A DNA stretch of 64,000 bases from IMG/VR virus record IMGVR_UViG_3300043548_000722, positions 1-64,000 of that record. One strand, written 5' to 3'. Numbering within the stretch: the first letter of the stretch is position 1; each line of letters begins with the position of its first letter. A program made the translations under genes and the position numbers. The notes under the pieces were generated by a model. That model had not been told where the DNA came from. It ran no database searches and saw only the letters and a list, made by a program, of their open reading frames with translations. This stretch comes from a virus. This document shows positions 1 through 64,000 of this stretch, piece after piece.

Positions 1-272
1 CGTGCGCCGACCTGCGACTCGTCGATGTTGATCTCATCGATGTTGTCGCGCGGATCGGGGAACTCGGCCTGCGTGATCGCAAGAGAGGTCTGCGTGTACC
101 GCTGTGTGGTGTACTCGGCATCGCCGTTGACCGCGCCAGAGCTGTCAATCGCGTTCACGATCTGGTAGCAGGGGCCGACAACCACCGGGTTGAGGGTAGG
201 AGTTGCGACCGCAGCAGGAGTCTCACGGAGCTCCTGAACCACGATGACGCCGGGGCGGTTTTCACTTGCCAT
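1..272 (-). CDS. tail sheath protein, N-terminal part (runs off the left edge)
   Basis: Not in the ORF track. Manual translation from ATG at 272 (SD AGGAG) gives MASENRPGVIVVQELRETPAAVATPTLNPVVVGPCYQIV..., open to the edge. RPGV-x-V-x-E start and VVG are typical of sheath N-termini, and it follows the neck genes. Confidence 0.65.
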   Translation of the reverse strand, partial: MASENRPGVIVVQELRETPAAVATPTLNPVVVGPCYQIVNAIDSSGAVNGDAEYTTQRYTQTSLAITQAEFPDPRDNIDEINIDESQVGA

Positions 273-284
273 TGGAGGTCACTC

Positions 285-1124
285 CTATTCGTCCTGGAAG
301 TCTTCAAGACCGGAGATTTGGAAATCTTCGATCCCTTCGTGGATGGTCTCAGTCACCGGCTGATGGTAGGTCGGAATCCCGTTACTTCTGTCGACGATTC
401 TACCACCACCAAGGCGCCGCACGCGGACATCATCGGTGTTCATCGCCAATCGTATAGAAGCAATGGTCTCGTCCGGTGTGAATTCGTACTCTGATGCGCG
501 TCTCGATCCTGTGATTAGGTCGAGAGACCTGAACTGGGCAGACTGTTTTGGACTGGTTTCCCAGGTCCATTGAAGTTGGAAGGGGATGTTAACCTGGCAC
601 ATGATCAGCTGCCCGGGGTCGCCGACAACAAGCTGACCTGGAGGACTGGGAGAGTTTACCGTAGGAGAGGGCCGTGCGATAGAGTAAAACCCACCTGGAC
701 TCTCCAACAGCCGCTGATTGACGCGAGTGTGGTGTGAGACGAGGTGCGCAAGCCGCATGGCGACGATGTCAGAATCTGCGAGCGTGTAGACGACAAGGTA
801 CCCAGAAAGAAGATCTGTCCTCTTTCGGGCTCCATTGTTCATGTTGTAGGACAGCAAGTTGTCGATGCCGATACCTGCATACTGGTAGGGTCCCATCACA
901 ACGGTGAGAGCGGGTCTCTTGCCCACTACTTCCGTATTTAGGGGAGCCTGTCCTCGAATGAGAATCTCTGAAACCTCATCGTCTGGTTCCCAGTGGAATG
1001 TTCCGGCTGGCATCCAGTTAAAGAGGCCCTGAAGATATTGCACATACAGACGCATCGCGTAGACAGCGGGATCATCTCCCCTGCCTACTTCAAGTGCGGC
1101 GCGTCGTGTATGCGCGAAGCTCAC
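285..1124 (-). CDS. putative tail terminator / neck protein
   Basis: 279 aa between head-completion genes and the sheath; RPALTVVMG-type strand. Function is from synteny only. Confidence 0.45.
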   Translation of the reverse strand: MSFAHTRRAALEVGRGDDPAVYAMRLYVQYLQGLFNWMPAGTFHWEPDDEVSEILIRGQAPLNTEVVGKRPALTVVMGPYQYAGIGIDNLLSYNMNNGARKRTDLLSGYLVVYTLADSDIVAMRLAHLVSHHTRVNQRLLESPGGFYSIARPSPTVNSPSPPGQLVVGDPGQLIMCQVNIPFQLQWTWETSPKQSAQFRSLDLITGSRRASEYEFTPDETIASIRLAMNTDDVRVRRLGGGRIVDRSNGIPTYHQPVTETIHEGIEDFQISGLEDFQDE

Positions 1125-1417
1125 TAGGAATTCTCGTATTTGTCTTGAAGGTGCTTAGCTAGCGTGAATGACCCAACACCAGCAGCCGTGCCTGCCGCGC
1201 TGCCCAGCAGCCCAGAGACTGCCGCCAACACACGATCTCTCTTTGTGGGACTCATTCTAGCCAGGCGAGAGACAACACCCGGAGTCTGCAGGGCCTCGCG
1301 AGCAAGTAGTCCACCTCCAATACCTCCAAGCAAGGTACCGGCACCTGTCGCCAGTGCCGGCAGCGCCACGATCTCTGCAATATCCGCAGATCTTTTATTC
1401 TTTGGCTCGTCACTCAT
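1124..1417 (-). CDS. small glycine-zipper hydrophobic protein
   Basis: 97 aa with two Gly-rich hydrophobic segments (LATGAGTLLGGIGGGLLA; VSGLLGSAAGTAAGVGSF); translationally coupled to both neighbours. Confidence 0.6.
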   Translation of the reverse strand: MSDEPKNKRSADIAEIVALPALATGAGTLLGGIGGGLLAREALQTPGVVSRLARMSPTKRDRVLAAVSGLLGSAAGTAAGVGSFTLAKHLQDKYENS

Positions 1418-2292
1418 GATCGTACTCCATACAGAGAGAATGCGTCGAACTCAGAGGCTTTGGATGCTTCCTGGGACTGGGCATTTTGAAAATTACGTCT
1501 TGGAGATAATACTACCGTCGATGTGTCCACTTTTAAAGGAATCTTGTCCTCAATAGAGCCTTTCTGGATAAGGACCATCTTAACCTCTGCTCGAACACGA
1601 ACCCCGGACATGGAGGTGCCTCCCGACTCCACCACCCGAAATCGTCTATTCTGATGATCTATAACCAGATCTAACGGCTTGATTGCCGGACTTGGTCCGC
1701 ATCGAAGCTGCGCCATCTGCACTCTACGGTGATCCTCGCTTGATACCTGCTCCGCCTCCGGAACGGGATCAATCTGAGCCCAGAAGGCTGTTGGGTAGTG
1801 GTATCCCCCGCTAAAGCCAGTGCCCCAACAAGTGGGGCAGCGAGTATCTACCGTCTTTCCGAGTACGGAATCATAGCAGTTTGGGCACCGTTGGCCAAAC
1901 GATCGTCTGGGAAAGAGCCAGCAGCGAACCCCCACGAACTCTTCAAAGAGCACCCGCTCCAGTCGGATCATCTCCGTCGCTAGAATGTTTGGGCTTCCTT
2001 CCCGGTCAAATGTCGCCGAGTAGACGACACGATCTGTAGGAACGTGTCGACACCGGACCCGATAAAAAAGAGTGCGCGCGTTTGTGGTGATTGCATGAAC
2101 CGCGTTGTCTCGGATCATATACTGATCGATCAGTGGGCCGGCAATCGTGTCCCACGGACCTGCCTCCGCCTCAGAGCGTTCCACATAAAACTCGTACTGC
2201 TGTACGTCCTCAGTGGTCGGCTCGATCTCCCAGAACACGTCATTGTAATTTATGGAGAAAGAAACAACGCGTTCGTTACGGAGCAGCAGCAC
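1414..2292 (-). CDS. putative head-closure/neck protein with Zn ribbon
   Basis: GTG start with SD AGGAG; CPNC...CPTCWGTGFSGGY zinc-finger; lies downstream of the capsid and adaptor genes. Confidence 0.5.
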   Translation of the reverse strand: MLLLRNERVVSFSINYNDVFWEIEPTTEDVQQYEFYVERSEAEAGPWDTIAGPLIDQYMIRDNAVHAITTNARTLFYRVRCRHVPTDRVVYSATFDREGSPNILATEMIRLERVLFEEFVGVRCWLFPRRSFGQRCPNCYDSVLGKTVDTRCPTCWGTGFSGGYHYPTAFWAQIDPVPEAEQVSSEDHRRVQMAQLRCGPSPAIKPLDLVIDHQNRRFRVVESGGTSMSGVRVRAEVKMVLIQKGSIEDKIPLKVDTSTVVLSPRRNFQNAQSQEASKASEFDAFSLYGVRS

Positions 2293-2294
2293 GT

Positions 2295-2774
2295 TTAGCT
2301 CCTCAAGGAGGATCGCATGAGGCCCGCAGTCCCCAGCCCGACACCAGTTCCAAAGAGGGCCGCAAATGCTTTCGGGTTCTCCTTCTCAAGCTCTGCGATC
2401 TTCCGGTTGATTTCCAGAAACTTTTTCTTATATTCTGGCGTAATATCACCCACACTGTCCGCCTGGTTGTACTGTGCCTCTGTAACTAAGTTCTTACGCT
2501 CTCGTTTTGTCAGTCCAGACTCGTTGGGAGCAGTCCCCTTGTAGGTGAGGACTCCAGCAGGCACGCCCGTCAGCAACGCAGCAGCTCCGGTAATCGTACG
2601 GTTGTCTCTGATGAAGTCCTTCAATTTATGGAGACGGCGCGCGCTGGCCGTCTTCTCAGCACCACGAAGCTCTGCCCAGTACTCGACAGCAGCAAGCTGG
2701 CGCTCCATAGGAGATGCCGACTTCCACAGAGCGTCCGGAATATCCGAATGGGGATTGGTAAATAGATCTTCCAC
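2295..2774 (-). CDS. KxAS-motif glycine-zipper protein
   Basis: Track ORF 2295..2807; likelier start is GTG 2774 (SD GAGG). Has KSAS and EKTAS followed by two Gly-rich hydrophobic segments. Confidence 0.6.
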   Translation of the reverse strand: MEDLFTNPHSDIPDALWKSASPMERQLAAVEYWAELRGAEKTASARRLHKLKDFIRDNRTITGAAALLTGVPAGVLTYKGTAPNESGLTKRERKNLVTEAQYNQADSVGDITPEYKKKFLEINRKIAELEKENPKAFAALFGTGVGLGTAGLMRSSLRS

Positions 2775-2781
2775 GGAAGCC

Positions 2782-3282
2782 TCAGAAGTTCGAGAAGTAG
2801 ACGCCATTGATGACGAAGTACTCAGACTCTACACCACCGCCTTCGAAGGCGTACTCTACGTTCAGCGAAGACTTCACCCGCATCTTCTTTTGTTCGTAGG
2901 AATTGCGGAGCATCTGAATCCAGCCCATCAAGAACTGAGACTTGTCAGACACCGAGACGGAGATTCCTCCGTCCGAGTAGTTCATCTGGTTCCGCAGCTG
3001 AAGGAGTCCGACTGATTCCAGAATGCGAATGACTGCCGCCTCCCTCAGCATGCTGAGGGAGGGGAAGTTCTTGAGCCCTACATTCCCAATGAACGGTGGA
3101 GTCGAGTTGTAGTCGTCGATGGCGTCCACAACTGCCCACGCGATCATGCGATCGCTGGTCTCCTCGCCAGAGATCAGACGATTGAGTTCGGGGAAGTCGC
3201 GCAGGTAGAGGCGAATCATCGCCACGACCTCGTTCATCCTCTTGCTCGCCGAGGGAATGACTGTAGTGCTCTCAAAGGACAT
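2782..3282 (-). CDS. putative head-tail adaptor protein
   Basis: 166 aa helical protein (IRLYLRD...YSDGGISVS) with the size and position of an adaptor after the MCP. Confidence 0.55.
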   Translation of the reverse strand: MSFESTTVIPSASKRMNEVVAMIRLYLRDFPELNRLISGEETSDRMIAWAVVDAIDDYNSTPPFIGNVGLKNFPSLSMLREAAVIRILESVGLLQLRNQMNYSDGGISVSVSDKSQFLMGWIQMLRNSYEQKKMRVKSSLNVEYAFEGGGVESEYFVINGVYFSNF

Positions 3283-3749
3283 CAGTCTCTCTCCTCAAAG
3301 TCCGTTCCGCGCTTGGCCCACCGGCGAAGCCAGAAGAAGGACTCCGGGTTTACCTGCACGCCGTCCTTGAAGATCGCACGAGACAGCAGGATGGCCAGCA
3401 TCTGCGGTCCAGGCGACTTGTTGAACACAAGAGGAGGGGAGATCTGCTGACACAGCCCGAGAAGATCCTCCTTCTCCAGTGTGCGCAGATACGCCAGCGC
3501 CTCATCCTGCGTCATCGGCGTCGTGGTCACCTGTAGATTGCGAAGCGCACTCTTGCTCGTCGAAGTGAACTTCGGAGGAAGCGTGCGTCCGATCCACAGG
3601 TGCGACCCGTGCAGCTTACGGACCTTTTCGCTGATGTCCCCTTCGGGGATCTCAGAAAACTTGCCGGGGCGGATGAGAGTGTTGCCCACGCAGATTGCGG
3701 TCGGGAGGGACGCGGTGTTCGGCCGGTCACTGATGTTGTGGACGATCAT
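3282..3749 (-). CDS. hypothetical protein (morphogenesis region)
   Basis: 155 aa ORF coupled to both neighbours. Confidence 0.55.
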   Translation of the reverse strand: MIVHNISDRPNTASLPTAICVGNTLIRPGKFSEIPEGDISEKVRKLHGSHLWIGRTLPPKFTSTSKSALRNLQVTTTPMTQDEALAYLRTLEKEDLLGLCQQISPPLVFNKSPGPQMLAILLSRAIFKDGVQVNPESFFWLRRWAKRGTDFEERD

Positions 3750-4318
3750 GCGATCCTCTCAAGGATGGCGTCGACAAGCTGGGACTTGGAGAGACCTGTA
3801 CCATTGCCACCGCCGACCTCAGCCAACTTGGCGCGCAGCTTGGCATTGGTCAGCTCGAGCAAAGACTCGCGGAGTCCAGGTGCGCCCTCGTCCTCCGCCC
3901 ACGTAAGGCTCTCGGGAGCGGCCTCGGGATCCTCTACGGTAGGCTCCTCTACGGGAGGTGCCTCCACAGTAGGAGATACCGCAATCGGTTCCGGCGGTGC
4001 GGGAGGAGTTTCTACGACAGGAGGCGGCGCAGCCACCTCGGGTGCCGCTACTTCGGCAGACAACAGCCCGCGAAGATGAGACTCGGACAACTCCGCAAAC
4101 GGGGATGCCGAAAACACGCGGACTACGCCGCAAGAGATCAGCTCAATGATGTAGCGCACATCAGCAGGCTGGAGCACCGAAGTGTCCACGTTCCGACTGC
4201 GGCGCGGTGGAAGATGGGCACCCGCAATCACCGGAGACGGCGTCACGGAGCCGGGATTGCGACGTCGAATCTCATGCGTGCTCGGATCACGTACGACGTT
4301 CTGGATGACGATCTTCAT
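3746..4318 (-). CDS. hypothetical protein with Pro/Glu-rich linker and C-terminal Rho-N/HeH-like motif
   Basis: Start reassigned to ATG 4318 (SD AGAGG) because the track start lies inside the post-MCP hairpins. C-terminus LTNAKLRAKLAEVG...LSKSQLVDAIL. Confidence 0.6.
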   Translation of the reverse strand: MKIVIQNVVRDPSTHEIRRRNPGSVTPSPVIAGAHLPPRRSRNVDTSVLQPADVRYIIELISCGVVRVFSASPFAELSESHLRGLLSAEVAAPEVAAPPPVVETPPAPPEPIAVSPTVEAPPVEEPTVEDPEAAPESLTWAEDEGAPGLRESLLELTNAKLRAKLAEVGGGNGTGLSKSQLVDAILERIA

Positions 4319-4334
4319 GTGTTGTCCTCTAAGT

Positions 4335-4389
4335 AAAAAGCCCCGGCCCGACAGGCGGACCGGGGCCAATGAGACCGTCCCCGGTCTCA
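4335..4389 (-). terminator. tandem hairpins and intrinsic terminator after the major capsid gene
   Basis: Minus strand reads TGAGACCG-GGGA-CGGTCTCA (GNRA loop), then GCCCCGGTCCG-CCTGT-CGGGCCGGGGC followed by TTTTT. Confidence 0.8.
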
Positions 4390-4392
4390 ACG

Positions 4393-5523
4393 TCAGAAGA
4401 CGTTGATGTTCGGGAAGGTCAGGCCCTCAGCGACCTTGTTGTTGAGCGCGCCGATGGCGCTCTCCTCAACAGGGATGACCGACGTGGCGCTGGCGTCTGT
4501 CGCATCGCCCGGGTAGAGCTCGAGCTTGACGACGGCGGCGATGTTGCCAAAGCCCATGCCGACGTCCATCCAGGCCTGCCAGAAGATGCGGTTCGCGACC
4601 TTGTCGATGTAGAACTTCACGTCGTTCAGCGTGTAGTTCCGGCCGAAGAACTCCGGGGCCGTGAAGACGTAGACGTTCCCCTCGCGGAGGATGTCGTTCT
4701 TGATGGTCCGGATGATCCGAAGGCCCAACACCTTGTTGTAGGTGTAGCCATCGAGCGCCGTCTCGCTCTGGAGACGATCGCCGTAGTCCTCGTGGGTCCA
4801 CTGGTCGAAATCGTCCGCATCGCTCTCGGTCATGAGCATCAGAGCGGGCCGCAGGCGGCCAGCGCGGATGGTCTCACTGCCGACGACGATCTGGCGCTTC
4901 AGGAGCTTCTTGATGTTCACGATGTCAGCGCGCTGAATCGCGTACACGTCGAAGTCCGTGGCCGAGCCGCCCGACTGGGTCGCGAGAACGCCCTTGATCT
5001 TCGAGACGGTGAGCTGGCCACCGGCGACAGAGAAGGCAGCAGAGCCAGAGTTGCCCTCGGCCTGCATGGCGTTGACGCAGGACTCGACGTGGTTCAGGAA
5101 CTCGCGATCCTTCACCTCGACCATGTCCTTGAGGCTGTTCTCCTCGATGATGCGCGTGATGGGCATCTCGTAGGCCATCAGCTCCTGCTCAACGATCTCG
5201 AACTTGAGGGACGAGATGGTGAAGAAGGAGATGGCGTACCGCTTGCCATTCACGTACTCAGCCGTCGGCTGACCGCGGAAGTTCACGGCCATCGCCCGGG
5301 AGCCCGGCTCAATGTCCACGATCTTCACGAGCGTGTCATGCTCGGTGGAACGCTGAAGGTCGCCACGCACAACACGCTCGTTCGGAACGATCATGTCGGC
5401 GAAGCTGGACTCGCGGAGGCGGTCCTTGATGTAGTTGAGAGAGGCGGCTGCGGTCTTCGTTGGACCCTCGGTCTCGAGGCGCTCAATGAAGCCCGAGTTC
5501 ACCATATCTGCGGAGTAGTCCAT
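4393..5523 (-). CDS. major capsid protein (HK97 fold)
   Basis: 376 aa with strongly biased codons, SD AGGAG, followed by a terminator. Gene order is protease-scaffold-decoration-MCP. Confidence 0.8.
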   Translation of the reverse strand: MDYSADMVNSGFIERLETEGPTKTAAASLNYIKDRLRESSFADMIVPNERVVRGDLQRSTEHDTLVKIVDIEPGSRAMAVNFRGQPTAEYVNGKRYAISFFTISSLKFEIVEQELMAYEMPITRIIEENSLKDMVEVKDREFLNHVESCVNAMQAEGNSGSAAFSVAGGQLTVSKIKGVLATQSGGSATDFDVYAIQRADIVNIKKLLKRQIVVGSETIRAGRLRPALMLMTESDADDFDQWTHEDYGDRLQSETALDGYTYNKVLGLRIIRTIKNDILREGNVYVFTAPEFFGRNYTLNDVKFYIDKVANRIFWQAWMDVGMGFGNIAAVVKLELYPGDATDASATSVIPVEESAIGALNNKVAEGLTFPNINVF

Positions 5524-5551
5524 GGTGTTCTCCTACGGGACGTTGGGTCGA

Positions 5552-6142
5552 TTAGAGGTAGCCGGGCTGGAACAGCACGGTTGCGTCGTTGGTGCCGTGA
5601 ACCTGCATGATGACGCCAGCGTACCAATCTCCTGAAGCGGGAGTTACGCCGTCACCCACCGCACTCTCAGAGACGAGGGCAGCAACCTGACGGCCGCTGG
5701 AGTCATTGCAGAGCTGGACGAAGCATCGCTCGCCAGCGTGGCCGGAAGCACAGACAATCATCTTAGTCCGGAATTCGAAACCGACTGGACCAGTGATGCA
5801 GTGTGCCTTCCGGGTAAGCTGCGCGTCGTAGCGCCCGCGCTCCTGGAAGTACAGGAAGCAGGGAGTCGTCGCTAGGTCGTTGCCGCTACCCGCGGTAGAC
5901 ACCGCGACGGAGAGAGCTGCGGGGGAAGCAGCGTCGTAAGCGACGTTAGCAGCTGCGCGCTTCAGTTTGCCGGTACCGTCGAAAGTCAGCCACTCGCCCT
6001 CTTGCAGCGGGTGCGTGGAATCAGGATTGAAGGGATTCGCAGAAGCGCCCCCATCAACGTTCGCGACAACGGTGTACCCGAGGTCGCGCGTGTAGAGGGT
6101 AGAGTACCCAGGATTCAGAATGGTGACGAACTGTCCAGCCAT
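5552..6142 (-). CDS. putative capsid decoration/cement protein
   Basis: 196 aa beta-rich protein directly upstream of the MCP; SD AGGAG. Confidence 0.5.
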   Translation of the reverse strand: MAGQFVTILNPGYSTLYTRDLGYTVVANVDGGASANPFNPDSTHPLQEGEWLTFDGTGKLKRAAANVAYDAASPAALSVAVSTAGSGNDLATTPCFLYFQERGRYDAQLTRKAHCITGPVGFEFRTKMIVCASGHAGERCFVQLCNDSSGRQVAALVSESAVGDGVTPASGDWYAGVIMQVHGTNDATVLFQPGYL

Positions 6143-6154
6143 GGTTGGCTCCTA

Positions 6155-6520
6155 TTACTCGCCAGTGAGGCAGAAGGAAGTGAGGGGGTCAAGAGCCGAC
6201 CTGCCAGGACGGTCCGATAGATCAGCGATGCGAACATTGCCCGCGCTCGCCATCTTCACAGCCTCCCTGACGTTCTCAAGCTGCGCATGACCCCGGAGAT
6301 GCGCAATCTTCTCATCGAACGTCATGTGGGCGTTGAGGCCCTTGTCTTCCATCTCACGCGCGAGCTCAGCAACCTGAGAGTCGCGTGCAATAGAAGCAAG
6401 CTTTGTGCGGAGCTGGATGTTCTCCTGCTCCAGGCTCGCGACCTTTTCGGTCAGCGAGCGAATGGCAGCAGCACCTTTTGCGGAGACTACAGCCAGTTCT
6501 GCATGTCCGATCTTGAGCAT
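6155..6520 (-). CDS. putative scaffold protein (coiled coil, three KxAS)
   Basis: Start reassigned to ATG 6520 (SD GAGG). Coiled coil LTEKVASLEQENIQLRTKLAS, plus KMAS; sits just before decoration and MCP. Confidence 0.5.
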   Translation of the reverse strand: MLKIGHAELAVVSAKGAAAIRSLTEKVASLEQENIQLRTKLASIARDSQVAELAREMEDKGLNAHMTFDEKIAHLRGHAQLENVREAVKMASAGNVRIADLSDRPGRSALDPLTSFCLTGE

Positions 6521-6534
6521 TGCAGTCCTCGCGG

Positions 6535-7131
6535 TTAAAACTTTCTGAGTAGTTGGTCCAGTCGAGCCTGCCTCGCCTGGGATTCTGTCATCTGCATTGG
6601 CGAAGATGCAACCTTCGCGTGGGGAGATTGTAGCGGAGAAGTAATCGCTTCGCAAACGCCAATTAGAGCTTGTTTCACATGGGAGCCTAAATCTCCGGAG
6701 TCGATGTGATCGAACAGAACTGAGTACTCCGCGAGAGATGCTGACTTGTTTAGAGAGTGTGTAGTCCTGTTCATTTCATCGCTCACGTTCTCTGCCTGAA
6801 TAGGTAGCACTTCAGATCCGAGACGATAGTTAGGGTCAGGGCGCCTAAAGATTAAGTCTTTAAGAGACCTGTACCGCGCTCTTCCTGGATTTAGAGAGTC
6901 CAGCGTTCTCGACAGCGCCTTACCCGCGCGAAGTCCGTAGTGGCCTTCCGGAGAAGATGGTGCAGTCGACCCTACAAACCCGTGCTCACCTTCAACTTGC
7001 GCTTTGTAGGCGTCAGCACGATCGCCCTTTCCCATCGAGAAAAGAACGCCATCTCCGATATCGTGATAAAGGCGATCCTTATCCTCGTAGAAGACTGGGG
7101 CGGCGGCATGTTTTTTACGAGACGGGCTCAT
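6535..7131 (-). CDS. KxAS-motif head-region protein
   Basis: 198 aa; NKSAS, VKQA, AKVAS. Confidence 0.55.
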   Translation of the reverse strand: MSPSRKKHAAAPVFYEDKDRLYHDIGDGVLFSMGKGDRADAYKAQVEGEHGFVGSTAPSSPEGHYGLRAGKALSRTLDSLNPGRARYRSLKDLIFRRPDPNYRLGSEVLPIQAENVSDEMNRTTHSLNKSASLAEYSVLFDHIDSGDLGSHVKQALIGVCEAITSPLQSPHAKVASSPMQMTESQARQARLDQLLRKF

Positions 7132-7171
7132 CTTACGCTATCTCCGAGAAGGCCTGCTGTGAGGCGACACA

Positions 7172-8410
7172 CTACTCTCCTCCCTGGACGCCCTCTGCCT
7201 GCATCTGCCTAAGACGATCTGCCGCCGAACGCTTTCTATAGAGGTGGGCTCCCACTCCCGCCGCTGTAGCGAGCCCGGCGGCGCCTGCGGCCAGCCCAAG
7301 GTTTCTGCGGGTAAGGAATCTCCCCATTCCCTGGTTCGGAGCAGCGTCCATTGATCGCCCGAGTGTTTCCGCAGCCTCCACCGGCGCAGAGCTCATATCC
7401 ACAGCAGCTGCTGGCACCGACGCCGGCGCAGAGCTCATATCCACAGCAGCTGCTGGCACCTCCGGCCATCCAGGCCTGCCAACCCTGCCTGGAATGTACC
7501 TTTCCGATGGATGAGGAGGTATCTCAGCAGGAAACCCCTCCATTTGGGCGAACAGGTCGGGATCATTTTTAGCTATCTCATCCATTGCCTCGTCGAAGGC
7601 CAGTCTACCACTATCGGGGCTGCTCATGAGCCAATCTACAATTTTCTCTCTCTTGTCCGCTGGCAGCCGATTTATGTTGTCCGGAGTCATCCTCTTCTTC
7701 ACTCTAGCTGCCGCATCTTTCAGGTGCCCCATCCGAGCCGCGAGAGGGAAGATCTGCGCTGCGCTCGCATCGCCGAGGGTATCTCCCACATGTGCGAACG
7801 CCTCTGCAAGCCGAGCTCTCGTAGACTTCTTCAAGTTACGCTTGTTTGCAAGGACAGGCCCTTCGTTTGAATGCAAAGTAGCCCGGTAGGTTGAGTTTTC
7901 GTTAGCGGACGTAACTCCGGACAGGGTTTCCGCGTCGGATTCCGCAGGGCCGCCAACACCAGCGGTCTTATTGTTCATCAGGATGTCGTAGAGAGACTGG
8001 CCACCCGCTTGCTTAAACGATTCCCGTAGCGGCTTCTCGCCGTCACGAGTGTTTGCCGTCACGGAGCCGCTGACAGGGCTATTACCCGTGACCAGGCCCT
8101 TCGGTGCAATCCGAGTCTTCCCTTCTGTCGGCGCTACGCCTTGGACTCCGCTGGTAGAGGTGGCGCCCTGTGCGGGACTTGCCATGGCGCTCTTGTAGAA
8201 GTCCCTAATCATTTCCTGACGAAATCCGTCTGCCCGGTTTCCACCCGTTGCACTCAGAGAAACGAACTCGAGCGCACTTGCGACCTCCTGTGCCTCCTTG
8301 ACCAAGGAGGAGCCGGGGCGGGATGCAGTCTTCTCGGCTTCAATCGCCGTGTGGGAACGCGCACGAGCAGCTTCTAGGGCTTGGTCAATCATGCTTCTGT
8401 AGTTGCTCAT
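7172..8410 (-). CDS. KxA-motif head-region protein with C-terminal glycine-zipper segment
   Basis: 412 aa; EKTAS, KEA, KSA, KQA, KTA, KDA; C-terminal LGLAAGAAGLATAAGVGAHLYRKR. Confidence 0.65.
   Translation of the reverse strand: MSNYRSMIDQALEAARARSHTAIEAEKTASRPGSSLVKEAQEVASALEFVSLSATGGNRADGFRQEMIRDFYKSAMASPAQGATSTSGVQGVAPTEGKTRIAPKGLVTGNSPVSGSVTANTRDGEKPLRESFKQAGGQSLYDILMNNKTAGVGGPAESDAETLSGVTSANENSTYRATLHSNEGPVLANKRNLKKSTRARLAEAFAHVGDTLGDASAAQIFPLAARMGHLKDAAARVKKRMTPDNINRLPADKREKIVDWLMSSPDSGRLAFDEAMDEIAKNDPDLFAQMEGFPAEIPPHPSERYIPGRVGRPGWPEVPAAAVDMSSAPASVPAAAVDMSSAPVEAAETLGRSMDAAPNQGMGRFLTRRNLGLAAGAAGLATAAGVGAHLYRKRSAADRLRQMQAEGVQGGE
7381..7460. repeat. tandem duplication, 42-nt period (38 nt identical)
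   Basis: ccggcgcagagctcatatccacagcagctgctggcacc at 7381 and 7423; encodes VPAAAVDMSSAP twice. Confidence 0.95.
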
Positions 8411-8419
8411 GAGGAACCT

Positions 8420-8707
8420 CTACTCGGAGGAAGTTGGAGTCGGGAGAGAAGTGAAGCCGGTTGTGCCGACAGGAGTATTGGATGCGAGGTTGGTAGCTGT
8501 TCTACCAGTGCCGGTCATCGTCGGCTTACCCGGTCCGGCGAGTTGAAATTTGCCGAAGTTTTTACCGGAGGCCGGTTTGGGATTCGGGGGCCCATTTGGC
8601 AAGATTCTATTAGAATTTCCGGGGGTGCGGAGTCCGTCAGTGATTCTGTTCGCCGCTATCTTGGTCAGTTCTGCAAACATGTGCCGAACAACTAAAGAGT
8701 TAAGCAT
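8420..8707 (-). CDS. small ELTKIA-motif protein, low-complexity tail
   Basis: 95 aa; MFAELTKIAA followed by a Pro/Gly/Thr-rich tail; SD AGGA. Confidence 0.55.
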   Translation of the reverse strand: MLNSLVVRHMFAELTKIAANRITDGLRTPGNSNRILPNGPPNPKPASGKNFGKFQLAGPGKPTMTGTGRTATNLASNTPVGTTGFTSLPTPTSSE

Positions 8708-8746
8708 GGCGCCGTCCTAGAATGTGTCGAAGAACGGCGCCATGCT
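8703..8746 (-). promoter_or_regulatory. 16-bp hairpin sequestering the SD and AUG of 8420..8707
   Basis: mRNA AGCAUGGCGCCGUUCU-loop(12)-AGGACGGCGCCAUGCU, one G:U pair, no U-tract. Confidence 0.7.
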
Positions 8747-8752
8747 GATCAC

Positions 8753-9733
8753 TCAGATGTTGTAGCCGGCCATGCGGAGAAGCTGGACTGCGCGGGCGTC
8801 GACAAACGCCGACGACTGCTTCTCAGCCTCAGAAGGAGCCTCTTCCGCAGGCGCCTGCATGGCCTGCAAACGAGCCTTGCGGCGATCGTACAGCTTCTTG
8901 CCGCCGTAGACGCCCGCAGCCGTCAAGCCGGTGGCGCCTAAGCCGAGACCGATCTTCTTGCCGAGGCCCATCGACGAGGGGGCAGCCTTGGCGGCATCCG
9001 CCACTGCATCCGCCGCATCGGCTGCGGCGGCTGCCTCTTCGGCAACCTTCATGCCGACGTCAAAGCCGTAGACACTCGCGATCTTGACCAGTGCCGCAAG
9101 GTTTAGTGCAGACGACTGCTTCTCAGCTTCAGAGGATGTTTCCTCAGCATCAGCCTGCATAGCAGCTTTGCGCGCCTTGCGGCGATCGTACAGCTTCTTG
9201 CCGCCGTAGACGCCCGCGGCCGTCAAGCCGGTGGCGCCTAAGCCGAGACCGATCTTCTTGCCGAGGCCCATAGGAGGCTTTTCTGCGATCTTCTGGATCT
9301 CATCGGCATATGCACGAGCCATGTGACGACCAAGAATCTCTGCTTCAGCGAGCTTCTCGTGTGCATCCTGGACCATGGCCTCCTTGTCCTGACCCTCAGC
9401 CTCTGCAAGCTGTTCCGGGAGAACATTCTCGACGTAGTGATTGAAGAGCTGAGCCAGCTCTGCATCACTCATGTCGTCTAGATCGATGCCTTCGGCAGAA
9501 GCGGTCTTTTCGAAGAGGTCGATAACTTCGTTGTTCATGGCAGATGCCTCTTTGGTGGACGGGGCGGAACGGGAAACGAACTGGTTGAATAGAGATGTGA
9601 CCTGTGTTTCGCTCAGATCATCGAGGTTTACACCCTCGGCGGCGGCGGCTTTCTCAAAAAGGCGAACAGAAGCTGCTTTTTCGAGATCTTCTGCCGTGAT
9701 GCCCCGGGTTTGTAGTTCTGCGAGTAGAGACAC
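8753..9733 (-). CDS. KxAS-rich head-region protein with a duplicated glycine-zipper module
   Basis: 326 aa; KAAS, KEAS, KTAS, KIAS, two EKQSS; two copies of MGLGKKIGLGLGATGLTAAGVYGGKKLYDRRKAR. Confidence 0.75.
   Translation of the reverse strand: MSLLAELQTRGITAEDLEKAASVRLFEKAAAAEGVNLDDLSETQVTSLFNQFVSRSAPSTKEASAMNNEVIDLFEKTASAEGIDLDDMSDAELAQLFNHYVENVLPEQLAEAEGQDKEAMVQDAHEKLAEAEILGRHMARAYADEIQKIAEKPPMGLGKKIGLGLGATGLTAAGVYGGKKLYDRRKARKAAMQADAEETSSEAEKQSSALNLAALVKIASVYGFDVGMKVAEEAAAAADAADAVADAAKAAPSSMGLGKKIGLGLGATGLTAAGVYGGKKLYDRRKARLQAMQAPAEEAPSEAEKQSSAFVDARAVQLLRMAGYNI
8811..9271. repeat. internal direct repeat, 300-nt period
   Basis: 8874..8971 matches 9174..9271 (98 nt, one mismatch); 8811..8827 equals 9111..9127. 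Confidence 0.95.
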
Positions 9734-9743
9734 GGGATCCTCG

Positions 9744-11639
9744 CTAGGTGTGAATAGAGGGGGCGTCTTCGGGAGTGGATCCCTCAGCCTCGTGAGCCAA
9801 TCCTAATCTAAGACCGGGCCAGTAGGCAACATGCAGCATGATGTTTGATAGCGCAATCGCATCATCTGCAATTTTTACATCGTCTTCGATCCGGGGCGCG
9901 AAGGCTCCTGGGACCGATACGGCACTCAAGTCAGGCTTATTATCGATCAAGCCCAGTCTGTACGCGTTGTAGAGATCCGCGATCTCCTCTAATCCGTCTA
10001 CTTCTTCCGGTTCCTCTATCGGAGGCGGGGACACTCGGATCACCATGCGAGCGCGCATGGCTGATGGTGCAAAAGACCGGCCTTGAAGAAGCGGGCTGAG
10101 TAGATTGATCATCGCGCTCATCGCATCCTCCGGAACAAAGGAGGCTGCATTGAAGGGAGATGATGACATACGAATAGGACGCTGTGCGAAGACCTGATTG
10201 TTTTTGTATAGATCGTCCGCTAAATCTGGGTCCTTGCGAACGATCATCACCCGCATGAACTCGCGCGGGCGGAGAACGACCCCAAGCCTTGCTGCCGCGC
10301 GAAGATTGGGTCCAGGGTTCTCTGCAATCGCATCGAGCACATCGCGAGGAAGCTCAGGTAGGCACATCTCCTCTTTGCGCACCAAACTCATCTGAGATGC
10401 AGAGGGAGCAGGGATGCGCTTTAGCATCTCTGCAACTTTGGAAAACGAAGCAACCTTCACACCGAACAAATCGTCAACACGATTATTGAAAAGAATCTTC
10501 AGATGTGTGATCTGCGAAGGGAGGACTCCGTATCTCCTTTGGAAAACTCTATTAGAAACCTCTTTCCACAAGTTAAACTCTGCTGAAGTCAGCGTTCCCT
10601 GTACCAGGCGCTCCTCTGCCAGCCTCTCCTGCATGTAATAGCGGAGAGCCTCTCTCTCCAACGAGGATGACGTTGGAATGGTGGACAGCGCGTGCGACAG
10701 TCTTTCTTCAAGGACGTGGTCCGGGATCTGAGGAGCTTCCGGCGCAGGAGCACTCGCTGTCTTCACGACAATAGGCTGAAAGGGGTAAATCGTCTGCGAG
10801 TACGCGTTTTGCCCACGCACCAGCGGGGTTACGTTGGACATCAACTTTGCGGAACGCTCGGCTCCGACAAACACGAAAGAGTCATCAAAGAATCTTGGAT
10901 AGTCATTGTAGACGCCGCAGACCCGGCCATCGGGCAGCATCGCCTTCATGCCATACGGAGGAGGGGCACCCCGCTGGACGTGCTTGCAGTATTCCATCGG
11001 CGTACGCGCAATGTGCCCGCAAATCGAGCATCGATCGTAGGGGACCTTGCTGCCCATACTCGAGTCTGGAAACTCTCCGGCCTCGATTCGAGAGTAAAGA
11101 TCCATGGCGCCCTGCTGAGCACACATCTCTCGAATCAACTCGGACACTAGGATGACGCGCTTCATGCGGTCGTCCCAGAATGCACCTAAGATGAAGCCGT
11201 ATGCTCTATTGGGATCTTTGTTGATATGATGCCGGAAGCGGTGCGCGTTATAGAACGTCGGGTAGCCCCAGGTGAGAGATCCCCACTGTGGGAGGGCTTC
11301 TGTTTGGTTTGCAGCGCGCCTTCGGGCGTCGATGTCCCACACGGGAATCTGCTCAAAACCCGGAGGTGTCCGGCGCAGCCCCGCCTCGGTGAACCAGTCT
11401 CCGCGTAGGTTGAACCCTACGCACTCGCCTGCCCCTAACGCCGAGTTGACCAGATAGAGACGACCAGGCTGGGCCTGGATCGACTCAATCAGCTCAATCA
11501 CTTCGGGAAGGTGCTCTCCAGAGGCAGTCTTCGCAAGTCCATCTGTCTCGGATAGTCCATACGACGAGCCGGGCTCTACTCTGTGGATCAGAGGAGAGCC
11601 GGACTCAGACTTTCCAGAAAACAGCGAGTACTTTTCCAT
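9744..11639 (-). CDS. prohead maturation protease (HK97/assemblin-like) with Zn-finger insert and C-terminal extension
   Basis: HRFRHHINKD (candidate His), GFILGA, SSMGSKV (candidate Ser), CSICG...CKH insert, FFDDSFVFVGAE; upstream of scaffold and MCP. Confidence 0.7.
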   Translation of the reverse strand: MEKYSLFSGKSESGSPLIHRVEPGSSYGLSETDGLAKTASGEHLPEVIELIESIQAQPGRLYLVNSALGAGECVGFNLRGDWFTEAGLRRTPPGFEQIPVWDIDARRRAANQTEALPQWGSLTWGYPTFYNAHRFRHHINKDPNRAYGFILGAFWDDRMKRVILVSELIREMCAQQGAMDLYSRIEAGEFPDSSMGSKVPYDRCSICGHIARTPMEYCKHVQRGAPPPYGMKAMLPDGRVCGVYNDYPRFFDDSFVFVGAERSAKLMSNVTPLVRGQNAYSQTIYPFQPIVVKTASAPAPEAPQIPDHVLEERLSHALSTIPTSSSLEREALRYYMQERLAEERLVQGTLTSAEFNLWKEVSNRVFQRRYGVLPSQITHLKILFNNRVDDLFGVKVASFSKVAEMLKRIPAPSASQMSLVRKEEMCLPELPRDVLDAIAENPGPNLRAAARLGVVLRPREFMRVMIVRKDPDLADDLYKNNQVFAQRPIRMSSSPFNAASFVPEDAMSAMINLLSPLLQGRSFAPSAMRARMVIRVSPPPIEEPEEVDGLEEIADLYNAYRLGLIDNKPDLSAVSVPGAFAPRIEDDVKIADDAIALSNIMLHVAYWPGLRLGLAHEAEGSTPEDAPSIHT

Positions 11640-12184
11640 TACGGGGCGAGCATTGCAGAGAGTGGCATGGCAGTGCTCTTGGCGCCGGCCTGTCTTGCGG
11701 CATCGACAGCGGGATTTCCTCTCGATTGGATGCTCTGAAGAAGAGCAGGGTCGAACCGCGGCGGGCTTGTCGGGTCGTCTGGATCCATACGGTTTGTCAT
11801 AACCATATCTAGAATCGTACCGGCAATAAGCGGATCTTTAGAATATTCTGGGTTAACACTTCTCAGAGTCTTAAACGCCATGCGGAGATTCGGATCCTCA
11901 GGCGATCCCAGCTGCGGATTAACTGCGACAACCCTGCGTAGGTCTCGGTTAAACATTAGTGCAGATTCCGCACTCTGTAAAGCTTCCGGTATCTGAGCAC
12001 CAGCGTACGAGAGCGTCGGAGCTGCTACAAGTAGCCCGCCAAGACTGGCCAGAGACTGTGGACTAATATTGAGGGCGGTCTTGCTCATGTCAGACGCCAT
12101 CTTCTCCAGTCCCAGAAGTTCCGAATGACTCAGCTCTCCGCGCGCATAGGCAGCGTACGCTTCTGTAGGAACTCGAACTGTCAT
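11639..12184 (-). CDS. KxA-motif protein with a hydrophobic segment
   Basis: 181 aa; LEKMASDMSKTA followed by LASLGGLLVAAPTLSYAG. Confidence 0.65.
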   Translation of the reverse strand: MTVRVPTEAYAAYARGELSHSELLGLEKMASDMSKTALNISPQSLASLGGLLVAAPTLSYAGAQIPEALQSAESALMFNRDLRRVVAVNPQLGSPEDPNLRMAFKTLRSVNPEYSKDPLIAGTILDMVMTNRMDPDDPTSPPRFDPALLQSIQSRGNPAVDAARQAGAKSTAMPLSAMLAP

Positions 12185-13299
12185 TCTCCACCCCCGTCGT
12201 CAATTAGGGTTGACTTTTTGGACTTCTGCCGGACCTTATAAACACCATATGCCGCAGCTACTGGTAAACCTGCCCCGACAACGTATTTTAAGGCAGTAGA
12301 GGGAGACTTTGCAACCATCTTCCCTATCATCATTGCACCGCGAACAGCAGCAGCTGGAGCCTTACTCACAATCTTGCCTAGCCCAGCCGTCTTTTCACCA
12401 AACAGAGACTCTGTCAGTGCCTTGTTTGCATACTCAAGATCGGCCTGAATATCGCGCAACGCGATCTCAAGGTGAATGTGCCGCTCCTCCACCGCCGCCA
12501 CCTTTGAGAATGAGGCAGGAAGTGGGTGCGCCGGATTAATCTCTCCGAAGGACGCGGTCTTCGTCAGCCGAAGCCCAGCAGTCGTCCGCTCCTTTCCAAG
12601 CAGGTACGCCGAGAGATCTGATGCGACCTTGGTCGCGGTCTCCTGGGATGTGGAGCTCCAGTCTGTGCCCTCGAAGCAGGCATGAAGAACGTCCTCTACG
12701 GACACGCCGTCCTTCACTGCGGCGTAGGCCTCTTTGGATAGCTCGCGCCTCGCGGACATGATCTCCGTATCGAGCGATCTGAGTTCCGCAGTCACCGCGG
12801 CTGATGCCTCTTTCAAAGAGTCATGGATCTTCTTGAGATCATGAAGGCCCTGTGCCTGCGCAAACGGAGCACTGTAGTCGGTGTCCGACGCAGACTTCAT
12901 CAGCTCGTCAAAGGCATTAGCTGCTTTGAACTTCGGGAGTCTCGGCGCGGATGCAGATGCAGTTTTTTCTGTCATAACACCACCGGACAAAGAAGTTGCG
13001 CGCTTAGGCGCCGATGCGACCTTCTCCGCGCGAAGAACCTCGGCTGCGACTTCTGCATCCGGAGGGTCGAAGACGATGTACCGATCGGCGCTGGAAGCCT
13101 GCTTGTGCATCCGCTCGTAAGTGTCGTGGTACGTCATCTCGCAGATACGCCGAACATGCTCAGCTGTCAAGTTTGCGCCACAGGCACTTGCCTGCTTGAT
13201 TACGGCCTCTGTCAGCGGAGTACCTCTGGACAGGAAGTCCGAGGTCGCCGCATGAGCGAGACCTTGGAGATACTCTTTGGTGATCGGACTGCCGTACAT
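12181..13299 (-). CDS. KxAS-rich head-region protein (eight KxAS)
   Basis: Start reassigned to ATG 13299 to avoid overlapping the divergent HTH gene. KQAS x2, KVAS x2, KTAS x2, KSAS, KEAS; hydrophobic tail after GEKTA. Confidence 0.75.
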   Translation of the reverse strand: MYGSPITKEYLQGLAHAATSDFLSRGTPLTEAVIKQASACGANLTAEHVRRICEMTYHDTYERMHKQASSADRYIVFDPPDAEVAAEVLRAEKVASAPKRATSLSGGVMTEKTASASAPRLPKFKAANAFDELMKSASDTDYSAPFAQAQGLHDLKKIHDSLKEASAAVTAELRSLDTEIMSARRELSKEAYAAVKDGVSVEDVLHACFEGTDWSSTSQETATKVASDLSAYLLGKERTTAGLRLTKTASFGEINPAHPLPASFSKVAAVEERHIHLEIALRDIQADLEYANKALTESLFGEKTAGLGKIVSKAPAAAVRGAMMIGKMVAKSPSTALKYVVGAGLPVAAAYGVYKVRQKSKKSTLIDDGGGE

Positions 13300-13317
13300 C
13301 AGAAACCTGGAGTGGGA

Positions 13318-13989
13318 ATGAAGTACTCGATGAGTATAGCCGACGCGGGACGCGTCCTCGGCAAGACAGAGAGAACTATCCGAAACTACATCAAGACGGG
13401 ACAACTTACAAGTACTGGTAGCGGAAGATCTCGACTACTGGATCCAGAAGAAGTCCACGAGCTTCTTGCCGCCCCAAAAGGAGAGAGGATTACTGTAGCC
13501 GAGATCCGCACCCTTCGCGCAACAGTGCGGCGTCTTGAGTCCGAGGTTGCAGTCATCCAGCACATGCTGGACCTGCGGAACGAAAGTCTTGGAATGACGA
13601 GTCAGTACGCGAAGGAGCTTCACGCTGCCATGATCGAGCAGTATGGGCGCCCTGCTGGCAGTTACTCCACGACCGAGATGCGGGCATGGGCCGACATCTT
13701 TACACGGATGGATGAGGCCGATCTTCTGACATTCAGCGGTGCGGGGGCTGCATGGAAGATTCTACTTCGCCTGTGCGGACGGATGCTCTCTGAGGTGACC
13801 GCGCATCCAGACTACTCCACGTCTCTTGAGCTTCAGCAGATTCATCGTCTACTGGCAGATGGGCGGCGGAGGTTGAAGATCTCTATCTTCATCTACTTGG
13901 AAAGCTTGAGTGACTCGGCCACGGCATTAGAGCGTACCCTAAAAGAGGACGTGTTTGAGCGTCTAAAAAATGACCTAAAACAGTCATAA
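13318..13989 (+). CDS. HTH DNA-binding protein (excisionase/MerR-like HTH plus coiled coil)
   Basis: Track ORF 12823..13989; likely start 13318 (SD GGAG). MSIADAGRVLGKTERTIRNYIKTGQL is an HTH_17-like pattern. Confidence 0.75.
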   Translation: MKYSMSIADAGRVLGKTERTIRNYIKTGQLTSTGSGRSRLLDPEEVHELLAAPKGERITVAEIRTLRATVRRLESEVAVIQHMLDLRNESLGMTSQYAKELHAAMIEQYGRPAGSYSTTEMRAWADIFTRMDEADLLTFSGAGAAWKILLRLCGRMLSEVTAHPDYSTSLELQQIHRLLADGRRRLKISIFIYLESLSDSATALERTLKEDVFERLKNDLKQS

Positions 13990-13990
13990 C
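13983..13990 (+). promoter_or_regulatory. GTCATAA candidate promoter element
   Basis: GTCATAAC upstream of ORF 14012, with an A-tract about 14 nt upstream. Confidence 0.4.
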
Positions 13991-14011
13991 TCTACTGCAA
14001 GGAACGCTTAG

Positions 14012-14455
14012 ATGACAAAAGGACCCCCTATAAAAATTCAGGAACCGTTCTTCCTTGCCGTTCCAGATGATTCCACAATTGAAGAGCAGAAAACTCACAG
14101 CACTGTCGAGGTATACAGAATGTCTTCTGACATGAAGAACTACACTCAGTACTCGTTCATGATTGAGGAAAGCCTACAGCTTGGGCGCACCGGGAAGCGA
14201 CTGCTGCACGGCGCGGGAGCTGCCGGGGCGACGATCGGAATCGCCAAGTTTGGGGAGGTTTCTCAGATCCTTGAGAATCCGATCAAGTCGGCGCTGATCG
14301 CGGGTGCAACTGGCGTCGTGCTGACCGTCGTCGCAGATCACCTCATCCTGGACGCGACAGAGATGCGGAAGTTCTACGCAAAGAAGATCTCGGGCATGGA
14401 CCAGCAGCTGGTGAGCGAAATCGCCGTCATGCTGAGTCAGCGCAAGGCGATGTGA
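14012..14455 (+). CDS. hypothetical membrane protein
   Basis: Two hydrophobic segments; start is either 14012 (SD AAGGA) or 14120 (SD GAGG). Confidence 0.6.
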   Translation: MTKGPPIKIQEPFFLAVPDDSTIEEQKTHSTVEVYRMSSDMKNYTQYSFMIEESLQLGRTGKRLLHGAGAAGATIGIAKFGEVSQILENPIKSALIAGATGVVLTVVADHLILDATEMRKFYAKKISGMDQQLVSEIAVMLSQRKAM

Positions 14456-14463
14456 TGCGATTT

Positions 14464-14495
14464 ACTGACGCCCCGGCATCTGCCGGGGCGTCAGT
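14464..14495. terminator. perfect 15-bp inverted repeat between convergent genes
   Basis: ACTGACGCCCCGGCA-TC-TGCCGGGGCGTCAGT, overlapping the terminase stop codon. Confidence 0.7.
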
Positions 14496-16215
14496 CCTTA
14501 TCCAGTTCTCGATCAATTTTAGCACTTGGAACGAGAATATCGGGACGGGGGTTGTCGATCATCGAAGCCATGAAGCACAGCAACAGCGCATGAAAACTAT
14601 CATCGGTAGTATTTGGCGACTTCTTATACTCAGTCATGCGCGTTCTCTCGTTGTATTCCGAGAAGATGGCCAGCATGTCCGCTCCGTAAGGACTGCCGAA
14701 CTCGGACCACTTGGGGAACCGGAATACTGACCGTCGCTTGATGGCGTTGAAGATCGCGCTCATTACCTCCGAGCGATGGATGAGAAAGCGGCCCTTTGCA
14801 GAGTCGTAGTTCACGATCGTCTTGGGGGTTGAGTACTGATACCGCACCACGCGCTGTGATCCGTAGAGACGAAGAAGCTCGTCGTTCGGCCAGTAGCCTC
14901 CTCCATAGTCCACCCCGACTCGCGACACTTCGAAGGCGGCAAGCAGCTTCTTGATCTTGGAGATTTGCTCTTTCGGCTCCGCCTCCGCGCCAGTGAAGCG
15001 GTGAGCAAAGACGATACGAAAGAAGCCGTCGATGTAGGCCCCGATCATGATGATCGTGTATGAGTTGTTCGAGTCCTGTCCCCAGTCAATCCCGGCGTAG
15101 ACCTGCTTTCCTCTCAGCTTGGTCATGAATTCTTTTAGCTTGTCCGGTTTAAAAGAGAACTCTCCATCGCAACAAGCCTGAACATCTCCCTGCATCAGGG
15201 GTCGTTGGCCTGAGTCGAAGCTGGCCCCAAGCACCTCGTTGTAGAACTTGGCGCGCGGGTACTGGTTGTACTTGGTGAGAATGTTGCTCCACTCCAACCA
15301 CGGGACCATCAACTGTGGGATGCGGAAGCCCTCGAAGATGTCGAACTTCGGGTTGGGATTTCCTGTCTTGACCCACTGGGCAAGTGGGTGGTCCGGACGG
15401 ATGACCTCCCCGCATCGATCGCACGACAATCCTTTGATGCCAATGTTCCGTTCCCCAAGAATGTTCCAGTGCCAGGAGCCGGGATTGTTTGGAAGGCCGT
15501 GTCGGTCACAAGGAACCGCCCATTCGTTCTGAGTGGAGTACGCGTCCCAGTAGACCTGGATCGAGTTGTCCAAGCTCTTGGGGGTTCCGCTGTAAATGAA
15601 CCACTTGAATGGACTGTGGGACGCTGCCTCCTCGATGACTGGGATGTTGTCCAACAGGAGGTCCTGAAACTCGTCCATGCAAATGAGATCGGCGGACAGA
15701 CCGCGACAGCGGTCTGCGTTCAGAAACGCATACCTGAGCTTGATCTCGCTGCGATTGATCGCCTTCTTCTCAAAGACGTTGTCAGTGAGATGCATCGGGA
15801 ACCAGGTCTTCAGATCAGGACAAGTCTCCAGCGGCTCCTTGAGTCTCGTCTTGGAAAACTCCTTCGTCTGCTGGCTCGAAGGGGAGACGTAGAGAATGCG
15901 AAAGTGCGGAATGAGACACGCATAAGACAGCGTCTTGTTCCCGAGGGTCGTGCTCTTTTCCACCTGACGCCCGCACATCAAAAGGACGCGTGGAGCCTGG
16001 ATGTCGTAGATTTCCCGTAAGTATCTACGCTCGGCGAAAGAGAAGTTCTCCAATTGCCGCGTGTGCGGGTTGGGCATCATCATCGTCGTCTCGATGAACT
16101 GAGACGGCCGGACAGGGATCTGCGCGTCACGGATGTCCTGCTCACTCAGGCGGACCTGGTCCACAGTCGGCGGCGTGTAGTCCCAGGGACCGGACAGTGA
16201 GTTCAGAAAACTCAT
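14491..16215 (-). CDS. terL: terminase large subunit
   Basis: Walker A variant GRQVEKST, Walker B ICMDEFQD, SGTP coupling motif, nuclease GIDWG and DDSFHA, Zn ribbon. Start reassigned to 16215 (SD GGAG); track start is 16272. Confidence 0.92.
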   Translation of the reverse strand: MSFLNSLSGPWDYTPPTVDQVRLSEQDIRDAQIPVRPSQFIETTMMMPNPHTRQLENFSFAERRYLREIYDIQAPRVLLMCGRQVEKSTTLGNKTLSYACLIPHFRILYVSPSSQQTKEFSKTRLKEPLETCPDLKTWFPMHLTDNVFEKKAINRSEIKLRYAFLNADRCRGLSADLICMDEFQDLLLDNIPVIEEAASHSPFKWFIYSGTPKSLDNSIQVYWDAYSTQNEWAVPCDRHGLPNNPGSWHWNILGERNIGIKGLSCDRCGEVIRPDHPLAQWVKTGNPNPKFDIFEGFRIPQLMVPWLEWSNILTKYNQYPRAKFYNEVLGASFDSGQRPLMQGDVQACCDGEFSFKPDKLKEFMTKLRGKQVYAGIDWGQDSNNSYTIIMIGAYIDGFFRIVFAHRFTGAEAEPKEQISKIKKLLAAFEVSRVGVDYGGGYWPNDELLRLYGSQRVVRYQYSTPKTIVNYDSAKGRFLIHRSEVMSAIFNAIKRRSVFRFPKWSEFGSPYGADMLAIFSEYNERTRMTEYKKSPNTTDDSFHALLLCFMASMIDNPRPDILVPSAKIDRELDKD

Positions 16216-16224
16216 GATTTCTCC

Positions 16225-16232
16225 GTCATAAG
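16225..16232 (+). promoter_or_regulatory. GTCATAAG candidate promoter element
   Basis: AAAA-N14-GTCATAAG followed by hairpin TGCTCA-CGA-TGAGCA, upstream of ORF 16271. Confidence 0.5.
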
Positions 16233-16270
16233 AATTTTGCTCACGATGAGCATAAGGGGGTTTCGACATC

Positions 16271-16840
16271 ATGGCTATCGTCTCTGGTTATGAAGTTCGG
16301 CAGATTCGTGGAGAGGCCAGCTTCGCGCTGGTTCTCCACCTCCTCGATCTGAAGGCGCTGACGAGCGCGACCAGCATCCGCATGGTTTCCGAGGATGTCT
16401 CGGAGATCTTGCGTTTCCTCAAGAGCCGCGAGGATCGGTTCGGGGAAGAGATCAACGTCAAGTCCGCCCGGCCCCTGAAGCTGACGCTTCGGGGGAAAGA
16501 GCGGGTCGGAAAGGTGGCGGGTCACTCCGTCACCATCGATGAGTGGTTCGGGCTTCGGGCTTGGACGTGGCTCGACATGGAGGGGGAAGGCGGGCAGATC
16601 AACGTCCCCGTCCTCGTGGCGGAAGTCGGACTCCACGAGCTCAAGCCCGAGGAGGGAGAGTCCCTCCAGAAGATGTTCCGCGAGTACGTCGCGGGCACCC
16701 TCGCGGAACTCCGGACCACCCACCCGCTGCGCTCCGTCTGGCAGGTTACGCTGGACGGGCATGGACGATACATCTTCGACAGCGCACCCGCCGCTCAGTC
16801 TGCGGTGGGTGCCAATGGCGGTAAGGAGCTTCGAGCGTAG
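16271..16840 (+). CDS. hypothetical protein
   Basis: 189 aa, SD AAGGGGG, coding-like codon bias. Confidence 0.65.
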   Translation: MAIVSGYEVRQIRGEASFALVLHLLDLKALTSATSIRMVSEDVSEILRFLKSREDRFGEEINVKSARPLKLTLRGKERVGKVAGHSVTIDEWFGLRAWTWLDMEGEGGQINVPVLVAEVGLHELKPEEGESLQKMFREYVAGTLAELRTTHPLRSVWQVTLDGHGRYIFDSAPAAQSAVGANGGKELRA

Positions 16841-17093
16841 TCTGCTCGGAGACCTCTACGCCTGGGATCTGGTGCCGCAGGTGGACCCCCTCAAGTGGGT
16901 GTTCCACCTGCGGCTGTGTCGCCACATTACAAAAGAGGAGGTTCCTTTTTTTAGGTCCCTCCTCAAAGAGTGGTGTGAGGCAAACGACGCCATATACAAG
17001 AAGTCCCACTGGGATAAGTGGGACTTCAAGGCGGTGATCTTGATTAAGGGCTTAGGACCGATTCGCGAGAACGATCCGTTTCAAGCCTCTTGA
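16815..17093 (+). CDS. hypothetical protein
   Basis: C-terminal part of track ORF 16539..17093; probable start MAVRSFER at 16815. Confidence 0.5.
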   Translation: MAVRSFERSLLGDLYAWDLVPQVDPLKWVFHLRLCRHITKEEVPFFRSLLKEWCEANDAIYKKSHWDKWDFKAVILIKGLGPIRENDPFQAS

Positions 17094-17437
17094 AGACAGC
17101 GATCCACCAGATCGAGAAAATTCTCGGTGTAGTGACTGTAGTTGAAGAACGGCGACTCGCAGACTTTTTTAGCCCGCACTGCTAAGGACTCGAACTCTGG
17201 AACATAGGATGCGCTGAAGTCATCCGTCTTCCCAAAGTGCGCTTCGATGATTTCGGCCAGAAGGGCCTGGAAGTCCTTGTGCCGAACATTGAAGAACTGG
17301 TAGATCAAGTCGTCGTTCTTGACGACGATCACTGCTTTGAACTTCTTCCCTCGGTACTCCGCACGGGGAGGGAGGGAGACCTTGACTTCATGCCCCGGCT
17401 TTGAACGCTCGGGGTCTTCCATGAATGTGGGGATCAT
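17081..17437 (-). CDS. hypothetical protein
   Basis: Start coupled (TAATG) to the upstream stop at 17437. Confidence 0.6.
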   Translation of the reverse strand: MIPTFMEDPERSKPGHEVKVSLPPRAEYRGKKFKAVIVVKNDDLIYQFFNVRHKDFQALLAEIIEAHFGKTDDFSASYVPEFESLAVRAKKVCESPFFNYSHYTENFLDLVDRCLQEA

Positions 17438-17994
17438 TACCCAATGTCCGCGTAGAGTTTGAAGGTTCCGCCGGTGGCATTGTGCAGCACCAAGTTCGCC
17501 CAATTGGCAGCCACTGGGAACTCCATGGTGAACTTCTCACCGAGAGTGAGGAGCTGGTGTTTGATCACGTACTCCGCTACGTCAGCTTCGTACTTAGAGG
17601 ACGTGTAGTTCGGCGACACCAGCTGTCTGAACCAGTGACTAGCGGTCGTCAGATTGGGTGCGCCGAGATTTGAAAGCCGAAGGTTGAGGTGCAGATCCTG
17701 GGTCGGTGCTGCAACCACCTCAATGCCAAGAATGATTCTCTCAGCATTTGCGACATTGATGGCCGACGAGACATGACCAGCCGCTAGCGCAGCGGCGTAG
17801 TTTGCGGAGTTCCCCGACCCATTGTAGATCGGAGTGGTTCCGCGATCGCGCGTCGCATCATTGAAGAAGATCGAGATCCAACCGCTGCTGTTTCCATAGT
17901 AATCAGGACCGGCCCATCCTGGAATACTGTTGGCTTCCATGAATTCAATGAGTTGGTTCTCGTCACGAACTGTCTTAGAGCGAAGAACAGGCAT
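17437..17994 (-). CDS. hypothetical protein (possibly structural, beta-rich)
   Basis: 185 aa ORF coupled on both sides. Confidence 0.6.
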   Translation of the reverse strand: MPVLRSKTVRDENQLIEFMEANSIPGWAGPDYYGNSSGWISIFFNDATRDRGTTPIYNGSGNSANYAAALAAGHVSSAINVANAERIILGIEVVAAPTQDLHLNLRLSNLGAPNLTTASHWFRQLVSPNYTSSKYEADVAEYVIKHQLLTLGEKFTMEFPVAANWANLVLHNATGGTFKLYADIG

Positions 17995-18857
17995 TATCGC
18001 TTCTCCGAGTGAAGGATCTCGTCGCGAGATCGATTCGAGATGGAACCCGTGGGCGACAAGTCTAACAGGCTCGGGATCTTCTTGTTGCCATGAAGGACCT
18101 TGAACTTCTCAAACTTCTTGAGCGTCTCTTGCAGGGCCGTGTCTCCGGCCTGCACACGCTCGTCGATCCGCGCAAGTCCGCGCGCAAGGTTACCAAGCAT
18201 CTCCACCTTCTTGTCTGAGAGCGGAAGTGTCCGCGTCTCCAAAAAGGTGTGGTACAGCTCGGATCGAACCTCCATCATGATCTTCTTGCCGTCCAGCTCT
18301 TTGCGGATCCCGGCCCGATATGCCGCAGCTTCGGGGCCTGCGCGCACAGCCAGATGATACGACTGGAGTAGTGGACTGACCCTCCCGCTCGTGTCTCCGT
18401 TGAGGTACTTGGCCCAGCCGCCAACTCCCATCAGATCCGAGTTCCAGAAGTAATGACGGAACGCAGCCACCGCCAACTCTGATACCGGATGGCCGAGCTC
18501 GGCAAGATTGCGGGATGCCTCGCTGTACGGCACCCCGCTCATCAGCAGTGTCTCGAGCTTTTCTCTCACAATCGGAGCAGAGAGAATCTTGTCTCTCATC
18601 TCTTCTGTGTTTTTGTCCGGATGTACCAGCGAATAGAGGCCGTTCTTCCGGAGCCAGGACGTTGTGGCGCGATGCTTAGAATCCCAAGGACGGAAGTCCT
18701 TGGGAACCTTGGCAAGAATCTCTTGGCACTTCTTGAAGTCCTCATCAGAGACCTCTGAGAGCCCGTGAATCTCCAAATTCAGGTTTACGTCGTCATGGGA
18801 CAGTGCTGCCCCGATCACGAGTAGATACTTGATGAAGAATTCCGCGGGATGTGCCAA
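17994..18857 (-). CDS. hypothetical protein (possible terminase small subunit)
   Basis: 287 aa helical protein with an HTH-like centre, a few genes upstream of terL. Function is a guess. Confidence 0.45.
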   Translation of the reverse strand: MAHPAEFFIKYLLVIGAALSHDDVNLNLEIHGLSEVSDEDFKKCQEILAKVPKDFRPWDSKHRATTSWLRKNGLYSLVHPDKNTEEMRDKILSAPIVREKLETLLMSGVPYSEASRNLAELGHPVSELAVAAFRHYFWNSDLMGVGGWAKYLNGDTSGRVSPLLQSYHLAVRAGPEAAAYRAGIRKELDGKKIMMEVRSELYHTFLETRTLPLSDKKVEMLGNLARGLARIDERVQAGDTALQETLKKFEKFKVLHGNKKIPSLLDLSPTGSISNRSRDEILHSEKR

Positions 18858-18864
18858 GAGCCCC

Positions 18865-19416
18865 TCAGTAGCGGTAGGGACTCCCGGATCTATTTCCGTA
18901 CGTACCGCCGCTCAGCCGACCTTCAAGTCTATCTAGCCTGTCCATCGTCTCGTAATGCATCCTATGGCGCTCGGCCTCCTCCATGTCTCGCCTTTCCTGA
19001 AGCTGCCGCTTTCCAAGATCAACTGCGGCCTGCCCGAAGTTCCCAGACTCTTGCAGTCCCTTCATTCTCTCAATTTCTTCTGAATCAGAGATGGCCATCG
19101 AACCTCCGACGAGGGCTCCGAATCCACCTCCGACTGCCGCACCTAGCGCGGCACTCCGCGCGTTAGCTCCTGCAAGAAGACCAAGTGCCCCACCAAATGC
19201 ACCTCCGGTCAATCCTCCGACCCCCACTGCTTTGCCGAAATGAGTTTTGGGCTCCGCAGCTTTGGCGTTGGCGTACTCCTCCATACGAGCCATACGAGTC
19301 TCGTACGGCTCCAACGCCTCCGAGACGTCAGGCTGGCTAAGACCAAAGACACGAGCTTCCTTGGTCCACAGAGGGTGATCCGCAAGAATAACTTGATAGG
19401 CTGCAAGTTTGTCCAC
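18865..19416 (-). CDS. MDK(L/I)AAYQ-leader glycine-zipper protein
   Basis: GTG start; MDKLAAYQVILADHPLWTKEA followed by a long GxxxG zipper hairpin. Confidence 0.75.
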   Translation of the reverse strand: MDKLAAYQVILADHPLWTKEARVFGLSQPDVSEALEPYETRMARMEEYANAKAAEPKTHFGKAVGVGGLTGGAFGGALGLLAGANARSAALGAAVGGGFGALVGGSMAISDSEEIERMKGLQESGNFGQAAVDLGKRQLQERRDMEEAERHRMHYETMDRLDRLEGRLSGGTYGNRSGSPYRY

Positions 19417-19424
19417 GACTACTC

Positions 19425-19985
19425 CTACTCGTCGGCATACTCGCCAGGATAGTCATACTCTTCGGGTATGGGCATGTCACGGTCTTCCAGTTTCTTACGG
19501 ATAAGGGCGACTCGGGGGTCCTGACGTAGCGCCAAGCGGGCAAGTTCGGGCTCCACAGAGCGAGCGCCGTAGACATTGTCCAGCCCGCCGAGTACGCCAA
19601 TCCCCGTACCAATGCCGACTATTCCCTTTGCAAGACCCGGATCCACACGATAGCCGAGCATACGAGGAATGCCAAGCGCGAGTCCTCCCTTCAGTGCTCC
19701 ACCAATCGCGCCTCCTACGGCAGCTCCACCGAGATAATGGCCGACACCTGCCGGAGAAGTAGCAGCTACATCCTGAAGGTACTTTTGATACCGAGGCACT
19801 TGCAAATCCTCCGGCTCATACTGGCTGCTCACAAACTCCGGGCGGAAGTACAAACCAGGGATTCCCGATAGGTTACCGGCGGGACGTGACACTCCCTCGG
19901 CTGCCATTGCTGGCTCGTCCTGGGCAGTCTTTTCCCACAGGGGGTGCTCAGATAGAAGCATTTGGTAAGCGGCGATCTTGTCCAT
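19425..19985 (-). CDS. MDKIAAYQ-leader glycine-zipper protein
   Basis: MDKIAAYQMLLSEHPLWEKTA followed by a GxxxG zipper hairpin; SD GAGG. Confidence 0.75.
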   Translation of the reverse strand: MDKIAAYQMLLSEHPLWEKTAQDEPAMAAEGVSRPAGNLSGIPGLYFRPEFVSSQYEPEDLQVPRYQKYLQDVAATSPAGVGHYLGGAAVGGAIGGALKGGLALGIPRMLGYRVDPGLAKGIVGIGTGIGVLGGLDNVYGARSVEPELARLALRQDPRVALIRKKLEDRDMPIPEEYDYPGEYADE

Positions 19986-20051
19986 GGTGACATCCTCTGG
20001 AGGTTTCTGACGGGAATCGTAGCTGGAACAGCTGCACTACGCAAGGACTGC

Positions 20052-21554
20052 TCAAACTTGATACGTTTTAAGGCTCTTCAGTCCTGAGATGACATCTTCG
20101 AGCGCGAACATAGCACGAACAGCTGCGGTCTTGGGGATGCTTTGCAGGCCGATCTGAGCCGCAAGCACCACGCTCGCCAACTTGGTCGATGCCTCCTCTA
20201 ACTGAGGAAGGAAGTCGATGAAGGTCTCGACGTTCTCCGGGTTGAGGAAGTTTAGCGCAAGAACTGCGTCTACAGAAGCAGTGTCTACAAGTGCCGACGC
20301 CTTCTTATCAAAAGTAATCGCAGAAATCTCCCTCAGCAAGTTAACACGCTGAGGAATCTCTGTATCAAGCATGTCGATTGCTGCTTCCTTGAGAGCCTCA
20401 TGGTAGGTCTCGTCGCGCGTAGAGAGCGGCTGAAGACCAAACATGCGGATCGGCTTACCGGAAGACGCGGCCTTCTCTAGACACGCAGCACTTAGGTTCT
20501 GTGGCATGCCTGCGGCAGCGAGCCAGAACACGCCGTCCACCCAGTCGTGCTCACCCGAGCCAACCTTCTCAAAGACCGGTCCGCTGAGGCGGCAGCCACC
20601 TTCCCATGCGCGAATCTCGGCCATTGTCTCGTATGCGTTGGCCTGTGCTGCCTTCATCAGCTCATTTCCGGCAGCAAGCTGCACTGGGTTCTCCAGCGGC
20701 ATGAACTTGAAGTCTGCGGGAATAGCGATGTCAGTGGTCGAGGATGCGACTGGGCGCACTATGCCCTGTGACGGAATGATGCGAATATCATTTCCATTTA
20801 GATCCTGCGCAGCAAAATACCCGTTGCCTTCGACGTGGACCTTCGTGACGATATTGTATGGCATCGTACACATAATAGCCTTGCCGTTGGTCTTAAGGAA
20901 GACGCCAAGGCCACGTACGTCCGGATTTTCTGGAATTGGTAAGTTGTGGTTTACACCAATGAGAGATCCAGAAATCATAGGCTGAACAGAGTATGCTGTT
21001 CCATTAGTGAACAGCGCGGCACTGGTAGGTGCTCCCTGAACAGGATCAAAAAGGTTGGGAATTACGTATCCCACCAACTGTTTTCCAGTGGTCGCGTCTG
21101 TCACCTTGTAGATGCCAAATGCCGTTACCGGAGCCATCTGCTCTGTCAAAGGATCCGGCTCTGCCTGAACCCCAGTGATTGTTGCAGCTCCGGTCTGATC
21201 TGCCGTCTGTAGCATCTGAGGGGGCAGTACTTGCTGAGCTTGCTGAGCAGACATCTGCGTCTCTTGCGGAGCCATGCCCGCAGGAGCTGCAGAAACCTTC
21301 ACGGAGTAGCCATACCCAGACGGGCGAACCTGAACTACGTCGACCCCCGGCATGAAGCGCAAAGAAGCACTCTTCGCCAGCTCTGACGCGGGAACGATTG
21401 GCTCGGCAGTCAACCTATGAAGAACGCTCATTACGGACGCGTTCTTCTCAATCATACGCCGCACCTCCGGGTCTGCGAACTCGCCCTCAAATCGCGCGAA
21501 GTCAGACTGGTTGATGGTTCCAGAAATGGCAGAACAGAGCGTGCGAGGTTTCAT
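20052..21554 (-). CDS. KxAS-rich virion-region protein
   Basis: 500 aa; KNAS, KSAS, KAAS, KKAS, KLAS. Confidence 0.7.
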   Translation of the reverse strand: MKPRTLCSAISGTINQSDFARFEGEFADPEVRRMIEKNASVMSVLHRLTAEPIVPASELAKSASLRFMPGVDVVQVRPSGYGYSVKVSAAPAGMAPQETQMSAQQAQQVLPPQMLQTADQTGAATITGVQAEPDPLTEQMAPVTAFGIYKVTDATTGKQLVGYVIPNLFDPVQGAPTSAALFTNGTAYSVQPMISGSLIGVNHNLPIPENPDVRGLGVFLKTNGKAIMCTMPYNIVTKVHVEGNGYFAAQDLNGNDIRIIPSQGIVRPVASSTTDIAIPADFKFMPLENPVQLAAGNELMKAAQANAYETMAEIRAWEGGCRLSGPVFEKVGSGEHDWVDGVFWLAAAGMPQNLSAACLEKAASSGKPIRMFGLQPLSTRDETYHEALKEAAIDMLDTEIPQRVNLLREISAITFDKKASALVDTASVDAVLALNFLNPENVETFIDFLPQLEEASTKLASVVLAAQIGLQSIPKTAAVRAMFALEDVISGLKSLKTYQV

Positions 21555-21641
21555 TTTGGGCTCACTTCATCTGAGGTAGGCGATAGAAGACGACAATACC
21601 CTTCAGCCGTCCGGGGTGCTACGGCAAGGCTCCTTGTTGCC

Positions 21642-23255
21642 TTACTCACTACGGAACAGTCCGCTTAGACGATCGAAGACAGAGCGCGGCTTTTCGGCAG
21701 AATCCTTCTTCTTGACTGCCCCCAGTGTTCGAAGAAGTGGGATGTCATCGCCAAGCTCGTCTGCTCTCCGGTGGACGGTGTCTGCGGTTTCGTTGACTAC
21801 TTTCTGAGCTGCGCGGGAGGCTGTGTCGGCCACAAAGCTGGCTCCAGATGTAAGGGCACTCTTGGCCGCAGGAACGATCACATGCTTCATGGCTGCGGTG
21901 CCTCCGGCTCCCGCCGCCGCACCGACTCCGGTGTTGACCGCCAAGGACGTCAAGTGATGCTTTACTCTTTTTTTGTACTCTTCGGGAGTAATTTCACCAC
22001 GATCCAACGCGGCTTTATCGTTTAAATACGCATCTTTTCTGTTATAGACTGCCTTTCCAGCTCCAAGCGCGCCCCCTACAGCGCCAAACCTAGTATACGG
22101 ACTCATTGCCTGCTTTAGGCTGCCAGCCTGGGAAAACTCGTCGCATACGCTCTGCGGCTCTGCCTGGAAAGAAAATCTCTCGCAGTACCCAGATCCATCA
22201 CTCAGGGAGCGAAAGAACGAGCAAGTCTCGCAGCGAAAGTCTCCTGCGGTAGGCCTGTAGTTTGGAGCATCTTCCGCCCCAGCCACTTTTGAGTTCTCTT
22301 TAAATTTTCGAAAAATTTCCCGTGCAGAGCTGACTTTATCCATCTTTTCAGGCTCTAAAGATTCGAGATAACCAGGCTCAAGTTCCTCTCTCCGCCTGTC
22401 AAGTTCAGCGTCAATCTTTCTTCTCTTAGAAGCAATATACTCGTTAGCTAAGTTTTTTGCGAGGGCGACACCAGTTATCGCGCCTCCGACTGCCCCCATG
22501 CGCGCAAATGGACCTGGAAGATCATCCATGTTCCTCGCGATGAATGGAATGGAATGATCGATCATCGTACCTGCGGTGGCTCCGACGATGGATCCGCCCG
22601 CAAAGGCTGGCACCCCAAGGGCGTAATAGGGTACCGTAGACGTCATCAAGTCTCTGCGCTTCTTTTCAAGGTCGGCAGTCGACATCGAATCAAAGCCCGA
22701 GGCAAACTTCCGCTGTCCCGTTCGTGCTGAGCTGATCTTGTTGATGCCCGCGGACGATGCGCCATCGCCAACAACACGACCAAAACCTTGGCGCTGTTGG
22801 TATGGCGGGTACATCTGGTCGATGAGCGATTTCTGCCGCTCAGGTTGATCCGCGGGTCCCTGGAACATTGCGGGGTTGAGCAGCGCAGACTCAATCCGCT
22901 CCGCGGTCAACGGATAGACGTTCCCTCCAAGCTCAAAAGTGTGGAACGGCTGTAGGAGTCGATCCGCAACGATGATCGGGATTCGAACCATATTTTGTGG
23001 ATTTTTTGATGCAGTAGCAGCGGCCGGATCGTTGCGGGCCATCAGAAGCGCATGGCCAAAAGCAAACCCCGCTTCCGGCTCTACTCTCTGCATATTGAGG
23101 TCGATCTCATACTGAGAAAGAAACGGAAGCTGCTGATGCAGGTTACTCAGCACATGCGCGGGCCACTTCGTATCGTCGTCCGGCATCTTGGCGATCGACG
23201 CCATCTTCTCGAAGAAGCTATGCGGATCCACCGGCTTGAGGAAGAGAGATGTCAT
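21642..23255 (-). CDS. modular KxA protein: globular N-domain, glycine-zipper modules, HiPIP-like Cys module
   Basis: Likely ATG 23255 (SD GAGG). EKMAS, NKISS, RKFAS, DKVSS, SKVA and LKQA separate distinct segments. Confidence 0.7.
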   Translation of the reverse strand: MTSLFLKPVDPHSFFEKMASIAKMPDDDTKWPAHVLSNLHQQLPFLSQYEIDLNMQRVEPEAGFAFGHALLMARNDPAAATASKNPQNMVRIPIIVADRLLQPFHTFELGGNVYPLTAERIESALLNPAMFQGPADQPERQKSLIDQMYPPYQQRQGFGRVVGDGASSAGINKISSARTGQRKFASGFDSMSTADLEKKRRDLMTSTVPYYALGVPAFAGGSIVGATAGTMIDHSIPFIARNMDDLPGPFARMGAVGGAITGVALAKNLANEYIASKRRKIDAELDRRREELEPGYLESLEPEKMDKVSSAREIFRKFKENSKVAGAEDAPNYRPTAGDFRCETCSFFRSLSDGSGYCERFSFQAEPQSVCDEFSQAGSLKQAMSPYTRFGAVGGALGAGKAVYNRKDAYLNDKAALDRGEITPEEYKKRVKHHLTSLAVNTGVGAAAGAGGTAAMKHVIVPAAKSALTSGASFVADTASRAAQKVVNETADTVHRRADELGDDIPLLRTLGAVKKKDSAEKPRSVFDRLSGLFRSE

Positions 23256-23266
23256 TCGTACCTCTG

Positions 23267-24352
23267 TCAATCCGCTTCGAGGACTGACGACAGAAAGGAG
23301 CCTTGTCCGGCGAGCGAGTCTACAATATCACTAAGAAGGTCATCCGTCGCAGCTGTCGTAAATCCGAGTGTGTTAAGGGCGACCTTGATCTCAGTAAGCG
23401 ACGCTTGAAGCTTCGTCAGGAACTCTGTCCCAAGCATGACGGGCTGAGCCGTTCCCGCATCTGTTTCCTGCGCGATCCGAAGTTTACCATCCAAGGTTAG
23501 GAGGGCGCTGCCGGATCTCGCGACTTTCAGAGAAAGAGATTGATCCGGGACATCTGCTTCCTCATCGGAGTTGACCTCGAATAAATATACACAAGCGGCA
23601 GGATCGAGAGAAGACGGACGGAGGGCAATAACATCTTCAGGAATTAAGCCCAACAGAGGGTCTTCTATATAAAGCGTCGTTTGCTGTGAAGAAAGTGCGG
23701 GGATTGGGACACTGCCGTCTAGCTCTACTCGATCGGCCTCGGTAAACCCAACTTTACTGCGCACAGACCACGACGGGGACTGGGCAAATTCTCGAACGGT
23801 CGTTTCGTAGTAGAACGCCGGAAAGAAGGTTCCGGCGTCTTCGCTATCAATACAAACTTTTTCCTCGGTGGAGCCGATTGTCTCGACGATCATGTGGCGC
23901 GCGACCACCGTGAGGGTGTCCGTTCGACCCTCTGCCACTATCCGGGAAAGGCCGCTTCCTCGCAGTTCAGTAGTACCGTTTCTGGTAATAAATACTCCAT
24001 TCTGTCCCTCTGCTACGCAGGCCATATCTCCGGGACTAAGGTATGGACGATTTGAGTGGTATGATCCAGGCTTACCGTCCGTTGTGACGGACGAAACCAG
24101 AGGCGCCCCAGCGATTAAGTACGCCCCAGAGTGGTCAGAAGATACCGCCACGAGACAGTGGGATCCTACCTCCGGCATGTAGTGCAGACCGGCGCCGGTC
24201 GCGCTCTGGTACACAGAAGATATGATCCCTGTTACAAATTCTCTCTGAACCTGATCACACCTGACGACACAGGTCCACCGAGAAGGATCGACAGATATAA
24301 TCCTCCCAGAGAAAATTTGTGCGTCAATGGGCTTACGCGGAAAGCTGCTCAT
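23267..24352 (-). CDS. putative baseplate spike (gpV/gp5-type OB fold)
   Basis: GRIISVDP...GLHYMPEVGSHCLVA OB-fold pattern, beta-repeat middle, VMLG-x2-FL-x2-L C-terminal helix. Confidence 0.6.
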   Translation of the reverse strand: MSSFPRKPIDAQIFSGRIISVDPSRWTCVVRCDQVQREFVTGIISSVYQSATGAGLHYMPEVGSHCLVAVSSDHSGAYLIAGAPLVSSVTTDGKPGSYHSNRPYLSPGDMACVAEGQNGVFITRNGTTELRGSGLSRIVAEGRTDTLTVVARHMIVETIGSTEEKVCIDSEDAGTFFPAFYYETTVREFAQSPSWSVRSKVGFTEADRVELDGSVPIPALSSQQTTLYIEDPLLGLIPEDVIALRPSSLDPAACVYLFEVNSDEEADVPDQSLSLKVARSGSALLTLDGKLRIAQETDAGTAQPVMLGTEFLTKLQASLTEIKVALNTLGFTTAATDDLLSDIVDSLAGQGSFLSSVLEAD

Positions 24353-24858
24353 TGATTCGGACGTCTATTCTTTAGGGCGTTGTACCCTAAATAACCTGTC
24401 CCCAGGGCACCCGCACCCGCTGTAGTAAGGGCCGCCCCACCCAGCAGTTGCTGTCCCTGCGTTCTCGCCACGTCGAGCTGTCTCAGCGAAACGGGACCAA
24501 GACCCCGTTCTGCCGCACGCTGGTTAACATTAGCAAGTAGTCTGTCTGTAGCTCCGCTCGTCAGTTTGCCTCCCCTACTGGAAGCCCAGTCCATCATGCG
24601 GCCACCAAGACCAGTCCGAGAACCTGAGACACCCGCACCTCCCGCACCTGCAATTGCTTTACCAGCACGGTAAACACCTCCAGTTACGGCCTTGCCGACA
24701 TCTGCAAGAAGGGCCTCCTTTTCCATTTCCATGAATGCTTGCGCGTATGGAGCAGGGAGCTGTCCATCGCATGTTCCGTACCTCTCGACGAGAACAGATG
24801 CCCTCTTTTCGAGTTCATTGCGGAGTAGAGCTTCTTGGTAGGCGGCGATCTTGTCCAT
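24349..24858 (-). CDS. MDKIAAYQ-leader glycine-zipper protein
   Basis: MDKIAAYQ...ELEKRAS...MEKEA followed by a Gly-rich amphipathic/hydrophobic region; directly downstream of the RNAP. Confidence 0.7.
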   Translation of the reverse strand: MDKIAAYQEALLRNELEKRASVLVERYGTCDGQLPAPYAQAFMEMEKEALLADVGKAVTGGVYRAGKAIAGAGGAGVSGSRTGLGGRMMDWASSRGGKLTSGATDRLLANVNQRAAERGLGPVSLRQLDVARTQGQQLLGGAALTTAGAGALGTGYLGYNALKNRRPNQ

Positions 24859-24865
24859 GGTGACC

Positions 24866-27800
24866 TCAAAGGAAGGAGAAGAAGCCGGGTGACTTTTGCG
24901 GAGCTTGCGGGGCCGGCGTGGGCACTTGACCAGGCTTCGGTATGTTCGTCATTCTATCAGGCACGCCTGGGGCATTGGGGAGCTTTGTTGAGCCCGGAGG
25001 CTCAAGTCCGAACTCTGCCCCGTGCGCGATGCCCGGAATCGGGTGTCCGTGAATGTCAGACTTCCAGTTCTGTGCTGCACCTTCGGTGTACGTCTCCTGG
25101 AGACGCTGGAAGTTTAGCCTCGCCATCCAGTCTTCTTGCCCTGCGAGAGGCATCTTGTCCAGAGGCTTGAGCTGTGGCGAGTGCTTGATCTCGCGCTTGT
25201 TCATTGCGCGCAGTTCCTTGTTCTTCCGCTCGATCTCGGAGAGGGGGACAAGCTGCCCACGCAGGTAGGCGTGATCGTCCCCAGGATCATCCACACGAGT
25301 GAGGTCCGTCATCGCGCGAATCACTGTCTCGATGTTGCGTCTCCTCTCGTTCCCCGTCGTCTCCACGTAAAGCTCGTTGAGAGAGTCCGCGAGGTGCATG
25401 CGAACTGCGCTCATGCTCTTTGTGATGTCGAGGACGTGATGCGGATTCTTTCTCCCCTCAGAGAGTGCCTCTGCCTTGTCGACTTCGACACCAACCCGAA
25501 TGTTTGGCAGCAGCGGGTTGGTGAACGGGACAGTGTGGACTTTACCGGCAATTGTGACTGTCTTACCTCCGAGCGCGTCTGACTCGATCTTCTCGACCTT
25601 TCCGGAGACCGTAGACAGAGTGGCCTCTCCTTTTAGCTTGGCCGGAACCTTGAAGAGGTTTTCTGCCGCCGTGAAGTAGTCTCCCACGCCACTTGTTCCG
25701 CCGACGCCTCCCGTGTGGAAGGTACGCATTTGCATCTGGGTGATCGGCTCTCCAAGCGCATGACCGGCGATGATGCCGACATTGGTGCCGACTGGGTACA
25801 GCGAACCGCGTTCGCTGAGACCGTAACAGGTTGCGCAGATACCCTTGACCTCGTTGCAGTAGAGTGGGGAGCGTACGAGAATCTTCTTGGGGCCGTCGTT
25901 CTTGATCTTACTCCGCAGTTGAGGAGTGATCAGAGTTCCCTTGGGGATGGTTTCCCCGCCCTTCAGAGGAACCTCTCCGGCGAGGAAGCGTCCTTCGATG
26001 TCTGCTTCCATGGACGAAAGCAGGGCACCACGAACTGTTCCGCAGTCCTTTGACTTAATCGTATTGTCGATGACCGTGTTGATTAGCTCCTTCGTCAGGG
26101 CGCCAGGCTTCGCCGTTGCCGATGCGCGGTCAATGGTTCCTTTCCGTGCGCCATGAAGCGACGCATAGTACTGCGAGACCGGAAGGCCCTCTCCGAAGGA
26201 CTTGGTGATCGCGAATGGAACTGTGCGGTTGAGTGGATCCTGCACGAGCAGCGGGCCCATGACCATCTGGCCAAACTGATTCCAATCGCCCTTGGCGCCG
26301 GAGCGTGCCCAGTCCCACATTCCGTTGTCCAGACGGGAGTTGTAGCGGGCCTCTCCAGCTTCCTTGAGTTCCTTGCGGGCCTTCTCGTAGATCGAGATGA
26401 TCTTCTCGTCCTTGGCTGCCTTCGATCCTGCGCCCTTGAGGACGGCCTCTTCCTCTTTCTTGTATTTGGCCAGGATCTCGTCGCGGAGTTTGTATCCGTC
26501 GTGGAAGTCATTGAGCTTCACACTCGACCCATTTTTGAACGCCAAATTAAAGCCGAGGGCTTTCCACTCATCGATCATCTTGGCGAACTCTTCTGGGGTC
26601 GCCCGTGCAATCTTTGTTGCAAACTTCTTCATCTTTCCCTTGGCCATACGGAAAGATGAGTCGTAGAGAAGCTCCTCGTCCCCACGGAACTGCGCCGGCA
26701 GTGTTCGGTTGATCATGAGTCGGCCTGCCGTAGTGGGCTTGCTGTGACCCGTAACCTTGATGACGTTGTAAACCTTCAGCTTGCCGGCCCTCACTGCCTG
26801 AATTGCTTGGTCCTCCGTGAACTGACCCGGAACCGGCTTGCCCCACTCCGTCGCCTGGAAGATTCCAAGAACAGAATCCTGAGACGGCGTCACCATCAGC
26901 CCTCCACTGGTCGGAGAGAAGAGGTTCTTCGAGGGCATCATGTTCTTGGCTTCTTGTACGGCTCCTTCGGTGATGGGCACATAGAGCGCCATCGTGTCTC
27001 CGTCGAAGTCCGCGTTGAAGCCTCCCGTGACGAGGGGATGGATCTTGATCGACTTCCCCTCAATCAGGCGCGGGCGGAACGCCATCAGCGAGAACATGTG
27101 GAGGGAGGGATCGCGTTTCATGAGCGCGGGCCGGTCTCGAACCACCCTCTCAAGGGCCTCGTTGGCGGCCGGATGGTTTTTCTTGATCATCATGCGTGCC
27201 TCTCCCGGAGAGGTCGCACGGCCCATGTTGCGCCACAGTTCCTTGATGACGAAGGGCTTGTACATTTCCATCGCCATCTCTCGAGGCACGCCAACCTCAT
27301 CAAGTGGCATCTCTGGATCTGGCGTGATGACGGAACGGCCGGAAAGATCCTGTCGCTTCCCGAGCACTCCCGTCTGGAAGAAGGACTGCTTCGGCTGATT
27401 GCCAGTAAGCTTGTCCATCAGAGAAGGAACCTGCTTTCCTTCCATCTGCATGCCAGTGACGCGCAGAGCCTTCGTTGTGTTGTAAATCTCGGCCTGAATG
27501 CGCTGGATCTCTCCGACAGGCATTTTCTCTTTTTCGGCCTGCTCAAGTTGCCGCGTCATTTGGCCAATGATTGCGTACATCTTGTTGGCGGGATCGATGA
27601 TCTGCGTGCCGTCAAAGCCAATGCTTACCCTACGGAGTGTCGGAGGCAGAACTGGGAGGACACGGTTGGTGTACGCATCCACAGGCTTGATATCGAGCTC
27701 TTTTAGAGCGCGAAGATACCGAACCCGTTTATAGGCTACATTCAGCTCGTTCTCGGTTGCAGTCTGAAGCTTCTTTTCGGCGGCCTTAAGTTCCGTGTCT

Positions 27801-30800
27801 ACGTCCAGGTCGCGAAGCTTTTCTTCGAGAACTGCGAAGCCTGACTTTTGGCCGACGGAGCCGGACTCTGTCAGCAACTTTTGAAACTCCCCGTCTGGCA
27901 TTTTCAGGAGTAGACGGATGGGCTCTTCAAACACAGGGTTGGGGATCCGAACCCCAAGATCCATATGTGTCCACTTCGTACCTTCCAGGCCTCCCGTCTT
28001 AACCTTGTCAAATAGGCCACCCTTTTCTTCTTTGGTGAGAGAGCCTTTGGCAGCAAGCGTTTTCTCAGGGAATGCCAGCGCACCCGAACTTTGAGCAAGC
28101 GTCTGCTTATCCGTCATGGGCATGAGAGAGTACTCTCTACCCTTGCGCTCAGTGTAGACGCCCATCGCGCGCAAGTAGTGAGTAAACTGCTCCATCGAAC
28201 GAGGAACCTTCGGAGGGGGCGGACGCTCTCCGCGCATGATGCGGGTCCAGACATCCTCTGCCTGCTCCCGGTCAGACTTGTAGGTCTGCATTTCTCGAAG
28301 GTTGTTTTTTGCACCATAGGCAAGGAGGGTGTACGAATCGAGGCCTCCGATTCTCTGGCCTCCCTCTCCAATGCCCGAACCCTGTGACGCCTCTCCCGTG
28401 GTCTTGTACGCGTAGCCGAAACCACCGGCACGGGCCGAGATCTTTTTCTCCGCCTGGTGATCCAGCTTCAAGATGTACTGGTTGCCTACGAGAACGTTTC
28501 CGAGGTTCTCGCCCGTCTCAGGATCGAATAGCTCCTCCGTATCCGAGACACTGTGTTTCTGCATCAAGTCCTTGACCATCGCAGAGTAGTCTGTAGAGGC
28601 ATCAAAGTTGTTGACGACGAAGGGCTTACCCGTCTTTAGGGCCACCTTACCCGCCACGCTCTCGAGAACCTGTCCAGGATTCATACGCGAGGGAATGCCT
28701 GCGGGAGACAACAAGACCTGGACGTGGTTGCCGTCCTTATCTTTCGGCATCTGGTCGTCGGGCAGGATCTTGGTCACGATCCCTTTGTTTCCATGACGGC
28801 CGGAGAGCTTGTCTCCGACCTCCATTGTCTGTTCAGTACGGATGTAGACCATGATCCGCCGACCGTTGTTGACCACCCGCGCAACTGTCCCATTGTACTC
28901 GTGATCCCACTTCACAGACGCGTCGGAGTAGTCCTGAATCGCGCCCTTCAAGCGACGACGGATGTCCTCCGTGTCTTTGGATATTGCCATCTTCTGAAGT
29001 TTTGCAATCAAAACATCCCCAGGCTCGACCTTCTGGCCGACCTGGATAAGTCCATTGTCATCGAGCTTCTGAAGAATCTCAGGCGTCGCCTTTACGGGTC
29101 CAGCATACTGGCGCCAGAGTTTCTTGTTGACGACGATGTTCGGGTGCATCTCCGCTTCAGCAACGTGAAGATGGCTCGACACAAGCTTCTCGGCGGCGGA
29201 CTCCGAGATGACAATGCCGTCCTCGAAGTTGTACCCACGATACGGAATGTATGCGACTCGCAGGTTTGTTCCGAGAGACAGCTTTCCCTGCTTCGTAAAG
29301 TTTGAGTCGGCGAGAAGCTGGCCTTGGCGAACTTTATCGCCCACAGCAACCACCGGATCGGAGTGAAGCATGTGCTTCGCGCCATTGAGCGGGAAGTTGT
29401 TGTAGATGGCGTGGGTGTACTTCTTACCGTCTGTACCCAAAACAATAATACGGTCTTTTTTAACCTCAGTGACATTACCATCCGCATCAGACAGGACGGC
29501 TGCGGTGGCTCCAACAATGTCCTCGTACGTTGATCCCGCAGATGCCTGTGTCTGGACCAGCGGGGCCTCACGGTTTCTCAAGCCAACAGCCTGCTCTTGG
29601 TGCTTAGCGGCCATCATGGCGCGGTTGCCATTGTCGTTTTGTACAAACGGAATCAGGTTTGCACTGGCTGCGAAGAGGAGCTTTGCGGATGGAAGGATGT
29701 AGTCAACATCCTTCCATGCCCGCTTCGTTGTGTTCCTGTCCTTGTCATATACAACGACAAACTCAGAGAGTGGCGTGACCTTAGCCGTTCCATCTGGCTT
29801 CTTCTCGACCTTGGCCTGGTCAGGATACGCGACAACCGCCCGCTCCAGATCGGCGGCACTCTTTCGTTCAATCTTTCCAGTGCGGACATTTACGACCTGC
29901 GCCATCAGGTCGTGCCCAAATTTCTGAGCACCCAGCGGAACGTGGAGGATGATTCCAGTGTGCGAACTTTCCGGGGTCTGAAGTGGGTCAAGCATCCCGA
30001 GATGGCTGGGATTGATCAGCTTATCCTGCATCAGGTTGACGTTGTCTCCCTTGATGCCTCCAAACTCTGCGCCCAAGATGGTTGTGCGCGTATGATTGGA
30101 AAGGAACTGGAGAGGATTTGTCTGCGTTGGAAGCTGACCGGCTTTAAAGGGTTTAATGATCGCGGCGCCATACCCAGACACAGATGCGGGAATAATGTCC
30201 TGGATTCTATCCTTGCGATCGACATTGTTACGGATCTTGCGCGTGAGCGCATAGATCGTCTTGCCCTTTGTCAGTTCTTCATAGACGAAGTCCTCTGCCC
30301 CAAAAAGTCTTTTGTTTGTGAGAGACTGACGGTCATCCTCGGGAACATCTCCACGGCTGATGTCCACCAGTTTCTTTGCCGAAAGTAGCAGGGCTTCGCC
30401 CGTGATCGACGAGAACTCCTTGCCGAAGGCAGACTTCATTGTCTGTGGGCTGACCTCAGCAGACTCAAATGTCTCCTTTACATAGGCTGCCGCAGCTGAC
30501 ACTTCCGGAGGCTTGTAGTCCGGTCCCGCGCGCCGACCCTCAACCGCCTTGTGGAAGGAAAGCAACGCCTTCGAGCTACCCTTGGCCTCGTTGACGGCAA
30601 AAATCTTTTCCCCGAGCGCGCTCTTCATCTGCCCGTCGCTAACGCCCATCGCTACCAGGATTGGGTAGATCGGCACCTCCACCGACGATGTCGCGCTGCT
30701 CTTGATCGTCATCGTGATCAAGCCGAGCTTCTTAGGATCTTTACGTTCAATGTAAAGATCGAAGGAACCAACCTTGCTGCCTGCGGCGACGTTCCATTTT

Positions 30801-31216
30801 GCGAGCAGATCACCGTTCTGCGCTTCCGCGTGGTACGCGCCGGGATTGAGCCGGAACACGCTGTCCAGCTGCATCTCGTTCCCTCCGACGATGTAGCTGT
30901 AGCGCGTGGTGATTTTAGGAATCTTTGCGAGCGTACGAGATCTCTGATCCAGCACCTTCCCAGTTGCCTTATCAATCAGACGAAAGTTTCCGACAAGCTC
31001 TGGGCCCCAGGTCTGATCGTTCATCTTGGCTTCGAGCTGACTGTTGTAGTTGCTGGGATTGAATTGGGCCGACCCGGTCGCGTCGTCATCCTCAACTTCC
31101 AGCTTTACCAGCTCGAGACGATGCTTACTTCCCTCGATAGGAAAGTGAGAAGAAATCGCCTCTTTTGTCTTCTGAACCAGAAGATTGTAGCTTTCGGTCG
31201 GGTTCAGATTGGACAT
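24866..31216 (-). CDS. rpoBC: DNA-directed RNA polymerase, fused beta-beta' single polypeptide
   Basis: Beta motifs QTPES, LIPF..NDNGNRAMM, GYNFEDGI, GDKLSGRHGNKG, PSRMNPGQ. Beta' motifs LGKRQDLSGRSVI, catalytic NADFDGD (26996..27016), bridge helix HGARKG, ICATCYG, trigger loop GEPITQMQMRTFHTGG. Confidence 0.97.
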   Translation of the reverse strand: MSNLNPTESYNLLVQKTKEAISSHFPIEGSKHRLELVKLEVEDDDATGSAQFNPSNYNSQLEAKMNDQTWGPELVGNFRLIDKATGKVLDQRSRTLAKIPKITTRYSYIVGGNEMQLDSVFRLNPGAYHAEAQNGDLLAKWNVAAGSKVGSFDLYIERKDPKKLGLITMTIKSSATSSVEVPIYPILVAMGVSDGQMKSALGEKIFAVNEAKGSSKALLSFHKAVEGRRAGPDYKPPEVSAAAAYVKETFESAEVSPQTMKSAFGKEFSSITGEALLLSAKKLVDISRGDVPEDDRQSLTNKRLFGAEDFVYEELTKGKTIYALTRKIRNNVDRKDRIQDIIPASVSGYGAAIIKPFKAGQLPTQTNPLQFLSNHTRTTILGAEFGGIKGDNVNLMQDKLINPSHLGMLDPLQTPESSHTGIILHVPLGAQKFGHDLMAQVVNVRTGKIERKSAADLERAVVAYPDQAKVEKKPDGTAKVTPLSEFVVVYDKDRNTTKRAWKDVDYILPSAKLLFAASANLIPFVQNDNGNRAMMAAKHQEQAVGLRNREAPLVQTQASAGSTYEDIVGATAAVLSDADGNVTEVKKDRIIVLGTDGKKYTHAIYNNFPLNGAKHMLHSDPVVAVGDKVRQGQLLADSNFTKQGKLSLGTNLRVAYIPYRGYNFEDGIVISESAAEKLVSSHLHVAEAEMHPNIVVNKKLWRQYAGPVKATPEILQKLDDNGLIQVGQKVEPGDVLIAKLQKMAISKDTEDIRRRLKGAIQDYSDASVKWDHEYNGTVARVVNNGRRIMVYIRTEQTMEVGDKLSGRHGNKGIVTKILPDDQMPKDKDGNHVQVLLSPAGIPSRMNPGQVLESVAGKVALKTGKPFVVNNFDASTDYSAMVKDLMQKHSVSDTEELFDPETGENLGNVLVGNQYILKLDHQAEKKISARAGGFGYAYKTTGEASQGSGIGEGGQRIGGLDSYTLLAYGAKNNLREMQTYKSDREQAEDVWTRIMRGERPPPPKVPRSMEQFTHYLRAMGVYTERKGREYSLMPMTDKQTLAQSSGALAFPEKTLAAKGSLTKEEKGGLFDKVKTGGLEGTKWTHMDLGVRIPNPVFEEPIRLLLKMPDGEFQKLLTESGSVGQKSGFAVLEEKLRDLDVDTELKAAEKKLQTATENELNVAYKRVRYLRALKELDIKPVDAYTNRVLPVLPPTLRRVSIGFDGTQIIDPANKMYAIIGQMTRQLEQAEKEKMPVGEIQRIQAEIYNTTKALRVTGMQMEGKQVPSLMDKLTGNQPKQSFFQTGVLGKRQDLSGRSVITPDPEMPLDEVGVPREMAMEMYKPFVIKELWRNMGRATSPGEARMMIKKNHPAANEALERVVRDRPALMKRDPSLHMFSLMAFRPRLIEGKSIKIHPLVTGGFNADFDGDTMALYVPITEGAVQEAKNMMPSKNLFSPTSGGLMVTPSQDSVLGIFQATEWGKPVPGQFTEDQAIQAVRAGKLKVYNVIKVTGHSKPTTAGRLMINRTLPAQFRGDEELLYDSSFRMAKGKMKKFATKIARATPEEFAKMIDEWKALGFNLAFKNGSSVKLNDFHDGYKLRDEILAKYKKEEEAVLKGAGSKAAKDEKIISIYEKARKELKEAGEARYNSRLDNGMWDWARSGAKGDWNQFGQMVMGPLLVQDPLNRTVPFAITKSFGEGLPVSQYYASLHGARKGTIDRASATAKPGALTKELINTVIDNTIKSKDCGTVRGALLSSMEADIEGRFLAGEVPLKGGETIPKGTLITPQLRSKIKNDGPKKILVRSPLYCNEVKGICATCYGLSERGSLYPVGTNVGIIAGHALGEPITQMQMRTFHTGGVGGTSGVGDYFTAAENLFKVPAKLKGEATLSTVSGKVEKIESDALGGKTVTIAGKVHTVPFTNPLLPNIRVGVEVDKAEALSEGRKNPHHVLDITKSMSAVRMHLADSLNELYVETTGNERRRNIETVIRAMTDLTRVDDPGDDHAYLRGQLVPLSEIERKNKELRAMNKREIKHSPQLKPLDKMPLAGQEDWMARLNFQRLQETYTEGAAQNWKSDIHGHPIPGIAHGAEFGLEPPGSTKLPNAPGVPDRMTNIPKPGQVPTPAPQAPQKSPGFFSFL

Positions 31217-31236
31217 TAAAAATATCTCCAGTGCAG

Positions 31237-31244
31237 GTCATAAG
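31237..31244 (+). promoter_or_regulatory. GTCATAAG candidate promoter element
   Basis: AAAA-N14-GTCATAAG followed by hairpin GCCGGAG-TATAG-CCCCGGC and SD AAGGAG; divergent from the RNAP gene. Confidence 0.5.
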
Positions 31245-31282
31245 TATAACAGCCGGAGTATAGCCCCGGCAAAGGAGAGTAG

Positions 31283-31357
31283 ATGAGCGAGCCCGACGAT
31301 ACTGAGGAAGGGAAGGCCAACCCCTGGAAGAAAACGGACGAGTTCGGAGACTGGTAA
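31283..31357 (+). CDS. small ORF, 24 aa (MSEPDDTEEGKANPWKKTDEFGDW)
   Basis: Strong SD AAGGAG; TAATG-coupled to the next small ORF; below the track cutoff. Confidence 0.45.
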   Translation: MSEPDDTEEGKANPWKKTDEFGDW

Positions 31358-31446
31358 TGCTTTCAATACTGTTTGTTGCCGCCGCAATCGCGGCGGCTTT
31401 GAAGACGGCGGGGCAGGTGATTGCCTCTGAGATTGGTGACAAGTAA
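31357..31446 (+). CDS. small hydrophobic ORF, 29 aa (MLSILFVAAAIAAALKTAGQVIASEIGDK)
   Basis: TAATG coupling; single hydrophobic helix. Confidence 0.4.
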   Translation: MLSILFVAAAIAAALKTAGQVIASEIGDK

Positions 31447-31457
31447 GACCGCGGGGC

Positions 31458-31492
31458 GCCTCCGATCTCGGCTCAACGCCGAGATCGGGGGC
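31458..31492 (+). promoter_or_regulatory. 15-bp hairpin occluding the RBS of ORF 31493
   Basis: GCCTCCGATCTCGGC-TCAAC-GCCGAGATCGGGGGC immediately followed by ATG. Confidence 0.65.
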
Positions 31493-31741
31493 ATGCCCTC
31501 GCGTCCACACAGAAGCGACCTTCTTTTTAAGACCGAGGAGGAAGACACCATTCAGGTCTACTGCCCCCTCATCGAAGAGAAGTGTGGACTTCTGGAGTGT
31601 GGCGGATGCCCCGCGATTGGGCCAAGAGTCTGGCTCTGTTCTGCCTGCGTTCGAGTATACCCAGCAGAACCGTTCTGGACGTCGGGCCACTGTGCCGACT
31701 GTGGAGATTACTCTAGCTTCCTCGCGCCGGTGAAGAGATGA
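31493..31741 (+). CDS. small Cys-rich (Zn-finger) protein
   Basis: CPL...C...CGGC...CSAC...CADC; start reassigned from 31421. Confidence 0.55.
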   Translation: MPSRPHRSDLLFKTEEEDTIQVYCPLIEEKCGLLECGGCPAIGPRVWLCSACVRVYPAEPFWTSGHCADCGDYSSFLAPVKR

Positions 31742-31992
31742 TTCCGTTTCGATGCGACTGGTGCGACGCGACTGCCACGACAGATGACCGCATGGTCAGC
31801 CTGGCGCGGCATCGTGTTGTACGTCGTCCCCGCAAGTGGGACATTGAGGACGAAACCTTCTCAACCTTCGGAAGCGAGGCGATGTTCCACGAAAAGTGCT
31901 TCGTGGACAACGCGCGAGAAATTCTTGACGGTCTATACAGTGGTATCCAGATCGACCAGCCCAGGAAGAGACCGGCCGATCTCACTCGCTGA
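31738..31992 (+). CDS. small Zn-finger protein
   Basis: CDWC...HEKC; overlaps the upstream stop (ATGA). Confidence 0.55.
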   Translation: MIPFRCDWCDATATTDDRMVSLARHRVVRRPRKWDIEDETFSTFGSEAMFHEKCFVDNAREILDGLYSGIQIDQPRKRPADLTR

Positions 31993-31994
31993 GG

Positions 31995-34031
31995 TCAGCC
32001 GATTGCTCTTCCTGGGTCAGCCTGTGGCGTTCCGTTAGGTGCCGGATTTTGCTGCGCGTTGAGAGGATCGATCTGCGAGCCGCGGTCATTCATTAGTTGG
32101 ATAACCAGCTGATACAACGGAGGATTCTCCATCTGCATTTGCTGAAGAGCTTGATACATGGCTTCTTCGCCCTGTTCTTTTTTTAGCATGCGTAAGAACG
32201 ATGCTGCGCGCTGCGCGATGTACCGCAGGTCCACACCCCCTGACCCAGGCTGGATTGGTGACTGGGCAGACGCCATAGCGGCGGGCATTCCATCCTGATT
32301 CGGAGTGGCCGCATTCTCATCGTAGGCGGTAGCTCCTTCTGGAAGCCCAGGAGTTTGCTGAGCCTGATCTCCAGCGGGTCCCTGCTGAGCGGCCGGGTCT
32401 TGCGGCATTGCGCCCTGCGCTTGCTGCTGTGCGGCAGCCTGCTGCGCTGCCTGCTGCATCTCCATTTGTACCTGGCCCTGTGCGCGCATGGTCAGGGCCT
32501 GCGCCTTGGCTTGGTAGCGTGAGGTCCGAAGCTGGGCTTCTCCCTGAATATCTGCCGAAGCGACCTGCATGCGGCGATTGGACTGAAGCTGCTTCTTGAT
32601 CTCTTCGCGCATGCGCTCCGACTCGAGATCGAAATCCTCCCCAAGTTCTTCCATGAGGCGATGATCGCTGATCTTCTGAGCCTGGTTGAGTTGGAGGTAG
32701 AACATGCTTCTTTGCAAGTCATCAGCCATACGGAACTTGTCGAATCTCGACGAGACCTTGGGCCACTCCATGAAGGAGGCAATCTTACCCATGATGAAGA
32801 CGTTGATCAGCTCGTGGCGCTGCTTGTTGTACCCCAGGAACATGTTTTCCAGTGCCCGGAGCGAGGTACTCGATCCAGACCACTGGAGTCCTCCGAAGAT
32901 GAACTCCACAGGAATGCCGGCGCCAGCAAGCATCTGCTCAGCCAGAAGACGCATCTCTTGGTACATCAACAGGGCGCGACCTTGTCCACCGATCTGCTGG
33001 AATCCGATGTTGACAGGAAGGACCGGGATGTAGTTGTGATCCCGCTTCCACATGTTGATTTCTTCATCTACCCGACGTTTCCAGTTCGTCAGGTTGTAGG
33101 CCCCGTAGGGCCCCTCGTTGCCTCCAGTGTTCTGGCCCGGGAAGATCATCCGCATGGGAACGATGTTCTCCATGAGGATTGCCTCGTTGGCCTTCTTCAT
33201 GACCTGGAGGTAGAACGCATCCTTCAGAAGCGGGAAGATCAGGGGCGTGCCCCAGCCTTGATCCTTCTGGGCGATCGTCGGTCGCTTCAGATGGTAGAGG
33301 TTGTCCTCCGAAAAGAGGAGTGACTTGTTCGCGCGGGCGGCTTCAAGGAACTCGAGGGGAAGCGACTCAATCTCGTCGCAGTCTCCAAGTTTGATGTCGT
33401 TGATCACGCTCTTGGGTAGGCGGAAGTAGTACTTGGTCTTTCCAGTAATCTCGTTGTGCTTGATGTCGATGTTCTCTGGATTCCACCGAACCAGGCGAAT
33501 CTGGCGGAAGCTCCGAACGTAGACATCGTGCTGCTTCGCGTAGCCCTCGTGGCCACAGTCGCACTTGTGAAGGTAGAAACGAGAGTCACGCCACTTGTAG
33601 CGGAATCTGTTGGTCTTGGCACGGTAGCGTGCGCCGCAGGAAGCACAGATGAGGTACTTCTCGAACGGCAGGAACACCGAGACAAAGGCGTTTCCGTATA
33701 CGAAGTAGTCGAGCCCGACCTCGACCTGAAATGAGCGCAGCTTGAGGTGATCCTCTACCTTCTTATAAAGCTTCATCACCTCCGGGTCGTCTGTCTCAAA
33801 AATAAGAGGGGTGACCGGGTACTCTGCCATTTTGGAGCACGCGGCGTTGATCACCGGATTTGTCAAGAAGTAATACCGGCACCACTTGTGTAGTTCGTGC
33901 TGATTAGATGGAAGGAACTGCTGAGAGATGTCAAAGAACGGCGACGGATAGCGAATGCCGAATCCTCGGCCACCCTCAGTGGTGACTGGCCTCGGATTAA
34001 AACGGTTTACTTCGCTGGTAATGACGTTCAT
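31995..34031 (-). CDS. portal protein with Zn-ribbon insert and Gln/Ala-rich C-terminal extension
   Basis: YFLTNPVINAACSKMAEYP, DYFVYGNAFV, RWNPENI, LYHLKR...GWGTPL and AGIPVEFI are portal-like motifs. Confidence 0.85.
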   Translation of the reverse strand: MNVITSEVNRFNPRPVTTEGGRGFGIRYPSPFFDISQQFLPSNQHELHKWCRYYFLTNPVINAACSKMAEYPVTPLIFETDDPEVMKLYKKVEDHLKLRSFQVEVGLDYFVYGNAFVSVFLPFEKYLICASCGARYRAKTNRFRYKWRDSRFYLHKCDCGHEGYAKQHDVYVRSFRQIRLVRWNPENIDIKHNEITGKTKYYFRLPKSVINDIKLGDCDEIESLPLEFLEAARANKSLLFSEDNLYHLKRPTIAQKDQGWGTPLIFPLLKDAFYLQVMKKANEAILMENIVPMRMIFPGQNTGGNEGPYGAYNLTNWKRRVDEEINMWKRDHNYIPVLPVNIGFQQIGGQGRALLMYQEMRLLAEQMLAGAGIPVEFIFGGLQWSGSSTSLRALENMFLGYNKQRHELINVFIMGKIASFMEWPKVSSRFDKFRMADDLQRSMFYLQLNQAQKISDHRLMEELGEDFDLESERMREEIKKQLQSNRRMQVASADIQGEAQLRTSRYQAKAQALTMRAQGQVQMEMQQAAQQAAAQQQAQGAMPQDPAAQQGPAGDQAQQTPGLPEGATAYDENAATPNQDGMPAAMASAQSPIQPGSGGVDLRYIAQRAASFLRMLKKEQGEEAMYQALQQMQMENPPLYQLVIQLMNDRGSQIDPLNAQQNPAPNGTPQADPGRAIG

Positions 34032-35050
34032 GACTGCTCATCCTTTCCCTGACCGAATGCTCTGTCTAAGACAGAGCCAGCAGATCCTGTAACGTCAGAA
34101 GCCAGTCCTTCAAATGGAACTGCTGCCATCCCTACCGCTGACGGAACGATCAGTTTCTGGCTTAGGAAAGACCTCTTTCCGCCTGTGATCAAGTTAGATT
34201 TACCTAATCCTAAGTTTCTACCGGTAAATAGATGAGCCGTTCCAGCGGTGATACCCGCAGCAGTTAGGCCACGAGCGAGCCTCTCCGCAACACCACGCTC
34301 ATTGCCCTCATCGTCGGTGGAGGGGAGCGCGTTGGCGACACCAGTGACTCCCACCTGGCCGACCTCAATCGCCCGCTCGCCTGGCATATACGTGGAGATG
34401 CCCCCGCGTAATTTTACGTTCTGTGCGCCAGCTTCTTGGCCGATCTGCCGATACGCGTCAAGCAACTCTTCCTCTGGAATCATTTCTCCCGCGCGCTGGC
34501 GATCCATGATGCTTGTAATTTTAGATCTTAAGTTGTCGCTAGCGTTAAACTTCGGATCTTTGTTAAAAAATCCAGTCAGCCCACCAGAGGACCTTTCGCC
34601 TGCGCTTGCCCATCCTCCCTTGCGGGCTGCTCCAGCCGTATCTGATAACGCGTCAAACTGTGTTGCAGTGCCATCAAGCGCGTTTTCAAAGGCCTCATTC
34701 ATAAGCTCCACGCGTTTAGACCTAGCAGCCCCCTGAGTAAACTCGTCGGCATTATTTCCTGCGAAGCTGGCTCCGCTTGACAGCCCGCGCTTAATACTTT
34801 GAACGGGCTTAGTCGCTACTTCCTTAGCTGCCGTAAAGAGCTTACCGGCCCCGCTAGGATTACGAAGTAGGGCCGCACCAGCTACCAAACCTCCGATTGC
34901 GGGGAGAACCACGCCCGGACCCGTGAAGTTTCTTTGTATGATATTTTTTTTCTTTGGCTCCTGTGCCTCTGGCGCAGAGGGGGTAGCCGAAGAAATCCCA
35001 GCTTGTTTTTGCAACTCAAGTGAGAACGAGTAAAGAACGCTTTTATTCAT
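34028..35050 (-). CDS. ELQKQA-leader glycine-zipper membrane-type protein
   Basis: YSFSLELQKQA leader, several Gly-rich hydrophobic segments, lower-GC codons. Confidence 0.65.
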   Translation of the reverse strand: MNKSVLYSFSLELQKQAGISSATPSAPEAQEPKKKNIIQRNFTGPGVVLPAIGGLVAGAALLRNPSGAGKLFTAAKEVATKPVQSIKRGLSSGASFAGNNADEFTQGAARSKRVELMNEAFENALDGTATQFDALSDTAGAARKGGWASAGERSSGGLTGFFNKDPKFNASDNLRSKITSIMDRQRAGEMIPEEELLDAYRQIGQEAGAQNVKLRGGISTYMPGERAIEVGQVGVTGVANALPSTDDEGNERGVAERLARGLTAAGITAGTAHLFTGRNLGLGKSNLITGGKRSFLSQKLIVPSAVGMAAVPFEGLASDVTGSAGSVLDRAFGQGKDEQS

Positions 35051-35053
35051 AGT

Positions 35054-35842
35054 TCACCTCAGCTCGGCAGTGTAGCGGAAGAGGGCATCGACGGCCTCAT
35101 ATAGTTTTACCGCGCATATATCATCAGCAGTTTCTAGAAGGGTCGGGTTCTTTTTACTTAGAAGAGCGACCAGGGTCCTCTGCACGCCCGCAGTTGGAAG
35201 CTTAGTGACAATCTTTACCTTAGACCCATTAAACTTCTTTCGAAGCCCCTCGTCTGGCTCCATCTTCAATAGACTGTCCGTGTTGTATCGGTCTGTGCAG
35301 TAGCTACAGAGGCCATCCTCTTTTGGCTCCTCTTCATTTCCGCACTCTCCGCAGACCTGTGTGGTCTTCGAGATCAGAGGATTTAAAAACTCCAGTGGCT
35401 CCGGTACGTACCAGATTCCCGACTCATGGAGCTGCGCGGCCATATACCGCCGGACCTCCTCCGCAAATAATGGAATGTCTCCGAGGGTCCCTAAGTCCAA
35501 TCGGATTCTGTTAGCCGCATCTACGGCCAACATAAGGTCAGAGACTGACTGGTTATCAATATGTGAAACAGATGGGATCTTACCCACAAGGGCCTGAGAG
35601 ACTGTGTGGAACGTTTCCCAGCTCTTCCAAAACATGTCGTGGTTGGCAACCGAAATGGCCGCCAGTAGCTTCATGAGCACGACACGGGGGATGTTGAGTT
35701 TCAGGCGATCCTCAACAGACCTTTTAACGACAAAAGGTTCCCACTCCAACGCTCTTGGGCCGAAGAGAGAAAGGTAGCCACGAAGCAAGGAGAGAGGATG
35801 ACTCTTCTCGTCCTTGAATACCTGGATATCAGTACCCACCAT
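35054..35842 (-). CDS. hypothetical protein with Zn ribbon
   Basis: 262 aa; CGECG...CSYC. Confidence 0.65.
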   Translation of the reverse strand: MVGTDIQVFKDEKSHPLSLLRGYLSLFGPRALEWEPFVVKRSVEDRLKLNIPRVVLMKLLAAISVANHDMFWKSWETFHTVSQALVGKIPSVSHIDNQSVSDLMLAVDAANRIRLDLGTLGDIPLFAEEVRRYMAAQLHESGIWYVPEPLEFLNPLISKTTQVCGECGNEEEPKEDGLCSYCTDRYNTDSLLKMEPDEGLRKKFNGSKVKIVTKLPTAGVQRTLVALLSKKNPTLLETADDICAVKLYEAVDALFRYTAELR

Positions 35843-36923
35843 TGTTTGTATCTCTGGACTGCGAGGCCATACGGGACAGGAGGATCTGCTGCTCTAGCGG
35901 CATCTTCTTGAATGTGCCAATCGGATCGCTCTTGAACCGCGACACTACGTCCTCCTCAAAAACATCTTGCAGCGCAGTGTGTGCGGCGGTGCTACCGGCA
36001 TATCGCATCAGCATGGAAGCCGTGACGTAGTCGCCTCCGTGAACCCAGGAATACTCAGCCTGCTTTTCCGTGCCAAAAACTGTGAGTACGGGGTCAGGGA
36101 TGTTCTGGCCATAACGATTTAGGAGTCCAGCACGCTCGTCCATCAGGAAGAGCGCCTCGACGACATCGTCTGGATCGAGCGCCGCCGCCATCTTGGCCAG
36201 TCGAAGGTAGTCTTCCTGGTACGCGGGGTTGGCTGTGTACTCTGCGCGACGAGAAGCAACCTTCTCAAAGCGCGGGTTGAGTGTGGTCCCGCTGTAACGG
36301 AAGATGTGATCCGGGATCTGCGCACCGATGTCGCTTGCGACCTTCACAATGTCGACTGCGGCCTCGTGCCGATCGTACGGATCGAGGTCATCCCATGCCT
36401 CAACGAGGGCCGAGATCGCATCAAAGGCAGACGCAGTCTTCTCATGCCTACCCAGCGGCACAGACATGCCCTTTCCAAGAGGACGCATGATCTGCGACGG
36501 CTCGTATGAGGCGGTTTTCGCGTACTGCGTAGCGGCAGACGCCGCCTTGATCAGTACGCGGCGTCCGTCCCCGGGAAGATCGTCTCCCTCATTGGCAAGG
36601 ATGGTCAGTGCCGGGTGAGAGGCGAGTCCGAGTGCGTCGGCCGCATCGAGAAGATTGGCCGCGGCCACCTTGACCGCCCCGCTGGGCAGGCCGTGCTCTG
36701 CGTTGAGCAAGTACCACTGCGAGAGAAAGGTGTTGCCCGCGTCATGGCACGCAAACTTGCGATGCTCCTTGCCTTGGCTGTCCATGATGATGAGCGCGAA
36801 GTCACGGTCATACAGATCGTCACGCTCCTTCCAGGATGCCGTCTTGAGGAACTCGACGCCGCTCTTGGGTCCAGTCGTGCGAAACAGCTCTCCGAGGTCG
36901 TCATGATGGTCGACTACAGCCAT
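35829..36923 (-). CDS. KxAS-rich head-region protein (six KxAS), first gene of the structural unit
   Basis: SD AGGAG; KTAS x3, KVAS x2, KAAS. Confidence 0.75.
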   Translation of the reverse strand: MAVVDHHDDLGELFRTTGPKSGVEFLKTASWKERDDLYDRDFALIIMDSQGKEHRKFACHDAGNTFLSQWYLLNAEHGLPSGAVKVAAANLLDAADALGLASHPALTILANEGDDLPGDGRRVLIKAASAATQYAKTASYEPSQIMRPLGKGMSVPLGRHEKTASAFDAISALVEAWDDLDPYDRHEAAVDIVKVASDIGAQIPDHIFRYSGTTLNPRFEKVASRRAEYTANPAYQEDYLRLAKMAAALDPDDVVEALFLMDERAGLLNRYGQNIPDPVLTVFGTEKQAEYSWVHGGDYVTASMLMRYAGSTAAHTALQDVFEEDVVSRFKSDPIGTFKKMPLEQQILLSRMASQSRDTNNGGY

Positions 36924-37003
36924 GTTTTAGCTCCTGAAGGAGAAAATGTAGATCCCAGTATACGCAGTCATAAGCCTTGTAGCACCCAACCAGAGGTTAG
37001 TGC
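36924..37003. promoter_or_regulatory. divergent control region between the structural and replication blocks
   Basis: Strand switch; GTCATAAG at 36967 (plus) and TATACT on the minus strand near 36957-36962. Confidence 0.6.
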
Positions 37004-37411
37004 ATGGGAACTTTCTCAAGTCGATTCGCAGATGACGAGGATGCCTCATCAGGAAGGCCAGAGTGCTACGGAGATCCCGACTATTACGATATCACGAACG
37101 ACGTGTGTAGGCAGTGTCGGTTCAAAGGCACCTGCCGACTCAAAGTCGGTGCGCTCGATCGAGAACAACGGAGAGTTCATTCACCAGCACCGCACACAGC
37201 GACTGCCGTCCCTACAACCGCAGCGACTGCATATAGGAATCGTCGCCCTGAGCCAGTGTACGCCCCTCCAACCGAGGAGTCCACGTTCTTCTCGGCCCTG
37301 GCCTGGAATGTAAGTCTGGATGCGGCAACTGCCAGCTTCGAGACTATCGCATCTGCTTTTGCGCGGATTCCGCGCGAAGGTTATCCTTCCTTACGGAAAT
37401 CTAGAAAATGA
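37004..37411 (+). CDS. small Cys4 metal-binding protein
   Basis: ECYG...VCRQCRFKGTC; first gene of the replication unit. Confidence 0.6.
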   Translation: MGTFSSRFADDEDASSGRPECYGDPDYYDITNDVCRQCRFKGTCRLKVGALDREQRRVHSPAPHTATAVPTTAATAYRNRRPEPVYAPPTEESTFFSALAWNVSLDAATASFETIASAFARIPREGYPSLRKSRK

Positions 37412-38781
37412 TCAAGCTGCCGATCTTGAAAGAGGCCACGGCTTACCGAGGTCGGCATCTTTTCTTGCCAAAGAGCCATGTCAAGCGTTCCATGGTTGAA
37501 GGGCTCCTGACCTTCGGGGATGACCCTTCCCGTGGAACGCGCGACCTGGTCGTGGATCATCCTCTTCACGTTCAGGTTCCGCGCTACACGCTGACAGATG
37601 CCCAGATTGAGAAGCTCGGGTGTGAGTTCATAGACTATCGCCCAGAGTTCCCAAAGATTGAGTTGACGCCAAAGCCTTCCTTTCAGCTTCGAGACAACCA
37701 AGAGGAGGCTTGGGAGGCACTCAAGGTGGCAGATCGCGGAGTCCTGAATCTTGCATGTGGCAAAGGAAAGACCGTGCTTGGATGGGCCAAGGCCGCGCAT
37801 GAGGGAGTGCCGACACTCATTGTTAGTCCACAGACGGCGCACCTCGACAACTGGATTGCAGAGCTACACCAGTTCTTCGACTATAAGAAAAAGATTGGAT
37901 GGATCCAAGGTAAGAAGTTCGAGTACGAGGAAGACATCTGCGTCTCGACCGTCCAGACATTGGCCGCGCGCGCAGAGGAAGGATTGCTGCCGCCTGACTT
38001 CTACCGTCGATTCGGGCTCGTCATCTATGACGAGTGCCACATCATGGCCGCAGATTTCTTCTCAAAGGCCAGCAGTGTTGGCTCTGGCACAAGGATCGGA
38101 CTGACCGCAACTCCGACGAGGACGGACCGCTGCGAGGGAGTGTTCTTCTCGCACCTCGGCCCGGTGTTCTACTCGGACATCACTCAAGACCTAACTCCTA
38201 CGATTTTTGTCGTAGATGCCGGAGCCTTCTTCAGTGAAGCCGAGCGGTCTCGGATGCTGGACCGAAATGGGCAGCTAAACATTGGGCGGCTTCACAAGAC
38301 CCTCGCAGAGAATGCCGATCGGAATCGGGTCATCCAGCAAGTTATCGACGAGTGCCTCAAAAGAGGAAGGACCGTGTACGCGCTCTCACACGGGCCAGAG
38401 CACATCGAGACGTTCCAGCAGAGCAATCCCGGAAGCACCGTCATTCACGGAGGGACGAAGTCAACCGAGAGGCTGGATCTGTTGAACGGTAGCAATCTGG
38501 TCTTTGCCTCGATTGGCGTCGGGGCGGCGGCCTACAACCGGAAGGACCTGGACACGTTGATTCTGATGACGCCCTTTGCCGCGCGCTCGCATTCGGCGAT
38601 TACGTTCCAGCAGAGCGTGGGGCGGATCCTCCGAGCCCTTCCGGGTAAGAAGGAACCGTGGGTATTTCTGATCATGGACAAGTCGGTGGACGCGTGTAAG
38701 GGAATGATCCACTCTTTGATCCGTGAAAGTCAACGTAAGAAATACCGTGTCATAACGAAATGGAACTGGACCTCGATATAG
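37408..38781 (+). CDS. superfamily 2 (UvsW/Rad25-like) DNA helicase
   Basis: LRDNQ Q-motif, ACGKGKT, DECH, TATP, QSVGRILR. Confidence 0.9.
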   Translation: MIKLPILKEATAYRGRHLFLPKSHVKRSMVEGLLTFGDDPSRGTRDLVVDHPLHVQVPRYTLTDAQIEKLGCEFIDYRPEFPKIELTPKPSFQLRDNQEEAWEALKVADRGVLNLACGKGKTVLGWAKAAHEGVPTLIVSPQTAHLDNWIAELHQFFDYKKKIGWIQGKKFEYEEDICVSTVQTLAARAEEGLLPPDFYRRFGLVIYDECHIMAADFFSKASSVGSGTRIGLTATPTRTDRCEGVFFSHLGPVFYSDITQDLTPTIFVVDAGAFFSEAERSRMLDRNGQLNIGRLHKTLAENADRNRVIQQVIDECLKRGRTVYALSHGPEHIETFQQSNPGSTVIHGGTKSTERLDLLNGSNLVFASIGVGAAAYNRKDLDTLILMTPFAARSHSAITFQQSVGRILRALPGKKEPWVFLIMDKSVDACKGMIHSLIRESQRKKYRVITKWNWTSI

Positions 38782-38792
38782 GTGAGGTAAGC

Positions 38793-39506
38793 ATGATTGG
38801 ATTGAGCCGGATTCGGGCTCTGCATCACGAGTACAGTCGGTGCTCCCGATGCCCCCGACTGTGTGAGAGCCGGACTCAGCCGGTCTTCGGGGCAGGAAGT
38901 GTGCATGCCGACATTGTCTACGTCGGCGGCGCTCCGGGTGAAGAGGAGGATGCCGAAGGTACGCCCTTTGTAGGGGCGGCTGGTCGGCTGTTACTACAGC
39001 TGTTCGAGAAGGTCTGGCCGTCAGATGACGAGCTGGAGGAGATTCGCGGCATCGATGATAACAATGCCTACTTTGATCGACTGTCAGAGTACATGCTTCG
39101 GCATGTGTTCCTTACAAACTCGGTCCTGTGCCGCCCTGAAGATGATAGGACGCCTTCTGCCACAGAGCTGAAAGAGTGCAAGGAGCGGCTGCACCAGACC
39201 ATCTACGCGATCGATCCCATCTTGATCATCGCGGGCGGTAAGACGGCGGCATCGCAGCTCGTAGGAAAGAACGTCAACATCCTTGAGAGGCGAGGGGACT
39301 TGATGGACATCACCATCGTGTCTCCTTCGACGCAACGTGAAGTTCGCTACACGATGCTCCCGGTTCTGGATTGCGGATTCCTCCTCAAGAAGGGGGACAG
39401 TGCCCTCGTCAAAGAGAAGAAAGGGCACACATTTGACACGCTCGGCGACTTTCGCTTTGCGGTCGATATTGTCAACAACCATAGAAAGCTTGTGAGAGGT
39501 GTCTAA
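38793..39506 (+). CDS. family 4 uracil-DNA glycosylase-like protein (atypical motifs)
   Basis: CSRCPRLC, VFGAG, GGAPGEEED, PFVGAAG, TNSVLCRP, ELKEC; start 38793 (SD GAGG). Confidence 0.85.
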   Translation: MIGLSRIRALHHEYSRCSRCPRLCESRTQPVFGAGSVHADIVYVGGAPGEEEDAEGTPFVGAAGRLLLQLFEKVWPSDDELEEIRGIDDNNAYFDRLSEYMLRHVFLTNSVLCRPEDDRTPSATELKECKERLHQTIYAIDPILIIAGGKTAASQLVGKNVNILERRGDLMDITIVSPSTQREVRYTMLPVLDCGFLLKKGDSALVKEKKGHTFDTLGDFRFAVDIVNNHRKLVRGV

Positions 39507-39928
39507 TGCAGAACACCACGCGACTGGTCGAGATCAGCGTTCGGCTCCGTGAACTCAAGGACATCCTGCGTGCCTCGGAGCCGGAGGTCTTTGAGGAGAT
39601 GCAGGAGCTGGAAGGGGAACGTGCGGACTTGGCGGAGAAGGCCAAGACGGAACTTCGTGAGGCCGGTGTCGGCACGCATGATGTCGGTGGGTTCAAGTTC
39701 CGGGTACAGCCTGGGACGAAGAAGCGCGTGTACCAGACGGAGGACATCCTCGAGTTGGCAGAGGAGCTGGGGCACCTCGAGTTGCTTCAGCAGTACAAGG
39801 TTTTGCGCTCCGAAGTCGACCCCGCCCAGATTGAGCGCCTTCCGGGAGACATCAAGGTTCACTACCAGGATCTCTACACGGAGACTGTTCAGAGCGCCAA
39901 GGTCACACTTCCGAAGGAAGTGCAGTGA
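39506..39928 (+). CDS. hypothetical protein (coiled coil)
   Basis: 140 aa, TAATG-coupled, coding-like codon bias. Confidence 0.65.
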   Translation: MQNTTRLVEISVRLRELKDILRASEPEVFEEMQELEGERADLAEKAKTELREAGVGTHDVGGFKFRVQPGTKKRVYQTEDILELAEELGHLELLQQYKVLRSEVDPAQIERLPGDIKVHYQDLYTETVQSAKVTLPKEVQ

Positions 39929-40248
39929 TTGAAGTGTCCATCGCAGCCGGCAAGGAGCGCCGGCTGTACTCCGCCGCAGTCACGCACAAGGAGATGTCGA
40001 TGGAGAAGGATCAGTTCGCCGCCCTGGTAGGGGATGGCAAGGCATCTGTGAGTCTTGCGATGTCCTACGCGGACAAGGATTACGGCAACGGCTATGAGGT
40101 AAGGGTCAGCGTCCACCTGTCCTGCAATCAAGACGCGGCTACGATTGACGAGGCCAGGACTCTCGTACTGGAAGCAGTGCGGGACCACCTCGAAGTCGCT
40201 AAGCGAGAGGCAGAGGAACTCTATGAGGAACTCAGCGGAAGAGGCTAA
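39925..40248 (+). CDS. hypothetical protein
   Basis: 107 aa ORF within the operon. Confidence 0.6.
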   Translation: MIEVSIAAGKERRLYSAAVTHKEMSMEKDQFAALVGDGKASVSLAMSYADKDYGNGYEVRVSVHLSCNQDAATIDEARTLVLEAVRDHLEVAKREAEELYEELSGRG

Positions 40249-40504
40249 AGTCTCCCTTCGCATTCTACGGGTGGAGATTACGCCCAATTCCGGAGAAATC
40301 CGGGTCTCCTACGTGGTCGGCCTGGAGAACAAGACGTTCACCGGAGAGATCGGCGGTGGAGAGACCTCCTTCGCCCATGAGGTCCTCGGCCCCCAGCTCT
40401 TTGAGCTTGTCAGCAAAGTCGAGGCCCAGATCTGTCAGGATCTGGGCCTCGGCCCGCCGCAAGAAGAACAAGTACTTGCATATGACGATGAGGATCCCCT
40501 GTAA
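40223..40504 (+). CDS. hypothetical protein
   Basis: Probable start 40223 (SD GAGG); acidic C-terminus; coupled to the helicase. Confidence 0.55.
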   Translation: MRNSAEEAKVSLRILRVEITPNSGEIRVSYVVGLENKTFTGEIGGGETSFAHEVLGPQLFELVSKVEAQICQDLGLGPPQEEQVLAYDDEDPL

Positions 40505-41913
40505 TGGCACATCCGGAATTGGAGCTTATTAGCAACATCCTGTCCACAGGAGACTTCAATACACCAAAGAAGAAAGGATTGACTCCAGAGTGGTTCACGC
40601 TGGATGTCGCTCGTGATGCGTACCACTGGCTGTGGAACGAGTACCACGACCCGCAGCAGCGCGGAGAAGTACCGACCGTTGAGAGGTTCCTGCGGAAGTT
40701 TCCGGGCTTCGATTACAGCCCGAGTCGGAACTCGCTAAATGCGCTAATCACAGACGTACGGACCCAGAAGGTACAGTCTGACCTGCAAAGCATTCTCAAT
40801 GAGATGCAGGACGAGATCACGGACGGATCTGATCCGTCTCTGATCTTAGACACCTTCCTCCCGAAGATTCGGAGGATGAATGTGGAGGCCCATGAAGAAG
40901 ATGGCATCCTGCTGTCCGGTTCATTGGCCCTGCTACGTCAACAGTACAACACCCACGCCGAGTCGGGAGGGGTTGTCGGCATTCCGTACCCGTGGGAGGT
41001 TCTGAACCAAAAGACGGGTGGTATGCGAGACGAGGAGTTCATCGTCATTTACGGCCGCCCTGGCAACATGAAAACGTGGGTAGCATGCGCCATCGCGGCG
41101 AAGGCGTATCTGGAGAATCATCGCGTGATGATCTTCTCCAAGGAGATCTCACGAGAGGCGATGCTGACGCGCGTCTGTTCTGTGCTGGGTAACGTGGACT
41201 ATGATCGTCTCCGTCGAGGCATCCTGTCGGAAGAAGATGCCGACGAGTTCTTCGAGCTCATGGATGAGCTTGCGGAGTCTGAGGAAGAAGACAGCACTGG
41301 CTCTCATCACCGAGCCCTGATGTTCATGTCCGACAAGGGCAAGAAGGCAGGCTCAACAGTAGAAGACTTGATTGCCGCCGCAGAGAGGTTCCAGCCGGAC
41401 CTCATTGTGGTGGACGGCTTCTACTTGATGAAGGATGGAAGATCTGGGCAGAGAACGGCAGACTGGAAACAGATCAGCCACATCAGCCAAGACCTAAAAG
41501 CGATGGCTCAATTTGTCGGCTGCCCTGTGATTGGAACAACGCAGGCCAACCGCGCGAACGCAAAGGAACCCTCGGGAGACCTGGACGACCTGTCCTTCGC
41601 AGATGGCATTGGCCAAGACGCAGACATCGCCTTCCGCGTGTTTCGCGGTCCCAATCCATCTGGAAGAGGAGCTTCGCTTCTCTTCATCTTCTCGAAAAGC
41701 AGAGAGACAGTCATCCCTCCGTTCATCATCAATGCAAACCCTGGCTCAGACTTCAGCGTGCAGCAGTCTCATGCGAACGTAAAAGCGTTCCTTGACATGA
41801 AGAAGCAGATGGAGATGAGTGAGGGGGCGGACGACGACGACGGAAGCGGTGGCGCCCCCAAACAAGAGGCAAAGAAGAAACCAAAGAAGAGAGATGACCC
41901 ATTCCGAGCTTAG
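40504..41913 (+). CDS. dnaB: replicative DNA helicase (DnaB/SF4)
   Basis: GIPYPW..LN..TGG, YGRPGNMKT, IFSKE, IVVDG, TTQANR, IGQDAD. Confidence 0.9.
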   Translation: MAHPELELISNILSTGDFNTPKKKGLTPEWFTLDVARDAYHWLWNEYHDPQQRGEVPTVERFLRKFPGFDYSPSRNSLNALITDVRTQKVQSDLQSILNEMQDEITDGSDPSLILDTFLPKIRRMNVEAHEEDGILLSGSLALLRQQYNTHAESGGVVGIPYPWEVLNQKTGGMRDEEFIVIYGRPGNMKTWVACAIAAKAYLENHRVMIFSKEISREAMLTRVCSVLGNVDYDRLRRGILSEEDADEFFELMDELAESEEEDSTGSHHRALMFMSDKGKKAGSTVEDLIAAAERFQPDLIVVDGFYLMKDGRSGQRTADWKQISHISQDLKAMAQFVGCPVIGTTQANRANAKEPSGDLDDLSFADGIGQDADIAFRVFRGPNPSGRGASLLFIFSKSRETVIPPFIINANPGSDFSVQQSHANVKAFLDMKKQMEMSEGADDDDGSGGAPKQEAKKKPKKRDDPFRA

Positions 41914-42856
41914 GTTCCTGCCGGAGTTTGAAAAGTATGTCCCCGGACTCCGCGTGGGGTCCGGGGACAACTACATGGGGTTCTGCCCCATTCACGGAGA
42001 GGTGCCAGGGCAGAGTAAGCCCAGTCTTTCGGTCAATGCTGCGACGGGGCTGTGGCACTGCTTTGCGGGATGTGGCGGTGGCAACATCCGCACGTTTCTC
42101 AGGCTGCTGGGCGAGTCAAGCGCGACGATTGACCGAGTAGCGAAAAAATCATCGACAAAGAAAGCAAGACCGGCTAAGAGGGAAGCACCTCCGGATAGCC
42201 TGCCAGAGAGGCTTTTGGGGGTCTTCGACTGGTGCCCGACGAAGCTGGTGTCGGAGGGCTTCAGTGAAAAAGTGCTCTTTGAAAATGATGTAGGGTACGA
42301 CAAGAAGTTGTCGAGAGTCACGTTTCCCGTGCGAGACAAAGACGGGAAGCTGGTGGGCATCGTTGGAAAGCAGCCCACCAGTGAATTCGGAAAATACAAA
42401 GTCTATACTACCGAGCTTCTGGAGTATGGACTTCAGGTTCCCACATTCTCAAAAGGGGACCATGTTTGGCGGCTCAACAAGGTCGCGACGCAGCTCAAGA
42501 CGGAACGGAAACCCGTTTACATCGTCGAAGGCTTCAAGGCGGCGCTGTGGTTCTGCCAGGCAGGCATCAACAATGTGGTCGCGCTGATGGGCAGCCACAT
42601 GACAGATGCACAGAAGAAGCTCATTGAGAGTCTAACTTCCCAAGTGATTTTGTGTCTGGATAACGACGACGCAGGTCATGCAGGAAGTCTCAAAATCAGT
42701 CAAAAACTTCAAGCGGCACGAATTAGTGTGGTTGTGCTGCCAGAAGGCATCCACCAACCGGATGACCTGACGGCAGCAGAGCTGCGTGAACTGTGCCGCA
42801 CTCCCGTCAGTATCAGTGAGGCAAGAAGACAATGGCTCCTAAGACCATCCCCATGA
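41894..42856 (+). CDS. dnaG: DNA primase (DnaG-like, CHC2 Zn finger plus TOPRIM)
   Basis: CPIH...CFAGC, RVTFPVRD, IVEG, LCLDNDDAG; start reassigned from 41819. Confidence 0.9.
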   Translation: MTHSELRFLPEFEKYVPGLRVGSGDNYMGFCPIHGEVPGQSKPSLSVNAATGLWHCFAGCGGGNIRTFLRLLGESSATIDRVAKKSSTKKARPAKREAPPDSLPERLLGVFDWCPTKLVSEGFSEKVLFENDVGYDKKLSRVTFPVRDKDGKLVGIVGKQPTSEFGKYKVYTTELLEYGLQVPTFSKGDHVWRLNKVATQLKTERKPVYIVEGFKAALWFCQAGINNVVALMGSHMTDAQKKLIESLTSQVILCLDNDDAGHAGSLKISQKLQAARISVVVLPEGIHQPDDLTAAELRELCRTPVSISEARRQWLLRPSP

Positions 42857-43950
42857 GCGCCGGGCGCACTCGGCGCGACAGCAAAGGCAATCCCCGTGGC
42901 AAGCGTGCCGGCTGGTCGGCCAAGTGGTCCGACGAATTGAAGATCGGGAAGGACGAGTCCGCGTGGATTCAGCTGACTCCCGGTAAGTACAGCAGTGAGG
43001 AGGGCGTGCAGCCCTACTTCTCCGCCCCCATGTTCAAGCTCCAGTTCAACAACAAGTTCGGCACGACTTCCTGGGGCTACTTCCGGGGCAACGGCGGGCC
43101 GGACTGCACGCTTCAGAAGCTTGCGGACTCGAACAACCCGAATGTGCAGGAGCCCAAGTACGGCGAGCCCAACCGCTTCTACGTGGGCATCATTCACTAC
43201 GCCCTCTACCACAAGACCCCGATTGAGAAGAATGGGCAGGTCATTACCTACTCGGAAGGCAAGCTGAAGGGTCAGCCCGTCTACCAGTGGAATGAGGTCA
43301 AGTCGGTGCGTGAGAAGAAGCAGCTTCTCACCGCTGGAGACGTGGACTCCCTGGGGTTCTATCGCAAGAAGTTCCTGGAGCTTCCGGCCACCCAGTTCAA
43401 GGTGGTGCAGGAGATTGCCCGCAAGGCGCGTTCGATCTGCAAGTGCGGCGGCACACTGTTCCCCTCGGTGTTCGTCTGCCCGGCTTGCGAGAACGTCCTG
43501 CTCGACACGAATGAGTCGGACATGACGGACTCGGAGATCATGAACTACGCCGACCAGGACATTCGCTGCCGCCACTGTGGCGCGGTGGAGTTCCCGCGCG
43601 CGGAGTACGACTGTGACTCCTGCGCGGATCCTCGGCCCCACGAGTACCATGAGGTCGTGGCCAAGCTCAAGAAGGTCACCGGACCCACGGGCTACCCGAC
43701 GATTGCGCTGGACTCCGTGGTTCCGGTCACCGAGTTCACCATGGAGAACAAGCAGTGCCCCGTGACGGTCAATGGAGAGGGAGCCCTCACCTACGACGAG
43801 TCCTTGGATAATCTGATGAAGAATCAGTTTGACTTCGAGGAGTACACCAAGCCTCGGACAAACGCAGAGTACGCGGAGATGCTGGGCTTGCGTGAGGGCG
43901 ACATCGGGTTCGCCTCTTCCGCCAAGCGGTACAACAACTTCCGCGGCTAA
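42832..43950 (+). CDS. putative ssDNA-binding protein with Zn-ribbon insert
   Basis: Lies between primase and polymerase, highly biased codons, followed by a strong hairpin, aromatic-rich; CKC...CPAC...CRHC...CDSC. Confidence 0.5.
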   Translation: MAPKTIPMSAGRTRRDSKGNPRGKRAGWSAKWSDELKIGKDESAWIQLTPGKYSSEEGVQPYFSAPMFKLQFNNKFGTTSWGYFRGNGGPDCTLQKLADSNNPNVQEPKYGEPNRFYVGIIHYALYHKTPIEKNGQVITYSEGKLKGQPVYQWNEVKSVREKKQLLTAGDVDSLGFYRKKFLELPATQFKVVQEIARKARSICKCGGTLFPSVFVCPACENVLLDTNESDMTDSEIMNYADQDIRCRHCGAVEFPRAEYDCDSCADPRPHEYHEVVAKLKKVTGPTGYPTIALDSVVPVTEFTMENKQCPVTVNGEGALTYDESLDNLMKNQFDFEEYTKPRTNAEYAEMLGLREGDIGFASSAKRYNNFRG

Positions 43951-43956
43951 TCACTG

Positions 43957-43990
43957 CCGAGGGGCCCCTTCTGGGGCCCCTCGGTCTTTG
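43957..43990 (+). terminator. hairpin terminator/attenuator after the SSB-like gene
   Basis: CCGAGGGGCCCC-TTCT-GGGGCCCCTCGG followed by TCTTTG. Confidence 0.7.
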
Positions 43991-44000
43991 CGGAGGAACC

Positions 44001-46406
44001 ATGCGCTATCAGTTCATTGACACGCCGCTGCCGATGTACGTCTTCTCCGAGGAGGAGGCCAAGAAGCTTGCAGCCCATATGATGACGCTTCCCAGGGTCG
44101 GGTTTGACACCGAGACCACGGGGCTCGATAAGCTCGGTGCGCGGATCAAGTTCTTTTCCTTCGGCTACGAAGGAATGCGGTTTTGCGCCCCAGTACGCCT
44201 GCTTCCGGTGTTCCAGCCTGTTCTGGAGAACCCAGAGATCCGGAAGTGCATGACAAACGCAAAGTTCGACATGCACATGGCCGCCAATCACGGCATTCAC
44301 ATCGCGGGGCACATCTACGACACCGTGTCGATGGACTGGCTTCACGATGAGAACCGACAGGGCCGGCACGGTCTAAAGCAGTGCGCGGCGGACTATCTCG
44401 GCCTCAAGATGGCTCCGTTCTCGGAAGTGTTTGGAGGAGTGGGGACCACAGACAGAGAAGTCGAAACTTTGTGCCGAATGCACGATGCCCTTGAGACTGC
44501 CGATACGTCTCTGGCACTGGAGATCCTGGCGCTGATTGGCCAGATTGACATGGATCCTGATGACCTCGAGGACATGCAGACCGTCTCCAAGAAGCTCGGA
44601 TTGGGGCGAAAGGATCACTCCAAACTTCTGCCGGCTACCAAAGTTCTAAAGATCGCCAGAAAACACGGGCTCTGCCCAACCACTCGCGGAAAGTCTGGCT
44701 ACGTCAGCGATTTTTACGAACTTCTTGGGATGGGCCCCGTCGCGGACAAAGAGCGCGATTCGCACAAGGACGCACTCGTTGATCCGGACGCGCTCATTGA
44801 GGCGCACGAGTTCATTCTCGGGCACTTGGCGAAGGCTTCGGAGAATGAGCTGTCTCCGCTCGACATGATCACGCTGCTTGTCGGTGACTACGCGTCTCTC
44901 GACGCCTGGGCGACATTCAAGCTCACAGAAGAGCTTGAGTCGCTACTCTCGAAAGAGAACATCAACCCCGACATGACATTGCTCGATTACTACAACGACG
45001 TCTCTGCGACGTTCATCCGGATTCTGTGGATGATGGAGCGTCGCGGGTTTCAGCTGGACGTCGATGCGATTCAGGCACTCGCCGCTCCGATGGTCATGGA
45101 CATCGACCGCCTTGAGCGCGAGTTTGTCGCACAAGTCGGCTGGGAGATCAATCCAAACAGCCCGACTCAGCTTGTCGATCTCTTCTTCACAACGAAGGGC
45201 GGACAGTGGCTAGATCCGTTTGGCAATCCCGCACGCAAGCTCAGCAGCGGCGGAACAACGGGCGTGAAGAAGCCCTCAGTCAGCAAGGAGGTCATTGAAG
45301 AATGGGCAGAGAAGGGAAACCCGCTAGCACAACTTCTTCAGGAACACAGAGTCTTGAAGAAATTGCACAGCACCTATATCGACGCATTGCCGAGAACCGT
45401 CGATGCGCGAAGGCGGATCCACACGGACCTCAAGAGCGCGGGAACGGTCACTGGCCGTCTGTCATCCGGAGAGCCAAACCTTCAGAACATTCCGGCTCGT
45501 GGTAACTGGGGCCGCAGAATCCGAGAGTTCTTCATCGCCGGGCAGTGGGGATCTTGCGATGACTGGTATCTGCCGGATGTAGCGCACATTCAGTCCCCGA
45601 AGTATCCGCGCGACCAAGAAATGCTACTGATCGTGGCTGACTACGAGCAGCTCGAAATGCGGATCATGGCTCACATGAGCGAAGATCCCCGGATGATCGA
45701 CACGATTCGCAGCGGCAAGGACCTGCACTCCATGACGGGGGCACTTGCGGTTGGCGCGAACTATGACGACATCGCGGCTGCAAAGAAAGCTGAGCATCCG
45801 ACCAAGGAACAGCTCGAGCTTCTTGAGCTTCGGAGTCAGATGAAGGCAGTCGGCTTCGGACTTCTGTACGGGATCGGCCCCAAGAAGCTTGGCCAACAAC
45901 TTGGCCTGAAGATGGTCAAGAAGTACGGACGAAACGGGATAAACTACGAAACCTGTCCCGAAGCAGAGGAGCTTATCGAGAAGTACTTCTCCATCTACCC
46001 GAAGGTACAAGAGTTCATCGACGACACTCATTACCAGTGCGAAAATGATCTCTTTGTACAGACGATCATTGGGAGGTATCGCCGCCTTCCCGATATCTTG
46101 TCAAAGGAACGTGGCCTGGCGATGCAGGCTCAGCGGCAATCGGTTAACTCAAGAATTCAAGGTTCCGCCGCCGATATTGCCATTCAGGCGATGATCAACT
46201 GTGAGAGTAACGAGGCCCTTCGCGAACTCGGGGTTCGGATGCTGTTGCAGATCCACGACGAGCTCGTGTTCGAGGTTCCGAACATTCCAGACGTTGTCGA
46301 CCAGGCAAAGATCCACATCCGCAGCTGCATGGAGAACCCGTATCCCATGCGCGTTCCCATCCTGATTTCGATGGACTCTGCTCGGTCCTGGGGAGAGGCG
46401 AAGTGA
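44001..46406 (+). CDS. polA: family A DNA polymerase with 3'-5' exonuclease
   Basis: FDTETTGL, NAKFD, YASLDA; TGRLSSGEPNLQNIP, ADYEQLEMR, KAVGFGLLYG, QGSAADI, LLQIHDEL. No 5'-3' exonuclease domain. Confidence 0.97.
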   Translation: MRYQFIDTPLPMYVFSEEEAKKLAAHMMTLPRVGFDTETTGLDKLGARIKFFSFGYEGMRFCAPVRLLPVFQPVLENPEIRKCMTNAKFDMHMAANHGIHIAGHIYDTVSMDWLHDENRQGRHGLKQCAADYLGLKMAPFSEVFGGVGTTDREVETLCRMHDALETADTSLALEILALIGQIDMDPDDLEDMQTVSKKLGLGRKDHSKLLPATKVLKIARKHGLCPTTRGKSGYVSDFYELLGMGPVADKERDSHKDALVDPDALIEAHEFILGHLAKASENELSPLDMITLLVGDYASLDAWATFKLTEELESLLSKENINPDMTLLDYYNDVSATFIRILWMMERRGFQLDVDAIQALAAPMVMDIDRLEREFVAQVGWEINPNSPTQLVDLFFTTKGGQWLDPFGNPARKLSSGGTTGVKKPSVSKEVIEEWAEKGNPLAQLLQEHRVLKKLHSTYIDALPRTVDARRRIHTDLKSAGTVTGRLSSGEPNLQNIPARGNWGRRIREFFIAGQWGSCDDWYLPDVAHIQSPKYPRDQEMLLIVADYEQLEMRIMAHMSEDPRMIDTIRSGKDLHSMTGALAVGANYDDIAAAKKAEHPTKEQLELLELRSQMKAVGFGLLYGIGPKKLGQQLGLKMVKKYGRNGINYETCPEAEELIEKYFSIYPKVQEFIDDTHYQCENDLFVQTIIGRYRRLPDILSKERGLAMQAQRQSVNSRIQGSAADIAIQAMINCESNEALRELGVRMLLQIHDELVFEVPNIPDVVDQAKIHIRSCMENPYPMRVPILISMDSARSWGEAK

Positions 46407-46720
46407 CACAGGCCGAGCTGGAGAGGGCGATCTGCAAGAGGACCGGGCTACCAGACTCGGTCGTTGCGCTCGTGCTCACAACTCTCAAAGACCTGATCTC
46501 GGAGAGCCTCGAAAGACAGCAGGATGTTGTCTTTCGAGGGCTCTTTCGCATCTCATCTCGAGTACGGGAGATCAACTCATTTCAGACTGCTGTCGGTTCG
46601 AACGAGCCCAAGAGGGCCACAGCGTATAAACTTGTCCTGGGGATCCACCCCGTTCCTGCTTTCCGAAAGGAGCTAAACAAATGGACAAGTACGCTGTCGT
46701 CCTCGATGACCAACACGTAA
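46403..46720 (+). CDS. HU/IHF-like DNA-binding protein
   Basis: MTQAELERAICKRTGL...LISESL...VVFRGLFRI pattern. Confidence 0.7.
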   Translation: MTQAELERAICKRTGLPDSVVALVLTTLKDLISESLERQQDVVFRGLFRISSRVREINSFQTAVGSNEPKRATAYKLVLGIHPVPAFRKELNKWTSTLSSSMTNT

Positions 46721-46860
46721 AGACCGCGATGGAGGGCAAGGGCTCGTGCCCTTCCTGCGGCTCAAGAAAAGTCGACAACCGGGGTCTCACTCCGGTCTGT
46801 CCCAACTGCGGCACCCGCCCGTGGGAGAAGCATGGCTCGCGCCAAGAAGGAAGAAAGTAA
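46681..46860 (+). CDS. small Zn-ribbon protein, 59 aa
   Basis: Manual translation MDKYAVVLDDQHVKTAMEGKGSCPSCG...CPNCGTRPWEK...; SD AAGGAG; below the track cutoff. Confidence 0.7.
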   Translation: MDKYAVVLDDQHVKTAMEGKGSCPSCGSRKVDNRGLTPVCPNCGTRPWEKHGSRQEGRK

Positions 46861-47974
46861 CGCTCAGGCGGCCATCAACAAAATCAAGAGCAAGTACCCC
46901 GGCAAGGTCTTCACTGCCGGAGAGTACACGATGCCCTGGAAGGTCAAGAGACTACCGACGGGAGTTCTTGACCTCGACATCGCGCTGGGCGGAGGTCTTC
47001 CTGCCGGCGGGATGACCTTCCTCACCGGCAAGCAGGGAGTTGGAAAGAACTGGCTGGTCAACCAAGTCATTCGCCAGCACCAAGAACGACATGGGGACAA
47101 GACAACGGTCGCCGTCGTCTCGACTGAGATGGTCTACGACAAGGAGTACGCGCAGCTTTGCGGAGTTCGCGTTGCGATGTCGGACATGGAGATCTCCCTC
47201 TTGCGGGATCAGTACGAAGCAAACGATGAGGCCTTCCCCGCAGACTATGAGGAGAAACTCCGCAGGCAGGTCGGTGAGTTCATCACGGTTCCTCCTGCGC
47301 TTGCAGAGGAGTCTCTCCAGATTGCGATCGAGCTAATTGAGACCAGAGAGTTTGACATCGTCGTCATTGACTCCTTCGGATCGTTGCTGACGGAGCACGA
47401 CGAGGAGAGCAATCTCAGCGAGCCGAACCGAGTGGGCGGTGCTGCGCTTCTCAACACGCGCTTTGCGCGCAAACTGAACGCGGCACTCGGTCCTGACAAG
47501 GACGGCAATCCGAACCTCACTTGTGTCATCGGGATCAACCAGGTCCGCGACAACACCGACCGCGCCAACAAGTACTCCCCAAAGACAGTTGAGGCGGGAG
47601 GATGGGCACTCAAGCACGCGCGCTGGGTCACGATTGAGATGTCGCCGCAGGCGAAGGTCCGCGATGGTGACCTCACCACTGGAAAGACAGTGCGGTGGGA
47701 GATCACCAAGCAGAAGGCTGGAGGTCACGAAGGAGCCTCTGGCACCTACGACTACCTGTTCAAGCACACGGGCATCAATCGCGCAGCGCACTCGATTGCT
47801 GTTGCGGCCGATTACGAAGTCATGTCGAGAAAGGGGGCCTGGTACTTCTACCAAGGTCAGCAGATTGGGCAGGGACTCGATTCAGCGGTGAAGTTCGTCC
47901 TCGACAATGGGCTTCTCCAGAAGATTGAAGACGACACGATGCGAGCGGCGGGCATCCGCTGCTCGTACGGGTGA
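46832..47974 (+). CDS. recA: RecA-like recombinase
   Basis: PTGVLDLDIALGGGLP, GKQGVGKN, VVIDSFGSL, INQVRD, GGWALKH, KGAWYFY. Confidence 0.92.
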   Translation: MARAKKEESNAQAAINKIKSKYPGKVFTAGEYTMPWKVKRLPTGVLDLDIALGGGLPAGGMTFLTGKQGVGKNWLVNQVIRQHQERHGDKTTVAVVSTEMVYDKEYAQLCGVRVAMSDMEISLLRDQYEANDEAFPADYEEKLRRQVGEFITVPPALAEESLQIAIELIETREFDIVVIDSFGSLLTEHDEESNLSEPNRVGGAALLNTRFARKLNAALGPDKDGNPNLTCVIGINQVRDNTDRANKYSPKTVEAGGWALKHARWVTIEMSPQAKVRDGDLTTGKTVRWEITKQKAGGHEGASGTYDYLFKHTGINRAAHSIAVAADYEVMSRKGAWYFYQGQQIGQGLDSAVKFVLDNGLLQKIEDDTMRAAGIRCSYG

Positions 47975-48441
47975 GCCGGAGGCCAACGTGCCCCGTCTGT
48001 AGCGGAGTCAATCTGGTTCCGTGGTCGTTGGGAAAGGTCCGCTGTCGCACATGCGACCGGGCCTTTCCCCGCCACGAGATCCAGTCCGAGGAGTACGTTC
48101 CTCGGGCTCCGCGAAGCCAAAGCACTCGCGCTCAGGCTGACAAGCAGGAGCGTCGAGTTGCTAAGGACCTCGGGGCACGCCAAACGATTGCATCCGGGCA
48201 GACGCCCGTGGACAAAGGAGACATCAAGTCGGACCTGGTTCGTGTGGAATGTAAATACACCGATAGTAAGTCATACTCTCTAAAGGCAGCGGATTTAGTC
48301 AAGATTGCCGGGCAGGCAACCAAGGACCAAATTCCACTGTTCTATGTTGAGTTCAGGACTGAGGGGGAAGGCTACTACGTCATCCCTGAGCACTGGTTCC
48401 TTCAACTTCTCGAGAAGTACAAAGATGATCAGGACGATTAA
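47971..48441 (+). CDS. Hjc-like PD-(D/E)XK Holliday junction resolvase with N-terminal Zn ribbon
   Basis: QERRVAK, ASG, KGD, VECK. Confidence 0.75.
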   Translation: MSRRPTCPVCSGVNLVPWSLGKVRCRTCDRAFPRHEIQSEEYVPRAPRSQSTRAQADKQERRVAKDLGARQTIASGQTPVDKGDIKSDLVRVECKYTDSKSYSLKAADLVKIAGQATKDQIPLFYVEFRTEGEGYYVIPEHWFLQLLEKYKDDQDD

Positions 48442-49234
48442 GGACCTTGAGGGTCTCTCTGCCGAAGAGATTGAGGCCGTGCGCAAAAGCATCAACATGC
48501 GCTGCTACTACTACATGGGCGTGAAGAAGTTGGGCCAGCAGGAGGGCATGACGCTCACCGAATACACGGCATGGAAGGCAATTCCGGCGGATGAACCTTG
48601 CCGTGCCTGCCACGGGACCGGAACCTGGAAGAAGCCCGAGCGCAGCGTGGGCACGATTCACGCAAGCTCGGCGGCCTCCTGTGTTCGCCGCCTCTACTAC
48701 GATGTCGATGCAAGCATTCGTCCCAAGTCAGTGATCTCCCCAGAGTTGCAGATCACCTTCGCGATGGGCCACGCGATTCACGATGTTGTGCAGAAGGCGC
48801 TGCATGCCGCGCTGCCTGGTAAGTTCGCGGATGAGATGACGGTCGATCTGGACGAGGCGATGGTACTCGGCAGTCACACGGACGGCGTCGCCGAGATTGA
48901 GCAGGCTCGGGTCCTCGTCGAGATCAAAAGTATTGGCAAAGAATTCGACACGCTCGTGAAGCCGAAGGACGATCACATTACGCAGGCTGTGGCCATCTAC
49001 GCCAAGGCCCTCGAAGTCCCGTTCATCAGCTTCTTGTATGTCAGCAAGTCGTGGCCCCACAACGTCAAAGAATTTGTGATGGTCTACGACGAGAAGTACT
49101 ACCGCAGATGGTGGAAGAACAAGGGCCAGGTCGTAGACCTTGCGCTTGAGAAGGGGGAACCTCCGATCGCCGATGCGTCAAAGGACGATTGCGGGTTCTG
49201 CCCGTATTCCTATCACTGCCCTCAAAAGCTGTGA
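48425..49234 (+). CDS. Cas4-like / RecB-type PD-(D/E)XK exonuclease
   Basis: SCVRRLYY, GHAIH, TDG, EIKS, Q-x3-Y, CGFCPY..HC Fe-S staple; start reassigned from 48305. Confidence 0.85.
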   Translation: MIRTIKDLEGLSAEEIEAVRKSINMRCYYYMGVKKLGQQEGMTLTEYTAWKAIPADEPCRACHGTGTWKKPERSVGTIHASSAASCVRRLYYDVDASIRPKSVISPELQITFAMGHAIHDVVQKALHAALPGKFADEMTVDLDEAMVLGSHTDGVAEIEQARVLVEIKSIGKEFDTLVKPKDDHITQAVAIYAKALEVPFISFLYVSKSWPHNVKEFVMVYDEKYYRRWWKNKGQVVDLALEKGEPPIADASKDDCGFCPYSYHCPQKL

Positions 49235-49242
49235 GGTGAAGG

Positions 49243-49788
49243 ATGACGAAGCGCGCAGCCACGGACTTTACCGTAACCCTGGAAGACGGGGAAGAGATGT
49301 ACTCGGGGGCCGCAGATCGGGCTCTCCAAAGAATTGAGAAGCTTGGCCTGGAGATCCCTGCGCGCCCCGTCGATTCCAGCGGACAGCCGTTCGATGGAAG
49401 GCTCCCGTCAAACGTGGCGGACTTCACCACGAGGGAACTGGCGGAAGTCTACACCTTGATGTGTAACTACGCGGATTATCTTGAGAACCTCCACACGGTC
49501 GCACGCGCAGAGGTTCTCAACTCCGACCGCCGTCTCAAACTGACCAAGGCGCTGGTCCGCAAGACCAAGCCGGGCACAGCACAGGAAAAAGACGACCAGT
49601 GCCTCACGGATGTTCGGTACATCGAGGCGGACGTGGCCTACGTGGAGGCTGCGACCTACCAGGAACTCCTGGAAGGGTTGGCCAAGGCGGCGTCGCGGGA
49701 TCGGTCGGTCCTCAGCCGGCTGATTGAGACAAAGAAGATGGAGCTGGACAATAAGCGGAGGGACAACAATGCTCGAGTATACCGATAG
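49243..49788 (+). CDS. putative UvsY-like recombination mediator
   Basis: All-helical; D-x2-Y...LSR C-terminal pattern; located in the recombination cluster. Confidence 0.4.
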   Translation: MTKRAATDFTVTLEDGEEMYSGAADRALQRIEKLGLEIPARPVDSSGQPFDGRLPSNVADFTTRELAEVYTLMCNYADYLENLHTVARAEVLNSDRRLKLTKALVRKTKPGTAQEKDDQCLTDVRYIEADVAYVEAATYQELLEGLAKAASRDRSVLSRLIETKKMELDNKRRDNNARVYR

Positions 49789-50251
49789 TCTGAGGTTGTG
49801 GGTCCCCTTCCTCCCTCCGTCCGAAAACCGGATCCGCGTTCATCGGAGACAGGGCGGCCAGGTCTATTCGAAGGAAGCACGCGACTTTCAGACGCTTTTC
49901 GCAGATCATCTGCGGACTTCCTTCTTCACTGACTTGGCCGCGTTCGTCCAAGGTCATACAGAGAAGAGCCTGTATGTGCTCCGGATGGTGTTCCACTTCG
50001 ACACTGTCATCAACAGTGGATGGGCTAAAAACCAAGCAAAAACACTCTATAAGAAGTTTGACGTGGGCAATCGACGTAAGTTGATTGAAGACTGCCTCTC
50101 CACTGCGCTCGACATTGACGACTCAGTGTTCTTCGAGGTGCAGCTTGTGAAGCGCATGAGCCAGACTGGGGAGGGTGTTGAGATCCTTCTTACCCGTGCT
50201 CCTCCGTCTTCCTTCGGAGTCCCAGATGTCAGACGAATTCAACAAAAGTGA
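49769..50251 (+). CDS. RusA-like endonuclease
   Basis: PPSENR, DVGNRRKLIEDCL, IDDS; SD GGAGG. Confidence 0.75.
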   Translation: MLEYTDSLRLWVPFLPPSENRIRVHRRQGGQVYSKEARDFQTLFADHLRTSFFTDLAAFVQGHTEKSLYVLRMVFHFDTVINSGWAKNQAKTLYKKFDVGNRRKLIEDCLSTALDIDDSVFFEVQLVKRMSQTGEGVEILLTRAPPSSFGVPDVRRIQQK

Positions 50252-50519
50252 GCTGATTGAGCTCTTGCGCGAAGAAGGTCATGGGAATATCAGCAGAGGA
50301 AATGGGATCCCAAGACTGATTGCTGCGCTCGAAGATGAGGAAGATCCGGAGCCCTGCCCGCTGGAGGGAAGACGCTCTACGATGGAGAAGCACATCCGGC
50401 GGAACTGGACCCGAATACGGACCCAGCTTCCGCGCTGCAACGGGAAGTGCACAGTATTCGGCTGTCCAGACGCTATTGTCATTGGCTGCTGGCTGAGATT
50501 CAAGGACGAAATAATATGA
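50226..50519 (+). CDS. small Cys-containing hypothetical protein
   Basis: MSDEFNKSELIELL...CNGKC..FGC...CW. Confidence 0.55.
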   Translation: MSDEFNKSELIELLREEGHGNISRGNGIPRLIAALEDEEDPEPCPLEGRRSTMEKHIRRNWTRIRTQLPRCNGKCTVFGCPDAIVIGCWLRFKDEII

Positions 50520-51424
50520 CTTGGGAACCGTGCGTTACCTGCGCTCGGGTCTCAAAGTGTGGAGACGTTGATCACAACCTCCTCCTCGAAGGGGGAGGTT
50601 GTTCTCTCCACGAGCCTGCACACGAAGGCATCGTACGCGCCCGCCTTCGCATCATGGACGAGTTTGGCGCACTCGCAATACCGACAAAGAAGAACCTAAA
50701 AGACGGAGTCATCACAATGGCTGGTACTGTTTCATCTACGGCCGCATCGAAGCGTAACCTCCGTGCCCTGGGCAAAGTCCTGGGGGTTGTTCCCAAGGGC
50801 GGCGCCAGCTTCAAGCTGTCGGCCGAAGAGATCTGCACGATGATCAAGGAGAGCGGCGACCCGCGCTTCATCAATCTTGAGAAGATGAGCGATGAGGAGG
50901 TCGCGGCCATCACGGAAGAACTCGGTGGTGAAGAGGGTGGTGAGGAGACTGCCGCCGCCGCTCCCGCACCGACGCCCGCTCCCGCTGCCCCGGCCGCGAA
51001 GAAGCCGACGGCACCGGCCCCTGCTGCGCGTGCTTCTGCTCGCTCCAAGCCGGAACCCGAGGCTGAGGCTGAGGAAGAGACCGAAGCTCCGGCGCCGCGT
51101 GCTCCGCAGCGTCCTGCTCCGGCTCCCGTTGCGCCGCTCCGTCCCGATGCGAAGCGTCCGGCGGCCCCTGTCCGGCCGGCGGCCCCTGCTGCCTCGGCAC
51201 CCACCAGCGGCCTGTCGGCCGACCTCAGCAAGCTTGAGGAGATGGTGATGGTCATCGGGAAGGCGGGCGATGCTCGTGATCTCGCGCTCAAGAACATCAT
51301 CACCACGCTCAACCAGCTGGCCGAGAAGGTGGAGGCGATCGACGCTCATCTCGCCTACCAGTACAACGCGAGCGTCGAGCCGGGAAACGAGATCAAGTCT
51401 CTGACCGAGGTAAGCTGGATCTGA
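50516..51424 (+). CDS. hypothetical protein with N-terminal Cys cluster, Pro/Ala linker and coiled coil
   Basis: CVTC...C...C; long PAAP-rich region; biased codons. Confidence 0.65.
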   Translation: MTWEPCVTCARVSKCGDVDHNLLLEGGGCSLHEPAHEGIVRARLRIMDEFGALAIPTKKNLKDGVITMAGTVSSTAASKRNLRALGKVLGVVPKGGASFKLSAEEICTMIKESGDPRFINLEKMSDEEVAAITEELGGEEGGEETAAAAPAPTPAPAAPAAKKPTAPAPAARASARSKPEPEAEAEEETEAPAPRAPQRPAPAPVAPLRPDAKRPAAPVRPAAPAASAPTSGLSADLSKLEEMVMVIGKAGDARDLALKNIITTLNQLAEKVEAIDAHLAYQYNASVEPGNEIKSLTEVSWI

Positions 51425-51564
51425 TTGAGATCCTGTCTGACCGGCTGGAGACGATGGGTCTCGACGAGATCTTCGAGATCATCACCGCCGCAGGGTACGG
51501 AGTGCGGCGAAAAGGGCTGACCCACGAGCAAGTCAAACGGCTCTTGATCAGTCTGACCGCATAG
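51415..51564 (+). CDS. possible small helical protein (49 aa, CTG start)
   Basis: SD GAGG, then an open frame (M)DLIEILSDRLETMGLDEIFEIITAAGYGVRRKGLTHEQVKRLLISLTA that fills the gap to the terminator. Confidence 0.35.
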   Translation: MDLIEILSDRLETMGLDEIFEIITAAGYGVRRKGLTHEQVKRLLISLTA

Positions 51565-51568
51565 GTCA

Positions 51569-51601
51569 AGGGGGACTCCTCACGGAGTCCCCCTCTTTTT
51601 T
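51569..51601 (+). terminator. intrinsic terminator ending the replication unit
   Basis: AGGGGGACTCC-TCAC-GGAGTCCCCCT followed by CTTTTTT, at the convergent junction. Confidence 0.85.
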
Positions 51602-54600
51602 AGCCCCAACCCTTGTCGCCTGCTCGATCCGTGAGCCAGCCGATACGCGCCCCACGAAACTTTACATTCGGCGGGTACATTGTAGAGATTGCTCGATGCG
51701 CCCAGTTTGTGTCTCCGTCAACGAAGGGACCTGGGTCAGATGTCCCAACTGCAATCGCCTTTCCAAACTTCCCGAACGAGAACGCGACTGCCTCCGCCAG
51801 GGTGCTGACCGTTGTGGTGGTAGGCTGATACTGCGGCTGCACTATTACCGGAAAGTCAAACGACGAATCCGGAGACACTGAAGTAAGGCCAACGGCATCC
51901 GACAAGTTGAAAGGAAGCACCTCTCCTGTGCCGAGCGCGTTTGGCGTTCTCCTGGGGCCGCCAATGAACCGGATGACAAGTGCGTATGCAAAATGCCTGC
52001 GGTCTACACGAAGCGCCGCGGCTGAGATCGCCTCGTCAGGTAGGTGCAGTCTCTTCTTAACGAAGTATTCCTTTCGCGCGAACACACTAAGAGGAGAGGA
52101 CCCGATGAAGGGGGCGGAGTATTCCCACGCTTCTTCGACCTCGTTGGTCGCGTCTGCATTGTCGCCAACTGCGGGCAAATCCACTTCGCCAGACCAGATA
52201 ATCTCCCCAAACCCGAACTCGGGCTCGTGTTCGTTCCATCTCGCAAAATCATCCTGATCGAACGCCGTATCCAGGGTATTGAACCTCCAGAGCTCTACGA
52301 GCACTCCGGCATTAGGCTCCCACTGTGAGACATCAGACACCTCCTCGAAGGTAGCGCCACTACCAATCTTCCAGAAGATCTCAGGAGCTCTCTTGTAGAT
52401 TCCCCAACAAGTACTTGAGCTCGGGCGCATGCTTAGAGAAATTGAAACCTCTGAGAGTACGGAGCCGTGAGGGGCATCGACCGGCATCGTAAAGCCGACA
52501 AACCCAGGGGGAATGAACGAGTCCCTAGGAATATCTACATCATTAACGCTCCAGGACGAGTTCACTGTCAGGTGTCCGTGGAGCGCGTACCAAAGAGGAT
52601 CAAACGCTGCCGTATACAACGTGATTGTGGCAGAGTTGACCCCGATATCGAACAGCCTGTACATGTCTACTGATGGCCTGATCCATCGATCCTCGGGGAT
52701 AGAGTTGATCAGGCTTTCAATGAGATCCCCCTGTCCAGCTGACAGGGTCTCCCGTATAGAGGCACATTCACCTCGGAGGGCATACGCCGCGTTGACTAGA
52801 GCAACATAGAATTCTTCATTTCTACTTACGACCCTGGGCTCAGTGTCTTCGTACTGCCTAATAGCTGCCGAAGCCAGTTTTTCGCAGGTAGCAAGAAACT
52901 CCATAAAGGCCTCCGATACCGCGGTATCCAACGGATCTGCGGTATGGGCGCTGTCCAAAACAACCCAGGCGGCGTCTGCGTCCTCGTATGCCGTACCCCA
53001 GGAAAACTTCAGGATTTCCGAGGAAGCATCTGGCATCGGCTCTAACATCAATGTACGTAGATTATTTCCATATGTCCATGCATTTGCCGGGCTCGGTTGT
53101 CCGGAGGTATCAGACAAAATCTGTTGCGTTGTCTTAACTCCTAAGATTGTTTGAGAGTTCACAGTACGTAGCAGACCAGGACCTCCCCGCAGCTCTTGCA
53201 TACCCATCGAGTACGTTGAAGTTGGAGGGGTGAACGATGTGGAAGTGCTCAAGTCGTAGTCACGCTGCCAGCCCATGTTCACGCCGTAATCCTGCCCACC
53301 AAGCAACTTGGTATCGGCAGGACCAAGCGTCTGGTAGCCCTTTACGGCATTGGCAAACCGGAACCCATGCGCGGCAACGTGGCCCGAAGTAAGTACCGGA
53401 CCGCTAACCTTCAGTGGGTCCGTGTCGTGCTGGACGGAGATCTCCTGGAACGCCATGTACGTCGAGGTAGTCGGATCAGCCGGGACCGTAATCTGGAGAA
53501 ATAACTCCTCGTCAAGCCTGCTCTCCTGAAGCGCGCTTGAGGCACGATCCACAACCCCATTGACCGCGAGCGTGGCTTCGTAGGATCGAATCTCCACCGC
53601 GCCAGAAGACACAAAGCTCACTACGGATACCGAGTCCGAGGCGACTGTCGTTCCTGACGCGGTCACCATGGCGAGTCCGACAGTCACAGGAGCCGCAGTG
53701 CCTCCCGATGCCGCACGCAGACGAATCTTGAGACGAAGGTGGTCCTTCCAGATGTATCGACGCCCGCGCTGGCGAAGGACTGTTGCCGTAGCTGCTCTAG
53801 TCACGATTAGTGTGCCGCCGTGTGTGGGCTGGTAGCTGAGGGCTCCGCCCAGACCCACCTTGCGGATGTCGGTCAACGCAAAGTCGGAGGCCGTGGTATC
53901 CACAGTCTCGTCGGCATAAAATGGAGGGCGAGGCTCATTTGAGTACGTCGCCCACGGAGTCGTGTGGTGAGGCGACTCGGCGCTTCCGGACCATGCGGAC
54001 GACTCAAAAAGAAGCGGTGCTGAGATAGGGTCGTAGTCTTCGGCAGCCCCAATCCCTGCACCATCTGTGGTCAGCGCCCATTGTACGAATGAGAGCGTCT
54101 TTGAGTTTCCGGAGCGGTCAACCGTGCTGTCCGCGCGTTCATCCAGAGAGTTTGAGTCAGAGGACAGCAGTGGAAGCTGGTCAAGAGTCTTGAGCGCCTG
54201 ATAGGTGCCGACCTGCATCCAGTCCGCAATGTCTATGTAGGAGCGGTGCCATCGCAGGCCGTGCAGCCGGAAGTCAGCTCCGGCCGCAGGCGTGATCGCA
54301 ACATCTCCGCCCAGTGCAAAGAAGATATCGGTTCCGTCGCTCTCCACTGCCAAAATCGCATATCTTTCGCCAGTGGAAATAACCTCAACGATGCAGCCAA
54401 CCCACGAGGACGCCGGCCCCGGCAGGGCTCCGACTCCGAGAGACGAGACCGCGAGCACTCCTGCATGGGCAAGATTGAAGCGAGTGTAGTCGGAGGCAGT
54501 GAAGTCTCCTATCGGGTCGCTGTCCGTCTCATTGGCAGGGCGGATAATCCCCGGCCTTCCCAAAGTAGTCGGAGCTGCCCAGTAGGAAGAGCTCGAGGGG

Positions 54601-57600
54601 TCCCAGTGATACCCGATGTGCAGATCCGAGTTTGACCCCCACATTGGGTAGATCATTCGGCCCGCAGCAATGACATCCTCTGAATACACCCCTCCCAGAG
54701 CGTGCCCAAAGTCACTGTCGGGAGGATTGCCGTGTACCCAAATCGAACCGACGGTTTCGATGGCTGAGCCCAAGCCCGTGATTGCGGGCTCCGTCCCATC
54801 CGACTTGCGAATGAAGACGGCCGCAGCCGAGGGCGTGTGTGACCCGCCCGCAGTGTCTTCACCTTTTGCGACCACCAACGCAGGGTCTGTGCCGCGCTGA
54901 ATGACTCCAGCAGCAAACGACCTACGAACCCCGGTCGTGTAGTCGGCCCCATCAGTGTCCGGAAGTCTGAAGGCCGAGCTGTTGCCGAACCCCGATGCCT
55001 CTACAAAGAGGCCAACGGCGGTAGAGTCGACTGTCTCGGAAGAAGCGACGGCGACATGGATGCCGTCCGCAGGTGAGAACGCGTTTACGTCCACGGCGTA
55101 GCCACGGCTGACATCGTCGGCCCCGCCGTCCAAGGCAGAAAACTCCGAGTCATTGGCCGTGACAAGGATGCCTGCGCCGGTGCCTGCCCACCCCACGCGA
55201 ATGCCGATGACGGTGTCGTTTGCGCTTGCAGCCGCCGGATCCTGCTCCTGGAACACGCTCAGGGCTGCGCGGCCTGCCGCCGCGCCTCCGAACATGGGCA
55301 CTCCGACGCCCATGCGCAGATTCAGAAGCATGAACTGATGTGAGCCGGTGAAGGTCGGAGACGTACCGTCGAGATTGCGAATCGTAAGCTGGTTCGGACG
55401 GGTTTCGTAGGCTTCGTAAAGACCCGCGTACAGACCCGTGAGCACACGCACGTAGGTCTTTGCGCCGTGCGAGTTGGCCGACCGGGCTGACGTGGAGTGG
55501 TGCGTGATTGGGTACAGAGTTCGCAGATTGTCTGGATTTACGGAGACTGATGCCGAGTTCACGACTGACGTGATCACGCCACCTGACGCAAACGACCCGG
55601 TCAGGATGTCAAGATTCGAAACCGTGGTCCCATCAAGGAGCGCGGATTTCGTCACATGCTCGAAATGAGCAAAGGCCAGGTCGCTACCGACGCTGCTGCC
55701 ATTGACCTTCGTATGATGGAAACCTCCTGCCCTTACGCTCTCGGTGACGCTGCTAATTGCTGCGCGATAGTCCGTGACCAGGTCGTCAAAGATCTCCCAT
55801 GACGACACGTTGTCCGCACCGCCGCCAAGCGGCAGCACGGTGCCAATCTGATGCAGCGGAGGGACAATCTGCACAGTCCGCCCATCAATCCAGCGCGTGA
55901 TGCGCCAATCGGCGTAGTTCGTGCCGCTGATGACGAAGTTGATCGCGCGACCAACGTCCTCAAGGGTGAATGCGTCGTAGGTGCCGGAGGCATCGTATCC
56001 AGAGGCACGGAGGAGGTTCCCCTCCAGAACTTCCGCTGCGTCCACGGATGTGCGATTGGAGGCGGCCGTCGTTGCGGCGGGCGTTGCGAAAAGAGTGACT
56101 GGGCGATCAGTAACTTCTGCAAAGAAGCCGCCACCCTTGTCCTGGCCCTGTCCCTGGTAGACACCGCCGAAGTTGAGATTGCGGTGCAGGTTTCGTAGGA
56201 CCCAGCCATCGACCTCTTCTGACGAGTTGATGGCCGGGACCAGCAAGAAGTCTCGAGGCACGCGACCAAATGCGTTCTGCATGCCGAGGATGATGCGGAT
56301 ACCGCCTGCGGGAACACGCGGGATGTGCGGCTCGAACCACAGGTACAGCGAGGTTTCGAACAGTCCATTCGAGTGGACAGTGAGCGTCTCTCCCGACTGG
56401 GCGTTGAGAAGATGCAGAGACTCATCTGTTTCGTGCCGAACGACGATCTCTGTCTCCGAAACGACAGTGTCTACAACGTATCTCCCCGCGTTCGAGATTG
56501 GGGTTACAACGACCGGACCCGTTAGCTCAACGATGTCCCCTTCACGCACTCCGTTCGTGACAAACGTCGCGCCGGAGCAAATGATCGTAGCGCCATCGAT
56601 AATCTCTGTGACGCCCACAGAGCTTTGCTTCAGAGACTCTCCGCCCAAAGCATTACGGTAGAACGGGTAGTCATCTGTGCTGAGCGGTAGGTTGGCCGAC
56701 CCGTCTTCGTTGAAGGTACTCGCGCCTCCAACAATCCCGCCAGAGGGCAGGTAAGCAACGGTGCCGATGCCCACTACCTTGTCAAGAGATAGCAACTCGT
56801 TCCACTCGGAGTCGAGGACCGCAAAGTACTGAGAGATCTGCTGAAGCGAGGCGTCGGCAGGAAGATCAACGAAAATTGCGGTCTCGAGCACTGCATCGAG
56901 ATCATCGAGGTATCCGGTGGCCAGGTCGATTGAGGTCACCGCCCCCGTGAGCGCGTCATACTTCAGACGAGGGCTGTCCTCTGGGATCTCCAGCACGACA
57001 GGTACGGCCACTTCGCGGACAAGCTGGACCTGGTGGCTGTCGAGGTTCTTGGCTAGGCTGTGCAGAGCGCGATTGACGCTCTCGCTCGTCCGGTCCTCTC
57101 CACGCGCGACGAAGCTAGACCGCGGACGGTTGCCCTGCGTCAGAGCTCGCGGACTGGAAGATGCAAGGTCCCCCGCAGTCACCCGTGCAGACGGATGCGG
57201 GTTTACGTGTAGGCCAACCAGCGGAGCAAGGTCTGTGAAGCCCGCGGCAGTCGGAAGAACCTCGATAAAGGCATTGGTCCCTTCCGCAGCAACGTAGCCG
57301 GTGTTCTTGGCAACAACCTTGAGCACACCTTCGTAGGCATAGGCAGTCAGCGGGGCCGGAATGGATACCGCAGCGGCTGCGGTGTTGATCCCATCTACGA
57401 TCTGCGCCAGGGTTAGCGCAGAGACAGAGGAGAACGAAACGACCAGGCTCGCCAAGGATTCTGTCGCAAAAGTGATCGCAAAGCTGCCCGGGCTACTCGC
57501 TGCCAAGATGGCATCGATGTCGTCGAAGCCTCCGGTGGCATTGATGGGCTTGGCGCCAAAGATAACGGGCTGCGCGAGGACAGCTTTGTCCGTCTTGCTT

Positions 57601-57629
57601 GCAAGAAAGGGACGGCGTACAAAACTCAT
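51600..57629 (-). CDS. large tail fibre / baseplate-associated protein
   Basis: 2009 aa, Ser/Thr/Gly/Ala-rich and beta-rich; RGEDRTSESVNRAL motif; downstream of a collar-like gene. Confidence 0.6.
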   Translation of the reverse strand: MSFVRRPFLASKTDKAVLAQPVIFGAKPINATGGFDDIDAILAASSPGSFAITFATESLASLVVSFSSVSALTLAQIVDGINTAAAAVSIPAPLTAYAYEGVLKVVAKNTGYVAAEGTNAFIEVLPTAAGFTDLAPLVGLHVNPHPSARVTAGDLASSSPRALTQGNRPRSSFVARGEDRTSESVNRALHSLAKNLDSHQVQLVREVAVPVVLEIPEDSPRLKYDALTGAVTSIDLATGYLDDLDAVLETAIFVDLPADASLQQISQYFAVLDSEWNELLSLDKVVGIGTVAYLPSGGIVGGASTFNEDGSANLPLSTDDYPFYRNALGGESLKQSSVGVTEIIDGATIICSGATFVTNGVREGDIVELTGPVVVTPISNAGRYVVDTVVSETEIVVRHETDESLHLLNAQSGETLTVHSNGLFETSLYLWFEPHIPRVPAGGIRIILGMQNAFGRVPRDFLLVPAINSSEEVDGWVLRNLHRNLNFGGVYQGQGQDKGGGFFAEVTDRPVTLFATPAATTAASNRTSVDAAEVLEGNLLRASGYDASGTYDAFTLEDVGRAINFVISGTNYADWRITRWIDGRTVQIVPPLHQIGTVLPLGGGADNVSSWEIFDDLVTDYRAAISSVTESVRAGGFHHTKVNGSSVGSDLAFAHFEHVTKSALLDGTTVSNLDILTGSFASGGVITSVVNSASVSVNPDNLRTLYPITHHSTSARSANSHGAKTYVRVLTGLYAGLYEAYETRPNQLTIRNLDGTSPTFTGSHQFMLLNLRMGVGVPMFGGAAAGRAALSVFQEQDPAAASANDTVIGIRVGWAGTGAGILVTANDSEFSALDGGADDVSRGYAVDVNAFSPADGIHVAVASSETVDSTAVGLFVEASGFGNSSAFRLPDTDGADYTTGVRRSFAAGVIQRGTDPALVVAKGEDTAGGSHTPSAAAVFIRKSDGTEPAITGLGSAIETVGSIWVHGNPPDSDFGHALGGVYSEDVIAAGRMIYPMWGSNSDLHIGYHWDPSSSSYWAAPTTLGRPGIIRPANETDSDPIGDFTASDYTRFNLAHAGVLAVSSLGVGALPGPASSWVGCIVEVISTGERYAILAVESDGTDIFFALGGDVAITPAAGADFRLHGLRWHRSYIDIADWMQVGTYQALKTLDQLPLLSSDSNSLDERADSTVDRSGNSKTLSFVQWALTTDGAGIGAAEDYDPISAPLLFESSAWSGSAESPHHTTPWATYSNEPRPPFYADETVDTTASDFALTDIRKVGLGGALSYQPTHGGTLIVTRAATATVLRQRGRRYIWKDHLRLKIRLRAASGGTAAPVTVGLAMVTASGTTVASDSVSVVSFVSSGAVEIRSYEATLAVNGVVDRASSALQESRLDEELFLQITVPADPTTSTYMAFQEISVQHDTDPLKVSGPVLTSGHVAAHGFRFANAVKGYQTLGPADTKLLGGQDYGVNMGWQRDYDLSTSTSFTPPTSTYSMGMQELRGGPGLLRTVNSQTILGVKTTQQILSDTSGQPSPANAWTYGNNLRTLMLEPMPDASSEILKFSWGTAYEDADAAWVVLDSAHTADPLDTAVSEAFMEFLATCEKLASAAIRQYEDTEPRVVSRNEEFYVALVNAAYALRGECASIRETLSAGQGDLIESLINSIPEDRWIRPSVDMYRLFDIGVNSATITLYTAAFDPLWYALHGHLTVNSSWSVNDVDIPRDSFIPPGFVGFTMPVDAPHGSVLSEVSISLSMRPSSSTCWGIYKRAPEIFWKIGSGATFEEVSDVSQWEPNAGVLVELWRFNTLDTAFDQDDFARWNEHEPEFGFGEIIWSGEVDLPAVGDNADATNEVEEAWEYSAPFIGSSPLSVFARKEYFVKKRLHLPDEAISAAALRVDRRHFAYALVIRFIGGPRRTPNALGTGEVLPFNLSDAVGLTSVSPDSSFDFPVIVQPQYQPTTTTVSTLAEAVAFSFGKFGKAIAVGTSDPGPFVDGDTNWAHRAISTMYPPNVKFRGARIGWLTDRAGDKGWG

Positions 57630-58243
57630 AGGAAGCGGACCTCCCAGATCACGCGCAGAGTAAACGAAGTGGTCTTGGTTACGGGCTCAAATGTCTTGTA
57701 GGCCATTGGTGCCCGATCCGCGACGGCCATACCAGTCGGAGTCGCAGTGCGACTCCAGTTGTTGTCCGGATCTCCGTCCGTGAACAGCCCGGCCTCCGTG
57801 AGAATCACGTTGTCCGGCAGGCTGATCTCTGTCTGCCCATATTCCCGGATGAACCGCACCGCCGTCCTGGAGGACGTGGAGGACAACACGGGGAAGGTAG
57901 CAGGGACTCTGACTCTCGCCAGGAACTCTCCTGGAACGTACGGGACGCCGCTGACAAGCTGCGAGATGTTTGCGACCTCGGGCTGGGATCCTACGCCGAG
58001 GCCGATGAACGCAATGCGGTCATTCCGAAAAAATTCGTCGCCTGAAAAGTTCTTAAGAGAGATTAGTTCGGCCAAGTACTCACGGCCCGTGAGCGTCCAG
58101 ATGTTCGAGCCTTCGACATGCTGACGGCACTTGCCGTTTTCGAAGCTGTCGATCGTGACGAACCCTTCGATGGCCGGAGCTGAGGCATGGTCCTTGACCA
58201 CTTTACGGCCAAAGAACGGCAGTAGGCGCGCGATGTTCAGCAT
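57626..58243 (-). CDS. tail-collar/baseplate-fibre attachment protein
   Basis: TLTGREYLA...IGLGVG...LTEAGLF...AYKTFEPVTKT..VIWEVRF pattern typical of myophage fibre N-domains. Confidence 0.6.
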   Translation of the reverse strand: MLNIARLLPFFGRKVVKDHASAPAIEGFVTIDSFENGKCRQHVEGSNIWTLTGREYLAELISLKNFSGDEFFRNDRIAFIGLGVGSQPEVANISQLVSGVPYVPGEFLARVRVPATFPVLSSTSSRTAVRFIREYGQTEISLPDNVILTEAGLFTDGDPDNNWSRTATPTGMAVADRAPMAYKTFEPVTKTTSFTLRVIWEVRFL

Positions 58244-58425
58244 ACTTCGAGTCTCCGGATGATCTCTTTGGCCTCGTCCACAGTAACACCGAAGTTGAAC
58301 GCAATCACTTCGGGGTTGAGAGGTTTGCCGTCCGCAGACTGAATACCTCCTCTACGCGCTCCCTTGGCGCCGCCCTCAATCTTAAGGGAGTCAACGACTC
58401 TTGGCTGTTCTTTGTTCCTGATCAT
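58237..58425 (-). CDS. small hypothetical protein
   Basis: 62 aa, overlaps both neighbours. Confidence 0.55.
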   Translation of the reverse strand: MIRNKEQPRVVDSLKIEGGAKGARRGGIQSADGKPLNPEVIAFNFGVTVDEAKEIIRRLEVC

Positions 58426-61400
58426 CGCTTACCCTGCGAAGGCGTTTCTTTACGGAAGATACGACCGATGACAGACGCGGGTTCTGGAGTCATTTCTGCG
58501 ATCGTGAACTGGGTAGCAGAGTTTACTTCGATGATTGGGAACAGAAAGTGATCTGTCCCGTAATCAAACTCAAAAAAGTCTCCTGGACGAACCCCAAGCT
58601 CTTCAATATCGTGGCTTGCATCCGAGATAGTAACGACCGCGGTCCCGTCAATGTCAAAGCCTACTGCGGGAGTATACGTCGAAACAATCGCGGCTTCGTC
58701 TGCGGGGAAGATACCGTCGATTGTGATGGTCCCTCCGTCGACCTCCGCAATGGTGTAGACGCCGTGCGAAAGGCTGCCAGCACTAGGAGCGACCACAAGC
58801 AGGTCTCCTGCTGAGGCGGCAAAGGACCCCGTGAGGGTGCTTCCTGAAAGAGTGACCGGACCGGCAGCGTCGACCACCGTCAGGGGACGATAGATATCGA
58901 TCTCTATGTCGTCATAGCCCATGAGCCGCTCAAGACGTGGATCTGTGTCTCCGTCGAATTCTTCGTATACCTGTTTGCGAATTTCTACATTTTCTATGAG
59001 ACGCTCGACAGGTCGGCTCAAGAAAACCTGATCTCCGTAGATCGCTACAATTTTATAGGCAGCCCCGGTGTCCGTATCATAGAGAGTGTCTTCGCGCTCG
59101 ACATTCTTTAGATCGATATCGGCAATCTCAATTACAGAGACTCCGAGTGTCGCGGTACTCGCGCTTCCGGAGTAAACCGGGTTCTTCGTCAGTGACCACC
59201 GTTCAATACGGTACTCGGCGCTCTCATCGGGGTCCGGAAGAGGAGTCGCGAGAGTAAGTGCCGTTTCCTGATCTGCAAAGAGATCTGGGGTTCCCGTGTT
59301 GGAGGTCGCGTAGAGAGCCCAGTCAAATACTCCGAGATCTTGGATTACATAGACGCCGCGGTTTGGCCCACTCAGAATGATGACGCGGTCATCCGCGGTC
59401 ACACCCGAGGACCGGAACGCAGCATTGTCGTCTCGCAGGACGTGGTGCTCAAAGAACTCCGCGTCATCTCCAAAGGTACTGTCTACCGCAAATGAAGTCC
59501 CTTCATAGATGATGTGAGAGTCATCGCGAAGAACTTGGAACTGGGCAGCAGAATCCGCCGCAAGAGAGGAGATCGGTTTGGTGTACGGAGTGCTGTCTGC
59601 GTCCTCATCAATGCGGAGTTCCGTGTCGCTAACGACCTCCGCAACAATGTACATTCCACGATTGGGGCCGGAGATGATGACCAGCCGATCTCCAGCTTGA
59701 ATGAGATTGCGCCCGAATACCGTGACTTCGCCCGGAAAGGCGGAGTTGATCCTGGGGAGCGAGGTAACATCCCCGCTGAACCCGCCTCTTGCGGAGGTCA
59801 CGGTATCCGAGCCTGCTTCGAACTCGAGGTCGTCTCCCTGAAACAGTGTGCGCGTACTGCGGCTTCCGAAATCGAAACGACGAAGGGCTTGTCCACTGCC
59901 GTTGAGGTCATCAAAGGCCCGTGTGGACTCCGTGCTAAACGCAGGGTCATCCATCAGGTGGAGATCCATCCCAAGGGTGGGGCGTGCGTCTACCGTCACG
60001 GAGTCAAGCAGCGACAAGACTGCAACGATCTGGGGCTTCGTGTAGATCGGCCGGATTCGGTTCAGGAACTCTGTGGCCAATGGAATGTCGCGCGAGTCTA
60101 CTGCGCGCACATCAATCTCAGCCTGCCAAGTATGATACTTGCGCAGCTCGACTTCTCCGGGAACGGCAGAGTACTCTCGCCACCAAGTCGGGGACACGAC
60201 GTTGTCTGTCAAGATCACTGCGTTGGTGAGCGGAGTGAAGGGCGGAAGGAAGTCACCGACCGCAAAAACGCTACCCGTAAGGGGATTGATCCCTAGACCC
60301 TTAAACTTTTCTATGCTGTAGAGATCTGAGCGAGGATAGCGGAAAACGCTGAAAATTCCCGTACCTAGCCCCTCAGCATCAAGCTCCTCAGTGATTACAC
60401 GACCGTAGAGGTCCGTGTATTCTGGATCAATCTGAACAATCTCACTTGGCTTCTCTGTGACGGGCAGATCCAACAGGATGTGCGCGCCAATTTCGGCTGA
60501 GCGAAGTGTTGGACCAGAGGCCCACGCGTACATCAGTCCGGCAACTGCCGCACGATACGAAATCTGAGTCGTTCCATATGCGTCAAGATCTGCTTTAGTA
60601 ATGTTGACGAGAACGCCAAAGTTATCTTCGATGTATTTGAAATTATCAATCAGCGTGAGTGGGGCCCAAAGGGTTTCTGGTGCAGGGCTACTGGGTGTGA
60701 ACCGGGACGAAAATTCGATGAACCGTCCCTGCCCACGGCGACGAATCACATACTCGATGGACTGTTGATCGGCGACTGGGAAGAGCCCGTCCGCAACACG
60801 CGGGCTGACTCTTAACTCACGTTCTGAAGTCACGGAGGTGATTGCGTAGGTCCCCTGGCTAAGCCCCGTCAAGATTTCCAGTTCGTCCCCGGGACGAATT
60901 CCATGAAACACCAGAGAGTAGTCAGCGATACCGACGACGGGCGACCGCGCTCGCGTCGTCAACGCAGTGCCCCGATGCTCCGTGCCCGTGATGCTAAAGT
61001 CATTGTTTTCGGACAACTTGATCGGAAGCCGTGACAGCGAGCTAGTAGTGTCATCCTCGTGGATAAGGATGGTGCTCGATCCCTGAGATTCCACGCGCTC
61101 TGGTGAGATGTACTCAAACAATGCTGGAATCGAGTAAACCGGCTCTTCTGCCTCACCACTCGGATCAAGCGGAATCCTCGTATTTCGAATAACTCGTGTT
61201 GGACTAATCTGGATGTCAAAGAAACCCGTCAAGGAAATATTAGTGGTCGGGTCCAGTGGGAGGTTCTGGTACGAATTGCGAAACTCCCTGCTGTGAAAAA
61301 TCTCGTAGATGTCCAGCGCGGACTCAGTGTAGAGCGCCTCCCCACTTTCCGACAGCGTCACGGTCGGAATTGCCAGCTCTCGCGACATCCTCTCCAGATC

Positions 61401-63194
61401 AGTCGCGTCAATCTGTCCCTTGTGGTAGTTGCCATTTCCATCGGCGCCGAATGATATTGCCGAAGTCCCCAGCTCGAAGGCAATTTTATTTCCGGCGACA
61501 CCGAGTACCTGAGCCTTAAAGACCGAGCCGATCTCAAGGTCTGTCCGGAAGACGGTGAACTGGAGTACGTCTCCGGCAGACACGCCCAGCTTCTCGAAGT
61601 CGTCGATGGTGTCTGAGCGCAGAGTGGGACACACTCTCCAGCGAATCCCCTCTCTGCCTGATGGCGCGGTCGCGGACTTAAGAGTGACTGCCCAGAGATT
61701 ACCGCGCCCACCCTCCTCAACTGGGGAGAACCCCTCGAGAAGCTCGTAGGTGGCGACTTCGTGACCTACGCCGTCCAGGACGATTATCCTGTCCTCGAAT
61801 CCTGCTTTTAGATCAATCGAGTAAAGGACCTCTTCTGGAAAGATGGTCCCCTCGATCTTTGCAGAAGTGACAACCCCCGTCAGGCTCTGGTTCAGAGATG
61901 CGATCTCTATAGCAGCTCCTGCCCGAGATCCCGACAAGATGCGTAGACGTGCCCCTTCGACTGAGTCGAGGACATGCCGGCTCTCTAGACGCACTTGAAA
62001 ATTGTCGATCACGTATCCCGTGCCGACCAGTGAAACCGTGTCTAAGGCTGGAAGACTTGCTTCGCCCTGCGGAATGTAGACGGTATTTGTGAACGCAGTT
62101 TGAGGGCTCTTAAAGCTGGCCCGGACAGACTTGAGAAGCCGGTACTTAATGTTTGAGGCGCGTACCGGCATCGGCGTGATCAGGCGAAGTCTCGTCGTCG
62201 ACAAGACCTCACCCACTGCGTAGTAGCCAGCATTCGCACCGATAAGAACCTGAAGGTAGTCTCCGGCCTTTGCTGCTGCGAAGGGCGCGGCGCTGTCGTA
62301 CACCTCGAAGTAAGATGAGGCGTCTACGACGAGTGTTGTGCCAGAAGCGATCTCCTCCCGCCCAGCAAACGGAACCTCATCTGAAACAATGTAGCCAGAC
62401 GCATCTGCATTGATGCGGTTGATCAAGTACTGCCCACGGCTTGTGCCGGAGAACAGTGTCATCGTCGTCCCAATGGCACGGACGGTGGTGGGTCCGGAGA
62501 CCAGCACCTCCTTTGCTGAGATAACGACTGCGCTTGCGACGAATGTCACAGAACCCGTGAAGGCTCCGGATCCACTCTGGGACCCTCCATACACAATGTC
62601 GAGAGTATCTGGATCAAGTTTAAGAGCTGGTGAATAATTCAGCCATTTCTTCTGGAATAGCGGCTGAATTGTAGCAATTGATTTTGCGCGATCGATCTGA
62701 ATCGCGCGCAAAAAGTCAGAAGCGACAGCCTGTGTCATTCCGGACCATACGATCGGAAAAATCTCTCGATCGTTAACCAGACTCCAGAAGTCGGAAAGCA
62801 CGTCAAACATGAACGTGCCGTCCACATCTACTCGCTTTACCGCAGGAACAACGGCAGGAGAGAAGAACACGGACGCTGTGACCGTGTCGCTCCTGACTCC
62901 GTCTGCCTCTACATAAAGAGAGACGGTATATGTTCCAGTGAGGTCTCCCTCAAGATCTACCGCCTTTTCCGAGTTCTCTGACAGGTCCAGGGCGGCTGCG
63001 CTATCGACCGGCCGTGCAGAAAGTGACCAAAATAGCGTAAGGTTGTCGTAGGAACCCTGGACAGTCGAGCCCGCACCGCTGAACTGCACACGAGACCCGA
63101 CAATCCCTGTCGCCTCACTGGGAGTGATTTGAGCAACCGGCTTTGCTCTGAAGGGCTCTACAGCAAAGCGATGAGTCTCGGTTGCTCTACTCAT
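58422..63194 (-). CDS. large baseplate wedge-like structural protein with N-terminal PKD/Ig-like domain
   Basis: 1590 aa; PKD-like N-terminus; repeated GD-x-L-x-I-x2-G-x-N-x-G-x-Y-x-(V/I) modules; FLNRIRPIYT wedge-like motif. Confidence 0.6.
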   Translation of the reverse strand: MSRATETHRFAVEPFRAKPVAQITPSEATGIVGSRVQFSGAGSTVQGSYDNLTLFWSLSARPVDSAAALDLSENSEKAVDLEGDLTGTYTVSLYVEADGVRSDTVTASVFFSPAVVPAVKRVDVDGTFMFDVLSDFWSLVNDREIFPIVWSGMTQAVASDFLRAIQIDRAKSIATIQPLFQKKWLNYSPALKLDPDTLDIVYGGSQSGSGAFTGSVTFVASAVVISAKEVLVSGPTTVRAIGTTMTLFSGTSRGQYLINRINADASGYIVSDEVPFAGREEIASGTTLVVDASSYFEVYDSAAPFAAAKAGDYLQVLIGANAGYYAVGEVLSTTRLRLITPMPVRASNIKYRLLKSVRASFKSPQTAFTNTVYIPQGEASLPALDTVSLVGTGYVIDNFQVRLESRHVLDSVEGARLRILSGSRAGAAIEIASLNQSLTGVVTSAKIEGTIFPEEVLYSIDLKAGFEDRIIVLDGVGHEVATYELLEGFSPVEEGGRGNLWAVTLKSATAPSGREGIRWRVCPTLRSDTIDDFEKLGVSAGDVLQFTVFRTDLEIGSVFKAQVLGVAGNKIAFELGTSAISFGADGNGNYHKGQIDATDLERMSRELAIPTVTLSESGEALYTESALDIYEIFHSREFRNSYQNLPLDPTTNISLTGFFDIQISPTRVIRNTRIPLDPSGEAEEPVYSIPALFEYISPERVESQGSSTILIHEDDTTSSLSRLPIKLSENNDFSITGTEHRGTALTTRARSPVVGIADYSLVFHGIRPGDELEILTGLSQGTYAITSVTSERELRVSPRVADGLFPVADQQSIEYVIRRRGQGRFIEFSSRFTPSSPAPETLWAPLTLIDNFKYIEDNFGVLVNITKADLDAYGTTQISYRAAVAGLMYAWASGPTLRSAEIGAHILLDLPVTEKPSEIVQIDPEYTDLYGRVITEELDAEGLGTGIFSVFRYPRSDLYSIEKFKGLGINPLTGSVFAVGDFLPPFTPLTNAVILTDNVVSPTWWREYSAVPGEVELRKYHTWQAEIDVRAVDSRDIPLATEFLNRIRPIYTKPQIVAVLSLLDSVTVDARPTLGMDLHLMDDPAFSTESTRAFDDLNGSGQALRRFDFGSRSTRTLFQGDDLEFEAGSDTVTSARGGFSGDVTSLPRINSAFPGEVTVFGRNLIQAGDRLVIISGPNRGMYIVAEVVSDTELRIDEDADSTPYTKPISSLAADSAAQFQVLRDDSHIIYEGTSFAVDSTFGDDAEFFEHHVLRDDNAAFRSSGVTADDRVIILSGPNRGVYVIQDLGVFDWALYATSNTGTPDLFADQETALTLATPLPDPDESAEYRIERWSLTKNPVYSGSASTATLGVSVIEIADIDLKNVEREDTLYDTDTGAAYKIVAIYGDQVFLSRPVERLIENVEIRKQVYEEFDGDTDPRLERLMGYDDIEIDIYRPLTVVDAAGPVTLSGSTLTGSFAASAGDLLVVAPSAGSLSHGVYTIAEVDGGTITIDGIFPADEAAIVSTYTPAVGFDIDGTAVVTISDASHDIEELGVRPGDFFEFDYGTDHFLFPIIEVNSATQFTIAEMTPEPASVIGRIFRKETPSQGKR

Positions 63195-64000
63195 TAGGCG
63201 GTGTCCGTGAGGTCGATGAACACGTTGGCTTTCGCGCCGTAGATTTTACTCTCTAGTACCGATCGTGGCGACTGGAGAGTGACGGCGTAATCGTATCCAG
63301 ATCCGAGGCCAACCGCCGCCGAACGAAGGTTGACTGACATACGATTGTACACTGAACCGAACTTTAGGGTGGGAATCGAGCCAATCGATACGGTCTTGCC
63401 GTCCAGAATGTTGTCCACCGTGGCGCGCTTCGCGGACCCGCTGTCTGCCCATGGGATGTCAATGCTGGGCTCCTCTTCAAAGTCAATGAAGAGTCTGACG
63501 CTCTTGCCAGGCAAAATCACAAGAAGGTATGTGTGCTCTACGGAGAGGTCAATCGGTGCTGAGATCAGTCTTCCGACTTCGGACTCTGGGTTGAGTACCT
63601 CCAGAACATCTTGTGTGTCCTGGCTCACGAATACGAAAGTCTCGGATCGATCTTCTGCCGTTACAAACTGGAGCTGAACGAAGGTGTCTGCCGCGCTGGC
63701 GCGCACTGCCATCAGCGCGGCACTCGCCATGCGAACTGGATCCACCTGCTCAAGCTGGTCTACGATCTCCACGATCTTGGCCTGGGCGAATACCGCGATG
63801 CCAGTGACATACTCTGTATATTCGTCCGCAGTAAAGGAGATGTGGTAAAACCCGACGAGATCACTTGCGTCCGGCTCGATTACAGCCACGTCGTCTACAA
63901 TTGAGACTGGCGCGGAGCCTTCGTAGGTCCAAGCAGAAAAGTCTCCTGCGTAGGCGACTTCCTTTACGGGCATGAAAATAAAGTTCTCAATCGCAAAGAT
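63194..64000 (-). CDS. C-terminal part of a structural protein (starts beyond the right edge)
   Basis: The frame of track ORF 63194..63973 stays open to 64000 (IFAIENFIF-M...) and has no SD before that ATG. Confidence 0.6.
   Translation of the reverse strand: MFAIENFIFMPVKEVAYAGDFSAWTYEGSAPVSIVDDVAVIEPDASDLVGFYHISFTADEYTEYVTGIAVFAQAKIVEIVDQLEQVDPVRMASAALMAVRASAADTFVQLQFVTAEDRSETFVFVSQDTQDVLEVLNPESEVGRLISAPIDLSVEHTYLLVILPGKSVRLFIDFEEEPSIDIPWADSGSAKRATVDNILDGKTVSIGSIPTLKFGSVYNRMSVNLRSAAVGLGSGYDYAVTLQSPRSVLESKIYGAKANVFIDLTDTA

Follow-up and report, generated by a model that had tools for sequence, protein, structure and literature searches.

A portable N-terminal tag ending in K-x-A marks unrelated proteins of an uncultured phage lineage and probably loads them into the capsid

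Introduction

What does a short N-terminal peptide do that recurs on several small proteins encoded among the head genes of a phage, and can it pass from one protein to another? The question is raised by an uncultured phage of about 180 kb, whose head-gene block encodes three small proteins with a common N-terminal tag of 20-21 residues. The window analysed here is the first 64,000 nucleotides of its IMG/VR record, IMGVR_UViG_3300043548_000722. An earlier note on this DNA had read the tag as a portable capsid-targeting leader spread by recombination. Here we describe the tag, the family to which it belongs and its genomic setting, and weigh what it may be for.

Results

Three tagged genes in the head-gene block

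The three genes, 18865-19416 (GTG start, 183 aa), 19425-19985 (186 aa) and 24349-24858 (169 aa), lie on the minus strand in one co-oriented gene string, each with a Shine-Dalgarno-like GAGG/AGGAG 5-7 nt upstream. Their N-termini begin with MDK(I/L)AAYQ exactly as the earlier note had reported, and the leader of about 20 residues ending in KxA that it described was also borne out, the K-x-A ending at residue 20 or 21: KEA (residues 19-21) in 18865-19416, KTA (19-21) in 19425-19985 and KRA (18-20) in 24349-24858. In six-frame translation the leader HMM scores 39-51 bits on the three ORFs (E 1e-10 to 1e-14), a similarity far above chance, and the same HMM finds five further N-terminal copies in the genome of the window and a sister genome. 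The leader of 19425-19985 (19923..19985, 21 codons, 50.7 bits) is of the canonical HPLW type, and that of 18865-19416 (19354..19416, also 21 codons) scores 41.5 bits; the leader of 24349-24858, a gene beside the RNA polymerase, is a variant (24799..24858, 20 codons, 38.8 bits) in which ELEKRA replaces HPLWxKEA. It is also correct that the starts at 19985 and 24858 share 29 of 30 nt, including six upstream bases. This is a single local event, because two leaders of one genome resemble each other no more than leaders of different genomes do. Permutation tests gave no support for gene conversion or concerted evolution among the leaders of a genome (p 0.48 for amino acids and 0.32 for nucleotides).

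The bodies behind these leaders had been described as otherwise different and of the Gly-zipper kind, which is true in part. The protein 24349-24858 has only the leader in common with the others, whereas 18865-19416 and 19425-19985 are weak full-length paralogs (27% identity, E 1e-5); GxxxGxxxG is present in these two but not in 24349-24858. The first tandem body (18865..19353, with orthologs P0013 and P0021) combines a linker with paired Gly zippers (residues 67-104) and a charged helical region at the C-terminus that ends in GSPYRY, and the second (19425..19922), a candidate packaged cargo, is acidic, with a pI of 4.9, its Gly zippers lying within residues 87-134. The body of the RNA-polymerase-adjacent protein (24349..24798) has a small GTCDGxMP..Y..AF module followed by a Gly/Ala-rich basic tail (pI 10), and a second, nearly invariant K-x-A stands at residues 47-49 ahead of that tail. 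Pfam returned no family for the three proteins at E<=0.01. Two further genes, 8420-8707 and 34028-35050, had been credited with similar leaders; neither matches the leader profile, the KIA of 8420-8707 is not retained in a sister genome, and the N-terminus of 34028-35050 arose by a gene split, its relatives having a single ORF of 620-637 aa.

One tag on 97 groups of unrelated bodies

A profile built from eight leaders was run against 1.84 billion proteins, among which 133 proteins (cluster representatives) carry the tag at residue 1. The scan for cargo diversity that had been suggested thus yielded 133 N-terminal members with 97 groups of bodies unrelated by BLAST; 132 bodies were compared, and 82 of the groups are singletons. 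The tag consensus is M[DN]K[IL]AAYE[ML]LLE[DN]HPLWxKEA, in which K3, A5, Y7, L11, P15, L16 and W17 are 90-100% conserved across the 133 members, and conservation stops at Ala21. K-x-A falls within residues 13-40 in 127 of the 133 (with K at 18-20 in 112) and is missing near the tag in the other six, a share that is somewhat inflated by the K and A columns of the search profile. Selection is on the tag peptide and not on the DNA, because the genes diverge at synonymous sites and have unrelated upstream regions; a conserved unit at the nucleotide level (promoter, RBS block or RNA structure) is ruled out on the same grounds.

The family proteins are mostly basic (median pI 10.3; above 9 in 122 of 133), unlike two of the three window bodies, which are acidic (pI 4.9 and 6.0). 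The median protein has 120 residues, bodies range from 20 up to about 340-360 residues, and about 48 of them contain glycine zippers. No tag protein matched Pfam or PHROGs at curated thresholds, and none reached the gathering score of the Pfam Gly-zipper models PF13441, PF05433 and PF13488, for the first of which a member from genome G001 scored 22.5 bits, under the cut-off of 28.9. The amphipathic-helix character of the tag is no higher than that of shuffles. In a word-based search, residues 1-40 of 19425-19985 matched nothing but their own protein, and a search of the literature for the tag sequence found no relevant paper.

Every tag contig that can be placed falls in a single lineage of uncultured phages whose beta-beta' RNA polymerase is fused. 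The canonical tag occurs in six IMG/VR records, all of which encode homologs of the window's capsid protein (83-92%) and/or of the fused RNA polymerase (64-86%), and they hold 2-4 tag genes per fragment; family contexts were examined through IMG/VR and JGI pattern scans, which cover a minority of the 133 members. A scan of 185,579 species genomes of bacteria and archaea gave no match to the tag. The lineage, known from marine and freshwater metagenomes and with genomes of roughly 160-200 kb, has Vibrio phages D69, D148 and D181 as cultured relatives. Among cultured phages the relatives of the capsid protein reach only 25% identity, and none was found to carry the tag, the canonical form being absent from D69.

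Tag and body modules join at K-x-A

The two tandem leader genes together make up a variable slot of 1.2 kb (slot B; 18858..20051, minus strand), which G001, G002 and G003 lack, the genes on either side being directly adjacent there, and which contains one leader gene in G005 and G006. Across sister genomes, leader genes occupy different slots. No flanking repeats were found around the 1.2-kb insertion, and promoter and terminator scans over 17.8-25.2 kb stayed at shuffle level. Among the tag genes, only 24349-24858 has a syntenic counterpart in most of the relatives checked. In L055 and L072, three tag genes whose bodies are unrelated stand in tandem, and some tag genes lie far from the head genes, amid small genes of unknown function (at 152 kb in G001).

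The same cargo can also stand behind another leader. A kinase-like body of 308 residues is joined to its leader by an invariant TK[IVL]AA junction, and its copy in G001 has another 20-residue N-terminus; the term kinase-like rests on motifs and ESM Atlas leads, the AlphaFold2 model (4 sequences) having a pLDDT of 42. A further body in G001, of 125 residues and not Gly-rich, also follows the tag. In P0005, two tag-cargo units are fused by read-through, and P0006 and P0073 contain the same two modules in opposite order, each following a K-x-A; fused or permuted modules always meet at K-x-A. The second tag of the fused proteins P0005 and P0006 lies inside the chain and is half degenerate, so that a free N-terminus may be dispensable or these copies may be vestigial. 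With its unrelated bodies, differing slots, a cargo found behind another leader and modules joined at K-x-A, the portability that the earlier note had proposed is well supported.

K-x-A is enriched in head proteins beside a gp21-fold protease

In an unbiased scan of the head-block proteins, K.A was the top X.Y pattern (88 versus 35.9 expected, z 10.1), whereas a control set stood at expectation (24 versus 26.3); it was K.A, and not a hydrophobic-x-E pattern, that was enriched. Per-protein enrichment of K-x-A (p<=0.003) is confined to head-block genes, with none in the 37-107 kb region, and an N-terminal K-x-A is found in 12 of 24 head-side proteins versus 11 of 65 elsewhere (p 0.0027). The head-block sites follow the logo [LF]-E-K-[VT]-A-S, with Ser directly after K-x-A in 37 of 87. 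Many head-block proteins have N-termini that end in K-x-A and are otherwise quite different in sequence. K.A also tops the scan of the head block of Vibrio phage D69 (50 versus 21, z 7.6), in which K-x-A-rich proteins are encoded at 153114-157834.

The major capsid protein (4393..5523), encoded on the minus strand like the other features of this paragraph, has a conserved N-terminal K-T-A at residues 23-25, its presumed propeptide cut site. The head-block protein 12181..13404 contains 13 K-x-A versus 4.3 expected and is a candidate scaffold or core protein cut into pieces, and 35829..36923, with 10 versus 2.3 expected, is another candidate core or scaffold protein. The product of 8753-9733 is K-x-A-rich as well. 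The first 20 codons of the fused beta-beta' RNA polymerase (31157..31216) end in K-E-A and possibly encode a propeptide; this K-E-A is shared by five genomes in which the preceding residues differ.

The prohead protease is encoded at 9744..11639 (minus strand). Its domain spans residues 30-300, with a conserved KTAS site on either side (residues 37 and 293). The PHROG head-maturation-protease match is weak (E 1.5e-4). The model of the domain (pLDDT 84) has T4 gp21 (5jbl_B) as its best PDB match (Z 9.3, rmsd 3.0, 133 residues); the next matches are 34 entries of herpes proteases at Z 5.3-7.5, and by this model the domain is of the gp21/assemblin fold. It is presumed to be the enzyme that removes the leaders, and the K-x-A at the end of the tag is its likely cut site. 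Gp21-type phage proteases characterised to date all cut after Glu (PMC9026906, PMC10052503).

Discussion

We consider it probable that the tag loads proteins into the capsid, as a T4-like capsid-targeting propeptide of unrelated sequence with Ala and not Glu at the cut site. The propeptide, on this same probable reading, would be M-[DN]-K-[IL]-A-A-Y-x-x-x-L-x-x-H-P-L-W-x-K-x-A, with a variant ending in E-L-E-K-R-A on the RNA-polymerase-adjacent gene. Three observations tie the tag circumstantially to head maturation: the confinement of K-x-A enrichment to the head block, the gp21/assemblin-fold protease, and the end of conservation at K-x-A. Small proteins, mostly basic or with glycine zippers, would be made late alongside the head genes, and tag residues 1-17 would dock them onto the prohead core or scaffold. 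After shell assembly, the protease of 9744-11639 would cut at the K-x-A that ends the tag, as it would cut K-x-A in the capsid protein, in core or scaffold proteins and in itself, and the mature cargo freed inside the head would be ejected with the DNA. Because address and cut site are combined in one short cassette, cargo genes could be gained, lost, fused and reshuffled at the K-x-A joint.

An unlikely but the best-surviving alternative is that the tag is a cleaved propeptide and not an address, so that the protease removes it and head entry depends on the bodies or on other partners; the tag might then, no more probably, offer the protease an exosite for recognition, or silence membrane-active or DNA-binding cargo until the head matures. 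Cleavage, and not targeting as such, is supported by the boundary at K-x-A, by the enrichment of this motif in the head block and by the gp21 fold of the protease, and head-block proteins with quite different N-termini ending in K-x-A imply that this tag is not required for head entry. However, 17 residues conserved over 97 unrelated bodies go far beyond what a three-residue cut site needs and imply a common binding partner, and each of such diverse bodies is unlikely to have an address of its own. In T4, moreover, the equivalent residues have been shown to do the targeting (PMC9026906).

It is quite unlikely that the tag is retained uncleaved, as a docking or oligomerisation motif that tethers these small proteins to a shared partner such as the portal, the packaged RNA polymerase or a membrane complex. 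The synteny of one tag gene with the fused RNA polymerase in most relatives examined, and the persistence of internal half-tags in fused proteins, are in keeping with such a motif; but the abrupt stop of conservation at K-x-A, like the invariant junction of the kinase-like body, fits a processing site, K-x-A is enriched in head-block proteins only, and the tag is neither hydrophobic nor measurably amphipathic.

We find it very improbable that these are ordinary, fast-evolving small paralogs in which the N-terminal helix is the sole constrained part, with no trafficking role or modular exchange. The tandem pair 18865/19425 does align weakly over its full length, many bodies are low-complexity Gly/Ala-rich or basic sequences that could diverge past recognition, and there is no excess of within-genome leader similarity that would show ongoing gene conversion. 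Against this, clearly unrelated folded cargos are tagged (the kinase-like body and the 125-residue body of G001), a body recurs with another N-terminus, and modules are permuted and units fused at K-x-A.

Hardly any credence is due to a leader for a non-virion pathway (host export, membrane insertion or a RiPP-like precursor), even though RiPP precursors and polymorphic toxins likewise combine a conserved leader with a hypervariable C-terminal part and the glycine-zipper bodies could enter membranes, since the tag has a net charge of -1 to 0 and no hydrophobic core and is thus not Sec- or Tat-like, bodies reach 360 residues, tag genes are translationally coupled to head genes, no modification enzymes are seen beside the arrays, whose neighbours are head-morphogenesis or further tag genes, and the tag is absent from all bacterial genomes scanned. 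A Sec/Tat signal peptide is also at odds with the most hydrophobic 19-residue windows of the proteins, which lie in the bodies and not in the leaders; for a RiPP precursor, the bodies are too long to be a short core peptide.

If a capsid-loading tag works as we propose, it is a plain-sequence mark of head-packed and probably injected proteins in a widespread uncultured lineage. It would point to about a hundred unrelated cargo families, most of unknown function and likely rich in host-takeover or anti-defence activities; the T4 loading principle would have arisen in a distant lineage with another peptide and another cut site, and a gp21-fold phage protease could have herpes-like Ala specificity. 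The strongly conserved, self-contained tag of 21 residues would also be a candidate tool for loading foreign proteins into capsids. More tentatively, the whole lineage might share a recombining loading code, in which a 21-residue address and K-x-A fill the capsid with exchangeable injected proteins (glycine-zipper proteins, small basic DNA binders and a kinase-like effector), shorter N-termini ending in K-x-A might load the fused RNA polymerase and a sigma-like factor, and the protease would have switched from Glu to a herpes-like Ala|Ser specificity. Were this so, sequence alone would suffice to tell which proteins an uncultured phage group injects.

The closest known counterpart is the capsid-targeting sequence (CTS) of T4, which gp21 removes from IPI, IPII, IPIII and Alt, and which is likewise a short N-terminal peptide common to unrelated, mostly small basic proteins; the T4 internal proteins are basic, like most tag proteins (PMC9026906). 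One N-terminal peptide on unrelated proteins (133 members, 97 components) and a gp21/assemblin-fold protease encoded in the head module are both found here, as for a T4-type propeptide. The T4 peptide ends at the short cut motif of its head protease, and the tag may do likewise at K-x-A; the protease folds correspond (Z 9.3 to gp21), and cargo genes are poorly conserved among related phages (PMC9026906, PMC3012670). In contrast, the two peptides are not similar in sequence; the tag is 21 residues long versus 10 and is much more strongly conserved, and its putative cut falls after Ala in K-x-A, whereas T4 cuts after Glu in L/I-x-E (PMC9026906). The tag, with K-E-A and Ala last, is not a member of the T4 CTS sequence family (MKTYQEFIAE-like, L/I-x-E cut). 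The present lineage, known here from sequence alone, is also not T4-like, with a fused beta-beta' RNA polymerase in its head block and a capsid protein whose relatives in cultured phages are so distant.

In the giant phages phiKZ, 201phi2-1 and SPN3US (proteases gp175 and gp245), many head proteins also lose N-terminal propeptides, some of 20-24 residues, the cut motif recurs in long propeptides and in the protease itself, and the virion contains RNA polymerase and ejection proteins (PMC10052503). Cleavage by their proteases, however, follows Glu (A-x-E or S/A/G-x-E), the RNA polymerases of these phages are split and not fused, and a single conserved tag on dozens of unrelated proteins has not been described there.

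The herpesvirus assemblins resemble the protease in fold (Z 5.3-7.5 to 34 entries). Herpes maturation and release sites follow the consensus (V/L/I)-x-A|S, which the putative K-x-A site followed by Ser resembles, and, as in the protease-scaffold precursor, the domain here has its own site behind it and a long extension towards the C-terminus. The P3 residue is Lys here but aliphatic in herpes, and herpes scaffold cleavage releases the scaffold from the shell without loading diverse cargo. Encapsulin cargo-loading peptides are also short and conserved and direct varied cargo into an HK97-fold shell, but they usually sit at the C-terminus, no protease removes them, they bind directly to the shell protein, and they have no sequence relation to the tag.

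Leader proteins of the window

The 107,650-bp IMG/VR virus record, whose first 64 kb make up the window, is 58% complete according to CheckV and derives from a phage. On its minus strand lie a large terminase gene (14491-16272; PHROG E 2e-53), a capsid-protein-like gene (4393-5523) and a protease-like gene (9744-11639), together with the beta and beta' domains of an RNA polymerase in a single ORF of 2116 residues (24866-31216). Three ORFs within one co-oriented minus-strand gene string, 18865-19416 (GTG start), 19425-19985 and 24349-24858, begin with a leader of 20-21 residues that ends in K-x-A. Their N-termini read as the earlier note gave them, and the identity of 29 of 30 nucleotides that it reported between the 19985 and 24858 starts is correct. 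It had also called the three proteins otherwise different; this holds for 24349-24858, which shares just the first ~20 residues, but not for the tandem pair 18865-19416 and 19425-19985, paralogs that align weakly over their whole length (27% identity, E 1e-5). Pfam and PHROGs gave nothing at useful levels for any of the three.

After the presumed cut, 18865-19416 (orthologs P0013 and P0021) would retain 162 residues, among them a glycine-zipper pair and a charged helical tail whose last residues are GSPYRY; 19425-19985 would be its 165-residue acidic paralog, and 24349-24858 a basic, Gly/Ala-rich protein of 149 residues with a small GTCDG module. This module may itself be freed at K47-A49; in the RNA-polymerase-adjacent family that 24349-24858 represents, K18/A20 and K47/A49 both show little or no variation, unlike the residues around them. 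By analogy with ejection proteins, the three may have a role in the membrane or around packaged DNA.

The leader family and its relatives

Scanning IMG/VR for the leader's first eight codons, written as a degenerate DNA pattern, turned up a sister phage, G001 (164,603 bp; RNA polymerase 86% identical). Besides this seventh record, canonical leaders occur in six others (G002-G006 and the record behind fragments L032 and L057), all fragments of the same lineage, with two or three leader genes apiece and with 83-92% (capsid protein) and 64-83% (RNA polymerase) identity to the window. The pattern had no match among 185,579 bacterial and archaeal species, each represented by one genome. The closest cultured phages, Vibrio phages D69, D148 and D181 (25% identity in the capsid protein, 28.6% in the RNA polymerase), lack the leader. 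Phage D69 (L074; regions of note 148106-148285 and 153114-157834) shares its gene order (portal, RNA polymerase, head genes) with the window lineage and has a 59-residue MDKVA... glycine-zipper gene between its two RNA polymerase ORFs.

A leader HMM applied to six-frame translations identified four clear copies each in the window record and G001, including one outside the window on a kinase-like body (91112-92122 of the record, minus strand). The remaining bodies in the two genomes are more proteins with glycine zippers and one non-glycine protein of 125 residues. When a profile of eight leaders was compared with 1.84 billion cluster representatives (E<=0.001), 133 of the 140 matches had the leader at residue 1; the remainder are repeat proteins, which we take for false positives. 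The leader is thus a large, strictly N-terminal family, with the consensus M-[DN]-K-[IL]-A-A-Y-E-[ML]-L-L-E-[DN]-H-P-L-W-x-K-E-A, in which K3, A5 and Y7 are invariant, L11, P15, L16 and W17 exceed 90%, and no column beyond A21 has a consensus. Selection acts on the leader peptide, because synonymous sites vary without constraint and the DNA upstream shows no relationship. One member, P0002, carries two complete leaders in tandem ahead of a single body, and P0116 is a one-leader form of a similar protein.

The protease and K-x-A in head proteins

The protease domain of 9744-11639, modelled from 35 homologs with good confidence in both local and overall structure (pLDDT 84, pTM 0.82), best matched T4 gp21 (5jbl_B; Z 9.3, rmsd 3.0 over 133 residues), followed by 34 herpesvirus protease entries (Z 5.3-7.5), with unrelated folds lower. 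More than 250 homologs of this protease were found, on contigs up to 199 kb; in several, which are ~1000 residues long, Pfam domains of inteins or homing endonucleases (PF14528, PF13403, PF14890) are present. Intein-like insertions are also suggested by two longer ORFs of G001 (48167-51187 and 74900-77545), the terminase (1006 residues versus 593 in the window) and the homolog of 40504-41913 (881 versus 469).

When K-x-A counts per protein were compared with shuffles, p<=0.003 was reached in head-block genes only (6155-6655, 6535-7131, 8753-9733, 12181-13404, 20052-21554 and 35829-36923), and no protein from 37 to 107 kb was enriched. An unbiased comparison across the 400 possible X.Y patterns ranked K.A first in the head block (88 versus 35.9 expected, z 10.1) and placed it at the expected level in the control set (24 versus 26.3 expected); it also ranks top in the D69 head block (50 versus 21, z 7.6). 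The site logo is [LF]-E-K-[VT]-A-S, with Ser next in 37 of 87 sites. Near the N-terminus of the window's and G001's capsid proteins (residues 23-25) and proteases (37), and of many uncharacterised head-block proteins, K-x-A is conserved; at K10-42 it is present in half of the head-side proteins and in 17% of the rest (p 0.0027). The 20-residue stretch that opens the fused RNA polymerase (31157-31216, minus strand) likewise ends T/A-K-E-A; its K-E-A is kept in five genomes (window, G001-G003 and G005), one of them 64% identical, and the preceding 17 residues vary. The polymerase, too, may carry a propeptide and be packaged as a virion protein. A putative sigma-like gene (78351-79181 of the record, minus strand) has a 12-residue N-terminal stretch ending K-T-A (K-L-A in G001), with differing residues before it. 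Separately, 35054-35842 and 34028-35050 (minus strand) form a single gene of 620-637 residues in G001, G002 and G003; in the window the gene is broken immediately ahead of an internal T-K-T-A|G junction, where a short duplication creates a new, loosely leader-like MNK... start.

Cargo diversity and gene slots

Among the proteins from the profile search, 132 leader-stripped bodies fell into 97 BLAST components (E 1e-4), of which 82 had a single member. Leader proteins have a median pI of 10.3 (>9 in 122 of 133), and 48 contain GxxxGxxxG. Their loci vary as well. The tandem pair 18865-19985 is a 1.2-kb insertion: in G001, G002 and G003 its flanks, 17994-18857 and 20052-21554, lie directly next to each other, and in G005 and G006 the slot contains a single leader gene. 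Leader genes also occupy other slots, one of them following the homolog of 17081-17503. The RNA-polymerase-adjacent slot alone is occupied in all genomes that could be checked for it, and its G003 body has no BLAST match to that of the window. Two JGI contigs (L055, L072) have three leader genes in a row with unrelated bodies. In four homologs of the kinase-like cargo the T-K-[IVL]-A-A junction is invariant, and the G001 copy carries another 20-residue N-terminus; P0005 is two leader-cargo units fused by read-through, and P0006 and P0073 hold the same two modules in reversed order, each beginning directly after K-x-A. Because of these diverse bodies, variable slots, arrays, the swapped N-terminus, the fusion and the permuted modules, the leader with its K-x-A behaves as a portable cassette. 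Leaders within a genome are no more similar than those between genomes, so the 29 of 30 identical nucleotides reflect at most one local event.

The kinase-like protein (336 residues; L025:7112-8122) has the motifs LGSGAEG, V.K, GNPGN and KIIDF, and its ESM Atlas neighbours are the effector kinases SteC and OspG and protein-kinase structures (TM 0.45-0.48), with an AlphaFold model too poor to confirm the kinase reading. In G005, 45410-47383 (plus strand; L051) is a 20052-21554 homolog whose N-terminus bears an additional glycine-zipper unit linked by L-E-K-K-A|S, a polyprotein form of genes encoded separately in other genomes.

Discussion

We consider a capsid-targeting propeptide, removed by the protease, to be the leader's most likely function, with moderate confidence; docking, cleavage and virion residence are what we infer for the leader proteins. 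A propeptide that is cleaved but has no address role is unlikely; it would share its K-x-A end with many head-block proteins, and conservation in the leader extends from K3 to W17. Quite unlikely is a docking motif that is retained. An ordinary, fast-diverging paralog family, for which the tandem pair speaks, is improbable. An export-type or RiPP-type leader is very improbable.

The capsid-targeting propeptide reading follows from the comparison with T4. There, an N-terminal capsid targeting sequence of 10 residues brings diverse internal proteins, and also fused foreign proteins, to the prohead core, where they dock; gp21 then takes the sequence off at L/I-x-E. The internal proteins are small and basic, and their genes are poorly conserved among relatives (PMC9026906, PMC3012670). 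Here too, one tag is common to unrelated small basic proteins and terminates at a motif that marks head proteins, the protease is modelled with the gp21 fold and the cargo loci are plastic. The leader has no sequence relationship to the T4 targeting sequence, however, and is double its length. In T4, phiKZ and SPN3US alike, the head protease cleaves after Glu (PMC9026906, PMC10052503). In contrast, the cut here would come after Ala. Herpes assemblin sites are A|S, which the K-x-A followed by Ser resembles. What is new here is a different tag and a different presumed cut motif, in a lineage that is not T4-like.

What the first reader, a model, noticed from the sequence alone, without database searches (positions are those of the whole stretch)
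24866..31216. Single-chain, streamlined beta-beta' RNA polymerase inside the virion gene block
Seen: one 2116-aa ORF holds all core beta and then beta' motifs, with the junction near 28090-28200 (VPRSMEQFTHYLRAMGV...YSLMPMT). The beta' N-terminal Cys4 zinc domain is absent (GGLFDKVKTGGLEGTKWTHMDL), and no alpha, omega or sigma gene is visible in the window. Known: bacterial beta plus beta' total about 2,700 aa in E. coli; phiKZ/AR9 enzymes are split into several subunits; crAss-like single-chain RNAPs are far more divergent; cellular rpoBC fusions occur in Helicobacter and Wolbachia. Inference: a bacterial-like fused phage RNAP that may be virion-packaged, given its position between the portal and the cargo genes. 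Caveat: I saw no KxAS site in it.
Basis: partly seen in the sequence, partly recalled or inferred. Interest (0 to 1): 0.8.

Follow-up and report, generated by a model that had tools for sequence, protein, structure and literature searches.

The report
Single-chain phage RNA polymerase with sigma
An uncultured freshwater phage encodes both large subunits of a bacterial-type RNA polymerase as one intact 2116-residue protein next to its portal gene. It also encodes its own sigma factor but no alpha subunit, so it probably brings a two-protein transcription machine into the host, a design shared by a large phage family that is barely described in print.

Summary
ORF 24866-31216 (minus strand, 2116 aa) carries a complete minimal bacterial beta followed directly by beta'. 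The last strand of beta and the first strand of beta' form a confidently modelled hairpin. The N-terminal Cys4 zinc ribbon of beta' is missing, and the lineage inserts SI1, SI2 and SI3 are absent. All catalytic motifs are invariant.

It is not an artefact or a recent host gene. More than 100 full-length orthologues (40-96% identity) lie on phage contigs of up to about 200 kb. Contigs from other freshwater metagenomes cross the junction without indels. In a tree the family lies outside all 19 sampled bacteria and is sister to Salmonella phage Arash and Vibrio phage D69.

"No sigma" holds only for the window. The same contig (78351-79181) encodes a sigma-70-family protein orthologous to Arash Gp10, and a complex model with controls places it on the clamp helices. 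No alpha was found in this contig, in three related contigs, or in Arash or D69.

Virion packaging is plausible but indirect. Published Arash virion proteomics rank the homologue as the most detected protein. This protein has no K-x-A-S site and no MDK leader.

This scan has reported the same family many times on other DNA. I found no paper that describes the fused form.

The parts
24866..31216 (-). Whole ORF for the fused beta-beta' RNA polymerase (2116 aa plus stop), protein P0001
28142..31216 (-). Beta module, residues 1 to about 1025. It is a complete minimal beta (lobes, fork, flap, catalytic region, C-terminal clamp part) without the E. coli inserts SI1 and SI2.
   Evidence: phmmer to 8syi_C: residues 62-1017 match chain positions 70-1049 of 1100. 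Family HMM covers Salmonella RpoB 51-1339 except 237-424, 933-1046 and 1127-1178.
28781..28801 (-). Beta catalytic motif GRHGNKG (residues 806-812)
   Evidence: R807, G809, N810 and K811 are invariant in 64 family members
28907..28993 (-). Beta flap-tip region (about residues 742-770), the docking site of sigma region 4 in bacterial enzymes
   Evidence: Collinear with Salmonella RpoB about 890-925 in the HMM alignment. The function is inferred from bacterial holoenzyme structures.
28112..28207 (-). Beta/beta' junction (residues 1004-1035). The end of beta (SMEQFTHYLRAMGVYTERK) joins the start of beta' (EYSLMPMTD) through a two-residue turn.
   Evidence: The AF2 model has strands 1020-1025 and 1028-1033 forming a hairpin at pLDDT above 90. 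A contig from another metagenome spans it with 0 gaps.
24989..28135 (-). Beta' module (about residues 1028-2076)
   Evidence: phmmer E 1e-117. AF2 pLDDT 88.4. Foldseek TM 0.79-0.80 to B. subtilis and S. aureus beta'.
27971..28021 (-). Site of the missing N-terminal Cys4 zinc ribbon (residues 1066-1082, GGLFDKVKTGGLEGTKW)
   Evidence: Alignment with actinobacterial beta' rows. No Cys is present here in 16 diverse members.
27476..27628 (-). Beta' clamp helices (coiled coil, residues 1197-1247), the predicted docking site of the phage sigma
   Evidence: Interface residues of the complex model
26996..27016 (-). Catalytic Mg2+ motif NADFDGD (residues 1401-1407)
   Evidence: D1403, D1405 and D1407 are invariant in 64 members
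25826..26044 (-). Second beta' zinc site, Cys1725, Cys1787, Cys1794 and Cys1797, the only cysteines in the protein
   Evidence: all four invariant
24869..24988 (-). Disordered, Pro-rich C-terminal tail with a hydrophobic end (residues 2077-2116). It is conserved only among close relatives.
   Evidence: pLDDT about 30. Tails compared.
31995..34031 (-). Portal homologue (678 aa)
   Evidence: 31% identity over 502 aa to Arash gp204, annotated portal protein, E 3e-87. No Pfam or PHROG hit of its own.
31237..31282 (.). Conserved element 21-66 nt upstream of the RNAP start. On the RNAP strand it reads as an inverted repeat followed by TGTTATAC and TTATGAC. On the other strand it reads GTCATAA, followed by GGAG and an ATG.
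   Evidence: Alignment of 11 relatives: the TTATG core is invariant in all 11, and the next base differs only in L013 and L016, which read TTATGGC. Only 3 of 8 stem pairs show compensatory change.
31421..31992 (+). Two small Cys-rich ORFs (31421-31741 and 31738-31992) on the strand opposite to the portal and the RNAP
   Evidence: For 31421-31741 the codon phase of substitutions against L008 and L009 fits the plus-strand frame and not the minus-strand ORF. For 31738-31992 the phase fits both strands, and only the plus-strand product looks protein-like.

Best explanation
The ORF encodes the catalytic core of a phage-owned, bacterial-type multisubunit RNA polymerase made as one chain.

Shown:
- A complete minimal beta is joined head-to-tail to beta'.
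- The enzyme lacks the N-terminal zinc ribbon of beta' and all lineage-specific inserts.

Inferred:
- It works as a holoenzyme with the phage's own sigma-70-family factor (contig 78351-79181). Sigma region 2 would dock on the retained beta' clamp helices, and region 4 presumably on the retained beta flap tip.
- No phage alpha or omega takes part. The covalent beta-beta' link would replace at least part of alpha's assembly role.
- By analogy with Salmonella phage Arash, copies of the polymerase and its sigma are loaded into the capsid and enter the cell with the DNA. Early phage transcription would then not depend on host RNA polymerase.
- The single polymerase gene probably serves the whole infection cycle.
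For: Identity and integrity:
- Pfam order and E-values.
- Bacterial beta E 5e-90 and beta' E 1e-117, against archaeal and eukaryotic hits of only about 1e-31.
- Family HMM covers Salmonella RpoB 51-1339 and RpoC 169-947 plus 1132-1346.
- GRHGNKG, NADFDGD and the Cys4 of the second zinc site are invariant in 64 members.
- AF2 model of residues 940-2116: pLDDT 88.4, pTM 0.85, with a beta/beta' hairpin at the junction. Foldseek TM 0.79-0.80 to solved bacterial beta'.
- More than 100 clusters of 2030-2130-aa orthologues lie on contigs up to about 200 kb, and the junction is conserved.
- A contig from another metagenome spans 27906-28700 with 6 substitutions and no gap, 5 of them at third codon positions.
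- Inteins in relatives sit in PESS, GRHGNKG, NADFDGD and the trigger loop, as expected for an active essential enzyme.

Viral lineage:
- The record is a viral contig of 107,650 bp, 58% complete.
- It carries TerL, a protease-like ORF, an MCP-like ORF and a portal homologue.
- The best cellular matches among 185,579 species genomes are 28-34% identical.
- Tree: 19 bacteria form one side (support 100). The fused family is one clade (99) and is sister to Arash plus D69 (99).

Sigma:
- Contig ORF 78351-79181 matches Sigma70_r3 (E 9.5e-12) and r4, both above their cut-offs.
- Its family profile hits solved RpoS, SigA, RpoD and FliA across regions 2-4, E down to 8e-14.
- It is 30% identical over 239 aa to Arash Gp10, E 5.6e-24.
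- An r3-bearing ORF is present in 5 of 5 relatives. Several sigma homologues share contig lengths with RNAP orthologues.
- Complex model of RNAP 1000-1340 with sigma: score 0.82, best of 3 controls 0.02. That mark was reached by 58 of 80 solved complexes and by 2 of 110 mismatched pairs. The runs agree in at least 64% of contacts, and the partner's pLDDT is at least 75.
- My own alignments were used, so those counts hold only roughly. Sigma-core complexes have been solved, so the pass shows likeness and does not show that this copy binds.
- The interface is RNAP 1197-1247 (clamp helices) with sigma 80-97.

No alpha: PF01000 is absent from the contig. PF01193 is absent from three relatives' contigs (70-89% complete) and from the complete Arash and D69 genomes.

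Packaging:
- Arash particles were purified on a gradient. Gp206 was the most detected protein (128 unique peptides, 3516 spectra), followed among others by Gp216 (1210 spectra), sigma Gp10 (467) and portal Gp204 (877) (PMC10585845).
- RNAP subunits and a sigma factor are also particle-associated in YerA41 (PMC7354516).
- The portal and the RNAP are neighbours in this phage, Arash and D69.
Against: - There are no expression, activity or virion data for this phage or for any full-length fused member.
- The Arash virion list holds 116 proteins, including ribonucleotide reductases, so some entries may be co-purifying proteins. Arash is only about 30% identical and its enzyme is in two chains.
- P0001 has no K-x-A-S site and no MDK(I/L)AAYQ leader. 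Those are the signals that mark the presumed capsid cargo encoded next to it. If it is packaged, it uses another route.
- The contig is 58% complete, so an alpha-like subunit, a second sigma or a second polymerase could lie in the missing part.
- Use of host alpha or omega is not excluded.
- Pfam does not detect sigma region 2 in the phage sigma. The complex model may score from memory of solved holoenzymes.
- The tree is a quick LG+G4 search with long viral branches. The mixture-model search did not finish.
Confidence: 0.7

Rival explanations
1. This is a phage RNA polymerase that is not packaged. It is made during infection and transcribes middle or late genes with the phage sigma, while host RNA polymerase transcribes the early genes.
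For: - The protein has no K-x-A-S site and no MDK leader.
- The Arash particle proteome is very broad, with 116 proteins.
- In YerA41 the RNAP genes are expressed early and lie in the replication module.
Against: - The Arash homologue is the top protein by spectra in gradient-purified particles, above the portal and the capsid protein, and its sigma has 100% coverage.
- The gene lies among head genes, as do the virion RNAP genes of other phages (established knowledge of N4 and phiKZ).
- Sigma-70-type promoter matches are not enriched around it: 6 found against 8.2 expected.
Confidence: 0.25
2. The fused chain is not self-sufficient. It assembles with host alpha2, and perhaps omega, into a hybrid core after infection.
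For: - The beta and beta' cores are complete and bacterial in fold.
- Cellular fused RpoBC enzymes (Helicobacter) still use alpha (established knowledge).
- No phage alpha exists that could argue otherwise.
Against: - A packaged enzyme would also have to carry host alpha.
- phiKZ- and AR9-type phage multisubunit RNAPs work without alpha (established knowledge; PMC7598289).
- At 28-34% identity to any cellular enzyme, conserved alpha contacts across many different hosts are doubtful.
- This was not tested directly here.
Confidence: 0.25
3. It is a recently captured host rpoB-rpoC (or rpoBC) gene, or the contig is chromosomal.
For: The best NCBIfam hits are cellular RpoBC, RpoC and RpoB models.
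Against: - All scores are far below the equivalog cut-offs, for example 568 against 5372 and 517 against 963.
- Identity to the best of the cellular genomes is at most 34%.
- All 19 sampled bacteria form one side of the tree, apart from the phage clade.
- The contig is viral and carries terminase, portal, protease and family A DNA polymerase.
Confidence: 0.01
4. The single ORF is an assembly or frameshift artefact that joins two genes.
For: None found.
Against: - More than 100 independent full-length orthologues exist, and their junction sequence is conserved.
- A contig from another metagenome crosses the junction with no indel.
- The junction is modelled as a hairpin at high confidence.
Confidence: 0.01

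Closest known systems
RNA polymerase of Salmonella phage Arash (Gp206 1525 aa + Gp216 606 aa, sigma Gp10; OQ632216; PMC10585845) and of Vibrio phages D69, D148 and D181
   Same: - Sister clade in the tree.
- The same direct beta/beta' junction and the same missing zinc ribbon.
- The portal gene is a neighbour.
- Orthologous small sigma.
- No alpha.
   Different: - Only about 30% identical.
- Their beta' is cut into two genes at the point where cyanobacteria split rpoC1 and rpoC2, with inserted genes or a homing endonuclease in between.
- They carry a second, RpoS-like sigma (gp196 type) that I did not find in this lineage.
- In Arash a small same-strand gene lies between portal and RNAP. Here the spacer most likely holds opposite-strand genes.
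- The Arash paper annotates 'beta' and 'beta prime' subunits. I saw no mention of the fusion in the passages I read.
Cellular fused RpoBC (Helicobacter, Campylobacter-related and Wolbachia types; NCBIfam NF007172 and NF011417)
   Same: One chain with beta then beta', joined end to start, and a bacterial-type catalytic core.
   Different: - Cellular fusions are about 2840-2890 aa, keep the zinc ribbon and lineage inserts, and use alpha and omega (established knowledge).
- This protein scores 568 bits against a cut-off of 5372.
- It branches outside the sampled bacteria, including Campylobacter and Sulfurovum.
YerA41-like phages (Yersinia phages YerA41 and GN1, Cobetia phage Carin-5)
   Same: Bacterial-type beta and beta' plus a phage sigma. 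The subunits and the sigma are particle-associated in YerA41.
   Different: - Separate genes in the order sigma, beta', beta.
- They sit in the replication and nucleotide module, not in the head block.
- They form a separate long branch in the tree.
phiKZ- and AR9-type jumbo-phage multisubunit RNAPs (PMC7598289, PMC7824862)
   Same: Phage-encoded double-psi-barrel RNAPs without alpha. One set is packaged in the virion.
   Different: - Those are split into 4-5 polypeptides, are very divergent, come in two paralogous sets, and have no sigma-70-family factor.
- Here there is one chain, one copy found, a clear bacterial-type sequence and a sigma.
crAss-like (phi14:2 gp66) and YonO-type single-chain RNAPs
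   Same: Single polypeptide. The crAss-like enzyme is virion-packaged (bioRxiv 10.1101/2020.03.07.982082).
   Different: Those share little beyond the two catalytic barrels with cellular enzymes. This protein aligns with bacterial beta and beta' over nearly its whole length.

Membership tests
Bacterial RNAP beta (RpoB) | Rpb2 domains 3, 6 and 7 in order, with the catalytic GRHGNKG lysines | tested here: met
   Pfam. Invariant R807, N810 and K811. Collinear with solved beta over residues 62-1017.
Bacterial RNAP beta (RpoB) | Score above the NCBIfam equivalog cut-off | tested here: not met
   NF001616: 410 bits against cut-off 896. TIGR02013: 388 against 801.
Bacterial RNAP beta' (RpoC) | NADFDGD Mg2+ site, bridge helix and trigger loop region, and the second Cys4 zinc site | tested here: met
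   Fold TM 0.79-0.80 to solved beta'.
Bacterial RNAP beta' (RpoC) | N-terminal Cys4 zinc ribbon (E. coli Cys70, 72, 85, 88) | tested here: not met
   No cysteine is present and about 30 residues are missing at positions 1066-1082.
Bacterial RNAP beta' (RpoC) | Score above the NCBIfam equivalog cut-off | tested here: not met
   TIGR02386: 517 bits against cut-off 963.5.
Cellular fused RpoBC (NF007172, NF011417) | One chain with beta followed by beta' | tested here: met
Cellular fused RpoBC (NF007172, NF011417) | Orthology: score over the cut-off and placement among bacterial sequences | tested here: not met
   568 bits against 5372, and 502 against 4632. All 19 sampled bacteria form one side of the tree, apart from the phage clade.
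Arash-like phage RNAP lineage (informal) | Shared beta/beta' junction without the zinc ribbon, the portal gene as neighbour, and a Gp10-type sigma in the genome | tested here: met
Arash-like phage RNAP lineage (informal) | Presence of the polymerase and its sigma in purified virions | not testable with these tools
   Known only for Arash (PMC10585845).
phiKZ/AR9-type jumbo-phage RNAP | Beta and beta' each split into two or three polypeptides, two paralogous sets, no sigma-70 factor | tested here: not met
   One chain. One copy in the contig. A sigma is present.
Sigma-70 family (for the partner ORF at contig 78351-79181) | Regions 2, 3 and 4 in order | tested here: inconclusive
   Pfam r3 (45.3 bits) and r4 (25.7 bits) are above their cut-offs. 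The family profile aligns with solved sigma factors across regions 2-4, E 8e-14. Pfam Sigma70_r2 is not detected, and every NCBIfam subfamily model scores below its cut-off.

The most novel reading that the evidence does not exclude
The fused chain plus the roughly 270-aa phage sigma form a complete, self-sufficient bacterial-type holoenzyme of only two proteins, with no alpha, omega or zinc ribbon. [quoted passage not shown] That would make it the smallest known bacterial-type transcription system, and one that works across many host phyla.
Probability: 0.35. Interest if true: 0.8.

Novelty: new variant of a known kind. Interest (0 to 1): 0.62.

Why it matters
Bacterial RNA polymerase is thought to need the alpha dimer to assemble beta and beta'. 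It also uses the beta' zinc ribbon in RNA exit, termination and factor binding. Here a large, widespread phage family keeps a clearly bacterial-type catalytic core as one chain, has lost the zinc ribbon, and has no alpha or omega gene that I could find, yet it keeps a sigma and the two sigma docking sites.

If the enzyme is active as core plus sigma, it would be a natural minimal model for assembly and initiation, and a candidate orthogonal transcription tool. It would also be a further solution to host-independent early transcription, beside N4, phiKZ and crAss-like phages. A culturable relative, Arash on Salmonella Typhimurium, makes the questions testable now.

Tried and rejected
- No RNA holder was listed among public runs for this stretch, so nothing can be said about expression.
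- PHROGs and Pfam gave nothing for 9 of the 10 neighbouring ORFs tested. The portal call rests on homology to Arash gp204.
- hmmsearch of Salmonella beta' 1-175 against the family HMM gave only a collinear match at E 0.06. Homology of the beta' N-terminus rests on the multiple alignment with actinobacterial rows and on the model.
- The LG+C20 mixture tree did not finish in two 300-s runs. The reported tree is LG+G4 quick.
- An Arash gp196-type second sigma was not found in the contig or in three relatives.
- No second polymerase copy was found in the 58%-complete contig.
- Sigma-70-type promoter matches are not enriched in 17300-37200: 6 found against 8.2 expected.
- GTCATAA is not enriched contig-wide (13 found against 8.6 expected), although 11 of the 13 are on the plus strand.
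- The inverted repeat upstream of the gene has weak covariation support.
- Literature searches for a described fused phage beta-beta' RNAP found none. One hit (PMC3821669) concerns N4-like vRNAP and is irrelevant.
- Not done: a model of the beta module 1-1100, and any test of alpha-binding surfaces.

Full report
**1. The observation**

The window holds an ORF at exactly 24866-31216 on the minus strand, 2116 aa, with an ATG start. Pfam finds Rpb2 domain 3 (weak), 6 and 7, and then Rpb1 domains 2, 3 and 5, in that order.

Against solved structures:
- Residues 62-1017 align with a 1100-residue bacterial beta (8syi_C, chain positions 70-1049, E 5e-90).
- Residues about 1106-2057 align with bacterial beta' (E 1e-117).
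- Archaeal and eukaryotic subunits reach only about 1e-31.

I built an HMM from 100 full-length relatives and compared it with Salmonella RpoB and RpoC. It covers RpoB 51-1339 of 1342, except 237-424, 933-1046 and 1127-1178. It covers RpoC 169-947 and 1132-1346. The missing stretches are therefore the enterobacterial lineage inserts, including SI1, SI2 and SI3, and not core parts.

**2. The junction and the zinc ribbon**

The end of beta (Salmonella [20 protein letters not shown]) corresponds to P0001 about 1004-1024 (PRSMEQFTHYLRAMGVYTERK). The beta' module starts two residues later at EYSLMPMTD.

In a MAFFT alignment that includes actinobacterial beta and beta' rows, the bacterial sequence between GLF and MGHIEL holds the CxC...CxxC ribbon. 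This protein, the other fused members shown, Arash and D69 have only TGGLEG there. The protein has four cysteines in all, at 1725, 1787, 1794 and 1797. These are invariant and form the second beta' zinc site.

An AlphaFold2 model of residues 940-2116, built with a 64-row alignment, has mean pLDDT 88.4 and pTM 0.85. It pairs strand 1020-1025 with strand 1028-1033 as a hairpin. It leaves only the last 40 residues disordered. Foldseek matches it to B. subtilis, S. aureus and other beta' chains at TM 0.79-0.80.

K-x-A-S occurs 0 times against 0.86 expected. K-x-A occurs 14 times against 14.8 expected.

**3. Real gene, viral lineage**

The genome record is a linear viral contig of 107,650 bp, estimated 58% complete. 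On the same strand as the polymerase lie:
- a capsid-like ORF and a protease-like ORF (both weak hits);
- a large terminase (strong hit);
- a 678-aa homologue of the Arash portal gp204 (31% identity over 502 aa, E 3e-87).

A replication block follows on the other strand, with helicases, UDG, family A DNA polymerase and RecA.

More than 100 protein clusters of 2030-2130 aa, 40-96% identical, lie on contigs of up to about 200 kb. Fourteen related viral loci were fetched. The junction is conserved across them.

Contigs from other freshwater metagenomes cover the junction. One spans 27906-28700 with six substitutions and no gap, and five of the six fall on third codon positions.

A scan of one genome per 185,579 prokaryote species returned only cellular rpoB-rpoC loci at 28-34% identity.

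I built a tree from 1112 well-filled columns with LG+G4 and a quick search. The rows were 15 fused proteins, Arash, D69, Carin-5, GN1, RHph_TM30 and 19 bacteria.
- All bacteria fall on one side of a branch (support 100).
- The fused family is one group (99).
- The fused family is sister to Arash plus D69 (99).
- The YerA41-like phages and RHph_TM30 form separate long branches.

The root is unknown and long branches are a caveat. The result still contradicts a recent host origin.

NCBIfam scores are far below every equivalog cut-off.

In relatives, inteins interrupt the chain in or beside strongly conserved motifs. These include PESS, GRHGNKG, NADFDGD, the trigger loop and PSRMN. That pattern fits an active, essential enzyme.

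**4. Partners**

The window has no sigma, but the contig does. ORF 78351-79181 (276 aa) matches Sigma70_r3 and r4 above their cut-offs.
- Its family of 47 clusters has a profile that aligns with solved RpoS, SigA, RpoD and FliA over regions 2 to 4, E down to 8e-14.
- It is orthologous to Arash Gp10, E 5.6e-24.
- An r3-bearing ORF is present in all five relatives tested.

The two sigma docking sites on the core are retained. These are the beta' clamp helices (1197-1247) and the beta flap-tip region (about 742-770).

A complex model of RNAP 1000-1340 with the sigma scored 0.82, against 0.02 for the best of three controls. That mark was reached by 58 of 80 solved complexes and 2 of 110 mismatched pairs. 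The runs agree in at least 64% of contacts, and the partner's pLDDT is at least 75. My own alignments were used, so those counts hold only roughly.

The model places sigma 80-97 on the clamp helices. Sigma-core complexes have been solved, so this shows likeness to them and does not show that this pair binds.

No alpha domain was found in the contig. None was found in three related contigs or in the complete Arash and D69 genomes. I did not search for omega.

**5. Packaging**

There is no direct evidence for this phage. In Arash, particles purified on a density gradient and then pelleted gave these counts (PMC10585845):
- Gp206: the most detected protein, with 128 unique peptides and 3516 spectra;
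- Gp216: 1210 spectra;
- sigma Gp10: 467 spectra at 100% coverage;
- portal Gp204: 877 spectra.

YerA41 particles also carry RNAP subunits and a sigma (PMC7354516).

Against this, the Arash list is very broad, with 116 proteins. P0001 also has neither the MDK(I/L)AAYQ leader carried by three ORFs downstream of it nor any K-x-A-S site. I rate packaging at about 60%.

**6. Details that refine the picture**

(a) The Arash and D69 enzymes end and restart at HMM positions 1459 and 1463-1466. Cyanobacterial rpoC1 ends at 1457-1459. The shared beta/beta' junction means the fusion predates the split between the two phage groups. I cannot tell whether the cut within beta' is derived.

(b) The 778 bp between portal and polymerase are probably not the two minus-strand ORFs that a mechanical caller gives. 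For 31421-31737, substitutions against two relatives fall in the phase of the plus-strand ORF 31421-31741 and not of the minus-strand ORF. For 31738-31994 the phase fits both strands, but only the plus-strand product (31738-31992) looks like a protein. Both plus-strand products are Cys-rich.

(c) The 21-66 nt upstream of the polymerase start hold an element conserved in 11 relatives. It is an inverted repeat followed by TGTTATAC and TTATGAC. The reverse complement, GTCATAA, is followed by GGAG and a start codon on the other strand. Covariation support for the stem is weak. GTCATAA is not enriched contig-wide but is strand-biased, and it precedes several plus-strand ORFs. I cannot say on which strand the element acts or which polymerase reads it.

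**7. Comparison and novelty**

The closest described relatives are the Arash, D69, D148 and D181 enzymes, which are in two chains. In the passages I read they were annotated only as beta and beta' subunits.

Cellular RpoBC fusions share the topology but not the lineage. They also keep the zinc ribbon.

phiKZ- and AR9-type enzymes are split, far more divergent and lack sigma (PMC7598289, PMC7824862). crAss-like and YonO enzymes share only the catalytic barrels.

I found no paper that describes a full-length fused bacterial-type phage polymerase with its own sigma and no alpha. Most subscription journals are not in the library.

This scan has already reported the same family many times on other DNA: 158 findings in at least 142 genomes hold the search words. 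The eight shown reached the same main conclusions. I class it as a new variant of a known kind.

Noticed in passing
Relatives P0034-P0119 (proteins longer than 2300 aa): Inteins of 330-510 aa interrupt the fused polymerase of many relatives in or beside strongly conserved motifs. The sites are after LDPLQTPE, in GRHGNKG, after NADFDGD, in the trigger loop MRTFH/TGG, in PSRMN and at YKSD. Some proteins carry two inteins.
   Followed up: partly
L002 (Arash) and L001 (D69) compared with L106 and L114 (cyanobacteria): Arash and D69 cut beta' into two genes at family-HMM position 1459, restarting at 1463-1466. This is the point where cyanobacterial rpoC1 ends (1457-1459). In D148 and D181 a homing endonuclease lies under the match to the polymerase, and Arash has about 4.7 kb of other genes between its two pieces.
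   Followed up: partly
window 31217-31994: The mechanical minus-strand ORFs 31238-31690 and 31713-31985 look spurious. They have GTG starts and odd composition, and for the first the substitution phase is wrong. Two small Cys-rich plus-strand ORFs (31421-31741 and 31738-31992) fit better, so an opposite-strand cassette separates the portal from the polymerase.
   Followed up: partly
window 31237-31282: A conserved element lies just upstream of the polymerase start in 11 relatives (RNAP identity 63-96%). It is an inverted repeat followed by TGTTATAC and TTATGAC. On the other strand it reads GTCATAA, then GGAG and ATG at 31283. GTCATAA also precedes plus-strand ORFs at 14012, 16271, 37004 and contig 106270.
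   Followed up: partly
window 18865-19416, 19425-19985, 24349-24858: Three small ORFs downstream of the polymerase begin with (M/V)DK(I/L)AAYQ. ORFs 20052-21554 and 35829-36923 hold 5 and 6 K-x-A-S sites. The polymerase has none.
   Followed up: partly
L121 (Cobetia phage Carin-5) and L122 (Yersinia phage GN1): These YerA41-like phages have the gene order beta' (about 1085-1107 aa) then beta (about 927 aa). In Carin-5 an annotated sigma factor gene lies just upstream, and in GN1 the ORF in that position is annotated as hypothetical. Both polymerase genes are annotated simply as 'beta'.
   Followed up: no
window 51600-57629 and 58422-63194: Two giant minus-strand ORFs (2009 and 1590 aa) were not examined here.
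   Followed up: no
G000:C1 about 107600-107650 (outside the window): The contig ends in what looks like the 5' half of a tRNA gene (GGGGCGGTAGCTCAGTGGTTAGAGCA...).
   Followed up: no
window 27600-28700: All 20 public runs that hold this stretch are labelled freshwater metagenome. They come from 15 studies, and 11 runs hold at least half of the sampled words.
   Followed up: partly
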